DNA from: a virus
Taxonomy: Duplodnaviria; Caudoviricetes
Length of the DNA: 64,000 nucleotides
Direction: 5' to 3' (one strand)
Virus record (IMG/VR): IMGVR_UViG_3300017963_000032
Coordinates: 1 to 64,000 of that record
In this document: piece after piece, positions 1-64,000 of the stretch
How positions within the stretch are numbered: position 1 is the first letter of the stretch
Layout: each line of letters begins with the position of its first letter
Translations under genes and position numbers: made by a program
Notes under the pieces: generated by a model
Databases searched by the model: none
Told to the model about the DNA's origin: nothing
What the model saw: the letters and a program-made list of their open reading frames with translations, nothing else

Positions 1-453
1 ACAGATTATACTGCTTCATTCACTGGAGCTAACAGAGGAAAAATCACATTCACAACAGCACCAGCAGATGGTGCAGCAATAGTAGTAGATTATGATTATG
101 GAGATAGTTGTATAGCTTATGAAGGATTTCCAAGATTTGATTTAAGCCGTGGAAGTTATCCTAGAATAGCAGTAAGTTATATGTTCCCATCAGAAGCAAT
201 AAGCGCTTCTAACATGGTATTACAGACAGAAGCAAGAATCACAATCATGGTTTATGGACCAAATAGCACAGAGATAAATAATCTTATTAAAGAGATATGG
301 GATGCCTACCTACCAGCATACAAATCATTTTATTATTTGAGAGTTGTATGGCCAGTTAACGTTGCTGATATGGTTCCCACAGAAGACAAGACAGGAGACA
401 TGATTGCAAAAGCAATAGAGCTAAGAGCTCCTTTCAACATCAAAAAACTATGA
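1..453 (+). CDS. Tail completion/terminator-like protein (5' truncated by window)
   Basis: Frame is open from base 1 into the 181-453 ORF; lies directly upstream of the tail tube gene. Confidence 0.5.
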   Translation, partial: TDYTASFTGANRGKITFTTAPADGAAIVVDYDYGDSCIAYEGFPRFDLSRGSYPRIAVSYMFPSEAISASNMVLQTEARITIMVYGPNSTEINNLIKEIWDAYLPAYKSFYYLRVVWPVNVADMVPTEDKTGDMIAKAIELRAPFNIKKL

Positions 454-466
454 GGAGGTAAGAACA

Positions 467-775
467 ATGTTAAAGTACAGATACATAAATTCCGTTTACT
501 CAACTAAAGTTGGCACAAGCAAGGGCACAAAGGTTGTCAAGTTTGGTGATACTGTTGAGATAGGTGAGAAAGAAAGAGAACAGTTCGATAAGAACTCTGA
601 CTTTGTGCTTCTTAGTGGAGATAAAGCAAAGTTGAAGAAAGCAGACATAGAAGAAATGATAAACACAATGGGATGGAGGCCTTTCCAGAAGTTCGCTAAA
701 AAGAAGTGGGGAGCTTCAGATACTTCAAAGAAAGACTTGATAGCTGAAATCCTCAAAAAACAAGGAGGTAATTAG
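467..775 (+). CDS. Hypothetical protein in tail operon
   Basis: GAGGT RBS, 102 aa ORF, operon position. Confidence 0.6.
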   Translation: MLKYRYINSVYSTKVGTSKGTKVVKFGDTVEIGEKEREQFDKNSDFVLLSGDKAKLKKADIEEMINTMGWRPFQKFAKKKWGASDTSKKDLIAEILKKQGGN

Positions 776-776
776 G

Positions 777-1745
777 ATGGCGATACCAGCAGCAGGACAA
801 GACATCGCAGTAGCTGGAGTTGACTCATACACTCTTTACGGAGCGGAAACAACTTACGCTACAGCGGCAGGCTCTATCAACAAACACTTTGGTATAGTCA
901 CAAGGGTCAGTCCTACAAAAAGAAACAACCTATTGCAGGTTAGAGGATTCAAAGGAACCACAACTGGAGGAAGACAGATGGTCAAGTCTAGAGGTGGAAA
1001 GTTTGAACCGGGAGTAAGTGTAGAGTTCGAACCACAGACATGGGAATGGTTAGAATATGTCATGGGTACAAAGACAGGAAGTGGAACATCAGGAGACCCG
1101 TACATTTATACCAAGAGTTCAAGCCCGGGAAGTTTATCTATTGCAACAAGCATCGAGTTAGGAAGCACAGACCAAGACGTTATTTATCTTGGATGCCTAG
1201 TTAATTCATGCACACTAAGAGCTGCAATGGGAGAGAAAGTAACATGCACACTTGAATTAGTTGCAGCAGACCTAGACAAAGATAACACTGTACAAACACC
1301 AGTGGCTCTAAGCTCACTTGATGTATTCGTGTTCTCTGGAGTAACTTTGCAATGGCCAAGCGGTGAGGACGTAAACCACGTGATTGATAGTATAGAAATA
1401 ACAATCACAAACAATGCAGAAGTCAGATATGGTCTAGGAAGCAGAACAGGAAAGAAAGGAGTCCACAAACAACTTGAATACCAGATAAGGTTCACAGTTG
1501 ACCTTGAGGATGACACATTCTTGGATGACTTCTTAGGAAGCGCATCAGGTCCTGCAACAGACCCAACAAGGGTTGCAACAGCAGTGATAACATTCACTAA
1601 CTCAGCAACACACAGCTGTACATTCACATTCACAGGTGTGACAGTTGACGAGGATGGCGGAGACCAAACTTACGCTGAAGTGATTCCTGAAGACATAACA
1701 GCAATAGCTGAGAGTCTATCAGTGAGTGAGGTGCAAAGCGCCTAA
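777..1745 (+). CDS. Major tail tube protein
   Basis: 322 aa beta-rich protein (YGAETTY, YLGCLVNSCTL motifs typical of tail tubes), upstream of chaperone and TMP; no sheath gene seen. Confidence 0.8.
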   Translation: MAIPAAGQDIAVAGVDSYTLYGAETTYATAAGSINKHFGIVTRVSPTKRNNLLQVRGFKGTTTGGRQMVKSRGGKFEPGVSVEFEPQTWEWLEYVMGTKTGSGTSGDPYIYTKSSSPGSLSIATSIELGSTDQDVIYLGCLVNSCTLRAAMGEKVTCTLELVAADLDKDNTVQTPVALSSLDVFVFSGVTLQWPSGEDVNHVIDSIEITITNNAEVRYGLGSRTGKKGVHKQLEYQIRFTVDLEDDTFLDDFLGSASGPATDPTRVATAVITFTNSATHSCTFTFTGVTVDEDGGDQTYAEVIPEDITAIAESLSVSEVQSA

Positions 1746-1770
1746 ATAAAATAAGACGAGGTGGTTAAAC

Positions 1771-1908
1771 TTGGATTTAAACAAAGAAATTTTGGACGAG
1801 TTGAAGAAGCAAACAGAATTGCAACAGGAACAAAACAAACACATCGAAGGGATGAACATTAAAATAGACCGCCTGACAGTCGCAGTGAAGGGGGTACTAA
1901 AACAATGA
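1771..1908 (+). CDS. Small coiled-coil protein (45 aa, TTG start)
   Basis: GAGGTGG RBS; stop overlaps next ATG (ATGA); below ORF track cutoff. Confidence 0.5.
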   Translation: MDLNKEILDELKKQTELQQEQNKHIEGMNIKIDRLTVAVKGVLKQ

Positions 1909-2315
1909 GTAAAGAAAAAGAATTGAAAAATATCCCGGGGTTGAAACCCGAGGACGTAGTTGTAATTAGAAAGCTAAGTTACGGAGAACAATCCGAGCTG
2001 ATTGAGAAATCAGTAGATGCAGATGCAAGCGGTGCTATGAGTGGCAGAGCAGTAAAAGGCCAACCACAAATCAAAGCAAGCATCAGCCTAGGGAAGTTCA
2101 GAGTATGGCTACTAGTTTATGGAATAAGGGAATTCAGAACAGAAAACCCACAGTTGAAGGCATGGAATCTTCTTGCTGCAAAACCTAACAGCCCAGAAGT
2201 TATAAGCCAGAAGCTGACCATCATAAACAAGTTAGAGTCAGAAACAGGAGCTCACCTATTTGAACAACTGAATGGCTTCAACAACCCATTGGATGACCAA
2301 GCAAAAAAAGAATAG
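1905..2315 (+). CDS. Tail assembly chaperone (gpG-like)
   Basis: Between tube and TMP; ends in slippery A AAA AAA G. Confidence 0.75.
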   Translation: MSKEKELKNIPGLKPEDVVVIRKLSYGEQSELIEKSVDADASGAMSGRAVKGQPQIKASISLGKFRVWLLVYGIREFRTENPQLKAWNLLAAKPNSPEVISQKLTIINKLESETGAHLFEQLNGFNNPLDDQAKKE

Positions 2316-2503
2316 CATTCGCTTTAAAGGGAAGGCTCAAGTCGGATGCTAATATAAATAAGATAATCAACGAAGCCATGATGTGTAGGATGTTCAAGTG
2401 CCTTCCTAGTGAACTCAGAAAAGAGGACGCTGAGGACATCGAAGCATTCAGTATAGTTTATGAGATATTGATGAAGGACAACCCGTTCTTCGCATTCATG
2501 TAA
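2309..2503 (+). CDS. Tail assembly chaperone -1 frameshift extension (gpT-like)
   Basis: -1 frame open from the A7 run (2303-2309) to TAA 2501-2503, ending 2 nt before TMP ATG. Confidence 0.7.
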   Translation, partial: RIAFALKGRLKSDANINKIINEAMMCRMFKCLPSELRKEDAEDIEAFSIVYEILMKDNPFFAFM

Positions 2504-2505
2504 AA

Positions 2506-3981
2506 ATGGGAGAAATAGCAAATTTGGAAGTCGGACTTAAAATCTCCGACAGAAGCGTAGACGCTATGGTGAATGACATAGAGAAGAAACTCTCAAATAA
2601 ACTAGGCTCTGGCATGGGAAAAGGAGGCGGTGCAGGAGCAGCACCTAAAGGAAAAGCTGGAGGCGGACTTCTTCAATCATTAAGCGGTGGAGGAGGATTG
2701 TTTGGAGGAATCAGTAAAATGATTCAAGGAGCAATCTCTGCTCTCGGACCTATTGGTGTTGCAATCGTTGCGATAGGAGCTGTTGTTATGACTATGAAAC
2801 CTTTGGTTAACATGGTCAAGATAATTCTCAGGTTATTGACAGAACTTCTTAGACCAATAGCTGATGTTATTCTAGTACTGCTGATGCCAATTCTGGCAAT
2901 ACTTAAACCCATAGTTAAAGTAGTGCAAGCTATAATGATGCCGTTCCGTAAGGCTGCGATGCAGATGGCTGCACAAGGAATGAAACAGATAGCGGGAGGA
3001 GATGTTGCAGGAGGTCTAGCAACTTCCATGGGGGCATTTAATTTAATGTTCACAGGATTACAAATGATTATCTTCGAGATGATTTCTGAGATTATGAAGA
3101 TGTTAATGGAGCTTCAAGGATTCCTTGTAAAAGCACTGACCGCACCTATGTTCTTTATTGCAGGATTGATTGCAAAACTTATGGATTCACTCCTTGGAAC
3201 AGGAACTATGTTTCAGGAGATGGTCACGAATGCGCAATCAATGACATGGAACGCTATAGATTCTATAGTTAATCTAGGGAAGGCCACCATTGATAATTTC
3301 TTCGGCGGGGTAATCATGACGAACTTAGCGTTGCTCGAGAACACCATGATGACTTTATTAGGCCCTGATGGAAATGCCATGATTAACCTAGAAGAAATGG
3401 GTAAGATGCTTGACGGAATATTTCAAGATTCAACAGTGAGTTTTGCTGATTTAGGAAAACAATTAGAAGATGCCAACACAGAAATAGGGGGGGTCTTCGG
3501 ATTGTTTGAAGCTAACATAAGTGATTTAGCAACTATCTGGAGCACTGTTATGGGCCAGATGGGAGATGATTTAAAGAGTGCTATTGCAAATGCATTGTCA
3601 GGGATACCTTCAGGCGGTGGCAAAGGTGATGAGAAAGGATTATTTCAAAGAGCAGCTGACTGGGTCAGAGGACATAAAGGTACAGTTATAGGTGCTGGAA
3701 TCGGAATGGCTGGAGCAGGTATTCCCGGTGCAATAGCTGGAGGAGTAATCGGTAGCAGGTTCAATGATTTCGTGATGAGGCCCGGACAAAAAGCAGTACC
3801 ATTTAGCCCACAAGATACACTTATAGGAACCAAAGGAGGACTTCCCGGAGCTGGAGGCTCAGGACCAATTACAATAAACATAAGCGCTGGACAGATTGGA
3901 AGAGATACAGAAGTCAGAGCTCTTGCAGCGAAGTTGGCTGACAATCTAAATAGAGAAATGCAAAGGAGGTCAAGTTACTAA
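2506..3981 (+). CDS. Tape measure protein
   Basis: 491 aa Gly/Ala/Met-rich helical protein with DFVMRPG-type C-terminal motif, after chaperones. Confidence 0.8.
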   Translation: MGEIANLEVGLKISDRSVDAMVNDIEKKLSNKLGSGMGKGGGAGAAPKGKAGGGLLQSLSGGGGLFGGISKMIQGAISALGPIGVAIVAIGAVVMTMKPLVNMVKIILRLLTELLRPIADVILVLLMPILAILKPIVKVVQAIMMPFRKAAMQMAAQGMKQIAGGDVAGGLATSMGAFNLMFTGLQMIIFEMISEIMKMLMELQGFLVKALTAPMFFIAGLIAKLMDSLLGTGTMFQEMVTNAQSMTWNAIDSIVNLGKATIDNFFGGVIMTNLALLENTMMTLLGPDGNAMINLEEMGKMLDGIFQDSTVSFADLGKQLEDANTEIGGVFGLFEANISDLATIWSTVMGQMGDDLKSAIANALSGIPSGGGKGDEKGLFQRAADWVRGHKGTVIGAGIGMAGAGIPGAIAGGVIGSRFNDFVMRPGQKAVPFSPQDTLIGTKGGLPGAGGSGPITINISAGQIGRDTEVRALAAKLADNLNREMQRRSSY

Positions 3982-3982
3982 A

Positions 3983-4384
3983 ATGACAGATGTGACACTG
4001 GGAGATTTTACCTTCCAAGAAGGAGATGCGGACGATGTAACAGAAGATATTTCTTCTAACATAGAAAACCTTCCGATGCCTCTTGCAGGCCCATCAGAGA
4101 CACTTCTTTTTGATTTTGAAGGGGTTGTCAAGATGATTACTATAACTGGAAATTTAACTGATGCAACAAGCACGAGAGTTTCAGGACAATCTGTTTTGAC
4201 AATAGAAGAACAGAAAGCTTATCTTCAAGGATTAGTGAATGGTTTACAGTCTGCAACATCATTCACAAGCACATTCAATACTTCAGGAGTTACAGTAATG
4301 GTTATGAGTATGAATTTCGTTGAGAAATCAGGAGAGCCAAACTGGCTTAGGTTCACAATAAAATTAGTTCAAGGAAGTGGATAA
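3983..4384 (+). CDS. Distal tail protein-like
   Basis: 133 aa, immediately after TMP. Confidence 0.5.
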   Translation: MTDVTLGDFTFQEGDADDVTEDISSNIENLPMPLAGPSETLLFDFEGVVKMITITGNLTDATSTRVSGQSVLTIEEQKAYLQGLVNGLQSATSFTSTFNTSGVTVMVMSMNFVEKSGEPNWLRFTIKLVQGSG

Positions 4385-4386
4385 AA

Positions 4387-5889
4387 ATGACAATGTACAC
4401 TAAGGTAACAATAGGAGGATATGATGTAAGCGCTTACCTTAGAGGCTGGGATTCTGAAAAGACATTCGGACAACAGATTGGAGATATAAATATAAGAGTT
4501 GCAAAGACAGTTGTGAACACTGTAGACATAATTAATGGTATGGAAGTCAAAGTTTACAGGGGTCTTGTAACAGCCACAGATAAATTAGTTTTCTGGGGAT
4601 ATGTTGAAGATGTAGATAAAGGAGAGAAAGGCGGAACAGAATGGAAGATTTATGCCAAGGATAAGTTAAGCCTTGCAAAGAGAGGAGAAAAAACATATTC
4701 TTATGACCAAGCTATTGATGATGAAGCTGGAGTTGCAAGCGCAATATGGAGCGACTTGATGAGTCCATTTGATTTCTCAACTTCAGTTGTAAGCACAGGA
4801 ACAATAAATGTTCTTGCAAAGTTTGTATGCAATCACGCAGACCCTTACGAGAGAGGAGAAGAGTTATGCAAGATTTATGATTACCAACAGTTTTACAGGG
4901 CAGACACTGACACTGCTTATTTCCAGCCAAAAGGATACACAAACAATTCATTGGTCCTTCAAGTTGGCCAGAACATTGTGGGAGTTCCTAAATGGAATTA
5001 TAACTTTGCAGAATGCCAGAATTTTATTACAGTCATAGGTGGGGAACAGATTGTTGAGACAACAGAATCCAAGACAGGAACTGGAAGTCAGACAAGCTTT
5101 ACTCTAGCTCACACTCCAAAATCAGTAAAGGTTTATGTTGATGGAGTTCTTAAAGTAGGAGGGGTAGAGGAAGCAACAGAAGATTATGATTACACTGTTG
5201 ATGCAGAGTTAAGGCAAGTTATATTTGTAAACGCTCCTGCAAACGCAGCTCAGATAACTATTGATTATTCTTACCCTCTGACTATTGCAACTTCTTCAAA
5301 AGACAGCGTGTCCATAGCAAGATACTGCGATGATGATGAAGATAAAGCATACAAGAAGACTTATTTCAAATTAGATATTCTAACAGTGGAAGATGCAAGA
5401 AACTTCATCAAGAAGCAATTATCAACTTATGCTTATCCTTTTGTTACAACAAGTATCCCTTTGACAGCAGATACAGACACTCTTGCTTTAGAGCCCGGCC
5501 AAACTTTAAGAGTTGTTGACAGCGTTAATGATGAAGATAGATATGTCATGATTACTAAGATAAGAATAGGTTGGCCTCACAAAGCAGATGTTCTAGAAGT
5601 TGGAGACAGAATTTGGAAAACCAGCGACTGGCAGAATAACACTCTTGATAGAGTAAGAAGATTAGAAGAAGAGCTTGGAAAGAACCAAGAGATTCTAGTA
5701 CAAGTATTCCCTCTTGACAGAAGTATAAATTTTGTGAGAAGATATTTCAAGATGCAGCAGAATGGAACAGATATAATTGTAACTCAAGGAGGGAAGATTT
5801 ACCAAGAGTTTTTATATGATAATGATTTCATAGATACAACACTGACAACTGCAACAGTTAATAACACTACTAAAGAGGTGGCATTCTGA
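4387..5889 (+). CDS. Baseplate hub/tail tip protein
   Basis: 500 aa; hub-like N-terminus with an inserted Ig-like segment; C-terminal RVRRLEE coiled coil. Confidence 0.6.
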   Translation: MTMYTKVTIGGYDVSAYLRGWDSEKTFGQQIGDINIRVAKTVVNTVDIINGMEVKVYRGLVTATDKLVFWGYVEDVDKGEKGGTEWKIYAKDKLSLAKRGEKTYSYDQAIDDEAGVASAIWSDLMSPFDFSTSVVSTGTINVLAKFVCNHADPYERGEELCKIYDYQQFYRADTDTAYFQPKGYTNNSLVLQVGQNIVGVPKWNYNFAECQNFITVIGGEQIVETTESKTGTGSQTSFTLAHTPKSVKVYVDGVLKVGGVEEATEDYDYTVDAELRQVIFVNAPANAAQITIDYSYPLTIATSSKDSVSIARYCDDDEDKAYKKTYFKLDILTVEDARNFIKKQLSTYAYPFVTTSIPLTADTDTLALEPGQTLRVVDSVNDEDRYVMITKIRIGWPHKADVLEVGDRIWKTSDWQNNTLDRVRRLEEELGKNQEILVQVFPLDRSINFVRRYFKMQQNGTDIIVTQGGKIYQEFLYDNDFIDTTLTTATVNNTTKEVAF

Positions 5890-6779
5890 TGGCACAAGAA
5901 AGCTTAATCACAAATAATGGTAAAATAGTCTTACTTAACAGAGGTTATAAACCAACTCCAGATTATCTTCCACCAACACAATTCCAAGTGGGAAAGAACC
6001 AAGTGACAGCAGTCACTATAGAAACAACAGCTCTTGATGAACCAGTTCCTATAAGCAATGTTACTTTGATAGATAATTGCCAGACTGCTGATTGGAACGA
6101 GACGGGAGATGCAGACACTGATGTCGTAAACAATACTGCTGGACAATACATAGAAGGAACAGGATGTCTTAACTTAGGAAAGAATGGTTCTTCTCAGACA
6201 AGCTTTGGATATAATAAGAGCACAGCTGGAGCTTATGTTTTTACAGCAGGCAAAGTCACATACTTGTTTGTTTATATAACTGACACTTCAGACCTAGCAG
6301 AAACTGACGCAATTAAAGTAGGATTCGGGAGTGATACATCTAATTACTATTATACCTCTTATGACAGAGCAGACCTATCTAACGGATGGAATGCATTGAA
6401 AATAAGCAGGTCATCTGCAAGCAGTCAGGGAACACCAGACGAGAACGCTTGCGACACACTCATCATATTATTCGAAGCTGTAACCGCTGCAACCACAATC
6501 ACAAAAGGAAACATAAGAATGGATTACTGGAGCTTGGCAGCAAGCAATAGTTTCAAGAAAGACTTTGATTCAGGATACCCTTTAGTTGATGAGACAAACT
6601 TCGAAGTCGAGATGAAGGGAACTCTAGAAACAACAGATGCAATAGGATTCGCTATTGACTCTGGTGCAACATTCAATGAAGATGGAACACCAAAGATGAC
6701 TGGAGTAGACACATTCAAAGAATCTTCAAAGAGCAAAGATGACCAGTTTATTTTGATATTCAAAGATAGGCTAGTATAA
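5889..6779 (+). CDS. Tail/baseplate protein with carbohydrate-binding-like insert
   Basis: Operon position; GWNALKI...IRMDYW jelly-roll-like segment. Confidence 0.45.
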   Translation: MAQESLITNNGKIVLLNRGYKPTPDYLPPTQFQVGKNQVTAVTIETTALDEPVPISNVTLIDNCQTADWNETGDADTDVVNNTAGQYIEGTGCLNLGKNGSSQTSFGYNKSTAGAYVFTAGKVTYLFVYITDTSDLAETDAIKVGFGSDTSNYYYTSYDRADLSNGWNALKISRSSASSQGTPDENACDTLIILFEAVTAATTITKGNIRMDYWSLAASNSFKKDFDSGYPLVDETNFEVEMKGTLETTDAIGFAIDSGATFNEDGTPKMTGVDTFKESSKSKDDQFILIFKDRLV

Positions 6780-9700
6780 TGGTAGACTATAAGAAGGTAA
6801 CGCTAGGAATTTTAGCAATTTTGATAAGCATTTCTATAGTTTATATTACATTCAATAATGATTTAAAGATGAGGATTGACGAGGATAAATCTACTTTCTA
6901 TGTGAAGAATGATGCTAACAGATGGGTTGTTGCAGGAAGAGAGTACAACAAGCTCATGGACGGCTCGAGCAATATGTACCGTGACCGGAGAGGTATAACT
7001 CTTGAGACTCTTGTAAATAATCTGACAAACACAACGACCATAATCAGGACTACGCCTTACCAAAGAGGTCCGGTTATAAAAGATACTTACTTCTTTGATG
7101 GTAAAGTCACAGACAAAGAATTGTTTCCTATCTATCACAAGGTTGAAGTCTATAATGCTACAGGTTATTATTACAGGTATGAAGTTCGAGACTTAACTTA
7201 CGATGGACCAACGTTCAAGCTTGACGGAAACCAGACAATGCAAGAGTTCGGAAGGAATATGAAAGTAACTTGGTGGGATGATTACAGACTTGGATGGGTC
7301 TATAAGTCAGGAAGTATGTACGTGAAGAGCGAGAAGATAACTTCAGATTATGTTTCTTTCAATGTAAGATTATTCGACCCCCCACCTCTTCCAACTGCGA
7401 CTGGTTCTATAGCAACCGCTAGAATATATAATACTACTGTGTTCGAAACAGGGGGAGCAGGTTTGGCTAAATATCCTATATTTGGACAGAAGTTTGTAGA
7501 GACAAATGATGGGAATTTATATATGGTAACACTAAACAACGCTGACAGTATGCTCTATTGCTTGAACAGTTCAGATGGAGGCACTACATGGTCTAGCACC
7601 GATATAACAAGCATACTACCTTCTGGCGCAGGTTTATGGTTCTATCCTACGGTAGTTAGCAATGGTACAAGATTAGTGTTTATATTTGAACATGGTAATC
7701 CTACAAATAATCTTTCTTCTGCTTATTCAGATACGGGGTGTAATGCAACACAAATAAATGATACCTTCACATATGTCTCTGATGAAGACACAGCTATAAA
7801 TGACCAATTATATGATGTGGTTTATGATGACGTTAACAAGAGATATGTTGTAACAAAGACTTCCTACGATTCAGGGAACCTTACAGTCTATAATACTTCA
7901 GACTTAACATCATGGGATAAGTATGTAATAACTCCATCTAATAAGACAGTAACCAACTTAGCAGTAGATACTTCTGGTAGAATGCTAACCCTTATTCATA
8001 ATTCCACTTCGGCCACTTACGATGGATTCACAGTAGTGTATGCTTCAGATGATTTAAGAACATGGGATGTAATATTGAATGTAACACTTTCAGATTCTCC
8101 AGTACTGGGCTATCCTTCTGTTTCTGTAAATCCCTACAACAATGATTATTATGTTGCAGGAATACAAGGAATAGGCACAACTAATGATAACCTCACAGTT
8201 TACAGGAGCACAGACAATGGAACAACATGGACAAATTATACTTTTGCTTCTTCCAGTACTTATGAAGGAAATATTTCTAGATTCTCTGGATTTAAGATGG
8301 TCTTTTATGATGAATACAGGGTATTTTTACCTTATGGGAAATTTAATTCAGATACTATGATTTACTTAGCATACTCATCTAATAGAGGAGTTACATGGGA
8401 TGTAGATTCATTAGTTGTAAATGGGACTGGGTATACATTACCAGTAGCATTTAATGGGAGACAATCCATGTGGCCTGTAAGCAACAGATTTACTAACTTT
8501 AGCAAGCTAGATTTCAAATTCATTACAGATGGAGTACCAATAAATGAATATTATGAACAAACACAGATTAATGTATCTCCTTTCTGGACAACAGCACTTC
8601 CAAATCAAACAGTTAGCACGTATGACCCGGTTTTATTTTCAAACCTTTCTGATTATGTTGATGATGGAGGAACGGGAAGCATAACTTTCTCTGTAGAAGA
8701 AGAGAATGTTTATCAAGTAGATTGTGTAATAAGCACCAATGAATTAAGCGTAAGAGTATGGCCCGGATTCAGAGGGTTAGCATCATGCACTATCGGAACA
8801 AACAATAGCCAGTTTGACGGAGACAACTACACAATATATATTAACAGTACTTATGACCCTTTTGTAGAAGCCAACCTCACGACCGAAAGCGTTGGAGTTA
8901 CAGTTCAAGCTGGAGGGAGTACTGTTGCAGGAAACAGGATGGTCAAAACCAACGATGGAAACCTTTACTTATTTTATCCTTATGCAAGCTCAGGAGATTT
9001 AATGTGTGCAAATAGTAGCGATGGGGGCCAGACTTGGACAACAACAGAGATGGTAGACTTTTCAGTCTACGAAGTTTCTTATGTAAGGGCTGCAACAAAT
9101 GGTTCAAGAATTGTGGTTGTTGCTTCAGATACAACCAGTCCTCCCGGACCTTATCTTATAAGTTTTAAAACCGATACTGGGTGTAATGCCACAGAGTTCA
9201 CAACATATAATAGAACAATACCCTTGACTCCTTTTTATCACGGACTAGAATATGATGGCACAAGAGACCAGTATATAAGATGTTATGCGGACTATGTTGA
9301 TGGAAGCGGAAACCTAACATTTGCTAACTCTACTAATGGAATAAACTGGACAACCAAAGTTATAGATACAAAAGCCGGAGCTCTAGGTTGGTTCGAATGC
9401 GACATAGATGTAAACACAAAAGGAGAAATAGTAATGTTCGCAAACGATATATCTGATGAGCTCATAACCTTTGCCTCTGATGATTTCTTTACCACATGGA
9501 CTAATGAAACATTCACTCCAGAAAATACCCCTGCTGTGGGAAATGTATTTGCAGATTATAATACTGATTATTTTTATTTTACCTACTTCACTTCGGACAG
9601 AATAAACATGTCTTTCTACAGGAGCAGAGACGGAGGAGTAACATGGGAAGAAAGAACTAAGATACCCGGCGTTTTCCAAAAAACACCACAATCCACATAC

Positions 9701-12700
9701 GATTCTACACCGGGAGGGATGTGGACTAATGATGACAAGATTATTCATATTTTCAGTCAACAGAATACTGGTTCAGGAAGCCAATCAGCAGTATTTTATA
9801 CAAGTACATTTGACCAAGGACTTACTTGGACACAACCTCATGTGGTAGATGCGGCTTCAGGTTCTTTTGGAACTGCATACCCTTCAGCGATGTATGCTAA
9901 TTTCCCAACTGAAATGAGGGGGGAGTTAAGCAGGGAAATAAACATCCAATATGTGAATCATTCTCCGTTTACAATGGTTGCAGCAATATATAATTTGACA
10001 GCTATAGATGAGTTTACTCTTCCAAGACTTTATCCAGAAACTATTTATACAAATAATTCATTATATTTATATTGTGAACCTTCTGTTTACAATAGGAGCA
10101 CAAATATAACTAGATTAGATTACGATGTTTATAAGAATGGAGTTTCAATACTTTCTGGAAACAGAACTCCTGAAGAGAATTATACAGAAGGAGAATTGAT
10201 AACAACAGTACAAGGGGGATTGACCTACTACCCTCAAGTTGTTGAGAACTCTGATGGAGATTTGACTTATGTAACAACTTATTACAACGGAACAGGACTT
10301 GGAGTTTACATTTACCTTTGTGATAAATGGGGGCAAGATTGTACAAGGAGGTTAGTAGAAGGAAATGCCTCAGCATATTTGCCCATTAACATAGGTGGAG
10401 GTGATTCTTTAGTAAGCCTTTCAGGCGGTGGCTATGCAATGATTTATGAATATGATAGCAATTCTGCTTTCGGACTTGCAGTCTGTGATAGAAAAGGAGA
10501 GAATTGCCAGAGAACACAACTAGCAGATAACGGGGATGTTGGAACTTATGCTTCTATGATGCAACACTCAAATGGAGATATAATTGTGTCAGGAGGAACA
10601 TCCACCACTTATGGAACTTTCTGGGTATGTGATTCTACCGGAGTAACTTGCACAGCTAAGAATTTCACAACAGGTGAAGGAGGGTATAGGTCGGACATTA
10701 GAGAGATGAGCGATGGAAATATAACTGTATCTTATGTAGCCTCGGCCGCATGTAAAGTAAGACAATGTAATGCTACTGGGGATAGTTGTACTTCTGCAAC
10801 AACAATAGATTCTTCTAATTGTGATTATGCAAAATTCGTGAACAAAGAATCTGGAGATGACATAGATGTTGTTACAGGGGATAGTAACCAAGACAGATTA
10901 CAAATATATTTATGCGATTCTACTGGCGCTTCATGCACTTACAGGATATTAGCTCAATATACTGACCCTTGTAGCATGACTTATAGAGATTCTTTTACAA
11001 CATCAAGAGGAGACATAATCACTTCAATAATACCTACTTGTGTTTCTGACACACTCCAACATGTGATTTGTAATTCTACAGGTCAGGATTGTGTTATAAG
11101 AAACATAACAACTGGATTGGCATCTTCCACTAGGGTTTGGAGTGCAATAGAAACATCAAGTGAAATAATTGTAACAGCCCCATCAAAAACATCCAATCCG
11201 GGCTATCTTTATTTTACAAATCCTTATACTTATTCTAGGGGAGAAGAGTATTTTATGATTGAAGTTGGTTCTGGAAACTTTTCAAAAGGAGATAATCTAA
11301 CTGGAAGTTGCAGAGCAAATTCAACAGATGGGACATTAACTTCTTGGTTCAATACAAGCGTATTGACTGTATCAAACCTTGCACCTTATTGGCTTTATGA
11401 CTTGCCTAATCAAACAGTACTAGAAAACTCTGGAACTACAACAGTACTTAATAATTTATCAAGTTATGCCAATGACCTTGATAGTGATACAATAATATTT
11501 AGCGTTGTCGATGAAAATACCAGTAAAGTAGATTGTACAATTATAGAACAAATATGTTCTGATTGGCCAATTAATAATTGCACTTTTAATAATTCATACC
11601 AATCGTTATCTCCCCCAATATGGTGGACACAGAATATGAGTGTAGAACAAAATGGAACTGCTTATGGGTTTACATGGTTTTCAAGTAATTCAGAGTGGAA
11701 CGAAACATTATATTTTTGTAGGGATTCTGACTTCGATTGGATATGTGATTCTGGAAATGGGGTTTATGATGTTAGTGGCGAGGGATATACAAATGATGCT
11801 GGAGGGGTATGGCATACTTTCTACTTCAATGAAACTCTGGAAATCACAACAGCTCCAATGCAGATTCTCATGGTGGGCAAAGGGGACATTGAAACTAAAG
11901 GAGGAAATGGAAATACTTATGGAGCAACCGCACTTTGCATAGCTCTAAGCGGAACACAACCTATAAACTTATCATGTACTCCAAATTTTGCACCTTATAG
12001 AGGAGCCATTCTTTACACACCTGAAGAGCTTAGCGTGACTCCTGCCACTAACTGGAGCGGTAATTCAAATTGTACAGTCAACATTCAGGAAATATCAGGT
12101 GCAGATGGTGGCAACAAAACATTCTGGACTACTGTCACAGAGATTCCATTTATAGACTCAGTAACAATAGAACCAGACCCAGCTTATGCAAATGATACTC
12201 TTCAAGGGTATTGTAATTATACTTATAGTGATTCAGACGCCAATGGAACATTATATTATAAATGGTACAGGAATAATCAAGAGCTTTCCAGTGGAAGCAC
12301 ATCCAAGGGTTTTTGTTATCAAGAATCATTTAATACAACAAACCAGTCAGGAACTGATGGAAGTTGCGGACTTGATTATTCTGGCTCTATAGACTTTGAT
12401 ACAGAACCATCAGATGCTTGGAAAGGAATAGATGGAAATTATGGAACGTATGTTGTTCTTGGGTATGCGGAAGCAGACATTGTTTACAAAAAACCACAAG
12501 ATGCAATATCAGCTATTTGGCAATTTACATCAAGACCAGCATATGGAGTTATAGTTAATCAGACGATACCTGACGCTTGTTGGGATTACTCTCCAGACAA
12601 TATAACCTTGCACGTTTATTATGCTGACGCTCCCAGTACAGATAGTTTTGGAAATTATACTTGTTGGGATGGAAGTTCTTGGGTAGAAATTTATTCTCTT

Positions 12701-15700
12701 ACAGATAGGGGTGCAGGCTCATTTGGGGAAGAAGGAATTTATTGGTATACTGCTAGTAGACCTAACATAACATACAATGTAGCAAATCTTTCAAGCGATA
12801 ATTTCGATGTCGGAACTCAAATAATATTAAGTTGCCTTGCTCAAGTAAACCCTAATAGTACATGGAAAAATAGTTCAACACTTACAATTAGTAGCTTGGC
12901 CCCTTTATGGCTGTATAGTTTACCAAATCAGACAGTGACTGAAGACTCTGGAACTACATTGTATCTAAACAACCTTTCAGATTATGCTTACGACCCAGAT
13001 GGCCAAAGAGTTGTTTTCTCAATACAAGATGAGAACACAAGCCAAGTTAATTGTAATATTGAAAGCAAGGACACACTTACCGACATAAACACAACATTAG
13101 ATTATGCAGGAGTTAACATAACAAATATAGCTAATGCTTTTGATGGGAACTGGAATTCTTATGCTTCAACATCAAACACCGGAGGAGGTTACGCTTATAT
13201 TTATCATAACATATCTATGAATGATACAACAACAAACGCAACCGTGACTTACAAGTTTCAAATAGACAGTGGTTCAGCACCCTTCTTTATGAATTTCTCA
13301 GCACAATGCTATAATTTTACAGCAATAAATTATAGTACATTCAATCTGACCCAAGGTTCTGTTACGTGTGCTGCATCAGCTTGTACACATACAAATACTA
13401 TTCCTGATGATTGTTTGAAAGGAGATAATCTAAGATTAAGATATGAGACCTATTCCAATAATGATAGAAAGTGGAGAGTATATGAGAGTAATTACACCAT
13501 CACAGATACCACCTATAATCTTTCAGGAACTCCAGCTGCTAACTGGAATGGCCTAGCTAATTGTACTGTGGGAATCAATGACAGCTCAACATGGGGAGAG
13601 AACAGGACTTTCTTCATAAACGTGACATCTGTACCTGACGCTCCAATCTTTGACCCGGCTTTAGAAAACAAGAGCACAAACTCAAGCCCACCAGATGTTT
13701 ACTTTTATTATGACATTAACTGTACAGACCCAGATGGAGGAAATGTAACTTATGCAAGCAATACAACTTGGCTCCCTATAAACTCAACAACAGGAGTAAT
13801 CAACACAACAGTCAATGATACTTTTGTAGGAAACAATTCAATACAGATAACATGTACAGACACAGGAGGATTATCAACTAATGGAACATTCGTTCTTCTT
13901 GTTAATGATACAAGCCCACCCGAAGTAACTTTGCTTCTTCCAACAAACGGAGGAAGACAAGTAGGAACTACAACAGAAGTAGCATACTCTCCTTATGATG
14001 GAAGCGGAGTTGCAAACTGTAGCTTGTATATTAACCAAGCTCTTAACCAGACAGATACTTCAATAACAAATGGGGGAAACAATTATTTCACCATTGATGT
14101 AACTCAAGGAAGCACTTATAATTGGAGCGTGAACTGCACAGACCCTCTCGGAAACAGGAACTCTTCTGTAACTTGGAACTTCACAGTTAACACACCACCT
14201 CCTGCAACAAACTTGTTGACTCCAGCTGACGGAGCATTTGTCGGTGGAGACTTAACTCAATTAACTTGGAACACCAGCATAACAGACCCTGATGGAGATA
14301 CATTGACTTATTATGTATGGTTTGGAACAACAGCAGTTCCGCCTTATTATTCAAACACTCAGCAAGGAAATTTAAATGTCCTGACAACATCAGAAGGAAC
14401 TTACTACTGGTATGTTAAAGTCTATGATGGATATGAGTATTCTGCTGCAACCCCTACTTGGGATTTCCAGAGAACCTTCCAGTCATTGACCTTAGAAATC
14501 CAGACCCCTGTATTAGCATATACAAATGAAACAGAAATATTATTCAATGTCAGTGCGGTTGGAGACAATGCAACATTAGATAGTGGAAAGCTAAACTTAA
14601 ATGGTTCAGTGTACTATGTTTTAGATTATAATAAGGTAAATGATACTCTTGTTTACTTCTACAGAAATGTCACAGGATTGACTGAAGGAAATTATAGTTA
14701 TTTCTTCAGCGTAAAGAACGATTTCAATGTAGAATCAATAACCCCTACTCAATATATATATGTTGACCTTAGCTTCCCGGGAGTATCATTCATAGCTCCA
14801 ACACCTGCTAATGGAAGCTTCTGGAACAAATCAGTGAATGGAACAAATGTTACAATCAACACTTCAATAGTGGAGCCGTTGCCAGATGATAAGAGACTTT
14901 ACTGGTACAAGATAGAAAATGGAGTTATAGTCAGCACAAAAACTAAAGTGTTGACTGCTGATGATTATGTATTATTCGAACCAGATGGAAGCTCATTTAA
15001 TAAATACCAAGTATGCGTTGAAGATGTATTCTCAAGAAGGAACTGCACAGAGAACAGGACAATATATGTGTATCCAAAAACAGCACCTTATTTATCTTCA
15101 TCTATTCCGAACCAGACTACATATAAGAATGTAAACTTAACTTCTGCATTCGACTTAGATGATTATTTCATAGACCCAAACAAGTGGACATTGACTTATA
15201 CTTCAAGAGAAGGAGACAACGTCACAATCACTATAAACTCAGATAACACAGTGGATATAGGTTTAGATAATAACTTTGTCGGAACAAGTTGGGTAATATT
15301 CAATGCTACTGACCCAGCAGGCCAGAGCGTAGAATCAAATAATGTTACAATAACTGTCGCCGACCCTTACCCAGAATATAGCAATCCAACTGAAAGTTCA
15401 GACCCAGTTTATTATGAGAATGCCTTTAACCTATCAATAGATTGGACAACGAATGGCGGAACTATGGATACAGTTATTTTAGAAGTTAACTGGACTGGAA
15501 CACTCACAAACTTTACTGTAACAAATGTATCAGATACATACTCCTATGAGCTCAACACCACAGATTATGGAGTAGGAACAATGTATTATAGATGGTATGC
15601 AAATAACAGCTTTAGCAATAGCAACCAGACAGGATGGTACAATATAACTCTTGCAAAATTCCAGACAGTAATAACTATGACTCTTAATGGAGCATCAGCA

Positions 15701-16381
15701 AACTTGACAATCATAACACCTACAACTGTAGAGATTAATGGAAGCATAACATGTGTTTATTGTACACAGAACTTGACTCTCTATAATGATACTGGAGATT
15801 TGTTAGCTAATCAAGCAAGTCCTTTATCATATAGCGAACTTGTAAACATTAGCATAGGAGAGAATATAACTTACACCATAAATTTCACAGGAAATGCAAA
15901 TTACACGGCTGCAAATCAGAGCTATACTGTTTTCATGACAGACAATCAAGCACCAGTATGGAGCACAATTCCAAATCAGACTCTAAAAAGAGGACATAAA
16001 CTTATTGTTAATCTAAGCCAATACGTGACAGACCCAGAAGGAGACCCAGTAAATTACTCAGTCTCAGCTCAAAACCTAGAGCAAGTTGCATGTGATATAA
16101 ACACAACAAATGGGAATGTAACTCTTTGGGGGATGGTTAATCAAACCACAAACCAGACTTGGTATGGGAATGCAACATGCACAATAGTTGCAACAGACGT
16201 AGGAGGCTCATCTAGCACAACACTTAACATAGAAGTTAACAGCACAGGATACGTAGTTATCGGAAACTTCCTAGATAACTATGCAGGATTCTGGAACATA
16301 ACCACTGTAGTCAACAGAAATATAAACCTGAGCTGTATTGCATGGGATACTTATGACTTTTCAAGGTGGAAATATGAATAA
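6779..16381 (+). CDS. Giant (3200 aa) adhesin/surface-type protein: Asp-box beta-propellers, Cys-paired propeller, cadherin/Ig-like repeats
   Basis: N-terminal hydrophobic segment; about 10 SxDxGxTW-like boxes; CxxxGxxC repeats; PNQT...DPDG repeats; dozens of N-x-S/T sequons. Confidence 0.75.
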   Translation: MVDYKKVTLGILAILISISIVYITFNNDLKMRIDEDKSTFYVKNDANRWVVAGREYNKLMDGSSNMYRDRRGITLETLVNNLTNTTTIIRTTPYQRGPVIKDTYFFDGKVTDKELFPIYHKVEVYNATGYYYRYEVRDLTYDGPTFKLDGNQTMQEFGRNMKVTWWDDYRLGWVYKSGSMYVKSEKITSDYVSFNVRLFDPPPLPTATGSIATARIYNTTVFETGGAGLAKYPIFGQKFVETNDGNLYMVTLNNADSMLYCLNSSDGGTTWSSTDITSILPSGAGLWFYPTVVSNGTRLVFIFEHGNPTNNLSSAYSDTGCNATQINDTFTYVSDEDTAINDQLYDVVYDDVNKRYVVTKTSYDSGNLTVYNTSDLTSWDKYVITPSNKTVTNLAVDTSGRMLTLIHNSTSATYDGFTVVYASDDLRTWDVILNVTLSDSPVLGYPSVSVNPYNNDYYVAGIQGIGTTNDNLTVYRSTDNGTTWTNYTFASSSTYEGNISRFSGFKMVFYDEYRVFLPYGKFNSDTMIYLAYSSNRGVTWDVDSLVVNGTGYTLPVAFNGRQSMWPVSNRFTNFSKLDFKFITDGVPINEYYEQTQINVSPFWTTALPNQTVSTYDPVLFSNLSDYVDDGGTGSITFSVEEENVYQVDCVISTNELSVRVWPGFRGLASCTIGTNNSQFDGDNYTIYINSTYDPFVEANLTTESVGVTVQAGGSTVAGNRMVKTNDGNLYLFYPYASSGDLMCANSSDGGQTWTTTEMVDFSVYEVSYVRAATNGSRIVVVASDTTSPPGPYLISFKTDTGCNATEFTTYNRTIPLTPFYHGLEYDGTRDQYIRCYADYVDGSGNLTFANSTNGINWTTKVIDTKAGALGWFECDIDVNTKGEIVMFANDISDELITFASDDFFTTWTNETFTPENTPAVGNVFADYNTDYFYFTYFTSDRINMSFYRSRDGGVTWEERTKIPGVFQKTPQSTYDSTPGGMWTNDDKIIHIFSQQNTGSGSQSAVFYTSTFDQGLTWTQPHVVDAASGSFGTAYPSAMYANFPTEMRGELSREINIQYVNHSPFTMVAAIYNLTAIDEFTLPRLYPETIYTNNSLYLYCEPSVYNRSTNITRLDYDVYKNGVSILSGNRTPEENYTEGELITTVQGGLTYYPQVVENSDGDLTYVTTYYNGTGLGVYIYLCDKWGQDCTRRLVEGNASAYLPINIGGGDSLVSLSGGGYAMIYEYDSNSAFGLAVCDRKGENCQRTQLADNGDVGTYASMMQHSNGDIIVSGGTSTTYGTFWVCDSTGVTCTAKNFTTGEGGYRSDIREMSDGNITVSYVASAACKVRQCNATGDSCTSATTIDSSNCDYAKFVNKESGDDIDVVTGDSNQDRLQIYLCDSTGASCTYRILAQYTDPCSMTYRDSFTTSRGDIITSIIPTCVSDTLQHVICNSTGQDCVIRNITTGLASSTRVWSAIETSSEIIVTAPSKTSNPGYLYFTNPYTYSRGEEYFMIEVGSGNFSKGDNLTGSCRANSTDGTLTSWFNTSVLTVSNLAPYWLYDLPNQTVLENSGTTTVLNNLSSYANDLDSDTIIFSVVDENTSKVDCTIIEQICSDWPINNCTFNNSYQSLSPPIWWTQNMSVEQNGTAYGFTWFSSNSEWNETLYFCRDSDFDWICDSGNGVYDVSGEGYTNDAGGVWHTFYFNETLEITTAPMQILMVGKGDIETKGGNGNTYGATALCIALSGTQPINLSCTPNFAPYRGAILYTPEELSVTPATNWSGNSNCTVNIQEISGADGGNKTFWTTVTEIPFIDSVTIEPDPAYANDTLQGYCNYTYSDSDANGTLYYKWYRNNQELSSGSTSKGFCYQESFNTTNQSGTDGSCGLDYSGSIDFDTEPSDAWKGIDGNYGTYVVLGYAEADIVYKKPQDAISAIWQFTSRPAYGVIVNQTIPDACWDYSPDNITLHVYYADAPSTDSFGNYTCWDGSSWVEIYSLTDRGAGSFGEEGIYWYTASRPNITYNVANLSSDNFDVGTQIILSCLAQVNPNSTWKNSSTLTISSLAPLWLYSLPNQTVTEDSGTTLYLNNLSDYAYDPDGQRVVFSIQDENTSQVNCNIESKDTLTDINTTLDYAGVNITNIANAFDGNWNSYASTSNTGGGYAYIYHNISMNDTTTNATVTYKFQIDSGSAPFFMNFSAQCYNFTAINYSTFNLTQGSVTCAASACTHTNTIPDDCLKGDNLRLRYETYSNNDRKWRVYESNYTITDTTYNLSGTPAANWNGLANCTVGINDSSTWGENRTFFINVTSVPDAPIFDPALENKSTNSSPPDVYFYYDINCTDPDGGNVTYASNTTWLPINSTTGVINTTVNDTFVGNNSIQITCTDTGGLSTNGTFVLLVNDTSPPEVTLLLPTNGGRQVGTTTEVAYSPYDGSGVANCSLYINQALNQTDTSITNGGNNYFTIDVTQGSTYNWSVNCTDPLGNRNSSVTWNFTVNTPPPATNLLTPADGAFVGGDLTQLTWNTSITDPDGDTLTYYVWFGTTAVPPYYSNTQQGNLNVLTTSEGTYYWYVKVYDGYEYSAATPTWDFQRTFQSLTLEIQTPVLAYTNETEILFNVSAVGDNATLDSGKLNLNGSVYYVLDYNKVNDTLVYFYRNVTGLTEGNYSYFFSVKNDFNVESITPTQYIYVDLSFPGVSFIAPTPANGSFWNKSVNGTNVTINTSIVEPLPDDKRLYWYKIENGVIVSTKTKVLTADDYVLFEPDGSSFNKYQVCVEDVFSRRNCTENRTIYVYPKTAPYLSSSIPNQTTYKNVNLTSAFDLDDYFIDPNKWTLTYTSREGDNVTITINSDNTVDIGLDNNFVGTSWVIFNATDPAGQSVESNNVTITVADPYPEYSNPTESSDPVYYENAFNLSIDWTTNGGTMDTVILEVNWTGTLTNFTVTNVSDTYSYELNTTDYGVGTMYYRWYANNSFSNSNQTGWYNITLAKFQTVITMTLNGASANLTIITPTTVEINGSITCVYCTQNLTLYNDTGDLLANQASPLSYSELVNISIGENITYTINFTGNANYTAANQSYTVFMTDNQAPVWSTIPNQTLKRGHKLIVNLSQYVTDPEGDPVNYSVSAQNLEQVACDINTTNGNVTLWGMVNQTTNQTWYGNATCTIVATDVGGSSSTTLNIEVNSTGYVVIGNFLDNYAGFWNITTVVNRNINLSCIAWDTYDFSRWKYE

Positions 16382-19277
16382 GAAAATACTTTTGATAATG
16401 CTTGTAATGATTTTGCTAGCTGCACCAGTATTCGCAACAGTCTATCAAGTCCCATCCGAATATAATTATTCTGCTGCTTACGCACTAGCTAGTGAGAATG
16501 ATACAATAAATGTTTCTTCAGGAAGTATAGATGCAGTTGTTGCAAAAGGAATAATAATCAGAGCCTATAATACTTCGGTGTCTTATTTGAACATAACATC
16601 AAGTGCAAAAATATTTGGAATCAATGTCACAGGCGGACAATATTTTGGAAGCAAAGGAACGTACAACGTTGATGGTTATGATAAGGCAGCGATTTTCGCT
16701 TCAGGAAATAACATTTATTTAGAGGATGTAACAATAACTTCAATAGCTGGTCAGAATGGAGGGGCAAAAAGCGCAGGAAGCGGAGGAGTTAGAAGATGTT
16801 ATAATGGTGCTGGAGGAAATGGTTATGGTATTTATAGCACAGCGGCAGGCCTCAAGACAGAGAACCTTCAAATAACTTCAATCTCAGGAGGAGTTGGGAG
16901 CAGTTCCGCAAGAGCCGATTCTGACGATGACGATGACTGCGAGGGAGGAATTGGTGGAGATGCTTATGGGATTTACAATTCTGAAGGCCACATGCAAATT
17001 TATAATTCTCAAATAACTACTGTAAGAAGTGGAAATGGAGGTAATGCAGACGCTGATGATGGAGATGCCAGTGGAGGAGTAAACGGATATGCATATGGGA
17101 TTTACACTGATGATTATACTAGCGTAATAAATTCAACAATAACTTCAGTAACTGGCGGAACTGTAGGTAAAGCATATAATGATGATGAGTGCGATGCTAC
17201 AAACGGTCGTTCAGCAAGAGGTTCTTATGCTTTCTATGGGGACGATTACAATTTAATTTCAAACTCAACTATAACAACAGTCCAAGGAGGAACAGGAGGC
17301 CAAGGGGATATTGATGGCGGTTGCGACGGAGATGATGACGAGAACGGTTGGGACGGAGGTTCAGGTGGATTTTCTTATGGTATAAGAACAGATAGAAATG
17401 CCTATGTTTATGGAAATACCGTCTCAGCAATAACTGGAGGAACTGGAGTTAATGGAGGTTCTGGAACAGGTGGAGAATGTGAAGACGGAGGAGACGGAGG
17501 AAGCTCAGGAGCAGTTTATGCAATAAGGATAGCGGCAAACTCAAATACTTATGATAATATAGTTTATGATTTAAATGGAGGAGTTGCAGGAAATGGAATA
17601 AGTGACAATGGAGACGGGGGAAACGGAGGAACAGCATCAGGTTTGATAGCATTATACTGTACAGGAGTGGGTTGTGATATTTATTCCAACACAGTTTATG
17701 ATTTAGAAGGGAGCAATGGAGGTGTAGGTGGAGCTAACACAGATGATGACTGTAAAGACAATGGGGGAAGCGGAGGTGCAGGTTCTTCAACTTATGCATC
17801 ATATTTTACTTCAAACTCAAATACTTATGTTTATAATAATAATTTCACAGACTTGAACCCGGGAGATGGAGCGGCACCGGGAAGCAATAGGAGAGCAGGT
17901 TACAGAAGTTATGGTGGAAGTGGAGGAAGCTCTTATGGTATGTTTAGTTCTTCAGGAGCAGTCGGAGACATAACACATTATAATAATTCAATGAGTGATT
18001 TCACATGGGGAAACAGAGGATGTGATAAAATTCAAGGAACTAACAGGTGTGATTTAAACCCTGATGATTTTGGGAATGTCATCCCTTTGACAAATTCTTC
18101 AGTAACAGAACCAACACCTCAAACTTCACAAAGCGAAGAAACAGGCTCAACTATAACAATAAATTGGTATACTACATTAGATATTTATGGAACTGGAACA
18201 ACTGGTTCGGCTTTAGCAGTTAATTATGATTTGTATCATGGAGACAACAGCTCAGTCCAAACAAGCAGCATAGGTTCTGCAACATTATCAACTGACTGTT
18301 CAAATATTGTTTGCTCAAAGACATGGACTTATGGAGCAGAAACAGGAAGAGCTTACATCAAAGTCAACAGTTCAACAACAACCCTCACAAGCGCATACAC
18401 TCTTGAAGAAGTAAGTAAATATTATTATATATTGCCTTATACTTTTACAGTCTCAGCTTATCCAACATCAAGCCCGTACAGAACTTCTAACTTAACTTGC
18501 AAAGCTTACATAACAAGCACAGAAGTTTATGCAGCAACAGGGAATGTAACTTGGTACAAGAACGGAGCGTATTTCTCAAACCAAACAGGACAAAGCATAG
18601 CCCTGAATTCAAACGTGACAATCTCACCTCAAGTTAATATATCAGACTTAACAGTTGATGATGTATGGAATTGTTCTATTTCTGTAACCGACACTGTAAA
18701 GTCTTCAAGTGATAGTGATACAACAACTATTTTGAATTACAGACCTACAAATCCAACTGACTTACAATGCAATGAGACAACATGTCCTGCAAGCAAAGTT
18801 GATTGGTTCTATATTAATTGCAATGGGAGTACGGATACAGAGAATGACACAATCAGTTATTTCATCGGAGCAGAAAGTCCAACAATGGAATCTCTTCCAA
18901 ACATGACTCAAGTTAACAACAGATTAGATATTCAGTTCTGCTCAGGAATAAGCATCTTACAATTCAGACCTGACATGTCAAACTTCAACTTTACCAGCTT
19001 GACTTTGACCCAATATAATGTGACTGCAACAAATGTTTCAACAGCAGGATGCCTTTACAATGCAACATGCACTTATGATTGTCCAATAAATGTAACTGCT
19101 TATGTTAGCTCTTCATCCAGCACTCATAATATAACATGTAATAATACTGTCTTGACTACTTCACCTCAAGTAGTTTATACTGGAGTGAACACAAGTTATT
19201 TCCCTTTCAACTGTACAATGGATTATGTGAATGCAACGGGCGGTTACGATTTCAACCTACTATTTGATATACAATGA
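16374..19277 (+). CDS. Secreted Gly/Asp-rich beta-helix protein with C-terminal Ig-like domains
   Basis: Signal peptide MNKKILLIMLVMILLAAPVFA (start moved to ATG 16374 with AGGTGG RBS); GGxGG + AYGIY repeats; many sequons. Confidence 0.7.
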   Translation: MNKKILLIMLVMILLAAPVFATVYQVPSEYNYSAAYALASENDTINVSSGSIDAVVAKGIIIRAYNTSVSYLNITSSAKIFGINVTGGQYFGSKGTYNVDGYDKAAIFASGNNIYLEDVTITSIAGQNGGAKSAGSGGVRRCYNGAGGNGYGIYSTAAGLKTENLQITSISGGVGSSSARADSDDDDDCEGGIGGDAYGIYNSEGHMQIYNSQITTVRSGNGGNADADDGDASGGVNGYAYGIYTDDYTSVINSTITSVTGGTVGKAYNDDECDATNGRSARGSYAFYGDDYNLISNSTITTVQGGTGGQGDIDGGCDGDDDENGWDGGSGGFSYGIRTDRNAYVYGNTVSAITGGTGVNGGSGTGGECEDGGDGGSSGAVYAIRIAANSNTYDNIVYDLNGGVAGNGISDNGDGGNGGTASGLIALYCTGVGCDIYSNTVYDLEGSNGGVGGANTDDDCKDNGGSGGAGSSTYASYFTSNSNTYVYNNNFTDLNPGDGAAPGSNRRAGYRSYGGSGGSSYGMFSSSGAVGDITHYNNSMSDFTWGNRGCDKIQGTNRCDLNPDDFGNVIPLTNSSVTEPTPQTSQSEETGSTITINWYTTLDIYGTGTTGSALAVNYDLYHGDNSSVQTSSIGSATLSTDCSNIVCSKTWTYGAETGRAYIKVNSSTTTLTSAYTLEEVSKYYYILPYTFTVSAYPTSSPYRTSNLTCKAYITSTEVYAATGNVTWYKNGAYFSNQTGQSIALNSNVTISPQVNISDLTVDDVWNCSISVTDTVKSSSDSDTTTILNYRPTNPTDLQCNETTCPASKVDWFYINCNGSTDTENDTISYFIGAESPTMESLPNMTQVNNRLDIQFCSGISILQFRPDMSNFNFTSLTLTQYNVTATNVSTAGCLYNATCTYDCPINVTAYVSSSSSTHNITCNNTVLTTSPQVVYTGVNTSYFPFNCTMDYVNATGGYDFNLLFDIQ

Positions 19278-19603
19278 CACCAAGAGCAACATTCGGAGGC
19301 TCAGGAGATTTTCCAAGCCTATTAGCAAGTAAACAGATTCACTTAGGCAATACCATAGTCAGAGTAAATATAAGGTGTGTCTTTGAAGGAACAATCCGGA
19401 TGGAGATGACTGCCGATGGAACTAACTGGGAGTATGTTGGAGCATTGACTAGCGGAATTTTATCAACATATACTTTTACAAATCCCGGGGGAAATGTCCA
19501 GTACAGGATAATTGGATATTCTGGAGCCAAACTAAAGAATGAATATAATGCTGACGGCAGTTACAGCAAAGCCGCAATAAGAATAGAACTAGCTGAGGTA
19601 TGA
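19274..19603 (+). CDS. Hypothetical protein
   Basis: Translationally coupled ORF. Confidence 0.55.
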   Translation: MTPRATFGGSGDFPSLLASKQIHLGNTIVRVNIRCVFEGTIRMEMTADGTNWEYVGALTSGILSTYTFTNPGGNVQYRIIGYSGAKLKNEYNADGSYSKAAIRIELAEV

Positions 19604-20436
19604 AAATGGTAAACACACAATATTGGCTTGAGCTAATTAAACGTTATTTCAGGCATGGAAAATTTGTTTTGGACTTAGAACCTTTAGATGTAGATAAGAG
19701 GGATTTAAAGCTTAGAGGAAGGCCTAAATCAGGCACTGTAGACTTATCATGGGATGACCAAGAAGTAAAATATCAGGGCAGAGTTGGAAGCTGTGCTAGC
19801 CATACTGCAATGAGCTTGTTCGAACAGCAGATAAACAAGATTAATGTTAATTTCTTGAGAGACCCGGTATTCAAAAAGGGCTTCAGCGAGAGATACCATT
19901 ACTATTTTGCAAGGAAACTCAACGGAGGCTTCCCAAAGTTTGGAGGGATGACAGTTAGAGATATGTTCAAAGTGATGCACAAGTATGGGATGGCCCCAGA
20001 TAAATTATGCCCGTACAAGATAGCAGAACTGAATGATGAACCAAACTTTGCAGCCCAACAATATGGGAGGAACTTCTGGAAAATTAAGGACTACTTTTTC
20101 ATAAAGGATTCCGATGAAGTTGTTACCTGCCTTAACTCTGGAAGAGCCGTAGGGATAGGACTTAAAGTATGGAATTTCAAAGCCGATAAGACAACAGGGT
20201 ATATCCCAATGCCTGATTTAAAAAGAGAGACTTACAGGGGAGGGCATGCTGTAACCCTTCTAGGCTATGATGCCATGCTCGATAGGTTCAAAGGAATCAA
20301 CAGCTGGGGAACTTGGTGGGGAAAAAAAGGTTATTTTTATATAGATAGAGAGTATGTTGATACTCACAACGTTGGAATTGGGTCTTGTAACATAGACCCT
20401 AAATGGATTAAAACAGGAGGTGCATCAAATGTATGA
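19600..20436 (+). CDS. Papain-like C1 cysteine peptidase
   Basis: QGRVGSC (Gln/Cys), GGHAV (His), NSWGxxWGxxGY (Asn) catalytic motifs. Confidence 0.9.
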   Translation: MKMVNTQYWLELIKRYFRHGKFVLDLEPLDVDKRDLKLRGRPKSGTVDLSWDDQEVKYQGRVGSCASHTAMSLFEQQINKINVNFLRDPVFKKGFSERYHYYFARKLNGGFPKFGGMTVRDMFKVMHKYGMAPDKLCPYKIAELNDEPNFAAQQYGRNFWKIKDYFFIKDSDEVVTCLNSGRAVGIGLKVWNFKADKTTGYIPMPDLKRETYRGGHAVTLLGYDAMLDRFKGINSWGTWWGKKGYFYIDREYVDTHNVGIGSCNIDPKWIKTGGASNV

Positions 20437-20716
20437 CCATATAATCGGAGGCGCTATTGCTGGGCTTGGATATTCCTTGCTTGGTTATGGAAAGAACCTC
20501 AAAGAAAAAGAAGAAAGTTTTGACTGGACAAAGTTCGGTAAGAGCATAGTAATCTGTACAGTTGTTGGAGGAGTTACAGGTTACACAGGAGCAGACTTCA
20601 ATGCGGCTTTAACAGGTAGCATGGGTATTGCTATAACAAGTGTTGTAAACAACGCTGTAAGGTTTGTAAAGACCTTTCTAGAGAAAAAAGGAGTGAAGCT
20701 CAAAAAGAAAAAATAG
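20429..20716 (+). CDS. Small membrane protein, holin-like
   Basis: GGAGGTG RBS; 2-3 hydrophobic helices and basic C-terminus; follows peptidase. Confidence 0.55.
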   Translation: MYDHIIGGAIAGLGYSLLGYGKNLKEKEESFDWTKFGKSIVICTVVGGVTGYTGADFNAALTGSMGIAITSVVNNAVRFVKTFLEKKGVKLKKKK

Positions 20717-20940
20717 AAACTCTTGAGTTATAACTGGAGCAATGACGCTCAAGAAGAAGGTCCGGGAGATTCTTTGGAATCTCTTGGACTGGATTATTTC
20801 TAAGTACTATACTGCCGAGTATCTTGAGGTAAATACTAGAGGAAAAGTAATTGCAAAAATTAAAATAAGAAGAAAGTAAATTTTCTACTTCTTAATTGTT
20901 ACAAAAGTTTATATAATAATTATATCACAAAAATACAAAA

Positions 20941-21174
20941 ATGGGAAAAAATATTACAATTTCTGATGAGCTGCACAGGAAGCTCAAAGTTGAAGCTGCA
21001 CAAGCAGGTGATACACTACAAGATTATGTTGAAGAAAAGCTGGAGGGTTCTAAATTGATAAAGAAAAAAGATGATAAATCCATTGAAGAAATCAAAGAAG
21101 GACTTGGAGATGGAAAACAGGTTACTTCAGAAGCACTCGAAGCAGCCAATAGGAAGAAGAGATTAGCAGAATAG
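20941..21174 (+). CDS. Ribbon-helix-helix DNA-binding protein
   Basis: KNITISDELHRKLKVEAA motif; preceded by TTTATATA box. Confidence 0.65.
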   Translation: MGKNITISDELHRKLKVEAAQAGDTLQDYVEEKLEGSKLIKKKDDKSIEEIKEGLGDGKQVTSEALEAANRKKRLAE

Positions 21175-21185
21175 AGGTAAAGTAA

Positions 21186-21656
21186 ATGTTTGATTGGTGG
21201 TTTAAGAAAACAAGGTCCATAGACGATTTGAGGGAGACTCTTGAAGTCCCCGAGTATAGAGAGTTCTTACTATTTTACACCAAAAACAACAATGAGATAA
21301 TAAACCCGATGGGGTTCTTTCATCTATTCAGATATTTTCATGTAGAAAAATCTAAGAATCCAAACCTCAAAGACATAGGTGCGTACGTTCTAAAGAAAAT
21401 AAAGGAGCTGAAGAACAAAGAATTTAAAGCTGCACCGCCAATGGTAAAGCTTAACATTAAAAACTTCACAAAGTTATGGAAAGATTTAGAAGTGGAATTC
21501 AGACACAAAAACAGATACAAGATGCTCAAAGAATTTCTTTTTATGTGCAGTGATGATGACATCCCATGGGTTGTCAGATTCTTATGCAAAGAAGTAAGAT
21601 TCCCAAAAGGATGGGATAAAATAATTGAGGAGGCAAAACAAGATGGAAAGATATAG
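21186..21656 (+). CDS. Hypothetical protein, possibly DNA ligase N-terminal-like helical domain
   Basis: FLFMCSDDDIPWVVRFL resembles ligase DNA-binding domain; weak. Confidence 0.35.
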   Translation: MFDWWFKKTRSIDDLRETLEVPEYREFLLFYTKNNNEIINPMGFFHLFRYFHVEKSKNPNLKDIGAYVLKKIKELKNKEFKAAPPMVKLNIKNFTKLWKDLEVEFRHKNRYKMLKEFLFMCSDDDIPWVVRFLCKEVRFPKGWDKIIEEAKQDGKI

Positions 21657-21987
21657 AGTTATCTGCAAGGCATGTGGTCATGTAGAAAAGGAAGTTGACA
21701 AACCGGGACAACCTATAGACCCTCGATGCACTAAGTGCGGTGCTGAAAAGATGGCTGTAGAGCCTGTGATGAAAGAAGAGATTGACAAAGGCGCAACATT
21801 TGATATTGTCATATTCAATAAAGAGACTAACAGAAGCATAAAGGATGGCTTTGCTATGAGTATAGATGAGCTGAACCTTACAGAGACAAAGAAGAAAAAG
21901 CTACTGGTGAAAAAAGTAGCTGATGTGATAGTTTCAATGATGAAGAAGGACCAGAATGTGGCAACCTTACTTCAGACACAAAACTAA
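21643..21987 (+). CDS. Zn-ribbon protein
   Basis: CKAC...CTKC. Confidence 0.6.
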   Translation: MERYRVICKACGHVEKEVDKPGQPIDPRCTKCGAEKMAVEPVMKEEIDKGATFDIVIFNKETNRSIKDGFAMSIDELNLTETKKKKLLVKKVADVIVSMMKKDQNVATLLQTQN

Positions 21988-21998
21988 GGAGGAAGAAA

Positions 21999-22346
21999 AT
22001 GAAATTAGCAAAAATTATAGAAACAGACGTTAGGAGTAATTTCCAAGAAGCAGAGATGCAAGTCAACAAACACATGGTTGAACTGCAAAAGAATGGTTGT
22101 GAGATTCTAGAATCTCCAAGGATTATTGAGAAGAGTTCAGGATTCTTGATAGGAGTTATTTATTATGATGACCCTAAAATGGTTCCTGAAGAAGACAAAC
22201 CAGAAGAGACAGGCGGTGAAGAAGAGGCAGCTGAAGCTGAAACAGAAGATGATGCTCCAGCTGAAGAGGAAGAGGCTCCTGAAGAAGAAGCCGAAGAAGA
22301 AACAACAGAAGAAGAAAAGCCTGAAAAAGAAGAAAAGAAAAAATGA
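21999..22346 (+). CDS. Hypothetical protein with acidic tail
   Basis: GGAGG RBS; Glu-rich C-terminus. Confidence 0.6.
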   Translation: MKLAKIIETDVRSNFQEAEMQVNKHMVELQKNGCEILESPRIIEKSSGFLIGVIYYDDPKMVPEEDKPEETGGEEEAAEAETEDDAPAEEEEAPEEEAEEETTEEEKPEKEEKKK

Positions 22347-22741
22347 TGAGTGACGACGAGAAGAGAAAAGCTAAGCTGCAATTAAAAGCTTATGAAGATA
22401 AGCTTATGCAGATTGCAGAAGAGCACGGCCAGAAATGGGGAAGGGGAGTGATGGAAGCAACAGAAGAAAGATTCGCAGAGATTTACAATAAACTCATTGA
22501 CTTCTTCAACAAGGAGAATCTTCCCGTCACCATAAAAAGAAGGTTGGCTGCTGACTTAGAATATGTCGACGGCTATCCCGGACTGGTTCTAGGAGGACAG
22601 ATTGTAACCGCAGAGTTCAGACTGATGCCTCTTGACCAGACAGGCAAAGAAAAGATAGACGAGAAAGTTAACCAAGAGGTTAGCGAGATTCTCGCAAAAA
22701 AGAATGAATTACAACTGAAGTTGGAGGCAGATGCAAAATGA
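22343..22741 (+). CDS. Hypothetical protein
   Basis: Coupled ORF. Confidence 0.55.
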   Translation: MMSDDEKRKAKLQLKAYEDKLMQIAEEHGQKWGRGVMEATEERFAEIYNKLIDFFNKENLPVTIKRRLAADLEYVDGYPGLVLGGQIVTAEFRLMPLDQTGKEKIDEKVNQEVSEILAKKNELQLKLEADAK

Positions 22742-23022
22742 GACAAGGAGGATTTAAACCACCTGTTAATGAAGGTCAAGAAATAGAGCTCGAGATAATG
22801 AGCAAGGGAGCTAAAGGAGACCCTATTGGAAAAGTTGATGGTTATACAATTTTTGTTCAAGGAGACGTCAACATAGGAGAGAAGGTAAATGTCAGAATTA
22901 CAAAGACACTTGACAAGTTTGGTTTCGCAGAGATAATAGGAGATTCAGAAGAAGTTCCAGAAGAATCTGAACAAGAAAACACAGAAGATTTTGGAGAAGA
23001 TGAAAGCGGAACTGAAGATTAG
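22738..23022 (+). CDS. Single-domain TRAM RNA-binding protein (archaeal type)
   Basis: PPVNEG...GAKGDPIGKVDGYTIFV...GEKVNVRITKT...FGFAEI. Confidence 0.9.
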   Translation: MRQGGFKPPVNEGQEIELEIMSKGAKGDPIGKVDGYTIFVQGDVNIGEKVNVRITKTLDKFGFAEIIGDSEEVPEESEQENTEDFGEDESGTED

Positions 23023-23185
23023 GTGCTCTCATTGCGGTAGCACACTCATAGTTGAGAAGGGGGACGAAGTCCAGAAGAACGAGGCGGTCGTTGGGCTTCC
23101 CCCTAACTCACTATTCGTATCTTGCATAGTTTGCAAAGCGCCAGTGAGTCTCGGGGTTGAAGAATGGAAGAAGAAAAAACAGTAA
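22991..23185 (+). CDS. Small Zn-finger protein
   Basis: CSHC...CIVC. Confidence 0.55.
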   Translation: MEKMKAELKIRCSHCGSTLIVEKGDEVQKNEAVVGLPPNSLFVSCIVCKAPVSLGVEEWKKKKQ

Positions 23186-24417
23186 TGATTTTTGGAGATA
23201 GATGGGAAAGTACAACAGGCTATGCTAGAATGGGCAAGATGCTTGCAAGAGATTTATCTAAAGACCATAAGGTTATTTATGTTGGGGGCAATTATGGGTG
23301 TGACCCTACAGATATAGAAGTTGTAACAAAAGAAGGAGTCATTGTAGTTCCAATGTATCCTCCTGAAGGAAGCAACGAATACCTGATTCGATTAATGACT
23401 TATCTTAACAAGTACTCTCCAGATGTTTTGTTTGTCATAGGAGATGCAATAATAAGAGAATCATTACAACATCTTAATTTGATAAATTATAATGATAAAA
23501 TAAAAAAGATATTCTATTCTTTTGTTGATTCAGAGGGCCTTCCATCGGCAGGCATAGAATTCATGAATAAGATGGATATAATTATTCCTCCTTCAAAGTT
23601 TGGCGAAGACCAGATGAAAAGGGAAGGGTTCGAAGTAACAGAGCCAGTATTGTGCCCTGTTGACAAGACTGTCTTTAAGCCGATAAAGGATTTGGCGAAA
23701 AAGAATGTTAGGCGCAAGTATAACTTTGGCAAAGAGCACTTCATAGTGTTCAATTATATGAGGTTTCAAAGACGGAAGAACCCTTTCCACATTCTGGAAG
23801 CTGCAATAAAAGTAGGACTTGAACACAAACATGTGAAGTTCTTTTTCCACTGGGTTAAATACAATGATTATCCTCACATGAATGCTATTGATTATCTTGA
23901 TAGAGTAATTCCTAAAAGGATAGATTTACCTGAAGGATTCAAATGGCAGGATGTAATTTGCATCCATGATAAACCATTGGAGTACGAAGAAGTTGCAGAA
24001 TTAATTGCTGCGTCAGACCTTTGCTTGAGTGCAAGTAGTGGGGAAGGATTTAACTTGATGATTCCAGAGAGTTTGTATTCTCATGTACCAATTCTTGTAT
24101 CAGACAATAGCACAGCAGTTGAAATAACAAATGGGAGAGCGGGCTTGATTGAAGCACCACACCCTATTGATGCAGGTTATGGAACTTGGCATTACGCTTC
24201 TGATGCAGACAATATTTATTCAGAGCTGAATTTGGCAATAACTGATAAAGAACATTACAATTTAATGAAGGAAGATGCTATAAAATATAGGGAAGAGTTT
24301 GATTTAGACTCTGAGACTTGGATAAAAAAGATGAGAGGGATAATAGATGGGAGAACTGACACCGCAGATGGAAAAGATGCTGAAGGACCTGAAGCCAAAG
24401 AAGAAAAAGAAAGTTAA
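23164..24417 (+). CDS. GT-B (GT4-like) glycosyltransferase
   Basis: TGYARM, RKN, GEGFNL...E motifs. Confidence 0.85.
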   Translation: MEEEKTVMIFGDRWESTTGYARMGKMLARDLSKDHKVIYVGGNYGCDPTDIEVVTKEGVIVVPMYPPEGSNEYLIRLMTYLNKYSPDVLFVIGDAIIRESLQHLNLINYNDKIKKIFYSFVDSEGLPSAGIEFMNKMDIIIPPSKFGEDQMKREGFEVTEPVLCPVDKTVFKPIKDLAKKNVRRKYNFGKEHFIVFNYMRFQRRKNPFHILEAAIKVGLEHKHVKFFFHWVKYNDYPHMNAIDYLDRVIPKRIDLPEGFKWQDVICIHDKPLEYEEVAELIAASDLCLSASSGEGFNLMIPESLYSHVPILVSDNSTAVEITNGRAGLIEAPHPIDAGYGTWHYASDADNIYSELNLAITDKEHYNLMKEDAIKYREEFDLDSETWIKKMRGIIDGRTDTADGKDAEGPEAKEEKES

Positions 24418-24532
24418 GTACACTGCTTGGCAATATGTCTTATCACTGATTACTCTAGCTTTCGTGTTAGTTTGCTTATTTGCATTTTATGGTGCCCTGA
24501 TATTACTCGCTAAATGGTTGTGGTATTTATGA
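24347..24532 (+). CDS. Small membrane protein
   Basis: One long hydrophobic helix. Confidence 0.45.
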   Translation: MGELTPQMEKMLKDLKPKKKKKVKYTAWQYVLSLITLAFVLVCLFAFYGALILLAKWLWYL

Positions 24533-24942
24533 AGAAGAAAATAGTCGCAGTAAGCGGATACTTTACATGCCTTCATGAAGGACATGTTCGGCTCATGGAA
24601 GAAGCAAAGAAACTCGGAGATGAGCTTGTCGTAATTATAAACAATAATAGACAGCAGATTCTAAAGCATGGTCAAATAGTCCATGATGAGATGAGCATTA
24701 AACATACAATAAGACCTTACGAATTTGTTGATAGAGTTATGATTTCTATAGATAAAGATGGTTCTCAATGTGAGACTTTAAGAGAGCTCAAGCCAGATAT
24801 TTTTGCTAATGGTGGGGACAGAGACGAAAATAATATTCCAGAAGCAGAAGTTTGCAAAGAGCTAAAGATAAAAATGGTCTCTAATGTTGGTGGAGAAAAA
24901 GTCAACAGCAGCAGTGAGATAAGAAAGAGGATGGGAAAATGA
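24529..24942 (+). CDS. Cytidylyltransferase-like nucleotidyltransferase
   Basis: SGYFTCLHEGH (HxGH), FANGGDR, SSSEI motifs. Confidence 0.85.
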   Translation: MKKKIVAVSGYFTCLHEGHVRLMEEAKKLGDELVVIINNNRQQILKHGQIVHDEMSIKHTIRPYEFVDRVMISIDKDGSQCETLRELKPDIFANGGDRDENNIPEAEVCKELKIKMVSNVGGEKVNSSSEIRKRMGK

Positions 24943-26996
24943 AATGGTTTGCTTGTTATATAACCCTCAACGGGGGAGAATACATATGGTACAGTATAAA
25001 GTCAATATATGATTTCATAAAGGAATCAGGCGGTAAGATAATAATTATAGAAGGAAGCACTGATTATGCTAAAGCCGTTAATGAAGAAGGATTATCTCTT
25101 GATGACACCGAACACATAATAAATGATTTCATCAAGGACAGCCCTGAAGATTTCATAATCTATAAAAGACTAGGGAAAGTCAAGGACAAGACTGTTCTAA
25201 GACAGGCATACATTGACGCACTGGATAAACTTCCAGATGGCCAAAGACCTGACCACGAGAGAGATATGGTCTTGGTAGTTGATGATGACGAGCTGTACAA
25301 GAAAGATGATTTAGATAGACTCAATGAATATCTTGAAAGGCACCATCAAGTAATGCATGTGTTCAATCCTCAAAGATGGTTCTGGAAAGATTTTAACCAT
25401 GTTGCAGACTCTGACGAGTATGGTTGCATGGAACAAATTGCTAAGGGAAAAAGGGCTGATAGATTATTCTTTGATATGATTGGAACAAGAGTAAGGCAAG
25501 GGCAATATCATGAGAGAATCTTTAGATGGCAAGACGGAATGCATTACCCTAGTCACGCTACAATCAGTGATAAGGAAGGAAGACAAATCTATATTGATGA
25601 CGAGTACAGAAAAAGAAGGATTGTTTTTCCGGGATGCCCAAGGTACCATTATGGTTATCTCACAGAAACCAAAAGAATGTGGGAAAGATTCAGGTATTAT
25701 GAGCTCAGAGACAAAGCCAGAATATCAAGCAATCCTCTAAACGTATGGCTTGATAATTATGGGGGGTTCTTATTGAAAGGAGCTCCTTTGAATACTGTAA
25801 CAATGGTGAAGCCTTACTTCGGAGACCATCCAGAAATCATTAAGGAACATCCTTATTGGAAGTTAGGCAAGTGCCCCATGGCATTAGACGCTGAGAACTT
25901 GAAGAAAGAATATGGCGATGATGCATTTGAAAAAATACAACAGGAGGTTATAGGCGTGAAAGAACCAATAAACAAAGAGGTCAAACAACAAGAATGGTAT
26001 GATAAAAAGAAATGCTTAGAGCTTGTTGAAAAGGGCAAGAAACTTGCAGAAAGCGTTGAGGAACTTCCAAAGGTTGCTTACTGCTTTATGACACTGAACA
26101 GGTCTGACGAATTAAAGACTGCTGTTGGAAGAGTGAAAGATTACGTTGATAAGATTGTAGCTGTAGATGGAGGAAGTGTTGATGACTCAATCGAGTTCTT
26201 ACAAAACATCGAGAAATGCGACATCGTAAGAAGGACTTGGGATGATAAGTTTGATGTTCAAAGAAACCAATATCTTAATCACGTGTTGGAAAAATACCCA
26301 GACCATTGGGTTCTAGTATCCGACACTGACGAATGGTATTGCAAAGAATTTATGGAGAATCTCAAGTACATATTATTAGCTTGTGAAGAAGAAGGATATA
26401 ACAGGCTAGGAATTATGTGCTGGTTTAAGATGGTTGCAGGAGAGGACAGTCCTAAAGCTTTTGAGAAACCACCTGAATTCAAGAGTGAGGAACAAGGAGG
26501 AATCAAAAAGACATTCTTCAAGAAGTTAGCTTTCAAGGCACAGGACGGAATGAATTATGTTAAGAGCCCTCACGAAGGATTGTTCGGCACTTGGAATATT
26601 CTGAATCTTGGAAACAAGGACTGGTATTTTGAGCATGTCAAAACAAGAAAGGCAGAAGTCGAAAGAGGAGCAAGGAATTATTTTATTGCGGGTCCCGGAA
26701 TGAGAAAGCCTAAAGAGTGGGAGAAGTTCAGGAAACTAACAGAAAAGGTTGGCTGGAACATATGGGCTGATATGAACGCTGCAATGATTAAGGGTTCAAT
26801 GCCTGAGTTCATTTACGAATGGATTTGGTCTAGGAGAGATTGGGTTATTGATGAGGGACCTAGTTCAGAACAGAGAGAGTTCTGGATATACTTTTATGAA
26901 TTCCTACACCCTGAAATGCTCGAGGACCATAAGAAAATGTTTGAGAAATTTGTCTTGAATCACGAGCAACAAAGAAAGCTTATAGAGGAGGGATAA
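24939..26996 (+). CDS. Two-domain GT-A (GT2-like) glycosyltransferase
   Basis: Two GT-A modules: IEGS...VVDDDE and VDGGSVD...VSDTDE. Confidence 0.75.
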   Translation: MKWFACYITLNGGEYIWYSIKSIYDFIKESGGKIIIIEGSTDYAKAVNEEGLSLDDTEHIINDFIKDSPEDFIIYKRLGKVKDKTVLRQAYIDALDKLPDGQRPDHERDMVLVVDDDELYKKDDLDRLNEYLERHHQVMHVFNPQRWFWKDFNHVADSDEYGCMEQIAKGKRADRLFFDMIGTRVRQGQYHERIFRWQDGMHYPSHATISDKEGRQIYIDDEYRKRRIVFPGCPRYHYGYLTETKRMWERFRYYELRDKARISSNPLNVWLDNYGGFLLKGAPLNTVTMVKPYFGDHPEIIKEHPYWKLGKCPMALDAENLKKEYGDDAFEKIQQEVIGVKEPINKEVKQQEWYDKKKCLELVEKGKKLAESVEELPKVAYCFMTLNRSDELKTAVGRVKDYVDKIVAVDGGSVDDSIEFLQNIEKCDIVRRTWDDKFDVQRNQYLNHVLEKYPDHWVLVSDTDEWYCKEFMENLKYILLACEEEGYNRLGIMCWFKMVAGEDSPKAFEKPPEFKSEEQGGIKKTFFKKLAFKAQDGMNYVKSPHEGLFGTWNILNLGNKDWYFEHVKTRKAEVERGARNYFIAGPGMRKPKEWEKFRKLTEKVGWNIWADMNAAMIKGSMPEFIYEWIWSRRDWVIDEGPSSEQREFWIYFYEFLHPEMLEDHKKMFEKFVLNHEQQRKLIEEG

Positions 26997-26998
26997 AA

Positions 26999-27460
26999 AT
27001 GTTAACACAACTGCTTCAACAAAAAGAAGAATTGAGTGATTATTGTAAGGAACAAAAAATCCATGGTTTCGAAGAAAGATTAAGAAGCCACATAGATGGT
27101 TATTGCATAGCAAATGGGGCCACATATAAAGATGAACCCCAGCTTAAATTGCAAGTTGACGCCTTGAATTATGCGCTTAACGACCAAAGAGCAATACCTG
27201 CATTTTTAAGACAACAGTTAGCTTATAGAGAAGAAGCAGAACAAAATGATGGGTATCATTACGGGGAGATAGTAGAAGAGATAACAGTTCCAGCTCTAAG
27301 CAGAAGGATACCTATTCAGAATGTAAGCAATGGCCCTCAAGAAGTAAAGGTTAATTATAAAGAACCATTGGTTGTGATAGATGCAGGAGTTGGAGGGGAT
27401 GTACATTACAACTGGAAAAAGATGGCGGCTCACAGAAAAGAGGTTAAGGAAACAAAATGA
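26999..27460 (+). CDS. Hypothetical protein
   Basis: 153 aa ORF in operon. Confidence 0.55.
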   Translation: MLTQLLQQKEELSDYCKEQKIHGFEERLRSHIDGYCIANGATYKDEPQLKLQVDALNYALNDQRAIPAFLRQQLAYREEAEQNDGYHYGEIVEEITVPALSRRIPIQNVSNGPQEVKVNYKEPLVVIDAGVGGDVHYNWKKMAAHRKEVKETK

Positions 27461-28329
27461 GAATCGTAGCAGGAACACACGTACATAACGCAGAGAGATG
27501 GATTGGCTATGCAATAGCTTCAGTCCTTCCAGCAGTTGATGAAGTGCTTGTAGGAATCAGCAGGCAAACAACTGATAAGACAAGATTGATTGTTGAATCT
27601 ATGGCTTCAATGAATGGTAAGATTAAGATTTATGATAATGACAGATGCGACTTAGTTGAAGGCGGATTTGGAACTGTCAAGACAGATATGATTAAAAGGT
27701 GCGGAGAGATGGGAGCTGATTGGATTCTTAATTTCGACCATGACCATGTATATTATCCAATAGAACACGGGGTCTTGCACAAGCTCGCTGAAGAACAACA
27801 AAAGTTAGGCTTTAATGGGATAAAGTTCAGACAATACTTTGTTTATTCAGGTATCAGGACTCTTCCTTTAGACCCAGAAGTTAACAAGAAAGCAACCAAT
27901 GCTGGTTATTCTATGTTCGCTAGCTTCTTCAAGTTCGAACCAGACCTAAAAGTTACAGGAGAAGTTCATGAGACTGTAAAGATAAAAGGGGCTTGGACAT
28001 TTCATCCAGAATTTGACTTTGCTCATGTAGGTCCTCTAGGTCTTTCTGATTGGGAGACTGTTGAGAAAGAATTATTCTATGCAAAACTTAATCACAAGCT
28101 TGATAGTGAAGATGAAGAAATAGAATGGCTGAAGAAATGCCAAGAGATAAAATTCTTTCCAGAATGCATGATTGATTTCACTGCAAGGAGAAGATTAGAA
28201 TATCCTCTTGGTCTTCCATTATTGAGTGAAGTTAAAGAGGGAGGACTCCCACCAGTACTTGATAAGTACATCAATGGAAGTCACGCACTTGACATTGAAT
28301 ACTTAAAAGGGGTTGTAAACAATGAATGA
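27457..28329 (+). CDS. GT-A (GT2-like) glycosyltransferase
   Basis: HNAERWI...ADWILNFDHD...GEVHE. Confidence 0.75.
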   Translation: MRIVAGTHVHNAERWIGYAIASVLPAVDEVLVGISRQTTDKTRLIVESMASMNGKIKIYDNDRCDLVEGGFGTVKTDMIKRCGEMGADWILNFDHDHVYYPIEHGVLHKLAEEQQKLGFNGIKFRQYFVYSGIRTLPLDPEVNKKATNAGYSMFASFFKFEPDLKVTGEVHETVKIKGAWTFHPEFDFAHVGPLGLSDWETVEKELFYAKLNHKLDSEDEEIEWLKKCQEIKFFPECMIDFTARRRLEYPLGLPLLSEVKEGGLPPVLDKYINGSHALDIEYLKGVVNNE

Positions 28330-28840
28330 TTGGAAGAAAGAACACACGGAACTTCATTATAACACTCTAAGGTATTTATTTACCAGCATCAATAAGATTA
28401 GAGATGTTAAAGTGATGGTCGAGACAGGGATAGCGTCAGGACAATCTGGTAAAGTAATGCTTGAATCTTGTCCTAAAGCAACTTATTACGGATATGATTT
28501 GTGGCTTGGTTACGATGAAGTAAATGAGAAACCAGCAAGGGCTTTGCTGGAATCATTTGAGAGAGTAAATATTCAAAAAATAAATACTCAGACGCTTGAG
28601 AAGTTTCCTGATAATGTAGACTTAATTTATGTTGATGGGGACCATTCAACTTTGGGTTGCTTGCATGATTTGGAACTTGTTGAAAAACATTTAAGTCCAG
28701 AAGGAATCATAGTAGTTCATGATATGGACCATGTGCCCATACAAGAGGCTATTAAAATTTGGAACAAAGATGAAAGATTCGGAAGTTTTGAGATTAAATT
28801 TGGCAGAGGATACGGAGTATTCTGGAGGAAAGAAAAATGA
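28322..28840 (+). CDS. Class I SAM methyltransferase
   Basis: VETGIASGQS; DLIYVDGDH. Confidence 0.85.
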   Translation: MNDWKKEHTELHYNTLRYLFTSINKIRDVKVMVETGIASGQSGKVMLESCPKATYYGYDLWLGYDEVNEKPARALLESFERVNIQKINTQTLEKFPDNVDLIYVDGDHSTLGCLHDLELVEKHLSPEGIIVVHDMDHVPIQEAIKIWNKDERFGSFEIKFGRGYGVFWRKEK

Positions 28841-29640
28841 ACAAAGAAATTGATGGAGACAGCGGAACACCAGTTAAAGATTTACCACCACTTACAATCG
28901 GAGACCAAGATGATAGAGAGTATTGGAATCAGCCTAGAGTTCTAGCCAGCACAGGAAAGAACTGGAAGGTAGACAAAGGAGGAATCCTTGAATGGTTTCA
29001 GAAATCTTGTGAAAAGCATGGAGTCCCTAAAGATGCTAAAGTTCTAGTCATAGGTGGAGGCCCGGGAAGATTGGTCAAAGGAATGCAACAATTACTTCAG
29101 CCATTGACTAAAGATTGGCACATCACAGTTGCAGAAGGCAGCGCAGGAATGGTAGAGAATGCAAAGAAAAACCTTGCAGAAATTCACCCTGATTGCCCAG
29201 ATTCTAACAACCTTTGCAAAGTAGATTATTTACATAAGAATGCAATGGATTTAGAATATAAAGAACAGTTCGATGTTATATGGACTTGCACAGTGTTGCA
29301 GCATAACAGCACAAAGAACAAAGATATTTTCGTTCCTAAAATGTACAATGCATTAAAGCCTCAAGGACTTTATATCTGTCTTGAAGGTACAAAGACTGAA
29401 AGAATGTGGGTAGACCCTACGCCTGAATATCCAGAAGGCCAGTTCAAAAAATACAACGAGCGAGGAAGGTTCACATTTGATTGGAGTGATTCAAAAGGAG
29501 CAAAAGGAACTGCTGCTTGGTTCATTAATTACATAGGCAAGCATGGTTTTGAGATTCAAGAGTATGGCAGCCATCACATTGATTGGTTCGTGTTCAGAAA
29601 AATCAGAGAGGTTGGTGAGAATGGGGCAGAGGAATCCTAA
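28837..29640 (+). CDS. Class I SAM methyltransferase
   Basis: VLVIGGGPGR; FDVIWTCTVLQH; LKPQG. Confidence 0.85.
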   Translation: MNKEIDGDSGTPVKDLPPLTIGDQDDREYWNQPRVLASTGKNWKVDKGGILEWFQKSCEKHGVPKDAKVLVIGGGPGRLVKGMQQLLQPLTKDWHITVAEGSAGMVENAKKNLAEIHPDCPDSNNLCKVDYLHKNAMDLEYKEQFDVIWTCTVLQHNSTKNKDIFVPKMYNALKPQGLYICLEGTKTERMWVDPTPEYPEGQFKKYNERGRFTFDWSDSKGAKGTAAWFINYIGKHGFEIQEYGSHHIDWFVFRKIREVGENGAEES

Positions 29641-30139
29641 GTTTTTAGATGTTGGAAGTGGAAATCATCCACACCCCGAAGCTGGAGTTTTACTAGAGAA
29701 GTATAAAGATAACACTAGCCGGGGAGGAGACCTTGTAGTACCTGAAGGAGTAAAGTTTATAGAAGGTGACGTAGAGGATATGCCCTTCAAAGACAAAGAG
29801 TTTGACTTTGTGAATTGCAGCAATGTTCTTGAACACGTTGATGACCCTGAAAAAGCCTGCAAAGAATTAATGAGAGTTGCAAAAGCAGGGTACATCGAGT
29901 GCCCAAGATATTTCTGGGAAGTTCTTTTTGGAAGAAAATATCACAAATGGTTTGTTAACATAAAAGGTAACAAGATTATCTTTGTCAACAAGGCAGGAAA
30001 GATTCCTGAGAATACTTTTGACGGGGATAAGTTGTATTCTAATGTTCCTGAATTCAGGGAGATGTTTGTTAGTAACCATCACTTGTTCTATGCTAAGTTC
30101 CAATGGAAGGAATCATTCGAAGTGGAGGTGTCTAAGTGA
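29621..30139 (+). CDS. Class I SAM methyltransferase (type 11-like)
   Basis: LDVGSG; GDVEDMPF; FDFVNCSNVLEHV. Confidence 0.85.
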   Translation: MGQRNPKFLDVGSGNHPHPEAGVLLEKYKDNTSRGGDLVVPEGVKFIEGDVEDMPFKDKEFDFVNCSNVLEHVDDPEKACKELMRVAKAGYIECPRYFWEVLFGRKYHKWFVNIKGNKIIFVNKAGKIPENTFDGDKLYSNVPEFREMFVSNHHLFYAKFQWKESFEVEVSK

Positions 30140-30957
30140 AGGCATTAATAACTGGAGGTTCAGGATTTATTGGAAGCCATATTATGAATCTCTTTGATTA
30201 CGAATTTGAGAATATAGACATTCAAGTCGACAGGGATATTAGGAAAGCAAACATCAAAGGAAGTCCAAAAATATGTTTCCATCTGGCAAGCAAGTGTATA
30301 GTCAGGGATTGCATAACAACTCCTAACATAGCCTTCAGGAATAATGTTGAAGGAACATTCAATATAATGGAAGGGTTGAGAAGAAAGGATGTAAAAGAAT
30401 TAATATTGTTCAGTTCAAGCAGGGTTCTTTCTAAAGAGAAAAATACCTATACTGCATCTAAGACTTATGCTGAAGGATTGGCTGAAGCTTACTGGGAATG
30501 TTATGGAATCAAGTACAAGATTATCAGGCCAAGCACAGTTTACGGAGAGCTCGATAAGACAGATAGGATAATCCCTAGGTTCATTCGTGCTGCATTCAAC
30601 GGCAGGCCTTTAGTAATATATGGTGATGACAAAAAGACATTGGACTTGACTTACATTAGAGACTTCATGAATGCATTTAAATTAGTGATGGACAGCCCGG
30701 TGTGGAATACAGATTATAACATTGCTAATGGAAAAGAAGTAAATGTTTTTGAAATAGCAAAGTACGTGAAAGATATTACAGGGAGCAAATCAGAAATTGT
30801 ATTCAGAGATTCTGAAGTTGCACAACCTCAAAGAGTCAAAGTTGATATTAACAAGATAAGAATGCTTGGTTACAGGCCACAGATGGATTGGAAAAAGGGG
30901 GTAGCTAAAACAATAGCTTGGTTGAAAAATGATGAAGAGCTTACTGGAAGAAATTAA
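30136..30957 (+). CDS. NAD-dependent epimerase/dehydratase
   Basis: ITGGSGFIGS; YTASK (YxxxK); RPSTVYG. Confidence 0.9.
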   Translation: MKALITGGSGFIGSHIMNLFDYEFENIDIQVDRDIRKANIKGSPKICFHLASKCIVRDCITTPNIAFRNNVEGTFNIMEGLRRKDVKELILFSSSRVLSKEKNTYTASKTYAEGLAEAYWECYGIKYKIIRPSTVYGELDKTDRIIPRFIRAAFNGRPLVIYGDDKKTLDLTYIRDFMNAFKLVMDSPVWNTDYNIANGKEVNVFEIAKYVKDITGSKSEIVFRDSEVAQPQRVKVDINKIRMLGYRPQMDWKKGVAKTIAWLKNDEELTGRN

Positions 30958-31234
30958 AGCAATGCACAAGACTATTCGATTCTCAAATAAAGTCTTGATG
31001 ATGGTCAACATAGTTAACATACTTACAATAGCGGTCTTGATAATAGCCCTATTTACTATGAGTGGTTGCACAATGGAAGAACCTGAAGAGCTGTACACTC
31101 AAGATGAATGTATAAATAAAACTGTTCCTTTATGCCATAAGGTTTGTAAAGAGAAAGTTCTGGAAGTTTTGAATGACCAAGAATTTAGAGAAGAATATTG
31201 CGAAGGAATAGTTGAAGACGTGGTGGTAATATGA
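30929..31234 (+). CDS. Membrane/lipoprotein-like protein
   Basis: Hydrophobic helix ending in MSGC. Confidence 0.45.
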   Translation: MMKSLLEEIKAMHKTIRFSNKVLMMVNIVNILTIAVLIIALFTMSGCTMEEPEELYTQDECINKTVPLCHKVCKEKVLEVLNDQEFREEYCEGIVEDVVVI

Positions 31235-32394
31235 AAAGAAGAATAGTTTATAACAGTCCATTATGGAGTCATGAAGGAATAACAAAAAGCAGCAGAGAGT
31301 ATGTAAAGCAGATAGCAAAGTTCAATAAAGTTTGGTTAACTCAGTTCCCAACAAATTATTTCGGACCAGAGTTCACAAAGATGTACAACGCATTCTCAAT
31401 CAAATCGGACAATCACATTCTTTTCAATTACGGCTGGACAGACCACTGGCATAGATATTTGAAACACCACATAACAATAGGATATTCTGTTTATGAAGGA
31501 GACAATCCTCCGGGTTGTTGGATTAATAATATGAATCTTCCAACCATAAAAGAGGTTTGGGTTCCTAGTAATTATGTTAAAGATGTATACAAGAATGCAG
31601 GCGTGAAGAATAAACTTAGAGTTGTACCTCATGGTGTAGGTCCTCATGTTAAACCTATAAAAGTTGAGAGAAAGAAAACATTCAAATCAATCCATGGGGG
31701 AGACAAGTTGCTTGATAAATTTATCTTCTTCGGTATGGGTGCAGTGTGCGCTTTCGGAGAGAGAGACAGGAAAGGTGTTGATATTTTTCTTCAAGCATTC
31801 GAGCAAGAGTTCAAGAAAGAAACAGATGTCGCACTGATGCTGAAGCTTAATACAAATTATGCTACTTCTATTGCTTTAGACAAAGGAGAACCTTTTGATG
31901 TTAATCAATGGTTAGGCCAGTACTTGACTCCAAAATCTAAAAATGTGTTTGTTCTTATACAAGACCTGTCTGAAGAGCAATTAATTAGACTGTATAATTC
32001 CGTAGATGTTGGAGTATTTGCAAGCAGAGGAGAAGGTTTTGGTATGTGTGAGATGGAAATGATGGCATGCGACAAGCCAGTAATCACTACAGGATTTGGA
32101 GGGACTCTAGATTTTAGTCATCCAAGCTTGAGAATCAAAGTCAAAGAGATGTTAAATGCTGAGAGAGATAACGTTTCTGACCAGAGATACCCTTATGTTG
32201 GCAGCAAATGGGCAGAGCCCGATATAAAGGATTTGAGACGACTTATGAGAAAAGTTTACTCAAACTACAAAAGAGCAAAGAAAACGGCTCAGGCTCATGG
32301 TAAGCACATCAGAAAGGACTTCTCATGGGATGTTATAGGTAAAGATATAGAGAAGTATATCGAAGACATCTGGAAGAAAGAAAAGAATCTTTAA
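31231..32394 (+). CDS. GT-B (GT4-like) glycosyltransferase
   Basis: VWVPS, RKG, SRGEGFG..E motifs. Confidence 0.88.
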   Translation: MKRRIVYNSPLWSHEGITKSSREYVKQIAKFNKVWLTQFPTNYFGPEFTKMYNAFSIKSDNHILFNYGWTDHWHRYLKHHITIGYSVYEGDNPPGCWINNMNLPTIKEVWVPSNYVKDVYKNAGVKNKLRVVPHGVGPHVKPIKVERKKTFKSIHGGDKLLDKFIFFGMGAVCAFGERDRKGVDIFLQAFEQEFKKETDVALMLKLNTNYATSIALDKGEPFDVNQWLGQYLTPKSKNVFVLIQDLSEEQLIRLYNSVDVGVFASRGEGFGMCEMEMMACDKPVITTGFGGTLDFSHPSLRIKVKEMLNAERDNVSDQRYPYVGSKWAEPDIKDLRRLMRKVYSNYKRAKKTAQAHGKHIRKDFSWDVIGKDIEKYIEDIWKKEKNL

Positions 32395-32403
32395 ATACTA
32401 ATA

Positions 32404-32679
32404 ATGCAATGTTGCTATTGTAAGAGCAAGAAGGCGCATCTGCTCTTTGAAACGAAGAAAGAATCATACTATAAGTGTAATACTTGTGGTACGATGTTCT
32501 CAATCAAACGTGGTGAAGATATGAAAGACAAATCTGGCCGTAAAATGCATTATTATCATCCAACATTTGATGCAAGTTATTGTACAAGATGTACAAATAA
32601 AAATTTTTTAACACATAATATTGATAAAGTTACCTGCATTCTCTGCAAAAACAAGATTGAGAAGGCACTTCAAGGATAA
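32404..32679 (+). CDS. Zn-finger protein
   Basis: Four CxxC pairs. Confidence 0.5.
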   Translation: MQCCYCKSKKAHLLFETKKESYYKCNTCGTMFSIKRGEDMKDKSGRKMHYYHPTFDASYCTRCTNKNFLTHNIDKVTCILCKNKIEKALQG

Positions 32680-32983
32680 ATCATATATACAAATGTATAT
32701 CACATCCATATATCATTTTCATATTCAGTGGAAATAGAGGTCCACTGGAAATAAAGGCGGTTAAGTGCTCAAAGGATTGAATTTCTTAATTCTGGCCCCT
32801 CCTATTGGGATGCTGACCCCCCCTTATTTCTTGTGGAACTCTATTATATTATATATAGATTAAGCATATATTATATTATATTATATAAGAACTACATGAG
32901 AATTGAATATCACATCTCCAGTGGAAATGAAGGGGGGTGGGTTATATATTAGTATATACTAATCATATATACATTTGTATATC
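32679..32983. other. Candidate archaeal-type replication origin (ORB-like boxes flanking an AT-rich unwinding element)
   Basis: CTCCAGTGGAAATGAAGGGGGG 32916-32937 (+); GTTCCACAAGAAATAAGGGGGGG 32817-32839 (-); two more boxes at 32724-32760; (TATAT)n tract 32840-32890; 23-bp near-identical palindromic repeat at both ends. Confidence 0.65.
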
Positions 32984-33069
32984 TTAATGAAATGTAACCG
33001 AAAAGTATTTATATTACATATACTTTACACTCAAAATTAAGCATTAATCAATTAAACGAGGCGGAAAAT

Positions 33070-33255
33070 ATGGAATCGTGGAATAAACTCGTAGGAAAAG
33101 AAGTTGTAGTAATATACAATGACAATGGCAGGCATCCAATAAAGAAAATAGGATTTCTGCTGGAGCATGACTTACACAACTTTGCACTACAATCTGAAAA
33201 GAAAGACCCTGAAATTCTGAACAAGGCACAAATCATAAGGGTGGTGCCAAAATGA
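33070..33255 (+). CDS. Small protein, possibly Sm/SH3-like fold
   Basis: LVGKEVVVIY...G.L pattern; BRE-TATA upstream. Confidence 0.4.
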   Translation: MESWNKLVGKEVVVIYNDNGRHPIKKIGFLLEHDLHNFALQSEKKDPEILNKAQIIRVVPK

Positions 33256-33611
33256 AACAACAAAAATTAATCAGACTTAGTGAAGATGTTCTCAAAGACA
33301 TTCAACTAAATGACTGCATGGATAACTTCTCTGACTGGGTAGAAAGAGCCTATAGAAATGAGTTCATGACCATGAAGAACAAGAAAGAGCAACTGGAGAA
33401 AATCAAAGCTGAAGCAGAAAGACTAGAGAAAGAAGTTGCATTGATGAAAGAAGAAGATGAGAAGAGAATGTCAAAGAGTGACAGAGTTTTCTGCAACATC
33501 TGCGGAGAGTCAGCAATAGATGAAGTCAAAATTAATGGACTAATCACTTGCAAGCAATGTTACTTGACAAGAAGTGAAGAGCTCAGAAAAAAGAGAAGGG
33601 ACGGACAATGA
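33252..33611 (+). CDS. RHH-like regulator with coiled coil and Zn finger
   Basis: KLIRLSEDVL...FSDWVERA; CNIC/CKQC. Confidence 0.5.
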   Translation: MKQQKLIRLSEDVLKDIQLNDCMDNFSDWVERAYRNEFMTMKNKKEQLEKIKAEAERLEKEVALMKEEDEKRMSKSDRVFCNICGESAIDEVKINGLITCKQCYLTRSEELRKKRRDGQ

Positions 33612-33985
33612 CTTGGCAATGTAAAAAGGGGTGTAGCGAGTGTTGCGGAGTCATACCAATGAAGAAAGACTGGGCCAAGAAGCACGAGAAAAAAGCAATG
33701 GTCCAGCCAGAAGAGATACTTCCATTCATCAAAGATGACGAGATTGTAGTGATGACAGAGGACTGCAAGTGCGTTTTTTTAGATAGAGTTAATAATAAGT
33801 GTGTCGTATATAATGATAGACCTGAGATTTGCAGGAAATATGGGCGTAGCGAAGATATTCCATGCAAGTACATAAAACCCAATGGAAACCCCAGAAGTCC
33901 TGCGCAAGTTAAGAGAGTTAGCAGACAGGTCGACAAACAACTGACGCACTTTATGCAGAGGTTGGCAAAAGAGGTGGAAAGATGA
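33608..33985 (+). CDS. YkgJ-like CxxxCxxCC metal-binding protein
   Basis: CKKGCSECCG...CVFLD...CVVYNDRPEICRKY. Confidence 0.85.
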   Translation: MTWQCKKGCSECCGVIPMKKDWAKKHEKKAMVQPEEILPFIKDDEIVVMTEDCKCVFLDRVNNKCVVYNDRPEICRKYGRSEDIPCKYIKPNGNPRSPAQVKRVSRQVDKQLTHFMQRLAKEVER

Positions 33986-34176
33986 GCATTGACCAAACAG
34001 TGAAGGAGAAACCTAAATACCAACAACCACACAACATACATTTTAATCTGGGTTATCACAACCCAGCATTGTACGAGCATCTTAGATTGAAGGAACATGC
34101 AAGGCAGAAATATGATGCAATGTACAATCAACAAAAAAAAGGAGGCGGTTATAATGAGGATAGAGTTGGAAGGTAA
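33982..34176 (+). CDS. Hypothetical protein
   Basis: Coupled ORF. Confidence 0.4.
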   Translation: MSIDQTVKEKPKYQQPHNIHFNLGYHNPALYEHLRLKEHARQKYDAMYNQQKKGGGYNEDRVGR

Positions 34177-34426
34177 GCAAGTGCTACTGGGTGTACTCAT
34201 TACTATATTACTATTGGGTACACTAGTGGCTTTGCCAATGTATACATACAAGTTAGGAAAAGACAGTAAAACAACATGCACGTACAGGCCTGCAAAGTGT
34301 CCGGTATGTCCTGTGTGTCCTGAGACACCAGAGAATTTAGACATTAATCTGAACAGCAAAGGGGATTGTATTATGATAACTCAGCCCGGAGACAAAGAAG
34401 GAACCATGAGGTGTAAGTTAACATGA
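34154..34426 (+). CDS. Single-pass membrane protein with CPVCPVCP motif
   Basis: GGAGGCGG RBS; hydrophobic helix. Confidence 0.55.
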   Translation: MRIELEGKQVLLGVLITILLLGTLVALPMYTYKLGKDSKTTCTYRPAKCPVCPVCPETPENLDINLNSKGDCIMITQPGDKEGTMRCKLT

Positions 34427-34656
34427 CATGGTTCGAGACTTATCTTTATCATCAGTATGGTAGCAAAAAGACTATGTTGATTGATTGGTACAGAATACCT
34501 GATGGGATAGATGCTTACAAAGACAGCCACGGAGTCAACTACAATTACATGAGAGACCAACTCAAAGACATGGGAGATGTCATGGGCTTTGACAATCCAA
34601 AAGCAAAGATAGAGAAGAGGGCAGACGTCACTATAGATGACTGCATTGGACTATGA
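34423..34656 (+). CDS. Hypothetical protein
   Basis: Coupled ORF. Confidence 0.5.
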   Translation: MTWFETYLYHQYGSKKTMLIDWYRIPDGIDAYKDSHGVNYNYMRDQLKDMGDVMGFDNPKAKIEKRADVTIDDCIGL

Positions 34657-34937
34657 AAGTAATTGATTTGCTAAAGAAAGCATTGTCTCATTGGGGGATA
34701 GACATGCAAGCTGGAATGTTGAATGAAGAGATGGCAGAGTTAACAATAGCAGTTAATAAGTACAGAAGAAAGCCAAACAAGATAACCAAAGCAGCTGTTG
34801 CAGAAGAGATTGCAGACGTTAGGATAATGCTGGAGCAGATAGAGTTAGCATTCAAAATAACTCCAGAGCAAAAAGCTTATTGGAGAAAACATAAGTTGTA
34901 CAAGTTAGAGAGGTTGATTGAACATGGGAGAAGATGA
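34653..34937 (+). CDS. MazG-like nucleotide pyrophosphohydrolase
   Basis: EEMAEL...EEIADVRIMLEQ. Confidence 0.85.
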   Translation: MKVIDLLKKALSHWGIDMQAGMLNEEMAELTIAVNKYRRKPNKITKAAVAEEIADVRIMLEQIELAFKITPEQKAYWRKHKLYKLERLIEHGRR

Positions 34938-35358
34938 TTTTTATGAAGAAGGAGACACTTGCCCAAGCTGTAAGAAAGGGATGCTTGTTGTTGGAGTACC
35001 AAGCGAAGCTACTGGTGGCTTGTGTGAGTTGAGATGTCAGGATTGTAATTATGATGCGACCGATGATGACACAAAAGGATACACAAAAAATCCATGGGGA
35101 TGGGAGAAGATAATACACCAGAACAAGAAGTGGACTGTTAAGCTCTTACATATCAAAGCAGGACACCAACTAAGTGAACAGTATCATACTAAGAAAGGAG
35201 AGTTTATGTTTGATGAAGAGAAGATGCGTTATTTTCCTGCAAAGACTGTTCATAGGCCTAGCGCAAAAGGAAGGAAGACAGACCTAGAAATCATAGAGGT
35301 CTCAACAAACGTCAAAGATGAGATAGTCAGACTTAAAGATGACTATGGAAGAAAATGA
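34924..35358 (+). CDS. Zn finger fused to cupin (mannose-6-phosphate isomerase type)
   Basis: KNPWGWEKII...KLLHIKAGHQLSEQYH...E. Confidence 0.7.
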   Translation: MGEDDFYEEGDTCPSCKKGMLVVGVPSEATGGLCELRCQDCNYDATDDDTKGYTKNPWGWEKIIHQNKKWTVKLLHIKAGHQLSEQYHTKKGEFMFDEEKMRYFPAKTVHRPSAKGRKTDLEIIEVSTNVKDEIVRLKDDYGRK

Positions 35359-36086
35359 AAAACTTAATCTTAGACATGGATGGAGTTATCAGTGAGAGCA
35401 GAACTCCTGCAAGTTCTGATATGATTATTGAGCTTGCAAGACTCGCAGAGAAGTACAGGCTTTGCGTAATCTCTGGAGGAACTTTATCTTTGATGAAGTA
35501 TCAGTTCTTAGATAGATTACTTGGAGCCCTCCCACAAAGAGTTTACATTGATTTGCTTCCAACATCTGGTCTTGCTTATTATAGGACTGCTATGGGCGAG
35601 ATTGTGGAATGGTATTTTGAAGAGATGCAGCATGACTTGAGGATAAAAATAGTCAGGATTGCAAGTGAAGTCTTAAAGAAATCTGCAACCAAACCGATTA
35701 CTCTTGATGTAATTGAAGACAGGCAAACTCAAATTACAATTTCTGTTCTTGGAAGGAGCGCACCATTAGAGGACAAAAAAAGATACGACCCGCTTGGAAC
35801 AAAGAGAAAGCATTTAGTTACCAAGCTGAAGAGATTGCTCCCGTCTGGACTGTCAATTAAGATTGGAGGCACAACAAGTATAGATATTACAGAGGATGGA
35901 AAGGACAAAGGATATGGCCTAAACAGTTACAGAGAGAGAACAGGGATAAGATTCCAAGATTCGATGTATATAGGAGATAGCTTGCACAAAGGAGGCAACG
36001 ATTATCCTGCAAAACTGCTCATGCCAGAGACAAGCTTTAACGTTAATAGCCCCGAAGAAGCCTTGAAATTGCTTAAAAGTCTGTAA
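35355..36086 (+). CDS. HAD-IIB phosphomannomutase-like enzyme
   Basis: LDMDGV; IGGTTSIDIT; KGYG; YIGDSLHKGGND. Confidence 0.85.
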   Translation: MKNLILDMDGVISESRTPASSDMIIELARLAEKYRLCVISGGTLSLMKYQFLDRLLGALPQRVYIDLLPTSGLAYYRTAMGEIVEWYFEEMQHDLRIKIVRIASEVLKKSATKPITLDVIEDRQTQITISVLGRSAPLEDKKRYDPLGTKRKHLVTKLKRLLPSGLSIKIGGTTSIDITEDGKDKGYGLNSYRERTGIRFQDSMYIGDSLHKGGNDYPAKLLMPETSFNVNSPEEALKLLKSL

Positions 36087-36090
36087 GAAA

Positions 36091-36132
36091 AACGAAACAT
36101 TTATATACTAGCTATACTTACATAAGTGTAAG
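36091..36132 (+). promoter_or_regulatory. BRE-TATA promoter with CTTAC-N6-GTAAG palindrome
   Basis: AACGAAACATTTATATA then CTTACATAAGTGTAAG (36117-36132). Confidence 0.65.
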
Positions 36133-36160
36133 ACGTTAAATCAAGTCGGAGGCGAGACAA

Positions 36161-36463
36161 ATGGAAATAAAACAAATCGAATCAAAGGTTAAGGACATGG
36201 CGCATATATCTGGGTACAAACCAGAAGAGTACAGCAAGTGTGAACTTGTAGATGCACAAAGGAGAATTAACGCATTGATGTCATGGGCTAATATAAATGA
36301 AGATGCAGACCTAATGCAAGCATGTCATAATGTAGCAAAAGAGTTTGTTTGGCAGAAAGGCTATGCACAAGAACCTAACGAATATATCCTTGTACAAGAA
36401 CAGAATATTCACGAATCAGTTCAAAGAGTAATTGATAAGATTAGGGAAGAGAAAAATGAATAA
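36161..36463 (+). CDS. Hypothetical protein
   Basis: GGAGGCG RBS. Confidence 0.6.
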   Translation: MEIKQIESKVKDMAHISGYKPEEYSKCELVDAQRRINALMSWANINEDADLMQACHNVAKEFVWQKGYAQEPNEYILVQEQNIHESVQRVIDKIREEKNE

Positions 36464-36592
36464 GAAAGAACTCATACAAGAAATGAAGGAAAACATCAAA
36501 CCATATGCTTTACCAAGAAGTATTAACAGCAGGAGCAAAGCAGAGCTCGAGAAAACTTATGAAGAAGCTAAGAGACTGGGGTTGACAAAACA

Positions 36593-37237
36593 ATGAAGGC
36601 CAAAGCTTCTTTTTCAATTCTTTTACCATACTTGATGACAGAGTACGAGCAACTAAAACCTCTTGCAATAGCAACAGTCAAGGAGGGCACAAGATACAGA
36701 TGGTACTTCAACTGGGAAGACTTCGAATCAGTTGCAAAGCTCGTAGGAAAAGACATCGAGTTCGAGAAAGGAGAAATCGAAAGCATGTTGGAAATGAGCC
36801 CTGCAATGAAAAGAGCAATAAAGACAGACAGATACAAAGGCACAGGAAAGTTTGAAATCAAATGGAGAAGCCCTAAGATTTACATTATAGAAACAATCAT
36901 TAACAAAAAAGTCGTGCAGAAGAAGATACCTGTTGAAGCAATTCAAACAGCATGGGATGTAATGAGGAATTACCCCATTAACAAACCTATCAAGACCAGA
37001 ACAGTTGCTGAAAGAATTTGTGACCTCTTAGGAATAGACCGATTCAACAGGGAAGAGTCAGGAACATTTGACTTTGCAAAGTTCTTCGGAGAGAGAGCAG
37101 ACTATTACCGCTACTTTTATGCGCCAATAAAAGTATTGGAGGCCGAGGGGGTGGTCCTCCATCATAAAGATGGGCGTGTAGAGAGAACAGTTGACAGCTG
37201 GGAATTACAGACTGAGTTCGATGAGGATGTACAATGA
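36593..37237 (+). CDS. Hypothetical protein
   Basis: 214 aa ORF. Confidence 0.6.
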   Translation: MKAKASFSILLPYLMTEYEQLKPLAIATVKEGTRYRWYFNWEDFESVAKLVGKDIEFEKGEIESMLEMSPAMKRAIKTDRYKGTGKFEIKWRSPKIYIIETIINKKVVQKKIPVEAIQTAWDVMRNYPINKPIKTRTVAERICDLLGIDRFNREESGTFDFAKFFGERADYYRYFYAPIKVLEAEGVVLHHKDGRVERTVDSWELQTEFDEDVQ

Positions 37238-37589
37238 GCGCAGTATACAAAGTGATGTGCCCCAAGTGTGGGGGAAAGCAACTTACAGAACCAAGAGGAC
37301 TAATAACTACTGCTAGGAAGAAGTGTGTTTATTGTGGCAAGAGCTTCAAGATTCACACCCACATAGCAAAGAGCAGTACAATATTGGAGCGAGTGAGGTA
37401 ATAAAAATGGATGATATACATGATGTACACTGCACAGACACAGTTGAGAGTTGTAAAGATTGCCCAAGATACATGGATGATTGCGATGGAATGGAAGGAA
37501 CAGACGATGACTAGGTTTCACATGAAAATAACCGAAAATTATATATATGACAAGTGTTTAATGAATAAAAACACATGCAGGTGATGTTC

Positions 37590-37721
37590 ATGAAAATAGA
37601 AGTAGAGGCGGAAGAAACACTCAACAAAAAGGTGCCAGTGACGAAATCACCTTCGCCAGCCATATATGTTCCTAAACATTGGGAAGGGCGGAAAATATTG
37701 ATTATCTTAGAAAAAGAATAA
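37590..37721 (+). CDS. DUF2080-like small archaeal protein (43 aa)
   Basis: KKVPVT...AIYVPKHWEGRKILII pattern; GGTGA RBS; own TATA promoter. Confidence 0.6.
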   Translation: MKIEVEAEETLNKKVPVTKSPSPAIYVPKHWEGRKILIILEKE

Positions 37722-37736
37722 TTGGAGGCGAGATAC

Positions 37737-38183
37737 ATGACAAACGAAATAGAAGGTATCGTAGAGAATGTCAGTCAAAAGACTGGCGGAATCTGCATAG
37801 GTGGAAAGTGGTACAGCAGTACAGACAGAACAAAGAAATTTGTTTTGCAGGCCAACAAAGGAGACAAGGTCAAGATAGAGATTGACGATAAGAACGCAGT
37901 CAACTTCATCAAGACATTGCAAAAGAATTCTAATTCTGGAGGCAATTCACAACCTATGAATGTTCCAGAAGAAAGAGTAGAGACCAACGAAGAGCAAAGA
38001 AAAAGGGTAGTCGAAAACATGGGCAACATCCATAGAGATTGCATGGAAAAGACTATTGAGAATCTTAGCTCAGAGAAGTTTACTTTTATGAAGGAACTTC
38101 CGATAGACAAGAAGTCAGAGCTCATTGGCCAACAGACTAGCACACTTTTTATCCAAGTATGCAAGGCTTTAGGGTACAAATAA
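37737..38183 (+). CDS. Possible OB-fold ssDNA-binding protein
   Basis: N-terminal beta domain plus N/S/G-rich linker; weak. Confidence 0.35.
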   Translation: MTNEIEGIVENVSQKTGGICIGGKWYSSTDRTKKFVLQANKGDKVKIEIDDKNAVNFIKTLQKNSNSGGNSQPMNVPEERVETNEEQRKRVVENMGNIHRDCMEKTIENLSSEKFTFMKELPIDKKSELIGQQTSTLFIQVCKALGYK

Positions 38184-38198
38184 ACGGAGGCGGAAACC

Positions 38199-38456
38199 AT
38201 GGAATTAAAATACAAAGAACTGAACATAAAAGAGAATGATTCAGACGAGACAGCAATAGCAGTATTTGATGGACAGACAGGAGCAAGTATGACCATCAAA
38301 CTTCAGATAAGAGGGGACAAAGAAGAAATCGACAAGTTCTTGAAAGAACACAAGATAACTGCATACAATCAAGTCATCAGTGCAGAGTTCAAGAACAATC
38401 AGAAGACTCTTGCAGAGAGTACAAAAAAACCTGAAGAAGAAAAGAAAGCTGAATGA
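38199..38456 (+). CDS. Hypothetical protein
   Basis: GGAGGCGG RBS. Confidence 0.55.
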   Translation: MELKYKELNIKENDSDETAIAVFDGQTGASMTIKLQIRGDKEEIDKFLKEHKITAYNQVISAEFKNNQKTLAESTKKPEEEKKAE

Positions 38457-38728
38457 ATACTGATAGATACAAAAAGGCTGAAAAACTAATCACTGAAGGG
38501 CAAGTAGTACTAGAGTCAAAAACTCAGAAGGCATTGTACTTCAAAGTCAAATGCTATGATGTAAGAATAGGTATGGAACAGAACAGTTGCACTTGTCATC
38601 ATTACACTTATGATGCAGGATTAAAAAAGAACTGTTCCCATATCATTGCAGCTGAAGCATATTTAGTTTTCCAGTCTTATAAGATTGTGAAAAATGGAAC
38701 CGCTAATAAAAGAAGAAGACCTAAGTAG
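38453..38728 (+). CDS. SWIM Zn-finger protein
   Basis: CTC...CSH. Confidence 0.75.
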   Translation: MNTDRYKKAEKLITEGQVVLESKTQKALYFKVKCYDVRIGMEQNSCTCHHYTYDAGLKKNCSHIIAAEAYLVFQSYKIVKNGTANKRRRPK

Positions 38729-38871
38729 GAAATGCAAAAATTGTTATTATATGAGGGAGCATTTAGAGAATGGGGCTGAACTCCCAGTTGACTGTGAAAG
38801 AAGAGTGAGGACAAATAACCTTGTCACTCCATGCAAAAACAAACCAGTCATAGAAAAAATGTTCAAAACTA

Positions 38872-39312
38872 ATGGAGAAGAAGATGATGAAGAAGATTGA
38901 AGAAGGAGTAGGAGACCTTCAGCAACAGATTCAAGATAATGACAGCTTGATGATTTACAAGAAGCTTCAAGAGAGCAAGAAGTTCAGACGGATGATGGAC
39001 ACACACTTTGATATAAAAGTCAAAGTAGATACCATGGAACCGATAGAGATAACAGATACTGAGAAAGGACAATCCATGGTTCAGATTGGAATGAAGAGAG
39101 GAGTAACAATCAGAGAGAGAAACATTATTGAAAGATTCTTTGCAAGAATATTAATCAGATGTCATGAGATAATCAAAAAATTGGAGGCGAGACATAATGA
39201 CACTACACGAGGAGACTCAGGAACTTCATGTAAATGCAGTGGAGACAAGCACATGCATGATAGGGAAGGAAAGGGAAGAGACAAAGGAAGGCTGGATAAG
39301 CATAAAAAGTAA
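38872..39312 (+). CDS. Hypothetical protein (boundaries uncertain)
   Basis: ORF overlaps neighbours. Confidence 0.35.
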   Translation: MEKKMMKKIEEGVGDLQQQIQDNDSLMIYKKLQESKKFRRMMDTHFDIKVKVDTMEPIEITDTEKGQSMVQIGMKRGVTIRERNIIERFFARILIRCHEIIKKLEARHNDTTRGDSGTSCKCSGDKHMHDREGKGRDKGRLDKHKK

Positions 39313-39457
39313 AGACCTTCACAAGTACAAGAACCACACACTCAAGATAAAAATTATTGTAGAAGAGGACTTAGGAATATTCTGTGTCCACTGCAATACT
39401 AAACTAGAAGAAGAAAAAAAGATGTGCGCCAAGTGCGGGAGGAAAGTGTTACGATGA
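39197..39457 (+). CDS. Hypothetical protein with C-terminal Zn ribbon
   Basis: GGAGGCG RBS; CVHC/CAKC. Confidence 0.5.
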   Translation: MTLHEETQELHVNAVETSTCMIGKEREETKEGWISIKSKDLHKYKNHTLKIKIIVEEDLGIFCVHCNTKLEEEKKMCAKCGRKVLR

Positions 39458-40251
39458 AGATAGGAGTTATAGGTTGCGGAGTTGTTGGAGGTACAATCCT
39501 CACTGGCTATAAAGCTTTAGGTTATGATGTTCTTGGTTATGACCCTTACAAAGATGAATATATAACTACATCTTTTGATGATATAACAAAGTGTGATGTT
39601 TTATTCTTATGTTTACCAACAGTCCCAGATTCTTCAGATAAGATGATTATGAAACCTTTGGATGAAACATTTGAGAAACTAAACGAGAGAGAATACAAGG
39701 GCTTAATAATTCTGAAGTCAACAGTAATTCCCGGTACTACAAGAAAGTATGCCCTTAAATATCAGAAGCTAGATATACTCCATAGCCCGGAATTCTTGAC
39801 AGAAGCAAGAGCAACATTTGATTTCTTCTGCCCTGACAGAATAGTTGTTGGCAGCACAGACAAGTACATCAATGAACAATTCTTTGAGATTCATAAAATA
39901 TTCAACTGTCCAATAATGGAAGTTGATGCAGAAACAAGTGAGCTAGCAAAGTTCATGAGCAATGCTTTCTTTGCAACAAAGGTAAGCTTCGCAAATGAAT
40001 GGAACGAGATTGCTTTACACTACAGAGCAGACTATGATGCTGCAAAGAGAGTTCTTTACACAGACAAAAGAGTTGGAGCTGACCATCTATCCATCAATGA
40101 AGACAGAGCTTACGGTGGAATGTGTTTGCCTAAAGATGTGACACAGATAACCAAGGACTTAAATGACCAAGGGATAACACCATTGCAGCTTGAAGCTACT
40201 GATGATGTCAATGGTAGAACACAGAAATTAATCAAGAGGGATAAACAATGA
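39454..40251 (+). CDS. ugd: UDP-glucose/GDP-mannose dehydrogenase family protein (short form)
   Basis: IGVIGCGVVG; KSTVIPGT; SPEFL; KFMSNAFFATK; YGGMCLPKD. Confidence 0.88.
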   Translation: MKIGVIGCGVVGGTILTGYKALGYDVLGYDPYKDEYITTSFDDITKCDVLFLCLPTVPDSSDKMIMKPLDETFEKLNEREYKGLIILKSTVIPGTTRKYALKYQKLDILHSPEFLTEARATFDFFCPDRIVVGSTDKYINEQFFEIHKIFNCPIMEVDAETSELAKFMSNAFFATKVSFANEWNEIALHYRADYDAAKRVLYTDKRVGADHLSINEDRAYGGMCLPKDVTQITKDLNDQGITPLQLEATDDVNGRTQKLIKRDKQ

Positions 40252-40765
40252 AATGTCCTAAGTGCGGAAAAGAAGGATGCAAGTACGTTGATGAGAAAAA
40301 GCTCAAAGAAGTTGAAGATAAAAATAAAGTGAAAAGGAAAATGTATGCAAGAGATTCAAACAAAGTCATATGCAACAAATGCGGTTACGAGGGAAACGCA
40401 TGACTCTCGCAATCAGTCAGATGTTTTGCCACGTGTTCACCAAGGGGGTTATCTCTTTTCCCTCCTTTCTTAGCGCAGCTTTTCATAGACTGGCGATGAG
40501 GTTTTGAATATGGCTAAGTGTTATAACTGCGGAAAGGAACTTGAAGACATCATGAAAGAAGAAGGTTACGAGACAGTGTTCAGATGTCATAATTGTGGCG
40601 CTTTGAACAGTGTAAGGGGGGAAGAATGATGAGTCCGATTGAATTAATCATATGGGAACTTAAACAGATAACTGCTGCTGAACTAATCATCATGGTTATC
40701 TTGATAATATTCTTGAGTTGGGACATATATAAATTTTCAATGCTCAAGAGATGGAGGAATGAAAA

Positions 40766-41407
40766 ATGATAAAAGAAATCATAGACAAGCAAGCGCTTGC
40801 ACTTAATGAAAAGAACAGAGCAGGAAGAAGTCCAACAAGGAATTACTTTTATGCTTCAGAAGCTGGCAAATGCCACAGAGCAATATTCTTTAGTATGACT
40901 GGAGTGAAAGGAAAGCCTAAAGACGCTAGGACAATCAGAATATTTCAGAACGGAGACTCAGTTCATGAAAGACTCTGCAAGTATTTGAAAGAAGCAGGCG
41001 TTCTAGTTTGTGAAGAGAAAGAGATGAACAATCAATCTCCAGAGATTCATGGAAGAGTTGATGCAATCGTTGAGCTTAACGGAGAGCAGATTCCTTTGGA
41101 GTTCAAGAGCGCAAATATCAGAACTTTAGCTCAACCATATCCTGAACATGTAAAACAGATAATGCTCTACATGCACGTAGGAAATTACAAGAAAGGAATG
41201 CTCGTTTATGAATCAAAGCAGACTCAGGAAATATTTGAGTTCGAGATTGTTTATGATGAAGAGCACGCAAAGAAAATCCTAGAATCATTCAAGGAAGTTG
41301 AGGAGTGCTACAAGAAGAACGAGACTCCAAAAAGAGCAGATGTAATGGTCAGAGCAAAGTACCCATGTACTTACTGTGATTATGCAGACGAGTGCTGGAA
41401 GGAATAA
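40766..41407 (+). CDS. cas4: Cas4-like PD-(D/E)xK exonuclease (stand-alone)
   Basis: ASEAGKC; GRVDA; EFKS; Q...Y; CTYCDYADEC Fe-S ligands; no CRISPR array in window. Confidence 0.8.
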   Translation: MIKEIIDKQALALNEKNRAGRSPTRNYFYASEAGKCHRAIFFSMTGVKGKPKDARTIRIFQNGDSVHERLCKYLKEAGVLVCEEKEMNNQSPEIHGRVDAIVELNGEQIPLEFKSANIRTLAQPYPEHVKQIMLYMHVGNYKKGMLVYESKQTQEIFEFEIVYDEEHAKKILESFKEVEECYKKNETPKRADVMVRAKYPCTYCDYADECWKE

Positions 41408-41408
41408 A

Positions 41409-41804
41409 ATGCCAGACAAAAAAACAGATGAGATGATTAAGCAAATCAAAGACCAAGAATGCTGTTGGCCAGATTGTGAGCAGAAGAACATGATGACATG
41501 TAGCTTACCATTTGTAAAAGATGTAGATGGAAAGTTAGAGGTTCAACAGGACGTCCAACTTACTGCACCATTTTGCAAAGACCATTTCATGTACGGAATG
41601 TCAGGGTACTTCAGTGTTCTAGAAAGAAATGGAGTCAAACAAATCTATGGACCTTTTGATGTATTCAGAATGGCAGAGATTGTTTATGAGACCAAGCAGG
41701 TAAAAGAGGGAAAATGTCCACACCATACCAAAGAGGAGCAAGATTCGAATACAGAATCATCTACTACCTCCAAGACAAAGCCGCAATCGAAGGCAGAGAA
41801 GTAG
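41409..41804 (+). CDS. Hypothetical Cys-containing protein
   Basis: ORF, overlaps next gene. Confidence 0.5.
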   Translation: MPDKKTDEMIKQIKDQECCWPDCEQKNMMTCSLPFVKDVDGKLEVQQDVQLTAPFCKDHFMYGMSGYFSVLERNGVKQIYGPFDVFRMAEIVYETKQVKEGKCPHHTKEEQDSNTESSTTSKTKPQSKAEK

Positions 41805-42106
41805 AGATAGAAAGAAGCATGGGCAGTAAAGGTCCTGCTGATATTAAAGTCTACTGGCCTGACATAGATGAGTGGTGGTTCATACAAGCCAAGCTTCACA
41901 AAGTTTCGCTAAGCATAAAAGAAAAAGAAGGCTTACAAAGATTGAAGGAAAAGGCTGAAGCAAGGAAACATAAAGCAAAATGTTTCATGGTATATTCAGT
42001 CAAGGACAGGAGAGATAAAAGAAAGAGACCAATCATATGGGAGGAACTCAAACATGAGCAAGCTGAAAAGACAGATGAAAGAAAACCAAATGATGCGGAT
42101 GCTTGA
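41714..42106 (+). CDS. hjc: Archaeal-type Holliday junction resolvase-like nuclease
   Basis: YQRGARFE; RSMGSKGPADI; IQAK. Confidence 0.75.
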   Translation: MSTPYQRGARFEYRIIYYLQDKAAIEGREVEIERSMGSKGPADIKVYWPDIDEWWFIQAKLHKVSLSIKEKEGLQRLKEKAEARKHKAKCFMVYSVKDRRDKRKRPIIWEELKHEQAEKTDERKPNDADA

Positions 42107-42395
42107 TGATGCATTCAGGAAAGACCGCAACATGGTGAAGATAGGCAAAGGAAATACTAAAGCTCATGAGAGAACCAAGTTTGATATTTGTTGGGGGTTA
42201 CTTCAGGAAGACAGAAACTTCGTAACAGAAGCAAGATTCAAGAGCGGAGGAAGAGCAGACGTTTTTGATATAACTACTGGGGTGGTTTACGAAGTTATCT
42301 GCTCTGAAACAAAGAAACAATGCGAGGAGAAAGTAAAGAAGTATCCTTGCGAACTAGAAATAATTATCGTGGAGGCGATTAAGGATGGGACATAA
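42054..42395 (+). CDS. PD-(D/E)xK nuclease-like protein
   Basis: TEARF...RADVFD...VYEV. Confidence 0.55.
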   Translation: MSKLKRQMKENQMMRMLDDAFRKDRNMVKIGKGNTKAHERTKFDICWGLLQEDRNFVTEARFKSGGRADVFDITTGVVYEVICSETKKQCEEKVKKYPCELEIIIVEAIKDGT

Positions 42396-42612
42396 TATAG
42401 ATTTACAATGGTTGCTTGGATTACCAGCATACATTAGGTGTCCAAAGTGCAAGGAGAAAACAAGAAGCTGGTTTGATGATTATGACATTGACTGCGGAGA
42501 ACCTCAATCTAAAGATGGAGTCATGACATTGGATGTACAATGTGACCATTGTGAGGAAGAGATACAGTTCAAAGTAGAAATAAAACAAAAGGAGAGTGAT
42601 TCAGATGAGTAA
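42385..42612 (+). CDS. Zn-finger protein
   Basis: CPKC...CDHC. Confidence 0.55.
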   Translation: MGHNIDLQWLLGLPAYIRCPKCKEKTRSWFDDYDIDCGEPQSKDGVMTLDVQCDHCEEEIQFKVEIKQKESDSDE

Positions 42613-43366
42613 GTTAGTATTCGCAGACATTGACTTTTTTAAGAAAGCAATGAAATCAATAAGTGTTTTGTTATTGGAAGCAACAATAGAGCTTGACCAA
42701 GAAGGTATGAGAATCAAAAGCATGGACCCTGCAAACGTGGCCATGGTTGATTTCTACATCAGGGCTGATACTTTTCCAGAGTATGATGTGAAAGAAGAGG
42801 GAGAAAAGCACACATTCAAGGTTGAGACTTTGCTAGCATTCTTGAAAAGAGCTAATGCAAAAGACATAGTGACTCTAGAGTTTGATGAGAAGATGCACGT
42901 AAAGATTAAGAGCGAGAACAATAAAGAGTTCGGAACTACATTGATTGGTATTGAACCAGACAAAACTCCAGACACTGTCAAGTTAGATTTTGATTTTGAA
43001 ACAACAATGCCTACAGAACAATTCAATTCAGTATGCAATGATATTGCAACCATGGGTGACAGTGTGGTGCTTGTTGGAGATAAGGAAAGGATTGTCATGA
43101 GGGCAGAATCTGACAAGATGGTTGATAGCTTTGGAGAGATTAAATTGTCAGCTGATAACAAGGTAAAGATGAAGGAAGGAGTTGAAGCTGCAAAGGTCAA
43201 GCTGAGTTCGGAGTATATCAACAAGATTGTAGACTCAATCAAGAAGATAACAGAGAATGTTAAGATTCAGTTTGGAAATGATTATCCAATACTATTGACG
43301 TATTCAATGGCAGATAGAGCTTCTATAAGCTTCTTGGTTGCTCCAAGGGTGGACAATGAGGGATGA
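42605..43366 (+). CDS. pcn: PCNA sliding clamp
   Basis: SMDPANVAMVD; FLVAPRV C-terminus; about 253 aa. Confidence 0.92.
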   Translation: MSKLVFADIDFFKKAMKSISVLLLEATIELDQEGMRIKSMDPANVAMVDFYIRADTFPEYDVKEEGEKHTFKVETLLAFLKRANAKDIVTLEFDEKMHVKIKSENNKEFGTTLIGIEPDKTPDTVKLDFDFETTMPTEQFNSVCNDIATMGDSVVLVGDKERIVMRAESDKMVDSFGEIKLSADNKVKMKEGVEAAKVKLSSEYINKIVDSIKKITENVKIQFGNDYPILLTYSMADRASISFLVAPRVDNEG

Positions 43367-43547
43367 AGAAGAGTTAAAGAAAGAGGAAGATACTCAAGTA
43401 CGTTGTAGACGATGTAATAGGGTCTTATGGGGCAAGAAATCAGTTGAGGAAGGAATTGGCAAGGGCTGTAAAAGAAGGGAGTTCTGGGCCAAGCATAAGC
43501 CTCTGACGCACTTCTACAACAAAAACGAGAAATCTGAGGGCAATTAA
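43356..43547 (+). CDS. Small Zn-finger protein (DUF6011-like)
   Basis: CRRCNRVL...S...GIG..C. Confidence 0.6.
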   Translation: MRDEEELKKEEDTQVRCRRCNRVLWGKKSVEEGIGKGCKRREFWAKHKPLTHFYNKNEKSEGN

Positions 43548-43603
43548 GTGGGACTTCTTTTTTAAAGGATTCTCGCCTCCAGCCCTTGGACTCGTCTTTT
43601 TAT

Positions 43604-43654
43604 TCTTACAAAAACGAAAGATTTATATAGTAGTTATACTTACCTATACGTAAG
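43604..43654 (+). promoter_or_regulatory. BRE-TATA promoter with CTTAC-N6-GTAAG palindrome
   Basis: CTTACAAAAACGAAAGATTTATATA, then CTTACCTATACGTAAG (43639-43654). Confidence 0.7.
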
Positions 43655-43678
43655 ACGTTAAACGGAGGCGAAACCAAT

Positions 43679-44401
43679 ATGAAAGTACCAAAATTCCCAA
43701 GCATAAAAGGTGTTGAATTGTACCTAGTAGGCGGATGCGTGAGAGATTCCCTAATGGGTCAGACTCCAAAAGATTTGGACTATGTTATGATAACAGACAA
43801 GTCTTTCGAAGAAGTCGTAAAGCAAATATCAGAGACACCTAACTGCAAAGTATTCCAAGCTAAGGCAGAGTTCTTAACAATCAGATGCAAGATACAAGAC
43901 CAGATAGTAGACTTAGTCATGCCAAGAACTGAAGAAGGATACTCAGACCATAGAAGGCCAGACGAAGTTAAAGGAACAGATTCTCTATTTGAAGATTCCA
44001 AGAGAAGAGACTTCACTATAAATTCAATGTACATGGACAAAGAAGGAACCATACTTGATTATCATAAAGGAGTGGTTGACCTGAAGAATAAAGTCATCAA
44101 GTGCGTAGGCAACCCAAGGGAAAGATTCCAAGAAGATTACCTAAGAATACTCAGAGCTGTCAGGTTCTCTTGCAGGTTTGGATTCAAAATAGATAAGAGC
44201 ACACAAAATCATATGATTAAATTATCAGAGAGATTAACTGATGTTGAACAGAACAGAGTCAGGGAAGAACTAAACAAATCATTGAAGGCAAATCCTAAGT
44301 GGACTATGAAATACATCGAAGCATTGAACTTATATAAAACATTATCAGAATTAGGATTACATTTTGAGCTTAGCTCTAAGGGGGGAGAAAATGATAAGTA
44401 A
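43679..44401 (+). CDS. cca: Class II tRNA nucleotidyltransferase (CCA/poly(A) polymerase family)
   Basis: VGGCVRD...KDLD; RRDFTIN; EDYLRILRAVRF. Confidence 0.9.
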   Translation: MKVPKFPSIKGVELYLVGGCVRDSLMGQTPKDLDYVMITDKSFEEVVKQISETPNCKVFQAKAEFLTIRCKIQDQIVDLVMPRTEEGYSDHRRPDEVKGTDSLFEDSKRRDFTINSMYMDKEGTILDYHKGVVDLKNKVIKCVGNPRERFQEDYLRILRAVRFSCRFGFKIDKSTQNHMIKLSERLTDVEQNRVREELNKSLKANPKWTMKYIEALNLYKTLSELGLHFELSSKGGENDK

Positions 44402-44825
44402 AGCTATGATGTTTGCATTCGAGAAACATAGAGGACAACTATGTGACGAAGGAAAACCATACATACTGCACCCATTCAAGGTTGCAGATATAGTAAGGCT
44501 AGTCACAGATGATAAAGAAATTATTGCAGCTGCATACCTGCATGATACAATAGAAGATACAGCAACAACTTACGACGAATTAGTTGAAGAGTTCAGCAAG
44601 AGAGTTGCAGACTTAGTGATGGAAGTATCACATGAAGGACAGAAGGATGAAGTAGGATATTATTTTCCTAGATTGAAAACACAAGGAGGAATCATGCTCA
44701 AGTTCGCAGATAGATTATCCAACCTCTCAAGGATGAGCGCTTGGGATGATGGAAGAAAAGAACATTATTTAAGAAGGTCAAGATTTTGGAAAAGGAAACC
44801 CGGGGACAGGTGGGAGAAAAAATGA
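44391..44825 (+). CDS. HD-domain hydrolase (SpoT/MESH1-like)
   Basis: KHRGQ...PYILHP...LHDTIEDT...KFADRLSNL. Confidence 0.88.
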   Translation: MISKAMMFAFEKHRGQLCDEGKPYILHPFKVADIVRLVTDDKEIIAAAYLHDTIEDTATTYDELVEEFSKRVADLVMEVSHEGQKDEVGYYFPRLKTQGGIMLKFADRLSNLSRMSAWDDGRKEHYLRRSRFWKRKPGDRWEKK

Positions 44826-45013
44826 AGTTTGCAGAAATGATTTATTGGAATCAGCATAGCTATGGAAAAGCGTTCAGGATAAAGAGAAGCATAATCATTA
44901 CTTGTGGCATTGCGCTCTGCCTCCTTACGTTTGGTACTAACTGGCTGATTCCTTTTCTGCATAAGATAATCAAATCAGATATTGTAATAAGATACGGAGG
45001 CGAGATACTATGA
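44822..45013 (+). CDS. Small membrane protein
   Basis: Hydrophobic helix; coupled ORF. Confidence 0.45.
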   Translation: MKFAEMIYWNQHSYGKAFRIKRSIIITCGIALCLLTFGTNWLIPFLHKIIKSDIVIRYGGEIL

Positions 45014-45228
45014 GTGAACCACAAAAACATAACAAAGAATTCATCGACGAGACAAGGAAAGCTCTTGAAGAAAACTTGAAGGGAATGTGCAACAAGAAGG
45101 CAACAGTGAGAAAACTTATTGACTTAGACAAAAGAAGCAGAGTCATAATCACTAAGGAAGTCAAGGCACTTAGAACAAAACATAAAGAGATTGAGAAGGA
45201 AGTACTAGGTTCAATATTTAAAGATTAA
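45010..45228 (+). CDS. Hypothetical protein
   Basis: GGAGGCG RBS. Confidence 0.55.
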   Translation: MSEPQKHNKEFIDETRKALEENLKGMCNKKATVRKLIDLDKRSRVIITKEVKALRTKHKEIEKEVLGSIFKD

Positions 45229-45248
45229 ACCGAAAGCTTTATATTTAT
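45226..45248 (+). promoter_or_regulatory. BRE-TATA promoter for Y RNA-Ro60 locus
   Basis: AACCGAAAGCTTTATATTT about 25 nt upstream of first repeat. Confidence 0.65.
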
Positions 45249-45269
45249 GTTGTCATTTTCATGTTGTTC

Positions 45270-45357
45270 GGGTGGCGTAGAATAGGGTTACTTCGCTTGA
45301 AACGAAACCAAAATAGGCTGTAAGAGCCTATTGTCTATACCCTGTTTGATTGTACCC
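45270..45357 (+). ncRNA. Y RNA-like ncRNA 1
   Basis: GGTGGCGTAG-N5-GGTTACTTCG motif; 5'/3' pairing AATAGGGT/ACCCTGTT and GGGT/ACCC; upstream of Ro60. Confidence 0.65.
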
Positions 45358-45374
45358 CCACAACTCATGTTCAT

Positions 45375-45499
45375 GGTGGCGTAGTCGAGAGTTACTTCGA
45401 CTCGTAATCGAGAGGTCGCAGGTTCGAATCCTGTCATGTGCTTCGGCACGTGTAGCTCAGTTTGGTAGAGCGCTAACGTACTCTCGACGACTGTTCCCC
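45375..45499 (+). ncRNA. Y RNA-like ncRNA 2 (YrlA-type tRNA mimic)
   Basis: GTCGAGAGT(T)AC/GTACTCTCGAC stem enclosing anticodon arm, T arm GCAGG-TTCGAAT-CCTGT, tetraloop-closed acceptor stem and D arm. Confidence 0.85.
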
Positions 45500-45538
45500 T
45501 TCATAATCATAAGCACTAAGGTACCAGATTGACAGTAT

Positions 45539-45600
45539 GCGGTGACGTAAACAAGGGATACTTCGTTCCTAAGAAAAGACCCTCGTTGCTTGTTTCCCGC
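45539..45600 (+). ncRNA. Y RNA-like ncRNA 3 (minimal)
   Basis: GGTGACGTAA-N4-GGGATACTTCG variant; GCGG/CCGC closing stem. Confidence 0.55.
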
Positions 45601-45619
45601 ATTCATTATCATAGTCATT

Positions 45620-45733
45620 GGGTGGCGTAGTAAAGAGTTACTTCGGTAAAAAACAAACTTCAAAATTTGTTCAACTGGTTCAAATCCAGAATCCCTTCGG
45701 GGTTTCAAAACGTACTCTTTACGTCCGTTCCCC
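45620..45733 (+). ncRNA. Y RNA-like ncRNA 4 (T arm and closed acceptor stem, no D arm)
   Basis: GTAAAGAGT(T)AC/GTACTCTTTAC stem; CTGG-TTCAAAT-CCAG; AATCCC-TTCG-GGGTTT. Confidence 0.7.
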
Positions 45734-45771
45734 CGGACAATTTAATAAATAAGAACATGAGGTGTTTGAAC

Positions 45772-47319
45772 ATGAGTAAATACAACAAGCCTACTAGAGG
45801 CAAAGATAAGACTGTAAACCACGAAGGAGATGTGGCTTACAAATTGGATAGCAAAACAGAACTGTATTCTACAGTCTGCACATCAATGTTGCAGAACAAG
45901 TTCTACGAGAAAGAAGATGAAACTCTGAATAGAATCAGAACTCTCATCAAGACTACAGACCCAGAGTTTGTGGCTAAGCTAGCAGTGTATGCAAGAGAGA
46001 AGATGTACCTTAGAAGTATACCTTTAGTCCTTGCAGTTGAGCTGGCAAAGGTCCACAACGAGGACAGCATTCTTGGAAGAACTGTTAGCAGAATAGTCCA
46101 AAGGGCTGACGAGATAACAGAGATTCTAGCTTACTACAAAGAAGCTAACAAGGATAACTGGGAGACTGAAAAGAATTCTGGAAAGACAAAGCATCTTGGA
46201 AGATTATCAAAGCAGATAGCTAAAGGTCTGAACTTTTCTTTTAACAAGTTCGACGAGTACCAGTTTGCTAAGTACAACAGAAAGGGCCAAGTTACTTTGA
46301 AGGATGCACTATTCCTAGTTCACCCAAAGGCAAAGAATAAAGAGCAGCAAAAACTGTTTGATAAGATTGTCAATGGAGAACTAAAGACACCTGAAACTTG
46401 GGAAGTTAAGATGAGTGAAGGTGGAAAGGAAGGAGCTGACAAGAAAGAAGTCTGGGAGAAAATGATTAGCTCAGGCAAGATGGGTTACATGGCAATGCTG
46501 AGAAACCTAAGAAACTTCTTGGAAGCTGACGTGAGCCAGAAGCACATGGCTGATGTAGCGCAGACTCTTGCAGACCCTGAGAAAGTTAGAAAGAGCAAGC
46601 AGTTACCATTCAGATTCTTGAGCGCTTACAAAGAGCTGAAAGGAAACAAGAGCTCTAAGGCTACAATGATTTTGAACGCTCTGGAAGAAGGAGTGATTAC
46701 AAGCATTGAGAACTTGAAGGGCTATGATTATAACACAACTGTTTGCGTAGCTTGTGATGTTTCAGGAAGTATGCAGCATTCAATCAGTGACAGAAGCAAG
46801 GTCGAACTTTACGACATTGGATTGCTACTTGGTATGCTATTGCAGTCAAGATGCAAGAGTGTAATCACTGGTATATTCGGAGACACTTGGAAGATTAAAG
46901 CACTTCCTCAAAAGAGCGTCTTGCAGAATGTGATGGACTTGCATAACATCGAAGGAGAAGTTGGTTACTCAACTAACGGGTACAAAGTAATCCAAGACTT
47001 AATCACTAGAAAGGAGAAAGTGGATAAGATTATGATATTCACTGACTGTCAGATGTGGAACAGTTACTCTGGAAGTAGAGGAAGCTTTGCTACTTGTTGG
47101 TCTGAATACAAGAAGATTCATCCAGAAGCAAAACTCTACTTGTTTGATTTGTCAGGTTACGGAAACACTCCTGTATCTGTTAAAGGAGATGGAGTTTACT
47201 TGATTGCAGGATGGAGCGAGAAAGTCTTTGATATGCTAGCTGCAATAGATAAGGGCAGTAATGCAGTGAAGGAGATTGAAAGCATCGACTTGTTCAAGAA
47301 ACCAAGCAAGAAGAAATAG
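45772..47319 (+). CDS. rsr: Ro60/Rsr RNA-binding protein (TROVE + vWA)
   Basis: NHEG..AY; DEYQFAKY; PETWE; YMAMLRNLRN; QLPFRFLSAY; MIDAS DVSGSM; FTDCQ. Start moved to ATG 45772 (GAGGTG RBS) because upstream codons overlap ncRNA 4. Confidence 0.95.
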   Translation: MSKYNKPTRGKDKTVNHEGDVAYKLDSKTELYSTVCTSMLQNKFYEKEDETLNRIRTLIKTTDPEFVAKLAVYAREKMYLRSIPLVLAVELAKVHNEDSILGRTVSRIVQRADEITEILAYYKEANKDNWETEKNSGKTKHLGRLSKQIAKGLNFSFNKFDEYQFAKYNRKGQVTLKDALFLVHPKAKNKEQQKLFDKIVNGELKTPETWEVKMSEGGKEGADKKEVWEKMISSGKMGYMAMLRNLRNFLEADVSQKHMADVAQTLADPEKVRKSKQLPFRFLSAYKELKGNKSSKATMILNALEEGVITSIENLKGYDYNTTVCVACDVSGSMQHSISDRSKVELYDIGLLLGMLLQSRCKSVITGIFGDTWKIKALPQKSVLQNVMDLHNIEGEVGYSTNGYKVIQDLITRKEKVDKIMIFTDCQMWNSYSGSRGSFATCWSEYKKIHPEAKLYLFDLSGYGNTPVSVKGDGVYLIAGWSEKVFDMLAAIDKGSNAVKEIESIDLFKKPSKKK

Positions 47320-47520
47320 AAAGCTTTAAATATTTCTTTATTATTCTTTTTTTGTTTTATTTGAAACTAGGTGATTAAAGCAATATGTTATACAACACGA
47401 CAACCGGAATGTGTACATCAGACTTACTTAATAGTCTGGCGTCTCATTGATTCGGGCCTGTCGTTGTTAAACTTTTTCTGCGCTTTGTTGTTTGATGACG
47501 ACAAGGCAAAGCTATATCAT

Positions 47521-47605
47521 ACCGAGGTCGGATAGCGGTCAATTCCAAAGGGCTCATGACCCTTCGCTCATCAGAGCTGCGCAGGTTCAATTCCTGCTCT
47601 CGGTA
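47521..47605 (+). tRNA. tRNA-Met(CAT), initiator-like, long variable arm
   Basis: ACCGAGG/TCTCGGT (A1:U72); AAGGG-CTCATGA-CCCTT; variable stem GCTC/GAGC. Confidence 0.85.
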
Positions 47606-47613
47606 TCTTTTAT

Positions 47614-47685
47614 GCCTTCAGAGTGCGTGAGGTAGCACACCTGACTGTTAATCAGGAAGTCCAAGTTCGACTCTTGGTGAGGGCG
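47614..47685 (+). tRNA. tRNA-Asn(GTT)
   Basis: Cloverleaf; CCTGA-CTGTTAA-TCAGG. Confidence 0.9.
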
Positions 47686-47690
47686 TTCAT

Positions 47691-47828
47691 AGGCGGGTGC
47701 CAGAGCCCGGTTGAATGGGCTGGACTTAGGAGCCAAATGGCTTGGTCAAAGGGCCACACTCAAAACCGATAGCTTAGAAATCCAGTGCGGTAGCGCTAAA
47801 CACGTGGGTTCGAATCCCACCCCGCCTA
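47691..47828 (+). tRNA. tRNA-Leu(TAG) with 49-nt intron (47731-47779)
   Basis: CTGGA/TCCAG stem, long variable arm, relaxed BHB at 37/38. Confidence 0.85.
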
Positions 47829-47834
47829 TCAAAT

Positions 47835-47964
47835 GCCGAGGTTGAGCAGCTGGTAGCTCGCTGGTCTGCTGATTAACTCAGCCCAGAGTGGAGTTCCGGG
47901 TTGTTAGCCCAGAGTTGAAAACCAGTTCCCTTGCGGTCTGCGGGTTCGAGTCCCGTCCTCGGCG
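47835..47964 (+). tRNA. tRNA-Ser(GCT) with 48-nt intron (47872-47919)
   Basis: GCCGAGG/CCTCGGC, G73, CTGGT/ACCAG stem, 14-nt variable region. Confidence 0.75.
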
Positions 47965-47968
47965 TTAC

Positions 47969-48041
47969 GGGCAGGTAGCTCTAATGGTAGAGCGGTTGGC
48001 TTGCATCCAACAGGCTTCGGGTTCGAATCCCGACTTGTCCA
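47969..48041 (+). tRNA. tRNA-Ala(TGC)
   Basis: G3:U70 present. Confidence 0.95.
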
Positions 48042-48094
48042 TAAGCTCTCCAGCAAGGATACTGTCAAGTGAGAGTTAAAAAGTCCTTGCGTAT

Positions 48095-48167
48095 GCTGGC
48101 GTGGCCTAATTGGTATGGCAGTTGCCTTGTAAGCAGCCGAATGGGGGTTCGAGTCCCTCCGCCAGCT
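48095..48167 (+). tRNA. tRNA-Thr(TGT)
   Basis: Cloverleaf; U73. Confidence 0.92.
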
Positions 48168-48170
48168 TTC

Positions 48171-48243
48171 GGCACTATGGACAAGCTGGTAAGTCGTCAG
48201 GTTGCAACCCTGAAGAACGAGGGTTCAAGCCCCTCTAGTGCCT
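48171..48243 (+). tRNA. tRNA-Cys(GCA)
   Basis: Cloverleaf; U73. Confidence 0.92.
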
Positions 48244-48268
48244 TAATTCTACCATTTATAAACAAATC

Positions 48269-48319
48269 TCTTACAAAAACGAAAGATTTATATATAAGCT
48301 ATGCTTACTAATATGTAAG
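48269..48319 (+). promoter_or_regulatory. BRE-TATA promoter with CTTAC-N6-GTAAG palindrome
   Basis: Same CTTACAAAAACGAAAGATTTATATA as at 43605; CTTACTAATATGTAAG (48304-48319). Confidence 0.7.
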
Positions 48320-48334
48320 ATGGAGGCGAGCAAT

Positions 48335-48487
48335 ATGAATGACGAACCATGGGCAAAAGGATATGTCAGCCCAACAGTATGCGCTGACGGAGAAGACTCT
48401 CATGAATGGGAGAATACAGTTATGGTAGAAAATGGCTGTATAGAAATACCAGTAAGGCACTGCAAGAAGTGCGGATTTTATATGTAA
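48335..48487 (+). CDS. Small Cys/His protein (50 aa)
   Basis: GGAGGCG RBS; C..HEW...CKKC. Confidence 0.5.
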   Translation: MNDEPWAKGYVSPTVCADGEDSHEWENTVMVENGCIEIPVRHCKKCGFYM

Positions 48488-48504
48488 AAATGGAGGCGAG
48501 AAAT

Positions 48505-49065
48505 ATGAGAAAAACATTATATAAGGAGACGAAAACAACTGGCTGCGAGATGGAAGACGGCAGCGACACAAGAAAGACTGAATCAACTTTGATTTTGGTC
48601 AATGAATCGGAAGAGGAATCCTACCAAGACCACGTGGCTGATGAAGCAGGAAGTCAAGACTACAGTTACCAGTTCAATAACAAAGCAATCATAACTCTTG
48701 AAGATGGAGATTGGGATAAGGTTGCAGACCTTCTTGAAGCTGAAGGCAAGATAGCCAAAGCAGAGAGTGAAGAGTATAATGGATGGACTAACAGAGAGAC
48801 ATGGGCAGTAAAGCTGCACTGGGACAACAACCAAGGAGATTACGAGTCTCTGATTGATAGAACAAGACAGATGAAAAAACAAGGTAAGTCACCTTATAAC
48901 TTAGCATCAGAATTAAAAGAGTATGCTGAAGAAGCATTCAACATGATGTTTGAAGGCCAGAAACTTCCAGAGCAAACAGCACACTTCATCAATGATGTGG
49001 GCAGCCTTTGGAGAGTTAATTGGAAATAGATTGCTGAAGCTTACTGGTCAGAGGTGGAACTATGA
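48505..49065 (+). CDS. Viral protein with YNGWTNRETW motif; in-frame TAG at 49027
   Basis: GGAGGCG RBS; frame continues IAEAYWSEVEL to a TGA overlapping the next ATG. Confidence 0.55.
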
Positions 49066-49403
49066 AAAAGAAAGAGCGGAAGGTTTACGAGGACGAGGCA
49101 AACAACAAGATATTTTTTGACATCAGGAAGTACATGAAGAACTTAACCAACAGCGTGATAGACCAAGATGCAGAAGCTTCATACTATATCCAAAGAGAGA
49201 TAAGCATCCATAGGCTTTGGGATTATCATGAAGGAGAGGTTCTAGAAATCTTGAAGAAAAATCCAGAAGTCACAGAGATATTCAAGGTTGAGAAGATAAA
49301 AGATAGGGGCCATCTCACAACTTATGTGCAGTTCAGAGGAGAAGCGGAAGTCAGCACTGGATATGACAGGATATTCATCAAGAAGATGGAAGTGGTAAAA
49401 TGA
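49062..49403 (+). CDS. Hypothetical protein
   Basis: Coupled ORF. Confidence 0.55.
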   Translation: MKKKERKVYEDEANNKIFFDIRKYMKNLTNSVIDQDAEASYYIQREISIHRLWDYHEGEVLEILKKNPEVTEIFKVEKIKDRGHLTTYVQFRGEAEVSTGYDRIFIKKMEVVK

Positions 49404-50296
49404 ATACTTGGAAGACCTTCAATAAGTATGTTGATTTCCACAAGAAAGGATTGGACTTGGGCTTAGAGCCTTACACTATTGGAGAGCCTGAAGAGACATT
49501 CATAGAGAAATTAGATAACACCTTCGCACACGGCAAAGTCTTTGATATAAATGAAGATGTTAAGGATTTGCTTTTGAGAACTAAAGGGACAAAGGAGATT
49601 GACAAAGTACCTTTTGAGAGTATCTTTATTGATACAGACTTTGATGTTTCAGAGTTCAAGGAGAAGCAAGACAATGATGACATAACAAGCGTTGCAGGAT
49701 TGCTCGTATCTGTGGCCAACAAGGTAGAGATAATAGAGAACAAAGAATATGTGAAGAACTCAACTCTAGACTTGAAGACATTAAGGGGTGCTGAAGGATT
49801 CAAGATATACTGGCTCGGGCTAGACAAAGGAAAGATAGGTTATTGCTTTCACACAATCAACATAGTCAACAAGAACAATCTAGACATGGAGTTTGAGATT
49901 AGCAGCAAGACACCTAAGATAAGAAAGTTCCTTATTAATTTTGTCAGCAACTTCTTGAACTTACTTAACAATCCTCAACCAGACATAGTAATCACAGAAA
50001 GAAAAGCCAACGAAGCAAAGAACAAAAGATTGATTAGACATGGACAGATTCCAATGCCAACTAAAAGTGTTGTGCTCATGATTGGAAAATTAAAGATATA
50101 CCTTGACCAGCTCCGAAGTAATGGGTACATGTCTTACTCTCATAAGTTCTGGGTCAGAGGCCATTGGAGAACTCTTAGAGATGAGGACCGATGGGGAGAA
50201 AAGGTAGGAACAAAATTATGGATTCACCCGTTTGTGAAGGGAAGCGGAATCCTAATTGACAAGAAATACAATGTTACCAAGGAGGCGGAAGCATGA
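49400..50296 (+). CDS. Viral protein with C-terminal VRGHWR motif
   Basis: HKFWVRGHWR motif seen in many phage proteins of unknown function. Confidence 0.6.
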   Translation: MNTWKTFNKYVDFHKKGLDLGLEPYTIGEPEETFIEKLDNTFAHGKVFDINEDVKDLLLRTKGTKEIDKVPFESIFIDTDFDVSEFKEKQDNDDITSVAGLLVSVANKVEIIENKEYVKNSTLDLKTLRGAEGFKIYWLGLDKGKIGYCFHTINIVNKNNLDMEFEISSKTPKIRKFLINFVSNFLNLLNNPQPDIVITERKANEAKNKRLIRHGQIPMPTKSVVLMIGKLKIYLDQLRSNGYMSYSHKFWVRGHWRTLRDEDRWGEKVGTKLWIHPFVKGSGILIDKKYNVTKEAEA

Positions 50297-50559
50297 ATGG
50301 AAAAGAATTATGGATGAGGATATTCAACACAGACTTTGAGGAAGCAGTCTTATCTCATCTAAACTTAGAAAAGAACTTTGAAGATGAAGGAACTGACGAA
50401 GAGAACAAAGAGATTGTAGAGGCTCTTGAAGGAAAAACCTTGCAAGACATGATAGATTATAGGTGTCAATATTTTGGATATGGAATTGATTCAACAGATA
50501 TAAGAGACATGATTGAGCAACTCCAGATAGAAGACATAAAGGAAATAAAAGGGTGGTAA
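50293..50559 (+). CDS. Hypothetical protein
   Basis: GGAGGCGG RBS. Confidence 0.55.
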   Translation: MNGKELWMRIFNTDFEEAVLSHLNLEKNFEDEGTDEENKEIVEALEGKTLQDMIDYRCQYFGYGIDSTDIRDMIEQLQIEDIKEIKGW

Positions 50560-50560
50560 T

Positions 50561-51445
50561 ATGGCAAAAGAAAAATTCAGAGAGAAACTACATCTCTCAC
50601 CAAAGAACAAGAAACAACTTGAAGTTATCAATGAAATTATAGATGAGTACGCAGCAGAAGGTTACAAGCTAACATTAAGGCAGCTTTATTACCAGTTAGT
50701 GTCCAGAGACATAATCCCTAACAAACAATCAGAGTATGCAAAACTTAGCAACTTACTTGTTAAAGGAAGGATGGCTGGTGTTGTTGACTGGGAAGCTATC
50801 GAAGACAGAATCAGAGTACCATTTATTCCTTACTGGGTACATGGAGTTAAGGATGCAATAGATGACACAATCAGTCAGTACAGATTAGACAGGCAAGACG
50901 AACAAGAAGTTTACATAGAACTCTGGGTAGAGAAGGACGCATTGTCAGGAGTGCTGAAGAGAATCACATCACACTATCATATCAATTTGATGGTTAACAG
51001 AGGGTACAGTTCTTGCACTGCAATGCATGATGCATACAAAAGATTCAGAACACAAGCTATAGCCAATGAGAAGAAGATTGTAATACTGTATCTTGGAGAC
51101 CACGACCCAAGCGGTCTGGATATGATTAGAGATATAAGGGACAGGTTATTTGAGTTCGGAGTTGATGTAACAGTCAAACCAATAGGACTTACTATGGCTC
51201 AGATTAAGCAATACAATCCACCACCAAACCCTGCAAAGATTACAGACCCAAGGGCAAAGGATTATATCGAAGAGCACGGAAACACTTCATGGGAAGTTGA
51301 CGCTCTGAATCCTAAAGTCTTGCACCAGTTAGTAAGAACAAATGTCGAAGGCATGATTGACATGGGCTTGTTCGAAGAGATGCTAGAGAAAGAGAAAGAG
51401 CACAAGAAAGAACTGGAGAGACTGCGTGAGGAAAGCAAAAAATGA
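50561..51445 (+). CDS. Topo VI-A/Spo11-like TOPRIM protein
   Basis: TLRQLYYQL; WVEKDAL; RGYSS; YLGDHDPSG; WEVDAL. Confidence 0.8.
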   Translation: MAKEKFREKLHLSPKNKKQLEVINEIIDEYAAEGYKLTLRQLYYQLVSRDIIPNKQSEYAKLSNLLVKGRMAGVVDWEAIEDRIRVPFIPYWVHGVKDAIDDTISQYRLDRQDEQEVYIELWVEKDALSGVLKRITSHYHINLMVNRGYSSCTAMHDAYKRFRTQAIANEKKIVILYLGDHDPSGLDMIRDIRDRLFEFGVDVTVKPIGLTMAQIKQYNPPPNPAKITDPRAKDYIEEHGNTSWEVDALNPKVLHQLVRTNVEGMIDMGLFEEMLEKEKEHKKELERLREESKK

Positions 51446-52227
51446 AGGAGAAGATTAAAGGACTCTGCAAGCAGATAGAGAAAGAAAAAGGAATCAAGAT
51501 ACTATTTGCTGTAGAGAACGGAAGCAGAGCTTGGGGCATGGAGAGTGAAGACTCAGACTATGACATCAGGTTCGTCTATCACAGGGAAGTCAAGGACTAT
51601 CTTTGCCTGAACCCAAGTGATGAAGTAATCAAAGCAAGCTTCGATAAGGAAGGAAACAAAGCTCCAGCTGAAGGATGTTTCTTTGATATTGTAGGATTCG
51701 ATTTGTTCAAGTTCGCAAGGATGTTGAGCAGCTCTAACCCTCAAGTCATTGAATGGCTTTGCACGGACATTGTTTACTTAGGAAAGCAGAACAAAGTGTT
51801 CCAAGAGTATGCAGAGAAGTGCTTCAAGCAAATCAGTTTGTACTATCATTACAAGAGCATGTGCAAGCAGAACTATTTGAAGTATTTAAAGTCAGGCAAT
51901 CTAGTTACATACAAGAAGTATCTATATGCAATGCGAGGATTAATCAACGCAAGGTATGTAGCTAACTTCAAAGTATTGCCGCCTATAAACTTCATTCAAA
52001 CATTGGAGACTCTTGATAAATTACTTCCTTTGTATGTTGTTGAAAGGTTGAAACAGATTGTTGAGCTCAAGAAAGAAGGAAAAGAAAAGGACATCATAGA
52101 GAACGAGACCAAGATAGATAATTACATTGAGGAGTTCTTGAAGGATGACAGCGAAGCTCCAAAAGAGAAGAAGCTTTCAACACAGACAGAGCTCAATCAA
52201 GAAGTACAAAAAATATTGGGGGTGTAA
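51442..52227 (+). CDS. RlaP/YcgL-like Pol-beta superfamily nucleotidyltransferase
   Basis: AVENGSRAWG.ESEDSDYDIRFVY; YYHY..M; KKYLYAMR. Confidence 0.85.
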   Translation: MKEKIKGLCKQIEKEKGIKILFAVENGSRAWGMESEDSDYDIRFVYHREVKDYLCLNPSDEVIKASFDKEGNKAPAEGCFFDIVGFDLFKFARMLSSSNPQVIEWLCTDIVYLGKQNKVFQEYAEKCFKQISLYYHYKSMCKQNYLKYLKSGNLVTYKKYLYAMRGLINARYVANFKVLPPINFIQTLETLDKLLPLYVVERLKQIVELKKEGKEKDIIENETKIDNYIEEFLKDDSEAPKEKKLSTQTELNQEVQKILGV

Positions 52228-52229
52228 GG

Positions 52230-52601
52230 ATGGTTGAAATATTGTTTAAACAATTCGTGATAGTGCCTAAGAGACCTAAGATGTCTCCCGGTAAGATTGC
52301 AAGCCAAGTAGCTCATGCAACATTCATGGCACTTGAGAATCAGAAGGAACTCAATAAGCATCAAACAGATATTATAGACACTTGGAAACATAACGGGATG
52401 TGTGTCATAGTATTGCAATGCAAGAGCTCATCACAGTTGATGGGGATTGCTAAGTACTTGGACCAATGGAAGATTCCAAACCATCTTTACATTGATGAAG
52501 GGATGACAGAGGTTGAGATGGGAACTCCTACAGCTCTTGCAACAGGCGTACTTCCTTTAGATAAACATTGGATGCTTGGTCAGTTGGAGTTGTTAAAATG
52601 A
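52230..52601 (+). CDS. pth2: Peptidyl-tRNA hydrolase, archaeal/eukaryotic Pth2 type
   Basis: KMSPGKIASQVAHA; DEGMTEV..GTPTA. Confidence 0.88.
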   Translation: MVEILFKQFVIVPKRPKMSPGKIASQVAHATFMALENQKELNKHQTDIIDTWKHNGMCVIVLQCKSSSQLMGIAKYLDQWKIPNHLYIDEGMTEVEMGTPTALATGVLPLDKHWMLGQLELLK

Positions 52602-52867
52602 TACTGGCAATAGACCCTGATGGGATAATCAGATTAATGTCGGACTGGAGTTTAAGATACAATATAGGGTCTGACTGGACTATCATTAAACGATTTGAGA
52701 TGCCAAAGATGGGCAGGAAAACTCACACTACAAAGCTTGATGAGTACATCCAAGTCCAAAGAGAAACCAAAGAGAAACTAGAGAAAGAGATTAAAGAGCG
52801 AGAGAAGAACATAAAGTTACTCGAAGCATTGAAACAGGAGGCAGAAAAACATGCAAAGAAAAAGTAG
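52598..52867 (+). CDS. Hypothetical coiled-coil protein
   Basis: Coupled ORF. Confidence 0.5.
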   Translation: MILAIDPDGIIRLMSDWSLRYNIGSDWTIIKRFEMPKMGRKTHTTKLDEYIQVQRETKEKLEKEIKEREKNIKLLEALKQEAEKHAKKK

Positions 52868-52984
52868 AATATTCACAAACGCTGAGTTAGAAGTGATAGC
52901 TCAGAAAGAGGCAGGCAAGTACAAAGACACAAATGGCTTGTTTGCAGGTAGGATAAAACCTAAAGTCAAGGAGTTGCTCAAAGA

Positions 52985-53374
52985 ATGGGTACCAAAAAAG
53001 AAAAAGCTGGAAAAGTTAATCAAGTAATCTGGATGGCTCCCCTTGTTATTTTATCTTTATTCGGAGTGATTTTCCTAGGATTATTGATTCATGAAGCAAC
53101 ACACGTAGCTCAGAGCAAGGAGCCTATAAGTATATGTTATGATTTTCAACAAGCTACAATGGCTCATGTTTGGCATGATACTACAGCTTGGGCTTTAGAA
53201 AATAATCATACAAGAGCTGCAACTCTGGCCGAGTTTCATGACTGGCAGATATACACAGAGAAGTGGGCGTATAATATTCAAGGATTTTTATTGGCTATAT
53301 TGCCATTCTTACTAGGAATAAGCACGACAATGTGCTGGAGGAAATACAATGAGCGGAAAAGAAAAGAAGATTGA
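52985..53374 (+). CDS. Membrane protein with HExxH (M50-like peptidase?)
   Basis: LLIHEATHV inside hydrophobic helix; start uncertain. Confidence 0.5.
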   Translation: MGTKKEKAGKVNQVIWMAPLVILSLFGVIFLGLLIHEATHVAQSKEPISICYDFQQATMAHVWHDTTAWALENNHTRAATLAEFHDWQIYTEKWAYNIQGFLLAILPFLLGISTTMCWRKYNERKRKED

Positions 53375-53514
53375 GAAGGTCACAGTCAGGGAATTGATTC
53401 ATATGCTACTTGATTACCCTAATGACTGGGAAGTTATTATAAGGAGCAAAGGAGGCAACAGGTTATCCGGGGCCACAATCAATGTAAAAGAGCCAGAAGG
53501 ATTAGCTTGTTTGT

Positions 53515-53700
53515 TTGGATAAAATGAGAGCGAGATTCCATAAGCAAAGTTGGAGGAGTCCAGCATACAAGTATGAATTGTTTAAGATATTATTCCATAG
53601 ACATTCTTACATCAGTCCAGATAAGATAGCTTATTCATTCGAGCTTGTGATATTTGGATATGAATTGCACTTAGAGATACTCAGACCAAAACCAAAATAA
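53515..53700 (+). CDS. Hypothetical protein
   Basis: Short ORF. Confidence 0.4.
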   Translation: MDKMRARFHKQSWRSPAYKYELFKILFHRHSYISPDKIAYSFELVIFGYELHLEILRPKPK

Positions 53701-53895
53701 CCAAAACATTTAAATATATGTAAGAGTTTCTCGCAAATTATGAGTACCGTAATTTGGAAAAGGGATAGAGAACAGGGCATCGGGATAGTCGATGTGCCGT
53801 TTCAATATCATCAGTGATTCCAGAGCTGCGGTCAAGACCTTCTAAAATTTTATTCAACCCCTCGAATCGTTTTGTATCGCAGTTCTAATTTATAT

Positions 53896-53967
53896 GCCCC
53901 TATGGTGTAGCAGCAATCACACTCGATTTTCGGTCGAGTAACTTGGGTGCGAGTCCCAATGGGGGTG
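53896..53967 (+). tRNA. tRNA-Glu(TTC)
   Basis: CTCGA-TTTTCGG-TCGAG; atypical D loop and TGCGAGT T loop. Confidence 0.8.
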
Positions 53968-53971
53968 TTTC

Positions 53972-54045
53972 GGGCATGTGGTCTAATCTGGTAGGTCACT
54001 TGGCTTACATCCAAGAAGGTGCAGGTTCAAATCCTGTCATGCCCA
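53972..54045 (+). tRNA. tRNA-Val(TAC)
   Basis: Cloverleaf; A73. Confidence 0.92.
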
Positions 54046-54150
54046 TCCAGCGCTGAGCGGAGAAGCAGGTTCGAGTCCTGTCAGCTTCAGATGAGTGCGC
54101 ACATAAAATATCTGAAGATGTGGTGTATTGGGAGAGCATACCGCTTTATT
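54046..54150 (+). ncRNA. Circularly permuted tRNA-like element (3' half precedes 5' half)
   Basis: AGCGG-AGAA-T arm-CAGCTTC-A ... GAAGATG-TG-D arm-A-CCGCT; halves pair as acceptor (6/7) and anticodon (5/5) stems. Confidence 0.7.
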
Positions 54151-54222
54151 GGGGTATTGGTGTAATGTGTAGCATCCGTGCCTTGGACGCACGAGACAGA
54201 GGTTCGATTCCTCTATGCCCCA
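54151..54222 (+). tRNA. tRNA-Pro(TGG)
   Basis: Cloverleaf. Confidence 0.9.
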
Positions 54223-54227
54223 TAAAT

Positions 54228-54298
54228 GCCTGTGTGATGTAATGGCAACATACATGCCTGTCCAGCATGAACCTCGGGTTCGATTCCCGACACGGGCG
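54228..54298 (+). tRNA. tRNA-Asp(GTC)
   Basis: Cloverleaf; G73. Confidence 0.92.
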
Positions 54299-54301
54299 TA
54301 C

Positions 54302-54412
54302 GGTGCTGTGGCGCAACTGGTGAGCGCATCCGGCTGATAAGGAGCGTGCAGAGCTTATATGCACAGTTGCGAAGAGTCTGGAAGGCTAAGGGTTCAAGTC
54401 CCTTCAGCACCA
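54302..54412 (+). tRNA. tRNA-Ile(GAT) with about 37-nt intron (54340-54376)
   Basis: TCCGG/CTGGA stem; BHB central helix imperfect. Confidence 0.8.
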
Positions 54413-54417
54413 TTCAT

Positions 54418-54525
54418 AGGCGTGTAGTCTAACGGACAGGACTCTTGGCTTCTATGCAGTGCATGGCTAGGAAGAAGTCATGTCGAAGAGACCAAGGAAT
54501 CTGGGTTCAAATCCCGGCACGCCTA
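54418..54525 (+). tRNA. tRNA-Arg(TCT) with 36-nt intron (54455-54490)
   Basis: BHB helix CTTC/GAAG perfect. Confidence 0.9.
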
Positions 54526-54529
54526 TTAC

Positions 54530-54612
54530 GAGCAGGTCGCATAATCTGGTATTGCACTGGACTTTTAATCCAGAGCCATTAGGCATCGAGGGTTCAAATC
54601 CCTTCCTGCTCA
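54530..54612 (+). tRNA. tRNA-Lys(TTT) with long variable arm
   Basis: CTGGA-CTTTTAA-TCCAG; variable stem GCC-ATTA-GGC. Confidence 0.85.
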
Positions 54613-54616
54613 TCAC

Positions 54617-54691
54617 AGCCCCGTAGTGTAGATAGGACAATCATCTTAGACTTTGAATCTAGGGACGGCGGTTCGAATCCGCCCGGGGCTA
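54617..54691 (+). tRNA. tRNA-Gln(TTG)
   Basis: A1:U72 archaeal Gln signature. Confidence 0.92.
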
Positions 54692-54695
54692 TCAT

Positions 54696-54776
54696 GGTGC
54701 AGTTGGTGTAAGGGTTATCATAGCACGGAAGACTGTGACTCTTCAGGACCGGGTTCGAGTCCCGGATTGCACCCCA
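54696..54776 (+). tRNA. tRNA-His(GTG) with encoded G-1, C73 and CCA
   Basis: GAAGA-CTGTGAC-TCTTC; long D loop. Confidence 0.88.
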
Positions 54777-54777
54777 T

Positions 54778-54849
54778 GGGATTATAGCTTAACCGGGAGA
54801 GCACCTCGCTGAAGACGAGAAGGTCCGAGTTCAAATCTCGGTAATCCCA
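54778..54849 (+). tRNA. tRNA-Phe(GAA)
   Basis: Cloverleaf. Confidence 0.92.
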
Positions 54850-54915
54850 TTAAAAGAAGAGAAGAAGAAAAGGGTTCCCCCCGGACCCCCCTCCCAAAAG
54901 AAGAAGAGAAGAAAA

Positions 54916-55413
54916 ATGGACTACGCAATTTTCAGAAAGACCCTGTCAAAGGAGGAGTTCTTTGGCAAGTGGACTAGGGATGATTTTGCTAGCGCAAGCG
55001 ATGCAGACAAAGAGAAGGGATATAATGATTATGTTGTGAAGAGCATTGTATTTCAGAGGGATGGTTTTAAATGTCAGAATGTGAACTGCGAGCATCCACA
55101 CAGTGGATTAACTCTTCACCATATAAAACATCAAAGGAACGGGGGAAAGACAACAGTAAGGAACTGTATAACAATTTGTTTAAGATGTCATGAGTTGTTT
55201 AACAAGAAGGCCATAGGCCTAACGTTCGCTGACAGACCAGAGCTGCCAGCTCACGTAAGGAACAGGACTTTTAAGATTAACAAGGACAACAGTATTAATT
55301 GGAAACAAGTTAGAGCGGAAGGAAAGAAGATAAGAAAACAGAACAAAGAGCATCATGGTTATAGGATTAGCTGGGAGATGATGCTTAAACTAATCAGATT
55401 TTTGAAACTTTAA
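54916..55413 (+). CDS. HNH endonuclease inside tRNA cluster
   Basis: RDGFKCQ...LTLHHI...GG...NCITICLRCH. Confidence 0.88.
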   Translation: MDYAIFRKTLSKEEFFGKWTRDDFASASDADKEKGYNDYVVKSIVFQRDGFKCQNVNCEHPHSGLTLHHIKHQRNGGKTTVRNCITICLRCHELFNKKAIGLTFADRPELPAHVRNRTFKINKDNSINWKQVRAEGKKIRKQNKEHHGYRISWEMMLKLIRFLKL

Positions 55414-55414
55414 T

Positions 55415-55487
55415 GCGTCCATATCCTAATCTGGCAGGGAACTCGGCTTCCACCCGAGGTATGCGGGTTCAAATCCCGCTGGGCGCA
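55415..55487 (+). tRNA. tRNA-Gly(TCC)
   Basis: Cloverleaf; A73. Confidence 0.92.
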
Positions 55488-55491
55488 TCAA

Positions 55492-55562
55492 CTCCTCTTG
55501 GTGTAAGGGCTGCATAACTGGCTGTAACCCAGCAGGACTGAGTTCGACTCTCAGAGAGGAGA
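55492..55562 (+). tRNA. tRNA-Tyr(GTA), archaeal type
   Basis: C1:G72, short variable loop. Confidence 0.9.
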
Positions 55563-55610
55563 TACATTTAAATATGAGTGTACATTACTTGGTCTACACT
55601 CAATATTAAA

Positions 55611-55742
55611 GGGAGCGTAGTGTAACGGCACCACGTTGGACTCCAGATTCTAGGGTAGAGTTTAACACCCTCCGCCCAAAGAATACCCCTCGGATAACAA
55701 AGGAGAAACCCAAAGATGCTGGTTCGAATCCGGCCGTTCCCA
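55611..55742 (+). tRNA. tRNA-Trp(CCA) with 61-nt intron (55647-55707)
   Basis: BHB helix CTCC/GGAG with 3-nt bulges. Confidence 0.9.
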
Positions 55743-55877
55743 TTCTTGAATATCAATTAAATTACAATCAAAACTCACATGATATTAGGGTTAACTAACG
55801 TAACAACGAAAGATTTAAATATAACCAACACTTATTAAACTAAGGAAAGGTCAATTAGTAGTCGGCTGAACCCGCAA

Positions 55878-56396
55878 ATGCTAACCCGACCGTACACCAA
55901 AGATTCCCTAAAAGAAAGGAGGTACCTCCAAATGAGGCGGTTCGAGGCGGTTTTATTAAAGACAGACAAAGCTAACGCAGCAAACATCAAGTTCATGAGG
56001 CGAAGCCTAAAAGGCAAGCTTGACGATGTTCTATGGATTCATCATGGCAGAGGCTCTGTTGAAAACCCAGCTAAAATCATTGGTGAAGCTAAAGCCAGAC
56101 TCGAAGGAAACAATCTTATTCTTGCAGGAAAACTCAACAGCACTGAGATAACTAACAGGTTAGAAGAGCTAGACAAGATAACCTGTTTGCTTGACATTAA
56201 CAAATCAATCAAAAGAGGAAAGGTTGAGATGGTAATTGACGCAGACTTCAAGGCTTTAATCATTGATGAAGAAAGCTTTGGAAACAAGAAGCGCCACCAA
56301 AAACTAGGGATTGGCATAACTAACATTGAAGATGTCGAAGGCCCAGAGATTGAATACAACAAAGATAAGGGGGAAAAAACTCATGACACAGAATAA
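55878..56396 (+). CDS. Hypothetical protein
   Basis: 172 aa ORF after a TATA promoter; start uncertain. Confidence 0.5.
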   Translation: MLTRPYTKDSLKERRYLQMRRFEAVLLKTDKANAANIKFMRRSLKGKLDDVLWIHHGRGSVENPAKIIGEAKARLEGNNLILAGKLNSTEITNRLEELDKITCLLDINKSIKRGKVEMVIDADFKALIIDEESFGNKKRHQKLGIGITNIEDVEGPEIEYNKDKGEKTHDTE

Positions 56397-56712
56397 TGTT
56401 ATTGGAGTAGATATAGCAAATGGAGAAGAGACAACTGTTTATGGACATTTAGAAGGTGACAAGTTAATAATCGACAAGATAGAAAGAAGACCAGTTGAAG
56501 AGAAAAAGACATTGAGTGATAATTTTGTTTTAATTCCTGCTGCTATGGTTGGGATAAGGCATCCCGGAGAAGAAGCAGTTTACAGAGAATATGACGTAAA
56601 GCATTACTTGAAAAAGTTCATTGAATTTACAGAAGAGATGACTCTTGGTGGATGGAACAAGACTGTTAGAGACAAAGCAAAAAGTATATTCGGGGAGAGA
56701 GTGATAGAATGA
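56383..56712 (+). CDS. Hypothetical protein
   Basis: Coupled ORF. Confidence 0.5.
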   Translation: MTQNNVIGVDIANGEETTVYGHLEGDKLIIDKIERRPVEEKKTLSDNFVLIPAAMVGIRHPGEEAVYREYDVKHYLKKFIEFTEEMTLGGWNKTVRDKAKSIFGERVIE

Positions 56713-56993
56713 AAATAAACAAGTGGTTAACAATCAATAGAAACGGAGCTTGCAGGATAACAGCTAGCAAGCCCCGAATGGAGTGGGACGAGATAAGCGT
56801 ACTGCTTAATATCAATTTGCCTGATGCATTATTCGAGCGACCAAGACTTGAAGCAAGCATTGACATCCCAGAGGAAGCAGTCAAGGCAGATATAATAAGC
56901 GCCGAAGTCTTAGACAATGTAAAAGATGTAGTCAAGAAAGCAACAGACTTAGAGCTGAACATAAACGTAATCAAGGAGGATGAAGATGAGTGA
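56709..56993 (+). CDS. Hypothetical protein
   Basis: Coupled ORF. Confidence 0.55.
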   Translation: MKINKWLTINRNGACRITASKPRMEWDEISVLLNINLPDALFERPRLEASIDIPEEAVKADIISAEVLDNVKDVVKKATDLELNINVIKEDEDE

Positions 56994-57300
56994 GATAATA
57001 ATATCAGGACAAAGGCAGGCAGGAAAAACAGAAGTATTAGTCACATTAATTCTGGCAAATATTGGGGAAGAGATGCTAGTTATAACTCCAACTACACAAC
57101 ACCATGCAATAATAAGAAGCAGAATTTTGAGAAGATACCCTCAATTATCAGTTCTTGAATATAATAAAATAAAATTCGCAACAGAGAAGAATTTGCAAAC
57201 TGTAACTGTGGGTAGAGCATTCGATAAAGTTTTTATGGATGAAATAACCGAATACATTCCAGTAAAAGCCTCAATGATTTATAAAACGAGGTCAACTTAA
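56986..57300 (+). CDS. Miniature P-loop protein (terminase ATPase-like fragment)
   Basis: SGQRQAGKT and VFMDE. Confidence 0.55.
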   Translation: MSEIIISGQRQAGKTEVLVTLILANIGEEMLVITPTTQHHAIIRSRILRRYPQLSVLEYNKIKFATEKNLQTVTVGRAFDKVFMDEITEYIPVKASMIYKTRST

Positions 57301-57302
57301 AT

Positions 57303-57848
57303 ATGGCAACACCAGCATTCGAGAAGAGCAAGAACAAGAAGAGGATATTCGAACTACTTGGCAAAGTCAACAGGAAAGACTTCACCTTCAAGAAATGCAG
57401 GATTACAATAAAGAAAGAACTCGGAGAAGATTACAACGAGAAAACTCTTCAGTACTGGAGAAGCAAGTTCTTAACACCAGAGCAAAGACTCCCACCTAAA
57501 GTAGCACAGGTAAGGATGAAAAAGCTCGATGAAACAGTGGATGTTTACAAAGAGAGCATAAGATTATTTAACATGCAGAAAGCACGAGTTGAAAAAGAAG
57601 TAGAAGCAGAAAATCAATGTCAAAGACTCCTACCATCCGTGAGGGAAGAAATCAAGGTTGCAGGAGTCCTTCTTGAGGGTATCAAGAACCTAGAGTTTGA
57701 GCTTGGAATAAAAGAGAAGAAAACCAACAACGGAGTTGCTGGAGACCTCAATTATTACATCCTCGACACTATGGAAAAAGTAAAGGCCGCCAAAAAGGAA
57801 ATAGATGCAGAAGACAAAAAACTTGGAAGTCGAACCCGAATTAGTTGA
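57303..57848 (+). CDS. Probable terminase small subunit
   Basis: Helical protein directly upstream of terL. Confidence 0.55.
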   Translation: MATPAFEKSKNKKRIFELLGKVNRKDFTFKKCRITIKKELGEDYNEKTLQYWRSKFLTPEQRLPPKVAQVRMKKLDETVDVYKESIRLFNMQKARVEKEVEAENQCQRLLPSVREEIKVAGVLLEGIKNLEFELGIKEKKTNNGVAGDLNYYILDTMEKVKAAKKEIDAEDKKLGSRTRIS

Positions 57849-59487
57849 AGACTGGTTCCAAAGGCCCGAACTATTCTTTACAGCGGTGACTGGACTTAAA
57901 TCTTGTAGATACCAGACTGTATTTCTCAGAGACAAATCACAGAAGATAGCAATGCGTGTAGGCAGGCAAGGAGGCAAAAGCACAGTAGTTGCAGTAAGAA
58001 CAGTCTTCAAAGCCATGATGAACAATGGACACTTTAGTTTATTAATCAGCCCAACACTAGAGCAGACAGGAATTCTATTCAGAAAGATATTAAGGATTGT
58101 TAACACCAACCCTTGGATTAAACAAAGAATCAAGGTCCAGACTCAGACAAGGATTTATTTCAAGAATGAGAGCTGGATTTATACAACAAGTAAAGATACA
58201 GTGAGAGGTCACACACCTGATGAGCTCATAGTTGACGAGGCAGCATTCGTACCTGATGAAGTTTATGAAGCAGCTGAGCCTTCTCTTGCAGCAACATTCG
58301 ATACAGGAGGAAGCGTTGTTTATATCAGCACTCCTTTTGGTATGAGGGGAAAATTCTATCAGGCATTCCAAGACAGTTCATTTAGCACATATCACGTTCC
58401 AAGCACAGAGATTGCTCACGTGAGTCAACAGTACTTAAAAGACAAGGAAGCCAAATGTTTAGAGAATGAATTCAGGCAGGAGTATCTAGCCGAGTTCGTT
58501 GAGGACGTTGACACTTACTTCCCAAGGCCACTAGTTATGAGCGTGGCTGGAGATATTGAAGAAGTTAAAGAACCAAGGGAAGGATTCCTTTATTTCTTAG
58601 GAGTGGACATTGCAAGGTATGGAATGGATGAAACAGTATTCATAGTCTTAGAAGTCGACCCAACCACTAGCACTGGACAAGTTGTTGAGATAACAAGAAC
58701 AGCAAAGAAACCAACAACAGATACTATGGGAAGGATTAAAGAGCTCCATAAGAAATGGAAGTTCAGGACTATTTACCCAGACGAGACAAGTCTTGGTGGA
58801 GGAGTTGTTGATGTACTGCTTGAAGCTAAGCTCCCAGTCAAACCTATATCTTTCGGTGCAAGAGCTGAGAACAGGAAAGAGTCAAACAAGGAGTACATGT
58901 ATAAAAGTCTGAAATGGCTCATGGAAAACAAGAAAATCAAAATACCTCACTATCATAAATTAATCAACCAGCTGGTAGAGTTAAGAGAAGACTACACTGC
59001 TTCAGGCAGACTGATGGTCAAGCACCCAGAGAGAGGCCATGACGATTATCCTGATGCTTTAGCTCTAGCTTGCTTAGCTCTGGCCAAGACAAGAGACATG
59101 CCAAAGGCAGCGTTCGGAGCACTAGGAAAACCCGGAATGGTATCCTATAAGAAGGAAGAGTCTGAAGGTCAGAAGTTCATCAACAAGAGAGGAAAGGTAA
59201 AAAACAAAGACATCAAGATTGTCAGGCAGGACAAGGTCGAAGAGAATATTGACTGGGAAAAGATAGATGAAGTAATCAAAGAAGAAGCTGCAAGCGGTGT
59301 GGTCACTTGCAATATTTATGGTAAGATTGTAACCCCTCTTTATTGCTGGGGATGTTACAAGGAGCAATGCGATAATTTTAAAAGAGTAAGCCAGATAGCT
59401 CTTAGAAAAGGAATAAAGAAAGAGCAGCTCTGGATGAGACAAACAAGATACAAGAGGGGGGAACATGTCACAAAAAAAACAGATTAG
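57805..59487 (+). CDS. terL: Terminase large subunit
   Basis: GRQGGKS; LIVDEAAF; STPFG; LGVDIA; HDDYPDAL. Confidence 0.95.
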   Translation: MQKTKNLEVEPELVEDWFQRPELFFTAVTGLKSCRYQTVFLRDKSQKIAMRVGRQGGKSTVVAVRTVFKAMMNNGHFSLLISPTLEQTGILFRKILRIVNTNPWIKQRIKVQTQTRIYFKNESWIYTTSKDTVRGHTPDELIVDEAAFVPDEVYEAAEPSLAATFDTGGSVVYISTPFGMRGKFYQAFQDSSFSTYHVPSTEIAHVSQQYLKDKEAKCLENEFRQEYLAEFVEDVDTYFPRPLVMSVAGDIEEVKEPREGFLYFLGVDIARYGMDETVFIVLEVDPTTSTGQVVEITRTAKKPTTDTMGRIKELHKKWKFRTIYPDETSLGGGVVDVLLEAKLPVKPISFGARAENRKESNKEYMYKSLKWLMENKKIKIPHYHKLINQLVELREDYTASGRLMVKHPERGHDDYPDALALACLALAKTRDMPKAAFGALGKPGMVSYKKEESEGQKFINKRGKVKNKDIKIVRQDKVEENIDWEKIDEVIKEEAASGVVTCNIYGKIVTPLYCWGCYKEQCDNFKRVSQIALRKGIKKEQLWMRQTRYKRGEHVTKKTD

Positions 59488-59941
59488 GCCGGGAGTTATT
59501 GAGGTAGATTCCATAATTGGAAGAGTTAATCAAGAAGAAGAAAAAACACCAGATATTCCGAAGTTATTCCCAAAGAAGGATGAAACAGAGGAGATAGTTG
59601 AGAAAGCATTCAGCAAGCACCCATTATACGAGAAACCACAAAGATTAAAAGTATCTTTAAATACTCTAGCCTCTATTCTTAGACTCAAGGGCAAGAATCT
59701 CTTGACGCTTACCAAGTTTTACACTGGGAAAATAATCAAGCCCATACGGGACGCATCAGAAATACCAGTATTCATCGTCATACACGGACTCTTAGGATGG
59801 AGCGTACTGATAGCATTTTTAGGTTTTCAAATTAGCAAGCTGTCAATAGTACATATCATCGCTTGTGGAAGTGTGTATTACTTTATTTATGACTTATTAA
59901 CCCTTCTTAAAACGAAGAGGCAGGAGATAATTAAACGATGA
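59465..59941 (+). CDS. Membrane protein
   Basis: Two C-terminal hydrophobic helices, between terL and portal. Confidence 0.55.
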   Translation: MSQKKQIRPGVIEVDSIIGRVNQEEEKTPDIPKLFPKKDETEEIVEKAFSKHPLYEKPQRLKVSLNTLASILRLKGKNLLTLTKFYTGKIIKPIRDASEIPVFIVIHGLLGWSVLIAFLGFQISKLSIVHIIACGSVYYFIYDLLTLLKTKRQEIIKR

Positions 59942-62133
59942 AGCTGATAAGAGAAAGATTCAACAGGCCCGTAGCACTAAAAGAAAGGAGTTCTATAGTA
60001 GGTTCTATCGGTAATTTCGACAGGGACATCTACAGAGAAAGACTCTGGTCGCCTCATGAAGAAATGATTGAGTGCGTTAAGATGTACAATGAGAATTCTC
60101 TTGCTCAAGCAGCAATAAACACTATGAAAGAGTTCATCACTGGAGGGCAAATAAAAGTTATAGCTGATGATGAAAGAACTGCAAGAGCAGGCACAGCTTA
60201 TATCGAAAGCATAGGGATGCTTGACTTTACCAGTGAAATTGTCGAGAACACAATCAAGACAGGAAATGGTTATCTTGAGTGTGACTTTGACCGAATGACC
60301 AAGTTAAGAAAGAGATTCTATCCAATCGCTGATTCTTCAAGGATGTACTTGAACATTGACATTTATGGAAATGCAAAGAAAACTCAAAAGCTCGTAATGA
60401 GAAAAGGCGAGTACAAATACATAACAGTTGATAATGATGATGAATTCTTCCTACAACAAGTAGACCCTTCACAAATGATACCTCAAGCTAAGTGGTATGA
60501 TATGAGCTATTATTTTGGGAGTATGCTTAGGAGATTTAGAATTTACGCAATCCCAATTCACAGAGATAAGATGATTCATTTCAAGCTCAACATAGGGGAT
60601 ACTGGAGTGTACGGACGAAGCTATATGGCTAGTGCATTGAACGATAATCTTGCTTTAAGACAAGTCGAAGAATCACTGGCCACTATAGCCAAGTTCAAAG
60701 CTGTTCCTAGAGATGTCCTACAATATGGTGATGAGAACATGCCAGCAGAAAGTGAAGAGCTGGATGAGTTCATAGCTTACATGGAAAGTCTTGAAAAGGA
60801 CGAGACAGCTATTATTAACAAGCCAATCAAGAGAGAAGTTCTTTCTTATGCAGGCCAAGATATAAACCTTGATTATGTTATTCAGCACTTGAGAAAGAAA
60901 ATCATTGCAGGTATTGCTCCTGATTTCATGATGGGTCTTGGAGACCAAGTCAACAGGGCAACAGCCGGGCAAGCTTTACTCGCTTACGTTCTTGCTATTT
61001 ATTCAAAGAGAAGATTGTTCTTGAAACCATTAGAGAGATACATACTTTATCCATGGCTATTGCATCATGGGTTTAAAGTGGACAATGTACATTTAGAGTT
61101 CGGACAGTTAGACTTTGAAACAAAATCAGAAAAAGAATCAAGAGTATTGCAATCATGGAATAGCAATGTCTTAACACTCAACCAAACACTGGAAGAGCTA
61201 GGCAAGCCACAGATTGGAAAAGAAGGTGATGTTTACAGCCTAGACTGGCAGAACCAAATGATGCCAGATTTAATGGGTGGCTTCGGTGATTTTTCGCAGC
61301 CAGAGGAAGGAATGTCAGATTTCTCAACCACCCCCCAAAAAACAACTTCCGATGATGAGGAAGTTTCCGAAGCCAATTCTTATACTGAAAGTTTGACTAA
61401 GTTCCCTCATAATCCTACAGGTACTAAAACATTGCAGAAGCAAATGGCAGTCATGATAAGAAGCGCTTACAGGGAGAGATTGAAAGAAATCCTTTCAACC
61501 CTAGAGAAGAACAAGAAGTTATACGAAGAAAAGATAATGACTGAAGCAACCATAGGTGTTGAGGCCATTGACAATATTCTTTCTAAGATGATTGGACTTA
61601 ACTTGTTATTGAAGCCAATAATAAACGAGTTCATCAAGAAAGCTTATGACAAAGGAAACAGCGCAGTTGCAAGAGTCTTGAATGTTGGAACATTCGTTCC
61701 TTATGAGAAGAGACAACTTCAAGCATTGCAGAAGAACGCATTCGGTTACATCAAAGATTTCGGAGAGGAAAAGAAAGAAGAGCTCAGAGGAATCCTAACT
61801 GAAGGGGTAAGCCAAGGAGACAGAGTAAGCGAAATATCTAAAGAGATAAAGCAATCCTTCAATACCGTAGCTTGGAAGAGCGAGCAAATAGCTAGGACAG
61901 AAATGATAAGGACATACAACGAAGCAGCAGTTCAAGCAACAAACCAGTCAGGAGTCACAAAAGAAGTCAGATACGTTACTGCTCATGATGACAGGGTTTG
62001 CCCAGAGTGCAGGCCTAATCATATGAAGATATTCAAAACAAACCAATTAAAAGAAAACGTGAACAAACCGCCACTTCATCCTAATTGCAGGTGCGGTCTT
62101 GTACCATACGTTGGACCAAAGGAGGAAGAATAA
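59938..62133 (+). CDS. Portal protein fused to MuF/SPP1 gp7-like head domain
   Basis: IIHFK...YGRS portal motif; C-terminal IARTE...DDRVCPEC...PPLHPNCRC. Confidence 0.88.
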   Translation: MKLIRERFNRPVALKERSSIVGSIGNFDRDIYRERLWSPHEEMIECVKMYNENSLAQAAINTMKEFITGGQIKVIADDERTARAGTAYIESIGMLDFTSEIVENTIKTGNGYLECDFDRMTKLRKRFYPIADSSRMYLNIDIYGNAKKTQKLVMRKGEYKYITVDNDDEFFLQQVDPSQMIPQAKWYDMSYYFGSMLRRFRIYAIPIHRDKMIHFKLNIGDTGVYGRSYMASALNDNLALRQVEESLATIAKFKAVPRDVLQYGDENMPAESEELDEFIAYMESLEKDETAIINKPIKREVLSYAGQDINLDYVIQHLRKKIIAGIAPDFMMGLGDQVNRATAGQALLAYVLAIYSKRRLFLKPLERYILYPWLLHHGFKVDNVHLEFGQLDFETKSEKESRVLQSWNSNVLTLNQTLEELGKPQIGKEGDVYSLDWQNQMMPDLMGGFGDFSQPEEGMSDFSTTPQKTTSDDEEVSEANSYTESLTKFPHNPTGTKTLQKQMAVMIRSAYRERLKEILSTLEKNKKLYEEKIMTEATIGVEAIDNILSKMIGLNLLLKPIINEFIKKAYDKGNSAVARVLNVGTFVPYEKRQLQALQKNAFGYIKDFGEEKKEELRGILTEGVSQGDRVSEISKEIKQSFNTVAWKSEQIARTEMIRTYNEAAVQATNQSGVTKEVRYVTAHDDRVCPECRPNHMKIFKTNQLKENVNKPPLHPNCRCGLVPYVGPKEEE

Positions 62134-62135
62134 AA

Positions 62136-62519
62136 ATGGCATTAAGAACATTAAAATCAGGAGTAAGAACAGCTACTGGAGCTACAGATAGTTTCACATT
62201 CGACAACATCAGAGGCATAGTTCATGCAATAAGATTCATAGTGAGTGCAAGCACTAACTTTGAAATCTCAGAAATAGCACCAGACGGAACAACAGAACTA
62301 CAGCATTTATTTGGAACAGCAGGTGTACCAGTAACCGTGGCTGCATCATGCGTACATGCAGTAAGAGGAGTCCCTGTTGATAGAACAGATGGAGCAGACA
62401 TAGCAACACTAAATGGGGTTGTCCTAGTAGCAATAGATGGAAAAGTCAAAGTAGAAGCTTCAGCTTTAACAGCAGATGATACTTGGGCTGTTGAAATAAT
62501 AGTTGAGGTACCAGAATAA
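62136..62519 (+). CDS. Hypothetical beta-rich structural protein
   Basis: GGAGG RBS; head operon. Confidence 0.55.
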   Translation: MALRTLKSGVRTATGATDSFTFDNIRGIVHAIRFIVSASTNFEISEIAPDGTTELQHLFGTAGVPVTVAASCVHAVRGVPVDRTDGADIATLNGVVLVAIDGKVKVEASALTADDTWAVEIIVEVPE

Positions 62520-62544
62520 AAATAATAATCAAGGAGGAAAGAAA

Positions 62545-64000
62545 ATGGAAGATGTAGACCCTATCGCAGGAGATGAAGTCGTTCTAAAAGAACCTAAAGA
62601 TTTCAAGAAGATGAGTGATGAAGAATTAAGTGCTTGGATTGATAATAAGAAAGCACAAATCCAACAGGCAGAAGAAGAAGGAGACGCAGAGTCTAAGAAG
62701 ATTTACGAGAGTGGACTCAAGAAAGCTACTGAGATTCAAGATGCTAGAGCTGGAGTAGAACAGCCAATGGAAGAAGAGATTAATCCAGAAGAGAATCCTA
62801 TTCAAGCAAACCCGGGCCAACCTAATGCGCCTAGGACAGAACCTTTACCTGAAACGCCAGAAGATGTAGAACCTTCTGATGATGACCCAGAAAAGATAAT
62901 TGATGCTGGGGAAGTAATCATAGAAGCAGAAGAAGCACCAACAGGAGAGGGCGAAGTAACAGAAGACAGTTACCAGAAAGGAATAGACATAGAGTCCAAA
63001 GAACACCCTGACCTTTCACCAAAAGATATAATCAAATTAGTCAAAGACCACATGATTGAAGACCCTTATTATTATGATAAGGAAGAAGAAGTCAGCACTG
63101 AAGCAGGACCTCAGCTTCCACCGGGAGCAAAGAGCGTGAGCGACCCATCACAAGTACCAAAAGGATGGAGAGTAATCAAAGGCCCTAAAGGAGGAACTTA
63201 CGCAGTGCCACCAGCAGGAGGAGCAGGCGGAGACCAGAAACCATCTGAAGAACCTAAAGGGGAAGTACCAGATAATAAACAAGATGCAAGGTATGATTCC
63301 ATTGCTCAAGCATTGTACGGAAAGGATGCAAAAGATTTGACAGACCAAGAATTGGACGCAGTGCAAGAGTATGACCCAACAACAACATCTAATGTTACAA
63401 TAAATGATGGGGAATCAGTTATTGGTGACAAAGTTTATTCTGGGACGGATGAAGTAGAAATCAAAGCAATAGATGAGAATAACCAGATGGTTGTTGTTCA
63501 AGACTCTTCAGGAGAATATTCCGTAAAAGATGGAAAAGAACTCACAAAAGCTTCTGATGACAGCGGCAGTTTCGAAGGCGATGAAAAAGGATTCGCAGAT
63601 GCAGTTTCTAAATTCACTGACGCAGAAGTTACAGATGTAAGAACAATGAATGACTTTGCTGTTGATTATGCTGAAGTAGAAACCAATGAAGGAACATATA
63701 TGGTTTTCAACAGCGATGAAGATGCAGAGCATTTTGCAACTCAGAGAGTTCTTGATGATTTAAAGAATGAACCTGAGCTATTCAATCAAGACTGGCTTGC
63801 AGGACATGTAGATGAAGAAGCTGCAAAAAATGACATCGCACTTGGAATAGAAAATGATTCTGGATTCTATGACCAGTTTGTTGAAGAAGAACAACCAAAA
63901 ACAGACGAAGACTATGACAAATTTGCAGATTGGGCAAAAGAAAAAGCAGACCAAATCGTAGACAATGATGAATACTCAGAGTATGGGTTCGACAAATTGT
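62545..64000 (+). CDS. Large acidic head-region protein with DUF5661-like motif (3' truncated)
   Basis: Open to window end; KGIDIESKEH...KDHMIEDPYYY; absent from ORF track because it has no stop. Confidence 0.65.
   Translation, partial: MEDVDPIAGDEVVLKEPKDFKKMSDEELSAWIDNKKAQIQQAEEEGDAESKKIYESGLKKATEIQDARAGVEQPMEEEINPEENPIQANPGQPNAPRTEPLPETPEDVEPSDDDPEKIIDAGEVIIEAEEAPTGEGEVTEDSYQKGIDIESKEHPDLSPKDIIKLVKDHMIEDPYYYDKEEEVSTEAGPQLPPGAKSVSDPSQVPKGWRVIKGPKGGTYAVPPAGGAGGDQKPSEEPKGEVPDNKQDARYDSIAQALYGKDAKDLTDQELDAVQEYDPTTTSNVTINDGESVIGDKVYSGTDEVEIKAIDENNQMVVVQDSSGEYSVKDGKELTKASDDSGSFEGDEKGFADAVSKFTDAEVTDVRTMNDFAVDYAEVETNEGTYMVFNSDEDAEHFATQRVLDDLKNEPELFNQDWLAGHVDEEAAKNDIALGIENDSGFYDQFVEEEQPKTDEDYDKFADWAKEKADQIVDNDEYSEYGFDKL

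What the first reader, a model, noticed from the sequence alone, without database searches (positions are those of the whole stretch)
32679..32983. Virus carries an archaeal chromosome-style origin with ORB boxes
Seen: CTCCAGTGGAAATGAAGGGGGG (+) and GTTCCACAAGAAATAAGGGGGGG (-) sit inverted around an AT-rich tract, with two more TCCA(G/C)TGGAAAT-like boxes upstream. A 23-bp repeat containing ATATACA-N2-TGTATAT brackets the region. Known: the archaeal ORB consensus is GTTCCAGTGGAAAC plus a G-string, bound by Orc1/Cdc6 to load MCM. No Orc1, MCM, primase or polymerase is recognisable in this window, but PCNA is. Inference: the virus hijacks the host initiator. The bracketing palindrome could bind the RHH protein at 33252.
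Basis: partly seen in the sequence, partly recalled or inferred. Interest (0 to 1): 0.7.

Follow-up and report, generated by a model that had tools for sequence, protein, structure and literature searches.

The report
Host-type replication origin in archaeal virus
A complete 79-kb tailed archaeal virus with no initiator, helicase, primase or polymerase gene carries a cellular-style archaeal replication origin whose best box is letter-for-letter the origin box of one group of sediment Thermoplasmata. It therefore probably borrows that host's Orc1/Cdc6 to start copying its DNA.

Summary
The longest non-coding gap of this complete, terminally repeated 79,464-bp virus (32680-33069) holds four origin recognition boxes (ORBs). 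Two of them are inverted around a 79-bp, 82% A+T tract, which is the least stable duplex of the whole genome. This polarity, with G-strings pointing away from the AT tract, is the same as at orc1-adjacent cellular origins.

Box 4 (32917-32945) is identical over 26-29 nt to an element found in only one GTDB order of Thermoplasmata. There it occurs about twice per genome, directly beside the PolD small-subunit gene.

The viral genome has PCNA but no recognisable Orc1/Cdc6, MCM, PolB, primase or integrase. The best reading is a host-Orc1-dependent origin (about 0.68). This is inferred from sequence only.

- The RHH label for the gene at 33252 is not supported.
- No close relatives were reachable, so conservation is untested. 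A distant TerL relative and a few other viral contigs do carry their own ORBs.
- GC skew is uninformative and no CRISPR spacer confirms the host.
- This scan has noted similar initiator-less ORB origins in other archaeal virus genomes (unchecked AI notes).
- I found no published description in the searched library.

The parts
32404..32679 (+). Upstream gene: 91-aa Cys-rich (zinc-ribbon-like) protein of unknown function. Its stop codon abuts the origin region.
   Evidence: ORF list. No Pfam family. Only a weak PHROG of unknown function.
32679..32701 (+). Left copy of the 23-nt direct repeat, containing palindrome P1 (ATATACAAATGTATAT). Candidate site for an unidentified dimeric DNA-binding protein.
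   Evidence: The TATATAC/GTATATA heptamer has 4 of its 8 genome copies in this gap.
32724..32740 (+). Box 1: mini-ORB TTCAGTGGAAAT, 1 mismatch to the core, weak G-string.
32741..32760 (+). Box 2: mini-ORB TCCACTGGAAATAAAGGCGG, 1 mismatch to the core.
32817..32839 (-). Box 3: ORB GTTCCACAAGAAATAAGGGGGGG. The core is degenerate but the G7 string is full. It forms the left arm of the inverted pair.
   Evidence: (I4). Similar CCACAGGAAAT variants occur at orc1-adjacent origins L025 and L031.
32840..32914 (.). A+T-rich tract between the inverted ORBs: the candidate duplex unwinding element.
   Evidence: 79-nt gap at 82% A+T. Least stable 75-bp window of the 79-kb genome.
32917..32945 (+). Box 4: perfect ORB TCCAGTGGAAATGAAGGGGGGTGGGTTAT. 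It is identical over 26-29 nt to the chromosomal ORBs of one Thermoplasmata order.
32948..32963 (.). Palindrome P2 (ATTAGTATATACTAAT), carrying the same TATATAC motif.
   Evidence: (I16).
32961..32983 (+). Right copy of the 23-nt direct repeat, containing palindrome P3 (ATATACATTTGTATAT).
33008..33015 (+). TTTATATT, a TATA-box-like element about 55 nt upstream of the next start codon. It is the likely promoter of the downstream genes (inference from sequence only).
   Evidence: Read directly. No tool for archaeal promoters was available.
33070..33255 (+). First downstream gene, 61 aa, unknown function.
33252..33611 (+). It is better described as a long helix or coiled coil followed by a C-terminal zinc ribbon.
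42596..43366 (+). Virus-encoded PCNA sliding clamp, the only recognisable replisome part. It is at most 35% identical to any protein found.

Best explanation
The 32679-33069 gap is the virus's replication origin, built like a cellular archaeal oriC and fired by the host's Orc1/Cdc6.

Proposed sequence of events (all inferred):
1. Host Orc1/Cdc6 binds the perfect box 4 and the G-string-rich box 3. These face away from each other across the AT tract. Mini-ORBs 1 and 2 add cooperative binding.
2. The bound initiators load host MCM at the 79-bp AT tract, which is the easiest place in the genome to melt.
3. Host primase and polymerases copy the DNA, with the viral PCNA as clamp.
4. Recombination, possibly involving the Cas4-like nuclease at 40766-41407, yields concatemers. 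The terminase then cuts these into units with terminal repeats.

The three TATATAC palindromes that bracket the boxes are probably sites for an unidentified viral DNA-binding protein. That protein could control origin firing or the adjacent promoter.

Shown here: the anatomy, its match to cellular origins, the lineage-specific identity of box 4, and the absence of recognisable initiator and replisome genes. Inferred: binding, unwinding, initiation, and the identity of the host.
For: 1. Four ORB boxes cluster in the longest non-coding gap. No such cluster appeared in 300 random genomes.

2. Box 4 fits published consensus sequences, for example Ca. M. intestinalis ORB3 GTTCCAGTGGAAATGA-AGGGGT and the archaeal consensus CTTCCAGTGGAAACGAAAGGGGT (PMC4153887).

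3. Its 20-mer hits 43 places in 185,579 species genomes, 41 of them archaeal. It lies less than 250 bp from orc1/cdc6 in L025, L031, L033, L043 and L045, and about 1.7 kb from it in L006 and L037.

4. The polarity (-)ORB, AT tract, (+)ORB is the same as in L025, L031, L033, L045, L015 and L029. The AT tract is the least stable duplex of the genome.

5. The 26-mer is exact in 10 species, all belonging to one GTDB order. In that order 24 of 39 genomes have it with at most 2 mismatches, usually as two inverted copies 3-5 kb apart. All 13 JGI metagenome contigs that hold it show the same host locus, directly beside the PolD small-subunit gene. Each of the five genomes checked has a single orc1/cdc6 gene.

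6. The complete viral genome has no Cdc6_C, MCM, PolB, Prim-Pol or PriS. Pfam scans of nearly all ORFs of 200 aa or more found only PCNA as a replisome part.

7. Other viral contigs repeat the theme. L003/L004 has a TerL 33% identical to this one and an inverted ORB pair around a 329-nt, 71% A+T gap. G040 is a complete 63-kb virus with one ORB plus an AT tract and no Cdc6_C.
Against: - There is no experimental or read-depth evidence of initiation.
- Cumulative GC skew rises steadily through the site with no turn. Nearly all genes are on one strand, so skew says little either way.
- No close relative was available to test conservation.
- In the order with the identical box, the two chromosomal ORBs are solitary and 3-5 kb apart, not a tight pair around an AT tract. 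No ORB lies beside that order's orc1. The viral layout is therefore not a copy of that host's layout.
- The TGGGT extension occurs in looser form in other Euryarchaeota, and no CRISPR spacer links virus and host. The host call therefore rests on the ORB alone.
- Several viral proteins remain of unknown function, including ones of 214, 298, 979, 1053 and 1200 aa. An unrecognised initiator cannot be excluded.
Confidence: 0.68

Rival explanations
1. The boxes do bind host Orc1/Cdc6, but as a sink or switch rather than an origin. They would titrate the single host initiator away from its roughly two chromosomal ORBs to stall host replication, or use Orc1 as a transcription factor for the promoter at about 33008. 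Viral DNA synthesis would then start by recombination or at another site.
For: - The candidate hosts have only one orc1 gene and about two strong ORBs per genome, so many viral copies could out-compete them.
- A TATA-like element and the start of a gene block lie directly downstream.
- Origin-independent replication is known in archaea (PMC5663688, listed).
- There is no skew turn at the site.
Against: A sink or operator does not need the canonical inverted polarity around the least stable duplex of the genome. The same ORB-AT-ORB layout recurs in another tailed-virus fragment. No alternative origin or initiator was found.
Confidence: 0.15
2. The gap is mainly a viral regulatory hub run by a virus-encoded protein that binds the three TATATAC palindromes. 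On this reading the ORB boxes are a passenger picked up from host DNA and have little function.
For: The palindromes are specific to this gap and bracket it. Small zinc-ribbon proteins are encoded on both sides.
Against: - Only the ORB itself, at most 40 nt, resembles host DNA. No flanking host sequence came along.
- Four boxes of different sequence stand in a functional layout.
- The chance of such a cluster is negligible.
Confidence: 0.07
3. The 29-nt identity with the host chromosome is an attachment core for integration of the virus at the host ORB locus.
For: Exact 26-29 nt identity between virus and chromosome is the size of a typical att core.
Against: - There is no integrase in the genome.
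- The host copies are a conserved inverted pair flanking housekeeping genes in all contigs, and no viral genes lie next to them.
- The direct terminal repeats point to a lytic packaging style.
Confidence: 0.02

Closest known systems
Cellular archaeal oriC-type origins bound by Orc1/Cdc6 (Pyrococcus oriC, Sulfolobus oriC1, Methanomassiliicoccales ORB pairs; PMC4153887)
   Same: - ORB made of a dyad core plus a G-string.
- Inverted ORBs with G-strings pointing away from an AT-rich unwinding tract.
- Extra mini-ORBs.
- Non-coding location.

   Different: - It sits in a virus genome with no orc1/cdc6 gene anywhere.
- The ORB-to-ORB gap is short, 79 nt against 144-251 nt in the cellular examples seen.
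- It is bracketed by TATATAC palindromes that the cellular loci lack.
The paired ORBs beside the PolD small-subunit gene in one GTDB order of Thermoplasmata (MAGs AUK202, AUK247, AUK146, AUK114, HyVt-387, B78_G9 and others)
   Same: Identical over 26-29 nt to box 4, and 88-90% identical over 39-40 nt. The variant GAAATAAAGG found in some of these genomes resembles boxes 2 and 3.
   Different: - The host copies are solitary boxes 3-5 kb apart with housekeeping genes between them, not a tight pair around an AT tract.
- The upstream flank differs: ATATAAACTT in the hosts, ATATCACATC in the virus.
Haloarchaeal viruses and plasmids that carry their own orc1/cdc6 (e.g. BJ1 ORF16, PMC2194725), and the Ori-Finder ORB hits in pleolipovirus HHPV4 (PMC5867852)
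   Same: These are mobile elements that use the Orc1/ORB system for replication.
   Different: The Orc1-bearing elements bring their own initiator, and this virus does not. The HHPV4 ORBs are program predictions in a 15-kb pleomorphic virus, not a canonical ORB-AT-ORB layout matched to a host lineage.
Archaeal viruses reported to lack ORBs (Aeropyrum AGV1, bioRxiv 2021.04.21.440749; Thermococcales viruses, PMC12934983)
   Same: Archaeal viruses for which authors asked whether host-type ORBs are present.
   Different: Those studies report no ORBs and propose other routes, such as no autonomous replication or a viral MCM with a DNA-binding domain. Here canonical ORBs are present.
Bacterial phage and plasmid origins with host DnaA boxes (from my own knowledge: P1 oriR, pSC101, F)
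   Same: A mobile element places binding sites for the host chromosomal initiator in its own origin.
   Different: Those replicons also encode their own Rep initiator. The domain of life and the protein family are also different.

Membership tests
Archaeal Orc1/Cdc6-dependent origin (ORB-DUE-ORB) | ORB element: dyad core TCCAGTGGAAA(C/T) followed by a G-string | tested here: met
   Box 4 has no mismatch and a G6 string followed by TGGG. Box 3 has a G7 string. Boxes 1 and 2 have 1 mismatch each. The consensus comes from PMC4153887. The 20-mer is found in 41 archaeal genomes.
Archaeal Orc1/Cdc6-dependent origin (ORB-DUE-ORB) | At least two ORBs in inverted orientation flanking an A+T-rich unwinding tract | tested here: met
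   Boxes 3 (-) and 4 (+) are separated by a 79-nt gap at 82% A+T, the least stable duplex of the genome. The polarity is the same as at orc1-adjacent cellular origins.
Archaeal Orc1/Cdc6-dependent origin (ORB-DUE-ORB) | Lies in non-coding DNA | tested here: met
   It is the longest non-coding gap of the 79-kb genome.
Archaeal Orc1/Cdc6-dependent origin (ORB-DUE-ORB) | Linked orc1/cdc6 gene (common but not universal) | tested here: not met
   There is no Cdc6_C match in any frame of the complete genome. The candidate host order also separates orc1 from its ORBs.
Archaeal Orc1/Cdc6-dependent origin (ORB-DUE-ORB) | Nucleotide skew turns at the origin | tested here: inconclusive
   Cumulative GC skew rises steadily through 32.8 kb. 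About 99 of 119 ORFs are on the + strand, so coding bias dominates the skew.
Archaeal Orc1/Cdc6-dependent origin (ORB-DUE-ORB) | Conserved in related replicons | tested here: inconclusive
   No close relatives were reachable. A distant TerL relative, L003/L004, has its own ORB pair.
Archaeal Orc1/Cdc6-dependent origin (ORB-DUE-ORB) | Orc1/Cdc6 binds the boxes, and replication starts there | not testable with these tools
   This needs EMSA or footprinting and marker-frequency or 2D-gel mapping. Only assembled contigs of the two runs that hold the virus are on hand.
Ribbon-helix-helix (CopG/Arc/MetJ) protein, for the ORF at 33252-33611 | Match to an RHH family profile, or an N-terminal strand-helix-helix fold | tested here: not met
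   There is no Pfam or PHROG RHH hit. The AlphaFold2 single-sequence model shows helix 5-74 followed by a zinc ribbon. The only hint is an Atlas cluster with RHH_1 at score 0.79, which is a lead only. The N-terminus has low confidence, so a dimer-dependent strand is not excluded.
Integrase attachment site | A tyrosine or serine integrase is encoded by the element | tested here: not met
   There is no Phage_integrase match in the genome. No viral genes lie beside the host copies.

The most novel reading that the evidence does not exclude
Initiator-less archaeal tailed viruses may generally carry exact, lineage-specific copies of their host's origin box.

If so, the ORB sequence would work as a host barcode. 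Here it points to one order of sediment and hydrothermal Thermoplasmata.

The multi-copy viral origin could also out-compete the host's roughly two chromosomal ORBs for its single Orc1/Cdc6. Origin mimicry would then both replicate the virus and shut down host chromosome replication.
Probability: 0.25. Interest if true: 0.75.

Novelty: new member of a known kind. Interest (0 to 1): 0.55.

Why it matters
How archaeal viruses without replication genes start DNA synthesis is largely unknown. Published surveys I could read report either virus-encoded Orc1 or MCM, or an absence of ORBs.

This is a large virus whose only replisome gene is PCNA. It carries a canonical ORB-AT-ORB origin that is letter-perfect for one host lineage. 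That gives a concrete, testable model of initiator hijacking, using recombinant Orc1 from the MAGs and a 300-bp fragment.

It also gives a new kind of host-prediction signal for uncultured archaeal viruses when CRISPR spacers fail.

As a by-product, the analysis locates the likely chromosomal origin of an uncultured Thermoplasmata order: paired ORBs beside the PolD DP1 gene.

Tried and rejected
**Searches for relatives**
- The search for related loci with the 119-aa ORF and with PCNA found no relatives in IMG/VR.
- TerL homologues are at most 50% identical. IMG/VR relatives are at most 36% identical and sit on short contigs.
The longer contigs of the best TerL relatives (P0003, P0011, P0012) could therefore not be read and conservation could not be tested.

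**Independent host evidence**
- BLAST of all four 20-kb pieces of the virus against the 39 species genomes of the candidate host order found no CRISPR spacer. The short hits checked (G029, G005, G018, G036) are not in repeat arrays.
- A TerL search in 197 genomes of the class gave only four distant matches, at 26-30% identity.
- PCNA homologues are at most 35% identical and give no host clue.
- I could not name the host order.
- The sequencing-run look-up says only sediment and seawater or marine-sediment metagenomes, possibly the source samples themselves.

**Other checks on the region**
- Rfam on 32400-33300 gave only chance hairpin matches.
- The host loci share nothing with the viral gap beyond the ORB.
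- The RHH claim was tested and not supported.
- The att-site idea was rejected because there is no integrase.
- GC skew is uninformative.
- The bacterial promoter/terminator scanner and complex prediction were not used, because they do not fit the question.

Full report
**What the replicon is**

The window is the first 64,000 bases of a 79,464-bp virus record with 123-bp direct terminal repeats, rated complete. About 99 of 119 ORFs lie on the + strand.

It is a tailed virus:
- large terminase at 57805-59487
- Mu-F-like head protein at 59938-62133
- HK97-type capsid protein and tail tube protein

Several genes point to an archaeal host:
- PCNA at 42596-43366
- PTH2-type peptidyl-tRNA hydrolase
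- a Cas4-like nuclease
- Ro60
- 16 tRNA genes found by ARAGORN
- many sugar and glycosyltransferase genes at 23-40 kb

Two public runs hold it, a sediment metagenome and a seawater/marine-sediment study.

**The observation**

The gap 32680-33069 is the longest non-coding stretch of the genome. It contains, from left to right:
- a 23-nt repeat holding the palindrome ATATACAAATGTATAT (32679-32701)
- mini-ORB 1 (32724)
- mini-ORB 2 (32741)
- a 56-nt spacer
- ORB 3 on the minus strand, with a G7 string (32817-32839)
- a 79-nt tract at 82% A+T
- ORB 4 (32917-32945)
- a second palindrome (32948-32963)
- the second copy of the 23-nt repeat (32961-32983)
- a TATA-like TTTATATT (33008), about 55 nt before the next start codon

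Across the whole genome, core matches with at most one mismatch number four, and three of them are here. None of 300 Markov-random genomes produced such a cluster. The AT tract is the least stable 75-bp duplex window of the genome. The second least stable window lies just right of ORB 4.

**Are these really ORBs?**

Box 4 agrees with published ORBs, for example GTTCCAGTGGAAATGA-AGGGGT in Ca. Methanomassiliicoccus intestinalis and the archaeal consensus CTTCCAGTGGAAACGAAAGGGGT (PMC4153887).

Its 20-mer occurs 43 times among one genome per species of 185,579 prokaryote species. About one hit is expected by chance. Of the 43, 41 are in archaea.

In Theionarchaea, Archaeoglobus, a Promethearchaeota MAG and two others, it lies within 250 bp of an orc1/cdc6 gene. 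In two Thermoplasmata it lies about 1.7 kb from one.

At those cellular loci the recurring layout is a minus-strand ORB, an AT-rich gap of 144-251 nt (62-78% A+T) and a plus-strand ORB, so the G-strings point outward. The viral boxes 3 and 4 have exactly this polarity. The odd core of box 3 (CCACAAGAAAT) resembles the CCACAGGAAAT variants at the left arm of the origins in L025 and L031.

**A lineage-specific match**

Beyond the 20-mer, box 4 continues GTGGGTTAT.

The 26-mer is exact in 10 species genomes, and all of them belong to one GTDB order of Thermoplasmata. The MAGs are named AUK202, AUK247, AUK146, AUK114, HyVt-387, B78_G9 and several 'binchicken' bins. Five loci match over 29 nt.

Within that order of 39 species, 24 have the element with at most two mismatches. 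It usually occurs as exactly two inverted copies 3-5 kb apart.

In the 241-million-record JGI metagenome collection, the 26-mer occurs on 13 contigs. All of them show the same host locus. One ORB lies directly after a 500-aa gene with DNA_pol_E_B and Metallophos domains, which I read as the PolD small subunit. The pair encloses hflX, a CobW-type GTPase, a TraB-family protein and a radical-SAM protein.

Origins next to replication genes are classical in Euryarchaeota (my own knowledge: Pyrococcus oriC beside cdc6 and polD). I therefore read this locus as the chromosomal origin of the order. That is an inference.

Each of the five genomes checked has one orc1/cdc6 gene, on another contig and with no ORBs beside it.

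BLAST of the virus against these genomes returns the ORB as the top non-trivial hit, extending to 39-40 nt at 88-90% identity. Nothing else in the gap matches. The G+C content of these host loci (0.32-0.43) brackets that of the virus, about 0.39.

**No initiator or replisome of its own**

Six-frame family searches of the complete genome find no Cdc6_C, MCM, PolB, Prim-Pol, PriS or integrase.

Pfam scans of nearly all ORFs of 200 aa or more found only PCNA as a replisome part. One 294-aa protein at 50561-51445 matches a PHROG labelled 'DNA topoisomerase', but it has no Pfam family and sits in the RNA-repair block.

The large unknown proteins (979, 1053 and 1200 aa) lie in the structural modules. 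They have no hits in Pfam, PHROGs or, for the two largest, the PDB.

**Mechanism proposed**

Host Orc1/Cdc6 binds boxes 4 and 3, with boxes 1 and 2 assisting. It loads host MCM at the AT tract. Host primase and polymerases then copy the genome with the viral PCNA as clamp. Concatemers are cut into terminally repeated units by the terminase.

The TATATAC palindromes are specific to this gap: 4 of the 8 genome copies of the heptamer lie here. They probably bind an unidentified viral protein.

It models as a long helix plus a zinc ribbon.

**Weak points**

- Nothing shows binding or initiation.
- GC skew has no turn at the site, but coding bias dominates it.
- No close relative could be examined.
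- The host order's own ORBs are solitary and far apart, so the viral layout resembles canonical origins of other archaea more than that of its presumed host.
- A looser GGGGTGGGTG extension is seen in other Euryarchaeota.
- No CRISPR spacer supports the host call.
I could not confirm or exclude that. The only direct signal I found points to Thermoplasmata.

**Recurrence and novelty**

Exact ORB-plus-G-string matches are rare in IMG/VR: 9 stretches among 2.9 million contigs. They are not unique to this virus.
- L003/L004 encodes a TerL 33% identical to this one. It has an inverted ORB pair around a 329-nt, 71% A+T gap.
- G042 has a related TerL and one ORB.
- G040 is a complete 63-kb virus with one ORB and an AT tract between a zinc-ribbon gene and an RHH-like gene. 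It has no Cdc6_C.

The scan's notebook lists about 21 notes of initiator-less ORB origins in other archaeal virus-like genomes. These are unchecked AI notes.

In the paper library I found no description of such an origin:
- AGV1 and the Thermococcales viruses are reported to lack ORBs.
- BJ1-type viruses bring their own Orc1.
- HHPV4 has only Ori-Finder ORB hits.

I therefore file this as a new member of a known kind, an Orc1-type origin, in an unusual carrier. Its extra value is the exact match to one host lineage.

Noticed in passing
L147-L158, L014, L018, L019 (host Thermoplasmata loci): In the candidate host order, the 3-5 kb segment between the two inverted ORB repeats is found in both orientations relative to the PolD small-subunit gene. 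In L147, L149, L152, L018 and L014 the order is DP1-ORB-hflX...rSAM-ORB. In L148 and L158 it is DP1-ORB-rSAM...hflX-ORB. This is as expected if the 37-60-nt inverted ORB repeats recombine. In three species the two ORBs are direct rather than inverted (G006, G007, G010).
   Followed up: partly
L136 2620-2800 (= G040 about 23140-23320): A complete 63-kb terminally repeated IMG/VR virus, unrelated to this one, has one canonical ORB (GTTCCAGTGGAAACAGAGGGGGGT) followed by an AT-rich tract. These lie between a zinc-ribbon gene and a gene whose N-terminus looks RHH-like. It has no Cdc6_C anywhere.
   Followed up: partly
L003 1731-2083 and L004 3222-3574: Two near-identical small viral contigs from different samples encode a TerL 33% identical to this virus's. 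They carry a textbook inverted ORB pair with G9/G8 strings around a 329-nt, 71% A+T gap.
   Followed up: partly
window 50561-51445: A 294-aa protein with no Pfam family matches phrog_6247, labelled 'DNA topoisomerase', at E 1e-90 over its full length. It sits beside RlaP in the RNA-repair block, so the label may be misleading.
   Followed up: no
window 57805-59487: The large terminase is 560 aa, whereas its homologues are 430-460 aa and cover only about 72% of it. It therefore carries an extra segment of roughly 100 aa. Some homologues carry intein/LAGLIDADG domains (PF14528, PF14890).
   Followed up: no
window 22185-22344: A short stretch of a virion-module gene gives many 70-80% DNA matches in genomes of the candidate host order. 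It is probably a low-complexity linker of the kind found in archaeal surface proteins.
   Followed up: no
L001 5632-13042 (genome 65632-73042): Two ORFs of 1053 and 1200 aa lie between the head-assembly genes and the capsid gene. They have no hit in Pfam, PHROGs or PDB sequences.
   Followed up: partly
window 32697-32706 and 32907-32916: The decamer ATATCACATC occurs twice in the gap. One copy lies directly after palindrome P1, 17 nt before box 1. The other abuts box 4. It takes the place of the ATATAAACTT that precedes every host ORB.
   Followed up: no

Follow-up and report, generated by a model that had tools for sequence, protein, structure and literature searches.

A candidate tRNA repair and ribosome rescue toolkit beside the tRNA, Y RNA and Ro60 genes of a tailed virus with a probable DPANN host

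We propose, with a probability of roughly 0.6, that the virus described here carries an archaeal-virus version of the tRNA repair and ribosome rescue toolkit known from phages. Four enzymes, probably acquired separately, lie among genes for tRNAs, a Y RNA and the Ro60 protein. A minimal class II nucleotidyltransferase would add the 3′-CCA to the 19 viral tRNAs that do not encode it, or rebuild it on these and on clipped tRNA ends. A small alarmone hydrolase (SAH) of the SpoT type would strip 3′-pyrophosphate either from alarmones that the RSH enzymes of the host produce or from tRNAs whose CCA end has been pyrophosphorylated. RlaP, acquired from the host lineage, would place one or two nucleotides on damaged RNA 3′-OH ends, and a divergent Pth2 would release tRNA from the peptidyl-tRNA shed by stalled ribosomes; intron removal and any sealing would fall to EndA and RtcB of the host. 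What the sequences show is which domains the proteins have, that their catalytic motifs are intact, how the genes are ordered, where each gene came from and which of them co-occur in relatives. The enzyme activities and their substrates are predictions, as is any action against host defence, for which a role of the kit would be plausible.

The source record, IMGVR_UViG_3300017963_000032, is a complete tailed virus of 79,464 bp with direct terminal repeats; the window is the stretch of 64,000 nucleotides that was analysed (positions 1 to 64,000 of the record). All genes of the virus lie on a single strand (+ for the features below) and are tightly packed, and adjacency is therefore by itself weak evidence. 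The genes named in the first-pass annotation (class II CCA-type enzyme, HD protein, RlaP, Pth2 and TRAM protein) were all found where it had placed them, with strong family scores.

The most interesting part is the nucleotidyltransferase, which has an unusual, stripped-down form. The protein (43679..44401; 240 aa) matches the PolyA_pol head domain (PF01743, 7e-32, 110.8 bits) and PF12627 (3.5e-8, 33.5 bits), and it consists of head and neck alone, ending at residue 240 without body or tail. It covers positions 19-228 of the 396-position CCA model NF009814 (3e-54) and aligns to residues 56-257 of 420 in the structure 6ibp (2.4e-35); superposition of its AF2 model (pLDDT 94.8) on class II CCA enzymes gives TMq 0.79 and TMt 0.52. 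The head motifs GGxVRD, DxD (motif A) and RRD (motif B) are present, and G18, G19, R22, D23, D32, D34, D78, R109, R110 and D111 are invariant across 30 short homologues. Also invariant in the short homologues are E152, D153 and R156 of the neck motif EDxxR (motif D), whose residues select the nucleotide, while contacts to the acceptor and T arms are made by the body and tail in every class II enzyme studied (PMC3925840). Because these tRNA-binding domains are absent, the addition or rebuilding of CCA by this protein is a putative activity. A TTTATATA box at 43622..43629, 50 nt 5′ of the gene, is possibly an archaeal TATA promoter element; the window holds nine copies against 3.6 expected, and nine were reached in 1 of 100 shuffles.

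The short forms make up a large separate clade of more than 110 clusters, found almost exclusively on virus-like contigs. Its members conserve the EDxxR motif and the segment linking motifs A and B, and the C-terminus of the short enzyme is conserved family-wide. That the enzyme is of foreign origin, as had been suggested, agrees with its distribution as far as the likely host lineage is concerned: a candidate host genome has the archaeal class I CCA enzyme, a class II enzyme occurs in only 1 of 61 genomes of the candidate host class and there on a virus-like contig, and the closest cellular relatives are bacterial, with at most 44% identity.

The next gene encodes an HD protein of 144 aa (44391..44825), which overlaps the stop codon of the CCA gene by 11 nt. 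Its start is the ATG at 44391, preceded by a GGGGGGAG run, in a frame that is open from a TTG at 44364. The protein matches HD_4 (PF13328, 1.6e-15, 57.6 bits) and positions 1-126 of TIGR00691 (6.8e-24), and it aligns to the structures of Rel/SpoT, MESH1, the (p)ppApp hydrolase Aph1 and SAHs. The active-site motifs H...HD...ED...DRxxN are retained, with H27, H51-D52, E55-D56, D107, R108 and N111 invariant. By family and motifs, then, it is a putative small alarmone hydrolase of the RelA/SpoT type. Assignment to the Cca-type HD domains was rejected: the match is to HD_4 and TIGR00691, the alignment to NF008137, the multifunctional Cca model, is confined to the nucleotidyltransferase (positions 2-199), and the two proteins are separate ORFs. 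SAHs of phages counteract toxSAS toxins, and SAH enzymes clear pyrophosphate from tRNA CCA ends (PMC7229694, 10.1101/2021.04.30.441581).

The second pair of genes begins with RlaP (51442..52227; 261 aa), a Pol-beta nucleotidyltransferase that matches PF10127 over positions 1-244 of 249 (3e-52, 178.1 bits against a cut-off of 23) and has the Pol-beta motif GS...DSDYD. It is 56-68% identical to RlaP from metagenome-assembled genomes (MAGs) of Woesearchaeota, Nanoarchaeia or Nanoarchaeota, on contigs of up to 1.3 Mb where the cellular genes stand in a chromosomal context with Rpb4 and L21e. This identity to chromosomal genes marks RlaP, as judged by sequence, as host-derived from a DPANN lineage, and so indicates a DPANN host. 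In vitro, RlaP prefers damaged RNA and adds 1-2 NMP to 3′-OH ends; its product thus ends in 3′-OH, whereas RtcB requires a 3′-phosphate, a mismatch noted in the RlaP paper itself (bioRxiv 10.64898/2025.12.29.696909).

Pth2 (52230..52601; 123 aa) begins 3 nt past the RlaP stop. It scores 80.7 bits against PF01981 (1e-22; Pfam cut-off 23) and has the motifs GKxxSQxxHA and DEGxTE. We regard it as a divergent member of the family, because it falls below the NCBIfam equivalog cut-offs (73.2 versus 126, and 59 versus 82 bits) and cellular Pth2 proteins of the host class score 123-153 bits. It is 30-35% identical to the Pth2 proteins that adjoin short CCA genes in related viruses.

The two pairs flank Ro60, a Y-RNA-like gene and 20 tRNA genes. 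The Y RNA (45399..45496) is YrlA-like with a tRNA-like part, and its score against RF02553 (43.8 bits, E 3.7e-7) lies under the gathering score of 69; ARAGORN reports a tRNA-Thr(cgt)-like element in this region, at 45369-45442. Ro60 (45667..47319) is a TROVE RNA-binding protein (TROVE 2.4e-38; phrog_850 8e-63), 31-35% identical to Ro60 of the related viruses L008/L009 and L010. ARAGORN, run with introns, and Infernal called 19 tRNAs, and the twentieth, an intron-bearing tRNA-Leu(UAG) at about 47691-47829, was read by eye. One cluster (47520..48243) comprises Met, Asn, Leu, Ser, Ala, Thr and Cys, none with an encoded CCA, and the other (53895..55742) comprises Glu, Val, Pro, Asp, Ile, Arg, Lys, Gln, His, Phe, Gly, Tyr and Trp, with an HNH endonuclease gene inside it at 54916-55413. 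As first reported, CCA is encoded after tRNA-His alone, and 19 of the 20 tRNAs are without it. The Leu, Ser, Ile, Arg and Trp tRNAs contain introns of archaeal size within or beside the anticodon loop. Between the gene pairs lie five closely packed ORFs (48406..51445), in which family searches found no tRNA-related family; leads among them are a DUF7249 protein, a 113-aa ORF, an AcrVA2-like protein of 298 aa, an 88-aa ORF and a 294-aa member of a phage family with a TopoVI-A/Toprim-like fold. A stand-alone TRAM-domain protein of 94 aa (22738..23022; PF01938 6.6e-13) is encoded 21 kb from the island, and its tie to the island is putative.

The earlier observation that RtcB is missing holds for the whole 79,464-bp record, which also contains no PF09414 RNA ligase, and hence none of the RNA ligase association from which the RlaP family takes its name. 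Nor does the record contain an Rnl ligase, AAA_33 kinase, PNK or tRNA splicing endonuclease. As the virus supplies none of these enzymes itself, the removal of its tRNA introns and any end joining would have to rely on EndA and RtcB of the host. The probable host belongs to the Woesearchaeota/Nanoarchaeia lineage of the DPANN, archaea of tiny size; this assignment is based on a single host-derived gene, RlaP, and a single related viral contig that was binned with a MAG of the class Nanoarchaeia. The suggestion that such a host would have a reduced RNA-processing kit fails, because the candidate lineage has the class I CCA enzyme, Pth2 (55 of 61 genomes of the class), RtcB (4/4 genomes tested) and EndA (3/4).

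Relatives of the virus retain part of this arrangement. In four of six independent relatives the short CCA gene and Pth2 are adjacent or at most 1.5 kb apart, with either gene first; two of the six have Ro60, and two (L005 and L012) have PNKP with an RNA ligase. The recurrent linkage is thus of the short CCA gene with Pth2, often plus Ro60, PNKP or RNA ligase. An RNA module accompanying tRNA arrays had been postulated, and the association with Pth2, Ro60 and repair genes bears this out in part. Arrays (8 and 18 genes) lie less than 10 kb from the short CCA gene in two relatives, and no tRNA genes were found within 10 kb of it in the other four. The two couplings reported at first do not recur: the HD gene is beside the short CCA gene in 0/6 relatives, a CCA gene is present in 0/3 contexts of HD homologues, and RlaP is in no relative locus.

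These patterns bear on whether the genes form a module at all. They could instead be unrelated auxiliary genes for supply rather than repair, close together only because the genome is compact, an explanation that we consider possible but somewhat unlikely. The CCA enzyme would then mature a burst of CCA-less viral tRNAs, the HD protein would degrade host alarmones and so block a stringent-type shutdown, and Pth2 and RlaP would raise housekeeping capacity. Such a role would suit the fact that the viral copies duplicate host functions, since class I CCA, Pth2, RtcB and EndA are already present in the lineage, and that genomes of the candidate host class, among them one whose RlaP is a near-best match, encode long RSH enzymes. 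The close homologues of the HD protein (60-70% identity, more than 1000 matches) likewise occur on phage-like contigs without a CCA gene, RlaP has no RNA-repair neighbours in DPANN chromosomes, and unrelated ORFs separate the two gene pairs. Against this, short CCA and Pth2 stay together in relatives although gene order changes, and the PNKP and RNA ligase that accompany them in two relatives are enzymes of repair, not supply. Ro60 with Y RNA is a system of RNA quality control, and the in vitro preference of RlaP for damaged RNA also favours the toolkit reading.

It is unlikely, in our estimation, that the minimal enzyme is not CCA-adding and would place A or short tails on other RNAs, such as mRNA, Y RNA or fragments of host tRNAs, or act in conflict with the host. 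Its top family and structure matches, NF009814 and 6ibp, are CCA-adding enzymes, the clade as a whole conserves EDxxR and the stretch that separates motifs A and B, and Pth2 and tRNA arrays accompany the short forms; these points weigh against the absence of body and tail, the four relatives without nearby tRNA genes, and the presence of the same head and neck motifs in poly(A) polymerases, of which the E. coli enzyme is the second-best solved relative. Very improbable is a split Cca, in which the 240-aa and 144-aa proteins would form a complex equivalent to the E. coli enzyme (CCA addition plus 2′,3′-cyclic phosphodiesterase/phosphatase), with the HD protein replacing the body. The gene overlap and the purine-rich run just 5′ of the HD start do suggest coupled translation, the summed 384 aa approach the length of a full Cca, and SAH enzymes can act as RNA 3′-phosphatases on tRNA ends. 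The HD protein nevertheless matches RelA/SpoT and falls outside the Cca model, the pairing is missing from the relatives in both directions (0/6 and 0/3), and the short enzyme stops at a C-terminus conserved throughout its family. Moreover, where the short form occurs as a fusion, its partner is a set of ankyrin repeats or a full Cca containing PF01966, and never HD_4.

The individual proteins can be set beside well-studied counterparts. [quoted passage not shown] The HD protein resembles PbcSpo of PVP-SE1 and PaSpo of SSU5 (Jimmy et al. 2020) and the (p)ppApp hydrolase Aph1 (7smg) as a virus-carried, single-domain RelA/SpoT-type HD protein of ~140-150 aa that keeps HD, ED and DRxxN; unlike the stand-alone phage SAHs, it is found in a virus of archaea. 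As in multifunctional Cca of E. coli, an HD-superfamily hydrolase directly follows a nucleotidyltransferase; the E. coli protein is a fusion, whereas here there are two proteins, the HD is HD_4 and not of the PF01966/Cca type, and the pairing is not kept in relatives.

Finally, we note that kits acting on tRNA ends have already been published, for jumbo phages (PMC7824862) and for the archaeal virus HGTV-1 (PMC8651126), and that the present virus is a further member. HGTV-1 (Liu et al. 2021, PMC8651126) is likewise a tailed virus of archaea; its tRNA genes, some of them intron-bearing, cover all 20 amino acids, and it encodes Ro60/TROVE together with a class II CCA-type enzyme and an RlaP-like nucleotidyltransferase. 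It is haloarchaeal, however, its CCA-type enzyme is full-length (~448 aa), it carries RtcB and Rnl2 ligases of its own as well as a LysRS, and a search of it yielded no Pth2; the virus described here has the minimal enzyme, Pth2, an SAH-type HD protein, no ligase and another, probably DPANN, host. In jumbo phages RlaP tracks RNA ligases (PMC7824862), whereas ligases and end-healing kinase/phosphatase are absent here, and the present virus also differs in its archaeal host, its 79-kb genome and an RlaP from the host lineage. The jumbo phage toolkit of RlaP, CCA-adding enzyme, PTH2 and ROT/TROVE, for which the same logic was proposed (Iyer et al. 2021, PMC7824862), nonetheless has its full parts list in this genome, where RlaP, a CCA-type enzyme, PTH2 and TROVE are all present.

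Two gene pairs frame the RNA genes of this virus. The first consists of a class II nucleotidyltransferase, the CCA enzyme (43679-44401; PF01743, 7e-32; PF12627, 3.5e-8), and an HD domain protein (PF13328 HD_4, 1.6e-15) whose likely start, ATG 44391, directly follows a GGGGGGAG run and gives an 11-nt overlap with the CCA stop codon. The second consists of RlaP (51442-52227; PF10127, 3e-52) and Pth2 (52230-52601; PF01981, 1e-22), which begins 3 nt past the RlaP stop. Ro60 (45667-47319) lies between the pairs, and flanked by them are a YrlA-like RNA (43.8 bits, under the Rfam gathering score) and tRNA clusters at 47520-48243 and 53895-55742; a TRAM protein (22738-23022; 6.6e-13) is encoded 21 kb away. 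All of these protein genes are on the plus strand, which holds nearly all genes of the window, and family matches placed each of them where the first-pass annotation had it.

ARAGORN, run with introns, and Infernal gave 19 tRNAs, and an extra, intron-bearing tRNA-Leu(UAG) was read by eye at ~47691-47829. CCA is encoded after tRNA-His only, and introns of 36-61 nt are present in or adjoining the anticodon loop of five tRNA genes (Leu, Ser, Ile, Arg, Trp). No splicing endonuclease was found in the virus, and the lack of RtcB reported for the window holds for the whole 79,464-bp virus, as does a lack of PF09414 ligases and AAA_33 kinases. Two tRNAs are over-long, tRNA-Met at 88 nt (47520-47607; A1-U72 at the acceptor end) and tRNA-Lys at 83 nt (54530-54612). 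Each has an extra hairpin in the variable region with no anticodon-loop intron call, and the hairpins may be either non-canonical introns or genuine extra arms. The second tRNA array also contains an HNH endonuclease gene (54916-55413; PF01844, 7e-7); in the cultured haloarchaeal virus HGTV-1, too, an HNH gene separates TROVE from the RlaP-like gene. Midway along the tRNA island lies the gene for a 298-aa protein (49400-50296) with no Pfam match; its nearest ESM Atlas clusters (feature score 0.98, structure TM ~0.6) carry PF26125, the family of AcrVA2-like anti-CRISPRs, and on this likeness it is possibly an anti-defence gene.

The virus record has direct terminal repeats and is rated complete, the window being its first 64 kb. 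It is a tailed virus, with a large terminase (57805-59487), a Mu F-like protein (59938-62133) and a tail tube protein (777-1745). The tail genes are followed by a single 3200-aa ORF (6779-16381), probably a giant tail or adhesion protein, and a block of sugar-metabolism genes (23164-32394 and 35355-40251) encodes at least three glycosyltransferases, a methyltransferase, and phosphomannomutase-like and UDP-glucose dehydrogenase-like proteins, the last being common to the related viruses L005 and L008 (33-36% identity). An archaeal host is pointed to by the intron-bearing tRNA genes, by an archaeal/eukaryotic-type sliding clamp, PCNA (42596-43366), and a Cas4-like PD-(D/E)XK nuclease (40766-41407), both encoded directly upstream of the CCA gene, and by TTTATATA boxes, which are ~2.5-fold over-represented and one of which lies 50 nt upstream of that gene. 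A sequencing-run search found identical DNA in one sediment and one seawater metagenome from two studies, and the virus may have been sampled in either; it listed no run of RNA data. Within IMG/VR, the large terminase retrieved no relatives and the CCA protein two distant loci only.

At 240 aa, the CCA enzyme spans positions 19-228 of a 396-position CCA model and aligns to residues 56-257 of the 420-aa Planococcus enzyme. Superposed on class II CCA-adding enzymes, its AlphaFold model (pLDDT 94.8) gives a TM of 0.79 by query and 0.52 by target, values that correspond to the head and neck only. The catalytic and nucleotide-selecting residues (GG..RD, DxD, D78, RRD and EDxxR) are all kept and are invariant across 30 homologues. 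In the class II enzymes studied, the body and tail domains hold the acceptor and T arms and provide the anchor for the tRNA elbow (PMC3925840); both domains are absent here. Because the motifs are retained and the anchoring domains are missing, the enzyme is a test case for the least protein that is enough for CCA addition. We found no paper on class II enzymes made of head and neck only, although the short enzymes are already catalogued as phrog_24229 (245 positions). A comparison of the small ORFs flanking the short enzyme in seven contexts showed no similarity between them, and hence no conserved small neighbour that might supply tRNA binding in trans. Unusual fused forms of the short nucleotidyltransferase (P0363, P0373, P0372, P0392) include tandems with a full HD-bearing Cca (612 and 1312 aa), four heads in 1455 aa, and an ankyrin-repeat fusion (378 aa).

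The short form is not an artefact of truncation: ~70 homologues are 229-246 aa long, with 42-55% identity and the C-terminus conserved, and in a tree of 124 sequences 76 of the 80 short forms lie together on one side, separated from the full-length bacterial enzymes (SH-aLRT 89 and 95). A clade profile searched against 1.84 billion representative proteins likewise returned more than 110 short clusters among its best 150. The best matches in species-representative cellular genomes are ordinary full-length bacterial enzymes of at most 44% identity, Bacillota and Patescibacteria among them. Just one short member falls in a genome bin: its contig, virus-like and 7 kb long, belongs to a MAG of the candidate host class, the DPANN Woesearchaeota/Nanoarchaeia lineage, and one source labels the protein Candidatus Nanoarchaeia. 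The short enzymes form a separate lineage, seen almost only on virus-like contigs, and the earlier view that a class II enzyme is foreign to archaea is borne out, the enzyme being of bacterial type.

RlaP and Pth2 differ in origin. Proteins named Woesearchaeota, Nanoarchaeia, Nanoarchaeota or 'archaeon' match the viral RlaP at 56-68% identity, and some of them are encoded next to housekeeping genes on 1.0-1.3 Mb contigs. The viral gene is a recent acquisition from the host lineage and provides the best host clue. RlaP is sporadic in the candidate host class (5/61 genomes), and the host-class contexts read contain no RNA-repair neighbours of RlaP. Pth2 is present in 55/61 of the same genomes at 123-153 bits; the viral protein scores 80.7 bits, under both NCBIfam equivalog cut-offs, and is 30-35% identical to Pth2 of related viruses, so that it is an old viral gene. 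In a DPANN chromosome, the ORF that precedes RlaP is unrelated to the two ~295-aa ORFs upstream of the viral RlaP. The nearer of these, a 294-aa protein (50561-51445), belongs to phrog_6247, labelled 'DNA topoisomerase', and its Atlas leads go to a TopoVI-A/Spo11 Toprim-like fold; its 57% identity to Flavobacterium psychrophilum phage proteins seems odd in a presumed archaeal virus.

The HD protein matches positions 1-126 of TIGR00691 (6.8e-24), the N-terminal hydrolase domain of RelA/SpoT proteins, and aligns to the structures of Rel, SpoT, MESH1, the (p)ppApp hydrolase Aph1 and small alarmone hydrolases (SAHs). Its HD, ED and DRxxN motifs are invariant; it is predicted to be an SAH and is not an HD protein of the Cca type. 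More than 1000 homologues of ~140-150 aa were found, with identity up to 70%. The closest, on the phage-like contigs L103 and L104, lie near a KTSC protein, Cpn10 and a 107-aa RF-1 domain protein of the small peptidyl-tRNA hydrolase type, perhaps a further set of genes for translation rescue. As a rule, archaea are not expected to have alarmone enzymes. Among the 61 host-class genomes, HD_4 occurs in seven and a RelA_SpoT synthetase domain over cut-off in six; four of them (G001, G004, G031, G039; L099-L102), of DPANN size at 0.8-1.3 Mb, contain RelA/SpoT homologue (RSH)-like frames of 628-701 aa with hydrolase and synthetase domains, and some have extra small synthetase-like ORFs. SAH substrates in the host lineage are therefore plausible from gene content, and alarmone or tRNA-pyrophosphorylation conflicts in archaea become testable.

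We favour, with a probability of roughly 0.6, the reading that these genes form a loosely clustered tRNA-end maintenance kit of a known kind in a probable DPANN virus, working with the host EndA and RtcB. Six independent short-enzyme contexts were scanned 10 kb either side of the gene. In four (L005/L006, L008/L009, L010, L012), Pth2 adjoins the short enzyme or is at most 1.5 kb away, and either gene may come first; two contexts contain Ro60, and two contain PNKP with an Rnl-type ligase. The partnership conserved among them is short CCA enzyme plus Pth2, to which Ro60 and RNA repair genes are often added. These relatives carry a family B polymerase and a RadA-type recombinase. One of them (L012, 3380-8479) encodes an MJ1316 domain protein (for recognition of cyclic RNA ends), a PNKP and an RNA ligase of the PHA02142/Rnl type upstream of CCA-Pth2, which together are the full heal-and-seal pathway that the present virus is without. 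The expected co-occurrence with tRNA arrays is seen in part: two contexts have arrays (8 and 18 genes), and four have no tRNA within 10 kb. The main rival, that the genes act independently in tRNA supply, alarmone removal and extra housekeeping capacity, is a real if lesser possibility; it sits less well with the recurrent Pth2. As for the host, one candidate genome encodes a class I archaeal CCA enzyme (290 bits, over cut-off), and RtcB is found in 4/4 and EndA in 3/4 of the host-class genomes tested. Together with the prevalence of Pth2, this speaks against a host with a reduced RNA-processing kit: the virus copies functions that its candidate host lineage already has rather than filling gaps, and it leaves splicing and ligation to the host.

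Closer coupling within the pairs is a different matter. RlaP is absent from every locus of the short-CCA relatives, so its adjacency to Pth2 is local to this virus. The same applies to the CCA-HD pair: no HD gene adjoins the short enzyme in any of the six relatives, the three HD-homologue contexts read, all on phage-like contigs, lack a CCA gene in the vicinity, and a Rosetta-stone search found no HD_4 fusion to the short enzyme, the fusions being to ankyrin repeats or full Cca. A predicted complex of the two proteins scored 0.02, which carries no weight for or against. That they are a split E. coli-type Cca, as their order might suggest, is very unlikely given the SAH affinity of the HD protein. 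A +1 programmed frameshift joining them was rejected, in view of the family-wide conserved C-terminus and of the ATG and purine-rich run in the overlap. Stand-alone phage SAHs neutralise toxic RSH synthetases (PMC7229694), and SAHs can remove pyrophosphate placed by RSH toxins on the tRNA CCA end (10.1101/2021.04.30.441581), which by analogy would link the HD protein concretely to tRNA ends. In a two-step rescue, the SpoT-type hydrolase, coupled in translation to the CCA enzyme, would strip the 3'-pyrophosphate and the minimal enzyme, self-sufficient in 3'-end repair and one of a large family specific to viruses, would then restore CCA, countering RSH-type toxins in DPANN archaea. We consider this coupled scheme doubtful; if true, archaea would for the first time show a sign of toxSAS-style tRNA-end warfare, and the scheme would reveal a natural CCA-adding enzyme needing no tRNA-anchoring domains. 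The first-pass interpretation as a whole is partly supported: the foreign class II enzyme stands, and the reduced host and both couplings are not borne out. The most useful by-product, and the part worth an experiment, is the minimal nucleotidyltransferase clade, which keeps all catalytic motifs without the domains thought to be needed for holding tRNA.

DPANN archaea have very few characterised viruses. HGTV-1 encodes 36 tRNAs, with RtcB, TROVE and an RlaP-like gene within 8 kb; its class II CCA-type enzyme is full-length, unlike the minimal form here. The class II enzyme of Acidianus tailed spindle virus is 450 aa long, and that virus also encodes a polynucleotide kinase; Pth2 was found neither there nor in HGTV-1. 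CCA-RlaP proximity is seen in one Salmonella phage, SalP219, where the DUF7205 protein beside RlaP has no pairwise similarity to the viral Pth2. RlaP extends the 3'-OH ends of damaged RNA by one or two nucleotides (10.64898/2025.12.29.696909). A parallel exists with jumbo phages, in which RNA ligases, RlaP, a CCA-adding enzyme, PTH2 and TROVE have been proposed by Iyer and colleagues to act in repair and ribosome rescue (PMC7824862); the parts list and the proposed logic are the same as for the kit described here, which would extend this phage toolkit to a virus of a probable DPANN host.

What the first reader, a model, noticed from the sequence alone, without database searches (positions are those of the whole stretch)
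45226..47319. Ro60 with an array of four Y RNA-like genes in an archaeal virus
Seen: after a BRE-TATA promoter, four repeats begin GGTG(G/A)CGTA(G/A)-N-G(T/A)TACTTCG and are closed by complementary 3' strands. Stems differ in sequence but keep pairing and a bulged U (GTCGAGAGT-T-AC/GTACTCTCGAC; GTAAAGAGT-T-AC/GTACTCTTTAC; AATAGGGT/ACCCTGTT), which is covariation visible inside one genome. They sit directly upstream of an intact TROVE-vWA gene. Known: Ro60-Y RNA particles are characterised in animals and bacteria (Yrn1, YrlA) and YrlA occurs next to Ro in some phages; GGCGTAG resembles the GNCGAAN0-1G Ro-binding motif as I recall it. Inference: a virus-encoded multi-Y-RNA Ro60 system working in an archaeal cell, each RNA possibly tethering a different partner (exosome, CCA enzyme, tRNA nucleases). 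I am not aware of a described archaeal-virus example.
Basis: partly seen in the sequence, partly recalled or inferred. Interest (0 to 1): 0.92.

Follow-up and report, generated by a model that had tools for sequence, protein, structure and literature searches.

The report
Archaeal virus Ro60 with four Y RNAs
A complete 79-kb tailed virus of an archaeon carries a gene for the ring-shaped RNA-surveillance protein Ro60 preceded by four small RNA genes that share one Ro60-type "handle"; the kit is the kind known from bacteria and phages, here found in a virus of the third domain of life.

Summary
Four units (45270-45359, 45375-45499, 45539-45600, 45620-45734) share GGUG(G/A)CGUA(G/A)-8 nt-UACUUCG, with 0 matches expected by chance. 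Each closes into the same two-helix handle just upstream of an intact Ro60 gene (45772-47319; TROVE, MIDAS motif, fold match to Xenopus Ro60).

A covariance model built only from other loci finds exactly these four units in the 79-kb genome. Unit 2 also hits Rfam YrlA (E 2e-8, below gathering). Its core re-joins into a perfect tRNA-Thr(CGU) cloverleaf.

The same handle flanks Ro60 in 79 of 80 Bacteroidota genomes and in many phage contigs, in arrays of up to 8. One handle base pair shows all four Watson-Crick combinations. The RNAs are therefore real members of a large YrlA-like family that Rfam captures only below threshold.

The virus is archaeal: PCNA, PTH2, four tRNAs with 36-61-nt introns, BRE/TATA promoters. 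Two related contigs also carry the module.

The novelty is less than claimed. TROVE genes are already noted in HGTV-1, Asgard Nidhogg viruses and Borgs. Phage Ro60 with upstream Y RNAs is characterised biochemically. This scan has flagged similar arrays, including one archaeal-virus case, on other DNA. Y RNA genes in archaeal viruses were not found described. Function is inferred only.

The parts
45233..45246 (+). Archaeal BRE/TATA-like promoter AAAGCTTTATATTT, about 25 nt before unit 1. It is the only such element ahead of the array.
   Evidence: The same 14-mer (0-2 mismatches) also sits at other operon starts on the + strand: 43617, 47320, 48282, 53704, 55809.
45270..45359 (+). Y RNA-like unit 1 (90 nt). 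It has the handle, an anticodon-loop-like hairpin (UUCG-CUUGAAA-CGAA) and a second hairpin (AAUAGGCU-GUAAG-AGCCUAUU).
   Evidence: R1 scores 47.6 bits, E 1.5e-10. Fold z = -2.8. It resembles L168 unit 4.
45375..45499 (+). Y RNA-like unit 2 (125 nt). The handle carries a complete circularly permuted tRNA-like module: anticodon arm, AGGUC, T arm, 7-bp acceptor closed by UUCG, D arm.
   Evidence: Rfam YrlA scores 43.8 bits, E 2e-8, below the gathering score of 69. R1 matches the 5' half at E 1e-3. The 3' strand ACUCUCGA-CGACUGUU-CCCC is seen by inspection.
45396..45472 (+). The tRNA-like core of unit 2. Joining 45446-45472 to 45396-45441 gives a 73-nt cloverleaf.
   Evidence: ARAGORN calls the re-joined sequence tRNA-Thr(CGU) with a 7/4/5/5-bp cloverleaf. 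It is at most 53/73 identical to any of the 15 ARAGORN-called viral tRNAs compared.
45539..45600 (+). Y RNA-like unit 3 (62 nt). This is the minimal form: the handle plus a small apical loop. The covarying pair is A-U here instead of G-C.
   Evidence: R1 scores 59.5 bits, E 8e-14, over the full model length.
45620..45734 (+). Y RNA-like unit 4 (115 nt). It has the handle, a UAC-UUCG-GUA hairpin, a further hairpin, a T-arm-like hairpin (CUGGUUCAAAUCCAG) and a closed acceptor-like hairpin (AAUCCC-UUCG-GGGUUU). There is no D arm.
   Evidence: R1 scores 53.3 bits, E 5e-12, over 45619-45735. Fold.
45759..45764 (+). Shine-Dalgarno-like GAGGTG, 7 nt before the Ro60 start codon.
   Evidence: Sequence.
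45772..47319 (+). Ro60 gene (515 aa). It has a TROVE/HEAT-repeat ring and a vWA domain with the MIDAS motif D329-x-S331-x-S333.
47320..47333 (+). The next BRE/TATA-like promoter (AAAGCTTTAAATAT), immediately after the Ro60 stop. It marks the end of the transcription unit.
43679..44825 (+). Context: a class II CCA-adding/poly(A) polymerase-family enzyme (43679-44401) and an HD phosphohydrolase (44364-44825), directly upstream.
51442..52601 (+). Context: an RlaP-family RNA-repair nucleotidyltransferase (51442-52227) and a PTH2 peptidyl-tRNA hydrolase (52230-52601).
42596..43366 (+). Context and host marker: a PCNA sliding clamp.

Best explanation
This is a virus-encoded Ro60 ribonucleoprotein module of the bacterial/phage YrlA type, carried by a tailed virus of an archaeon.

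Shown:
- An intact Ro60 gene.
- Four adjacent same-strand RNA genes that share a conserved, covarying handle. The handle has a terminal helix with a bulged U, a G-C pair followed by a covarying N-N' pair, an asymmetric CGUAG / 8-nt loop, an 8-bp inner stem and a YUAC-UUCG motif.
- Four different apical modules, one of which is a complete permuted tRNA.

Inferred:
- One archaeal promoter at 45233 drives a Y1-Y2-Y3-Y4-Ro60 precursor. This is the arrangement of M. smegmatis YrlA/YrlB, which are processed from one precursor upstream of rsr.
- Host nucleases cut the precursor into RNAs of 62-125 nt.
- Each RNA binds the outer face of the Ro60 ring through its handle.
- The variable modules, above all the tRNA-shaped one, gate the ring or tether it to host tRNA-binding or RNA-degrading factors.
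- During infection the particle handles damaged or misfolded RNA together with the neighbouring CCA-adding enzyme, HD hydrolase, RlaP nucleotidyltransferase, PTH2 and the virus's own tRNA genes (19 called here). The likely purpose is to keep translation going against stress or host tRNA-targeting defences.

Origin (inferred from identity, a FastTree tree and the shared handle): the protein and its RNAs most likely entered the archaeal virus lineage together from the Bacteroidota/phage gene pool and were placed under archaeal transcription signals.
For: Repeats:
- Four exact pattern matches against 0.00 expected.

Independent model:
- R1 was built from 29 units of other loci with no window sequence.
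- It finds only these four places in the window and in the whole 79-kb genome: 59.5, 53.3, 47.6 and 22.2 bits.

Structure:
- An unconditioned table of the pair N/N' gives 222 of 233 paired: C-G 111, U-A 73, G-C 20, U-G 12, A-U 3, G-U 3.
- On the seed alignment (units pre-selected for pairing), 13 of 14 pairs show double changes. Slid controls drop to 43-53% paired.
- Inside the window, unit 3 has A-U where the other units have G-C.

YrlA link:
- Unit 2 matches RF02553 at E 2e-8.
- Its core re-joins into a perfect cloverleaf.
- The YUAY and GNCGxA motifs of YrlA are present.

Linkage to Ro60:
- The same handle lies beside Ro60 in 79 of 80 Bacteroidota loci.
- All 66 model hits in viral loci are on the Ro60 strand.

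Protein:
- TROVE at 1.8e-38 and the MIDAS DVSGS motif.
- AF2 pLDDT 84.5.
- Foldseek hits to 1yvp/2i91 (TM 0.73-0.76), Thermus phage Ro60 9l5y and Rsr 2nvo.

Archaeal host:
- PCNA and PTH2.
- Four tRNAs with 36-61-nt introns at position 37/38.
- BRE/TATA boxes at operon starts.
- HGTV-1 is the best cultured match for both TerL and Ro60.

Lineage:
- L165 and L168 share the tRNA order and the introns.
- tRNA-Met is 87% identical between the window and L165.
- L168 carries four Y RNAs and L165 two model hits plus a handle-bearing tRNA-like unit.

Precedent:
- Phage phiLo Ro60 binds two upstream Y-like RNAs (PMC12135203).
Against: - There are no expression, processing or binding data.
- Unit 2 is below Rfam's YrlA gathering score (43.8 against 69). 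Units 1, 3 and 4 have no Rfam hit.
- The handle reads GNCGUA, not the published GNCGAA.
- R1 cannot span the long inserts of unit 2, so its 3' strand rests on inspection.
- PNPase, the partner that bacterial Y RNAs tether, is not known in archaea (my knowledge). The effector is therefore unknown.
- No RtcB is encoded by the virus.
- The closest named Ro60 relatives are bacterial (54-59% identity), and the CCA enzyme is the bacterial class II type. The archaeal host assignment therefore rests on other genes.
- The host lineage is unresolved.
- The promoter 14-mer is not statistically enriched when two mismatches are allowed (8 found against 5.4 expected).
Confidence: 0.8

Rival explanations
1. 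The units are cis-acting parts of the Ro60 mRNA leader, not stable trans-acting RNAs. Ro60 would bind its own 5' UTR handles and autoregulate translation or stability.
For: There is a single upstream promoter and no obvious promoter or terminator between the units and the ORF. The array ends 37 nt before the start codon.
Against: In the sister virus contig L168, in L166/L027 and in most Bacteroidota loci, the same RNAs lie downstream of Ro60 or are separated from it by other genes. A 5'-leader role therefore cannot be the conserved function. M. smegmatis YrlA and YrlB are cut from such a precursor and bound in trans (PMC4201824).
Confidence: 0.07
2. Unit 2 (and perhaps unit 4) is a permuted pre-tRNA. 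In an archaeal cell it would be cut, ligated and CCA-tailed into a working tRNA-Thr(CGU), with the handle serving as an excised intron-like element rather than a Ro60 site.
For: The re-joined core is a flawless cloverleaf with a 7-bp acceptor stem. Archaea have a splicing endonuclease and RtcB, and process permuted tRNAs. A CCA-adding enzyme is encoded 1 kb upstream. M. smegmatis YrlA is cut by RNase P and CCA-tailed. Wang et al. raise this possibility for YrlA (10.1101/312249). L165:1263-1388 shows the non-permuted form of such a chimera.
Against: I found no bulge-helix-bulge motif at the handle/tRNA junction (inspection only). The same permuted architecture occurs in Bacteroidota and their phages, which lack the splicing endonuclease. 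Units 1 and 3 have no tRNA part yet keep the handle. The anticodon-like loops differ among orthologues (CGU, UGU, CAA).
Confidence: 0.08
3. The contig is a bacterial (Bacteroidota) phage or a chimeric assembly, so the module is an ordinary phage Ro60/YrlA locus.
For: Ro60 is 54-59% identical to Bacteroidota proteins and the RNA handle is the Bacteroidota type. The CCA enzyme is class II. There is an SD-like site before the gene.
Against: The record has direct terminal repeats and is rated 100% complete. All genes lie on one strand with even composition. PCNA and PTH2 lie within 7 kb on either side. Intron-bearing tRNAs are present. The same promoter 14-mer flanks the module and other operons. 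The exact protein is seen on 3 contigs. Contigs L165 and L168 join Ro60 and Y RNAs to intron-bearing tRNAs independently.
Confidence: 0.04

Closest known systems
YrlA/YrlB Y RNAs with Rsr (Ro60) of Salmonella Typhimurium and Mycobacterium smegmatis, including mycobacteriophage copies (Chen et al. 2014, PMC4201824; Wang et al. 2018, 10.1101/312249; Rfam RF02553)
   Same: The RNAs lie within 4 kb of Ro60 on the same strand. The 5' and 3' ends pair into a Ro60 handle with a GNCG-A-type motif and YUAY. The effector module is a permuted tRNA with T arm, closed acceptor and D arm. There is more than one Y RNA per locus. In M. smegmatis the RNAs are upstream of rsr and cut from one precursor.
   Different: The host is an archaeal virus. 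There are four RNAs. The handle reads GNCGUA(G/A) with a bulged U. Unit 2 keeps a full anticodon arm and a 5-nt variable loop, which S. Typhimurium YrlA lacks. The score is below Rfam's gathering cut-off. There is no rtcBA operon context.
Thermus phage phiLo Ro60 with Yrl1 and Yrl2 (PMC12135203; PDB 9KOP, 9L5Y)
   Same: A phage-encoded Ro60 with several Y-like RNA genes directly upstream. PDB 9KOP/9L5Y are the only PDB sequence hits (E 2e-22) and among the top fold hits.
   Different: The host is bacterial. That system has two RNAs with a CGAA bulge. Binding to Ro60 and to host PNPase was shown experimentally there; nothing is tested here, and archaea are not known to have PNPase.
Ro60-adjacent RNA arrays of Bacteroidota genomes and related phage contigs
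   Same: The handle sequence and geometry are identical (model R1). Arrays hold 2-8 units mixing minimal, T-arm-only and full tRNA-like modules. Ro60 is 54-65% identical.
   Different: Those are bacterial genomes, or viral records that showed no PCNA or intron-bearing tRNAs (five records checked). Their arrays are mostly downstream of Ro60. The window's array is upstream, under a BRE/TATA promoter, in a genome with PCNA and intron-bearing tRNAs.
TROVE/Ro60 genes already noted in archaeal mobile elements: HGTV-1 gene 129 (NC_021328), Asgard 'Nidhogg' viruses (10.1101/2021.07.29.454249), Borgs (PMC11208441)
   Same: A Ro60/TROVE protein encoded by a virus or extrachromosomal element of archaea. 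HGTV-1 is also the best cultured match for TerL and has an RlaP-like nucleotidyltransferase nearby.
   Different: Only the protein is noted there; I found no partner RNAs described. HGTV-1 Ro60 is only 34% identical, and its two candidate Y-like elements do not reach significance with R1.
Vertebrate Y RNAs (Rfam RF00019)
   Same: The ends pair into a helix with a single bulged pyrimidine on the 5' strand next to a conserved internal loop. Several paralogues occur in a cluster.
   Different: There is no Rfam match at E up to 10. The bulge is U rather than C, there is no oligo-U/La tail, and the effector modules differ.

Membership tests
Ro60 (TROVE + vWA ring protein) | TROVE / HEAT-repeat domain | tested here: met
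   Pfam PF05731 at E 1.8e-38, 133 bits. PHROG 850 'RNA-binding protein' at 8.5e-63.
Ro60 (TROVE + vWA ring protein) | C-terminal vWA domain with MIDAS motif | tested here: met
   PF25045 vWA_Ro60 scores 26.9 bits, just under its 27.7 cut-off. D329-V-S331-G-S333 is invariant in 22 homologues. The fold alignment covers the vWA domain.
Ro60 (TROVE + vWA ring protein) | Whole-protein ring fold like solved Ro60 structures | tested here: met
   The AF2 model has pLDDT 84.5 and pTM 0.86. Foldseek gives 1yvp/2i91 at TM 0.73-0.76 and E about 1e-16; 9kop, 9l5y and 2nvo also match.
Ro60 (TROVE + vWA ring protein) | Binds Y RNA handle and misfolded RNA | not testable with these tools
   Needs EMSA or co-purification.
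YrlA (Rfam RF02553; Chen et al. 2014) | Reaches Rfam gathering score (69 bits) | tested here: not met
   Unit 2 scores 43.8 bits, E 2e-8. Units 1, 3 and 4 have no hit. Bacteroidota and phage relatives also score only 36-44 bits.
YrlA (Rfam RF02553; Chen et al. 2014) | GNCGAAN0-1G motif near the 5' end | tested here: not met
   All four units read G-N-C-G-U-A-(G/A), one substitution from the published motif.
YrlA (Rfam RF02553; Chen et al. 2014) | tRNA-like domain: T arm, closed acceptor stem, D arm | tested here: met
   Unit 2 has all of these plus an anticodon arm, and the re-joined core is called tRNA-Thr(CGU). Unit 4 has a T arm and closed acceptor only. Units 1 and 3 have none, so they are YrlB-like at most.
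YrlA (Rfam RF02553; Chen et al. 2014) | Within 4 kb of Ro60 on the same strand | tested here: met
   The units lie 37-502 nt upstream of the start codon on the + strand.
   Unit 3 scores 59.5 bits, unit 4 53.3 and unit 1 47.6 over the full length. Unit 2 scores 22.2 bits on its 5' half only. There are no other hits in the 79-kb genome.
   Window units show G-C three times and A-U once. In the family 222 of 233 units pair, with all four Watson-Crick types.
Tailed virus of archaea | Caudoviricetes hallmark genes on a complete genome | tested here: met
   TerL, tail tube and a Mu-F-like head protein. Direct terminal repeats, rated 100% complete.
Tailed virus of archaea | Archaeal-type genes and RNA features | tested here: met
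   PCNA and PTH2. tRNA-Ser, Ile, Arg and Trp carry 36-61-nt introns at position 37/38. The best cultured TerL match is the haloarchaeal virus HGTV-1.
Tailed virus of archaea | BRE/TATA promoters | tested here: inconclusive
   Six + strand copies sit at operon starts. The count with up to 2 mismatches (8) is not above the shuffled expectation (5.4).
Tailed virus of archaea | Direct host link (CRISPR spacer, provirus) | not tested
   No spacer search was available. The PCNA homologue search gave no named relatives.
Vertebrate-type Y RNA (RF00019) | Match to the Rfam model | tested here: not met
   No hit at E up to 10 in 45150-45800.

The most novel reading that the evidence does not exclude
A whole ribonucleoprotein, Ro60 together with its partner RNA genes, crossed from the Bacteroidota/phage gene pool into a lineage of archaeal tailed viruses and works in cells that are not known to have PNPase. 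Its tRNA-shaped RNAs would then engage archaeal machinery such as the exosome, RNase P/Z, the splicing endonuclease or the viral CCA-adding enzyme. Unit 2 might even be matured into a usable tRNA-Thr(CGU), or act as a decoy for host tRNA-cleaving defence nucleases.
Probability: 0.15. Interest if true: 0.8.

Novelty: new member of a known kind. Interest (0 to 1): 0.52.

Why it matters
Ro60/Y RNA particles have been studied in animals, a few bacteria and one phage. For archaea and their viruses only the protein gene has been noted. This locus and its relatives L165 and L168 give concrete candidate Y RNAs for an archaeal system, so the partners of Ro60 in a cell not known to have PNPase can be tested directly.

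The locus also shows that a protein and its cognate RNAs can move between domains as one unit and be re-wired to archaeal promoters.

A side result is that the Bacteroidota-type handle family defined here is large: hundreds of units in arrays of up to eight. Rfam's YrlA model detects it only below threshold, so many genomes carry unannotated Y RNAs. This scan has flagged similar handle arrays repeatedly on other DNA.

Tried and rejected
Tools that did not run or did not help:
- The IQ-TREE 'quick' search did not finish in 288 s, so the tree is FastTree only.
- Reviews PMC10870794, PMC6047535 and PMC6542706 are not held.

Searches that found nothing useful:
- Rfam at gathering thresholds finds only tRNAs in the window.
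- R1 on HGTV-1 is not significant (E 0.14 and 7.7). Its two Y-like elements rest on fold geometry only.
- PCNA (PF00705) is absent from five other Ro60-bearing viral records and their tRNAs have no introns. I found no evidence that those are archaeal viruses.
- RtcB is absent from the virus.
- The PCNA homologue search gave only three distant, unnamed hits, so it gives no host lineage.

Method limits:
- R1 cannot bridge the roughly 90-nt insert of unit 2.
- MFE folds of two intron-bearing tRNAs did not display a clear bulge-helix-bulge. The intron calls rest on ARAGORN and Rfam.
- Two pattern searches failed only because I mis-counted the spacer and were corrected.

Idea rejected:
It occurs only in units 2 and 4.


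Full report
**What is there.** The window is the first 64 kb of a 79,464-bp IMG/VR virus record with direct terminal repeats, rated 100% complete. All long ORFs lie on the + strand. The genome encodes a tail tube protein, a large terminase and a Mu-F-like head protein.

At 45772-47319 lies a 515-aa ORF behind a GAGGTG ribosome-binding site. It matches Pfam TROVE (E 1.8e-38) and, just under threshold, the Ro60 vWA domain. It carries the MIDAS motif DVSGS, which is invariant among 22 homologues. An AlphaFold2 model (pLDDT 84.5, pTM 0.86) aligns over its full length with Xenopus Ro60 (1yvp, 2i91; TM 0.73-0.76), human Ro60, Deinococcus Rsr and the Ro60 of Thermus phage phiLo. The protein is a Ro60.

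**The four repeats.**
- GGTGRCGTAR-N8-TACTTCG occurs exactly four times, at 45271, 45375, 45541 and 45621. Shuffles give 0.00 expected.
- Reading the sequence, each unit forms the same handle:
  - a terminal helix of four to five pairs;
  - a bulged U;
  - two more pairs (G-C, then N-N');
  - an asymmetric internal loop (5' CGUAG/A against 7-8 nt ending GU(U/A));
  - an eight-pair inner stem;
  - the conserved (U/A)UACUUCG.
- The inner stems differ in sequence but all pair. In unit 3 the N-N' pair is A-U where the others have G-C.
- The apical parts differ:
  - Unit 3 (62 nt) is minimal.
  - Unit 1 (90 nt) has an anticodon-loop-like hairpin and a second hairpin.
  - Unit 4 (115 nt) has a T-arm-like hairpin and a UUCG-closed acceptor-like hairpin but no D arm.
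  - Unit 2 (125 nt) has an anticodon arm, AGGUC, a T arm, a 7-bp acceptor closed by UUCG, and a D arm.
- Rfam's YrlA model matches unit 2 at 43.8 bits (E 2e-8), below the gathering score of 69.
- Joining 45446-45472 to 45396-45441 gives a 73-nt sequence that ARAGORN calls a perfect tRNA-Thr(CGU) cloverleaf. It is at most 53/73 identical to any of the 15 ARAGORN-called viral tRNAs compared, so it is not a recent copy of one of them.

**Is the handle a real, conserved structure?**
- I fetched Ro60 loci from IMG/VR (354 relatives, 80 kept), from one genome per species (581 relatives; the best 80 are all Bacteroidota except one MAG labelled Singulisphaera, 53-59% identical) and from metagenomes.
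- The same 5' motif followed by UACUUC lies beside Ro60 in 79 of those 80 genomes and in 32 viral loci. A rule-based harvest gave 348 distinct units, in arrays of up to eight. The bulge is U in 331 of them.
- I tabulated N against N' without requiring them to pair. 222 of 233 units pair: C-G 111, U-A 73, G-C 20, U-G 12, A-U 3, G-U 3.
- On an alignment of 29 short units from other loci, 13 of 14 pairs show changes on both sides. Sliding the partner by one to three columns drops pairing from 99% to 43-53%. The seeds were selected for pairing, so the unconditioned table is the cleaner evidence.
- A covariance model (R1) built from those 29 units, with no window sequence, finds in the window, and in the whole 79-kb genome, only the four units:
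  - unit 3 at 59.5 bits;
  - unit 4 at 53.3 bits;
  - unit 1 at 47.6 bits;
  - unit 2 at 22.2 bits on its 5' half, because the model cannot span its insert.
- In 69 viral loci all 66 hits lie on the Ro60 strand.
- Rfam's YrlA model hits the tRNA-bearing units of Bacteroidota and phages at only 36-44 bits. This is a large, divergent YrlA-like subgroup that Rfam does not annotate at its threshold.
- Comparison with published YrlA features:
  - The motif GNCGAAN0-1G differs from GNCGUA(G/A) by one base (PMC4201824).
  - The conserved YUAY is present as UUAC or AUAC.
  - As in M. smegmatis, the RNAs lie upstream of the gene behind one promoter.

**Is the virus archaeal?**
- A PCNA gene lies at 42596-43366 and a PTH2 peptidyl-tRNA hydrolase gene at 52230-52601. 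PCNA and PTH2 are the archaeal/eukaryotic types by established knowledge.
- ARAGORN with introns finds tRNA-Ser, Ile, Arg and Trp with 36-61-nt introns at position 37/38. Rfam aligns three of the corresponding 108-132-nt stretches (Ile, Arg, Trp) to the whole tRNA model.
- AAAGCTTTATATTT lies about 25 nt before unit 1. Near-identical boxes stand at five other operon starts. The loose pattern is not statistically enriched.
- Among GenBank phages the best match for both TerL and Ro60 is the haloarchaeal virus HGTV-1.
- Two metagenome contigs are relatives. L168 carries the same tRNA order with introns in Ile and Arg. L165 has intron-bearing tRNAs and a tRNA-Met 87% identical to the window's.
- Both relatives carry the module. 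L168 has four Y RNAs downstream of Ro60, one of them tRNA-like and one resembling unit 1. L165 has Y RNAs upstream.
- In a FastTree tree these Ro60s fall with the window in a supported eight-member clade (97). That clade sits among viral contigs and next to the Bacteroidota clade. HGTV-1 is distant.
- Five other Ro60-bearing viral records show no PCNA and no intron-bearing tRNAs. They are probably bacterial phages.
- Taken together, I read this as transfer of the protein together with its RNAs from the Bacteroidota/phage pool into an archaeal virus lineage. The direction is an inference from the tree.

**Context and mechanism.**
- Upstream lie a class II CCA-adding-type enzyme and an HD hydrolase.
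No RtcB is encoded.
- By analogy with Rsr/YrlA and with phiLo Ro60/Yrl1-2, which bind each other and host PNPase (PMC12135203), I propose the following steps. They are inferred, not shown:
  1. One precursor is made from the promoter at 45233.
  2. It is processed to four RNAs.
  3. The handles dock on the Ro60 ring.
  4. The variable, partly tRNA-shaped modules gate the ring or tether it to host factors.
- Archaea are not known to have PNPase, so the effector is open.

**What is and is not new.**
- Phage Ro60 with adjacent Y RNAs is known (22 phages in Chen et al. 2014; phiLo in 2025).
- TROVE genes are annotated in HGTV-1, Nidhogg viruses of Asgard archaea and Borgs.
- I found no paper describing Y RNA genes in an archaeal virus.
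- This scan's notebook holds many similar handle arrays. These include an archaeal-virus Ro60 with an upstream Y-like RNA on other DNA and phage arrays of four and eight RNAs.
- I therefore file this as a new member of a known kind, of moderate interest.

Noticed in passing
L165:1263-1388: This is a tRNA-like gene in normal (non-permuted) order: GGGAAAG acceptor, D arm, T arm, CUUUCCCA. Its anticodon arm is replaced by a complete Ro60 handle closed by a GUUA loop, with the handle's 3' strand first and its 5' strand second. It is the mirror arrangement of unit 2, in a relative of the window virus, directly before two ordinary handle RNAs and Ro60.
   Followed up: partly
L084 (HGTV-1, NC_021328): 896-968 and 3845-3935: These are two candidate Y-like elements in a cultured haloarchaeal virus, each about 25 nt behind GAAAssTTTAAGTAGT. 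One lies directly upstream of the TROVE gene 129 and one before tRNA-Asp. In the first, the minimum-free-energy fold gives a terminal helix, a 5-nt/8-nt internal loop and an 8-bp stem followed by AUACUUCAA (z = -2.8); the second has a similar stem and the same motif but a less clear fold (z = -0.6). Model R1 is not significant on either (E 0.14 and 7.7).
   Followed up: partly
L085-L164 (Bacteroidota genomes), e.g. L088, L144, L151, L164: Arrays of up to 8 handle RNAs lie next to Ro60 in 79 of 80 genomes. They mix minimal, T-arm-only and full permuted-tRNA modules. Rfam YrlA reaches only 36-44 bits on the sampled tRNA-like ones, so these arrays would go unannotated at gathering thresholds.
   Followed up: partly
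window 45360-45374, 45500-45538, 45601-45619: The spacers after the CCC(C) 3' ends share UCAU-rich tails (ACUCAUGUUCAU, UUCAUAAUCAUAAG, AUUCAUUAUCAUAGUCAU). Similar UUCAU(A/U)(A/U)U tails follow units in L006 and L026. They may be a processing or 3'-end signal.
   Followed up: no
window 47334-47520: About 185 nt lie between the promoter-like box at 47320 and tRNA-Met. They contain a long inverted repeat (ACAACACGACAACCGG ... CGGGCCUGUCGUUGUU) and only a 54-codon GTG ORF. The nature of this stretch is unknown.
   Followed up: no
window 43679-44401: The CCA-adding/poly(A) polymerase-family enzyme is class II (PF01743), the bacterial/eukaryotic type, in a virus whose other informational genes are archaeal. 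With Ro60, the Y RNAs and RlaP, this suggests that a bacterial-type RNA-maintenance kit was imported.
   Followed up: no
window 45369-45442: ARAGORN in default mode miscalls part of unit 2 as tRNA-Thr(CGU). Automatic annotation of this genome would list a false 21st tRNA.
   Followed up: yes
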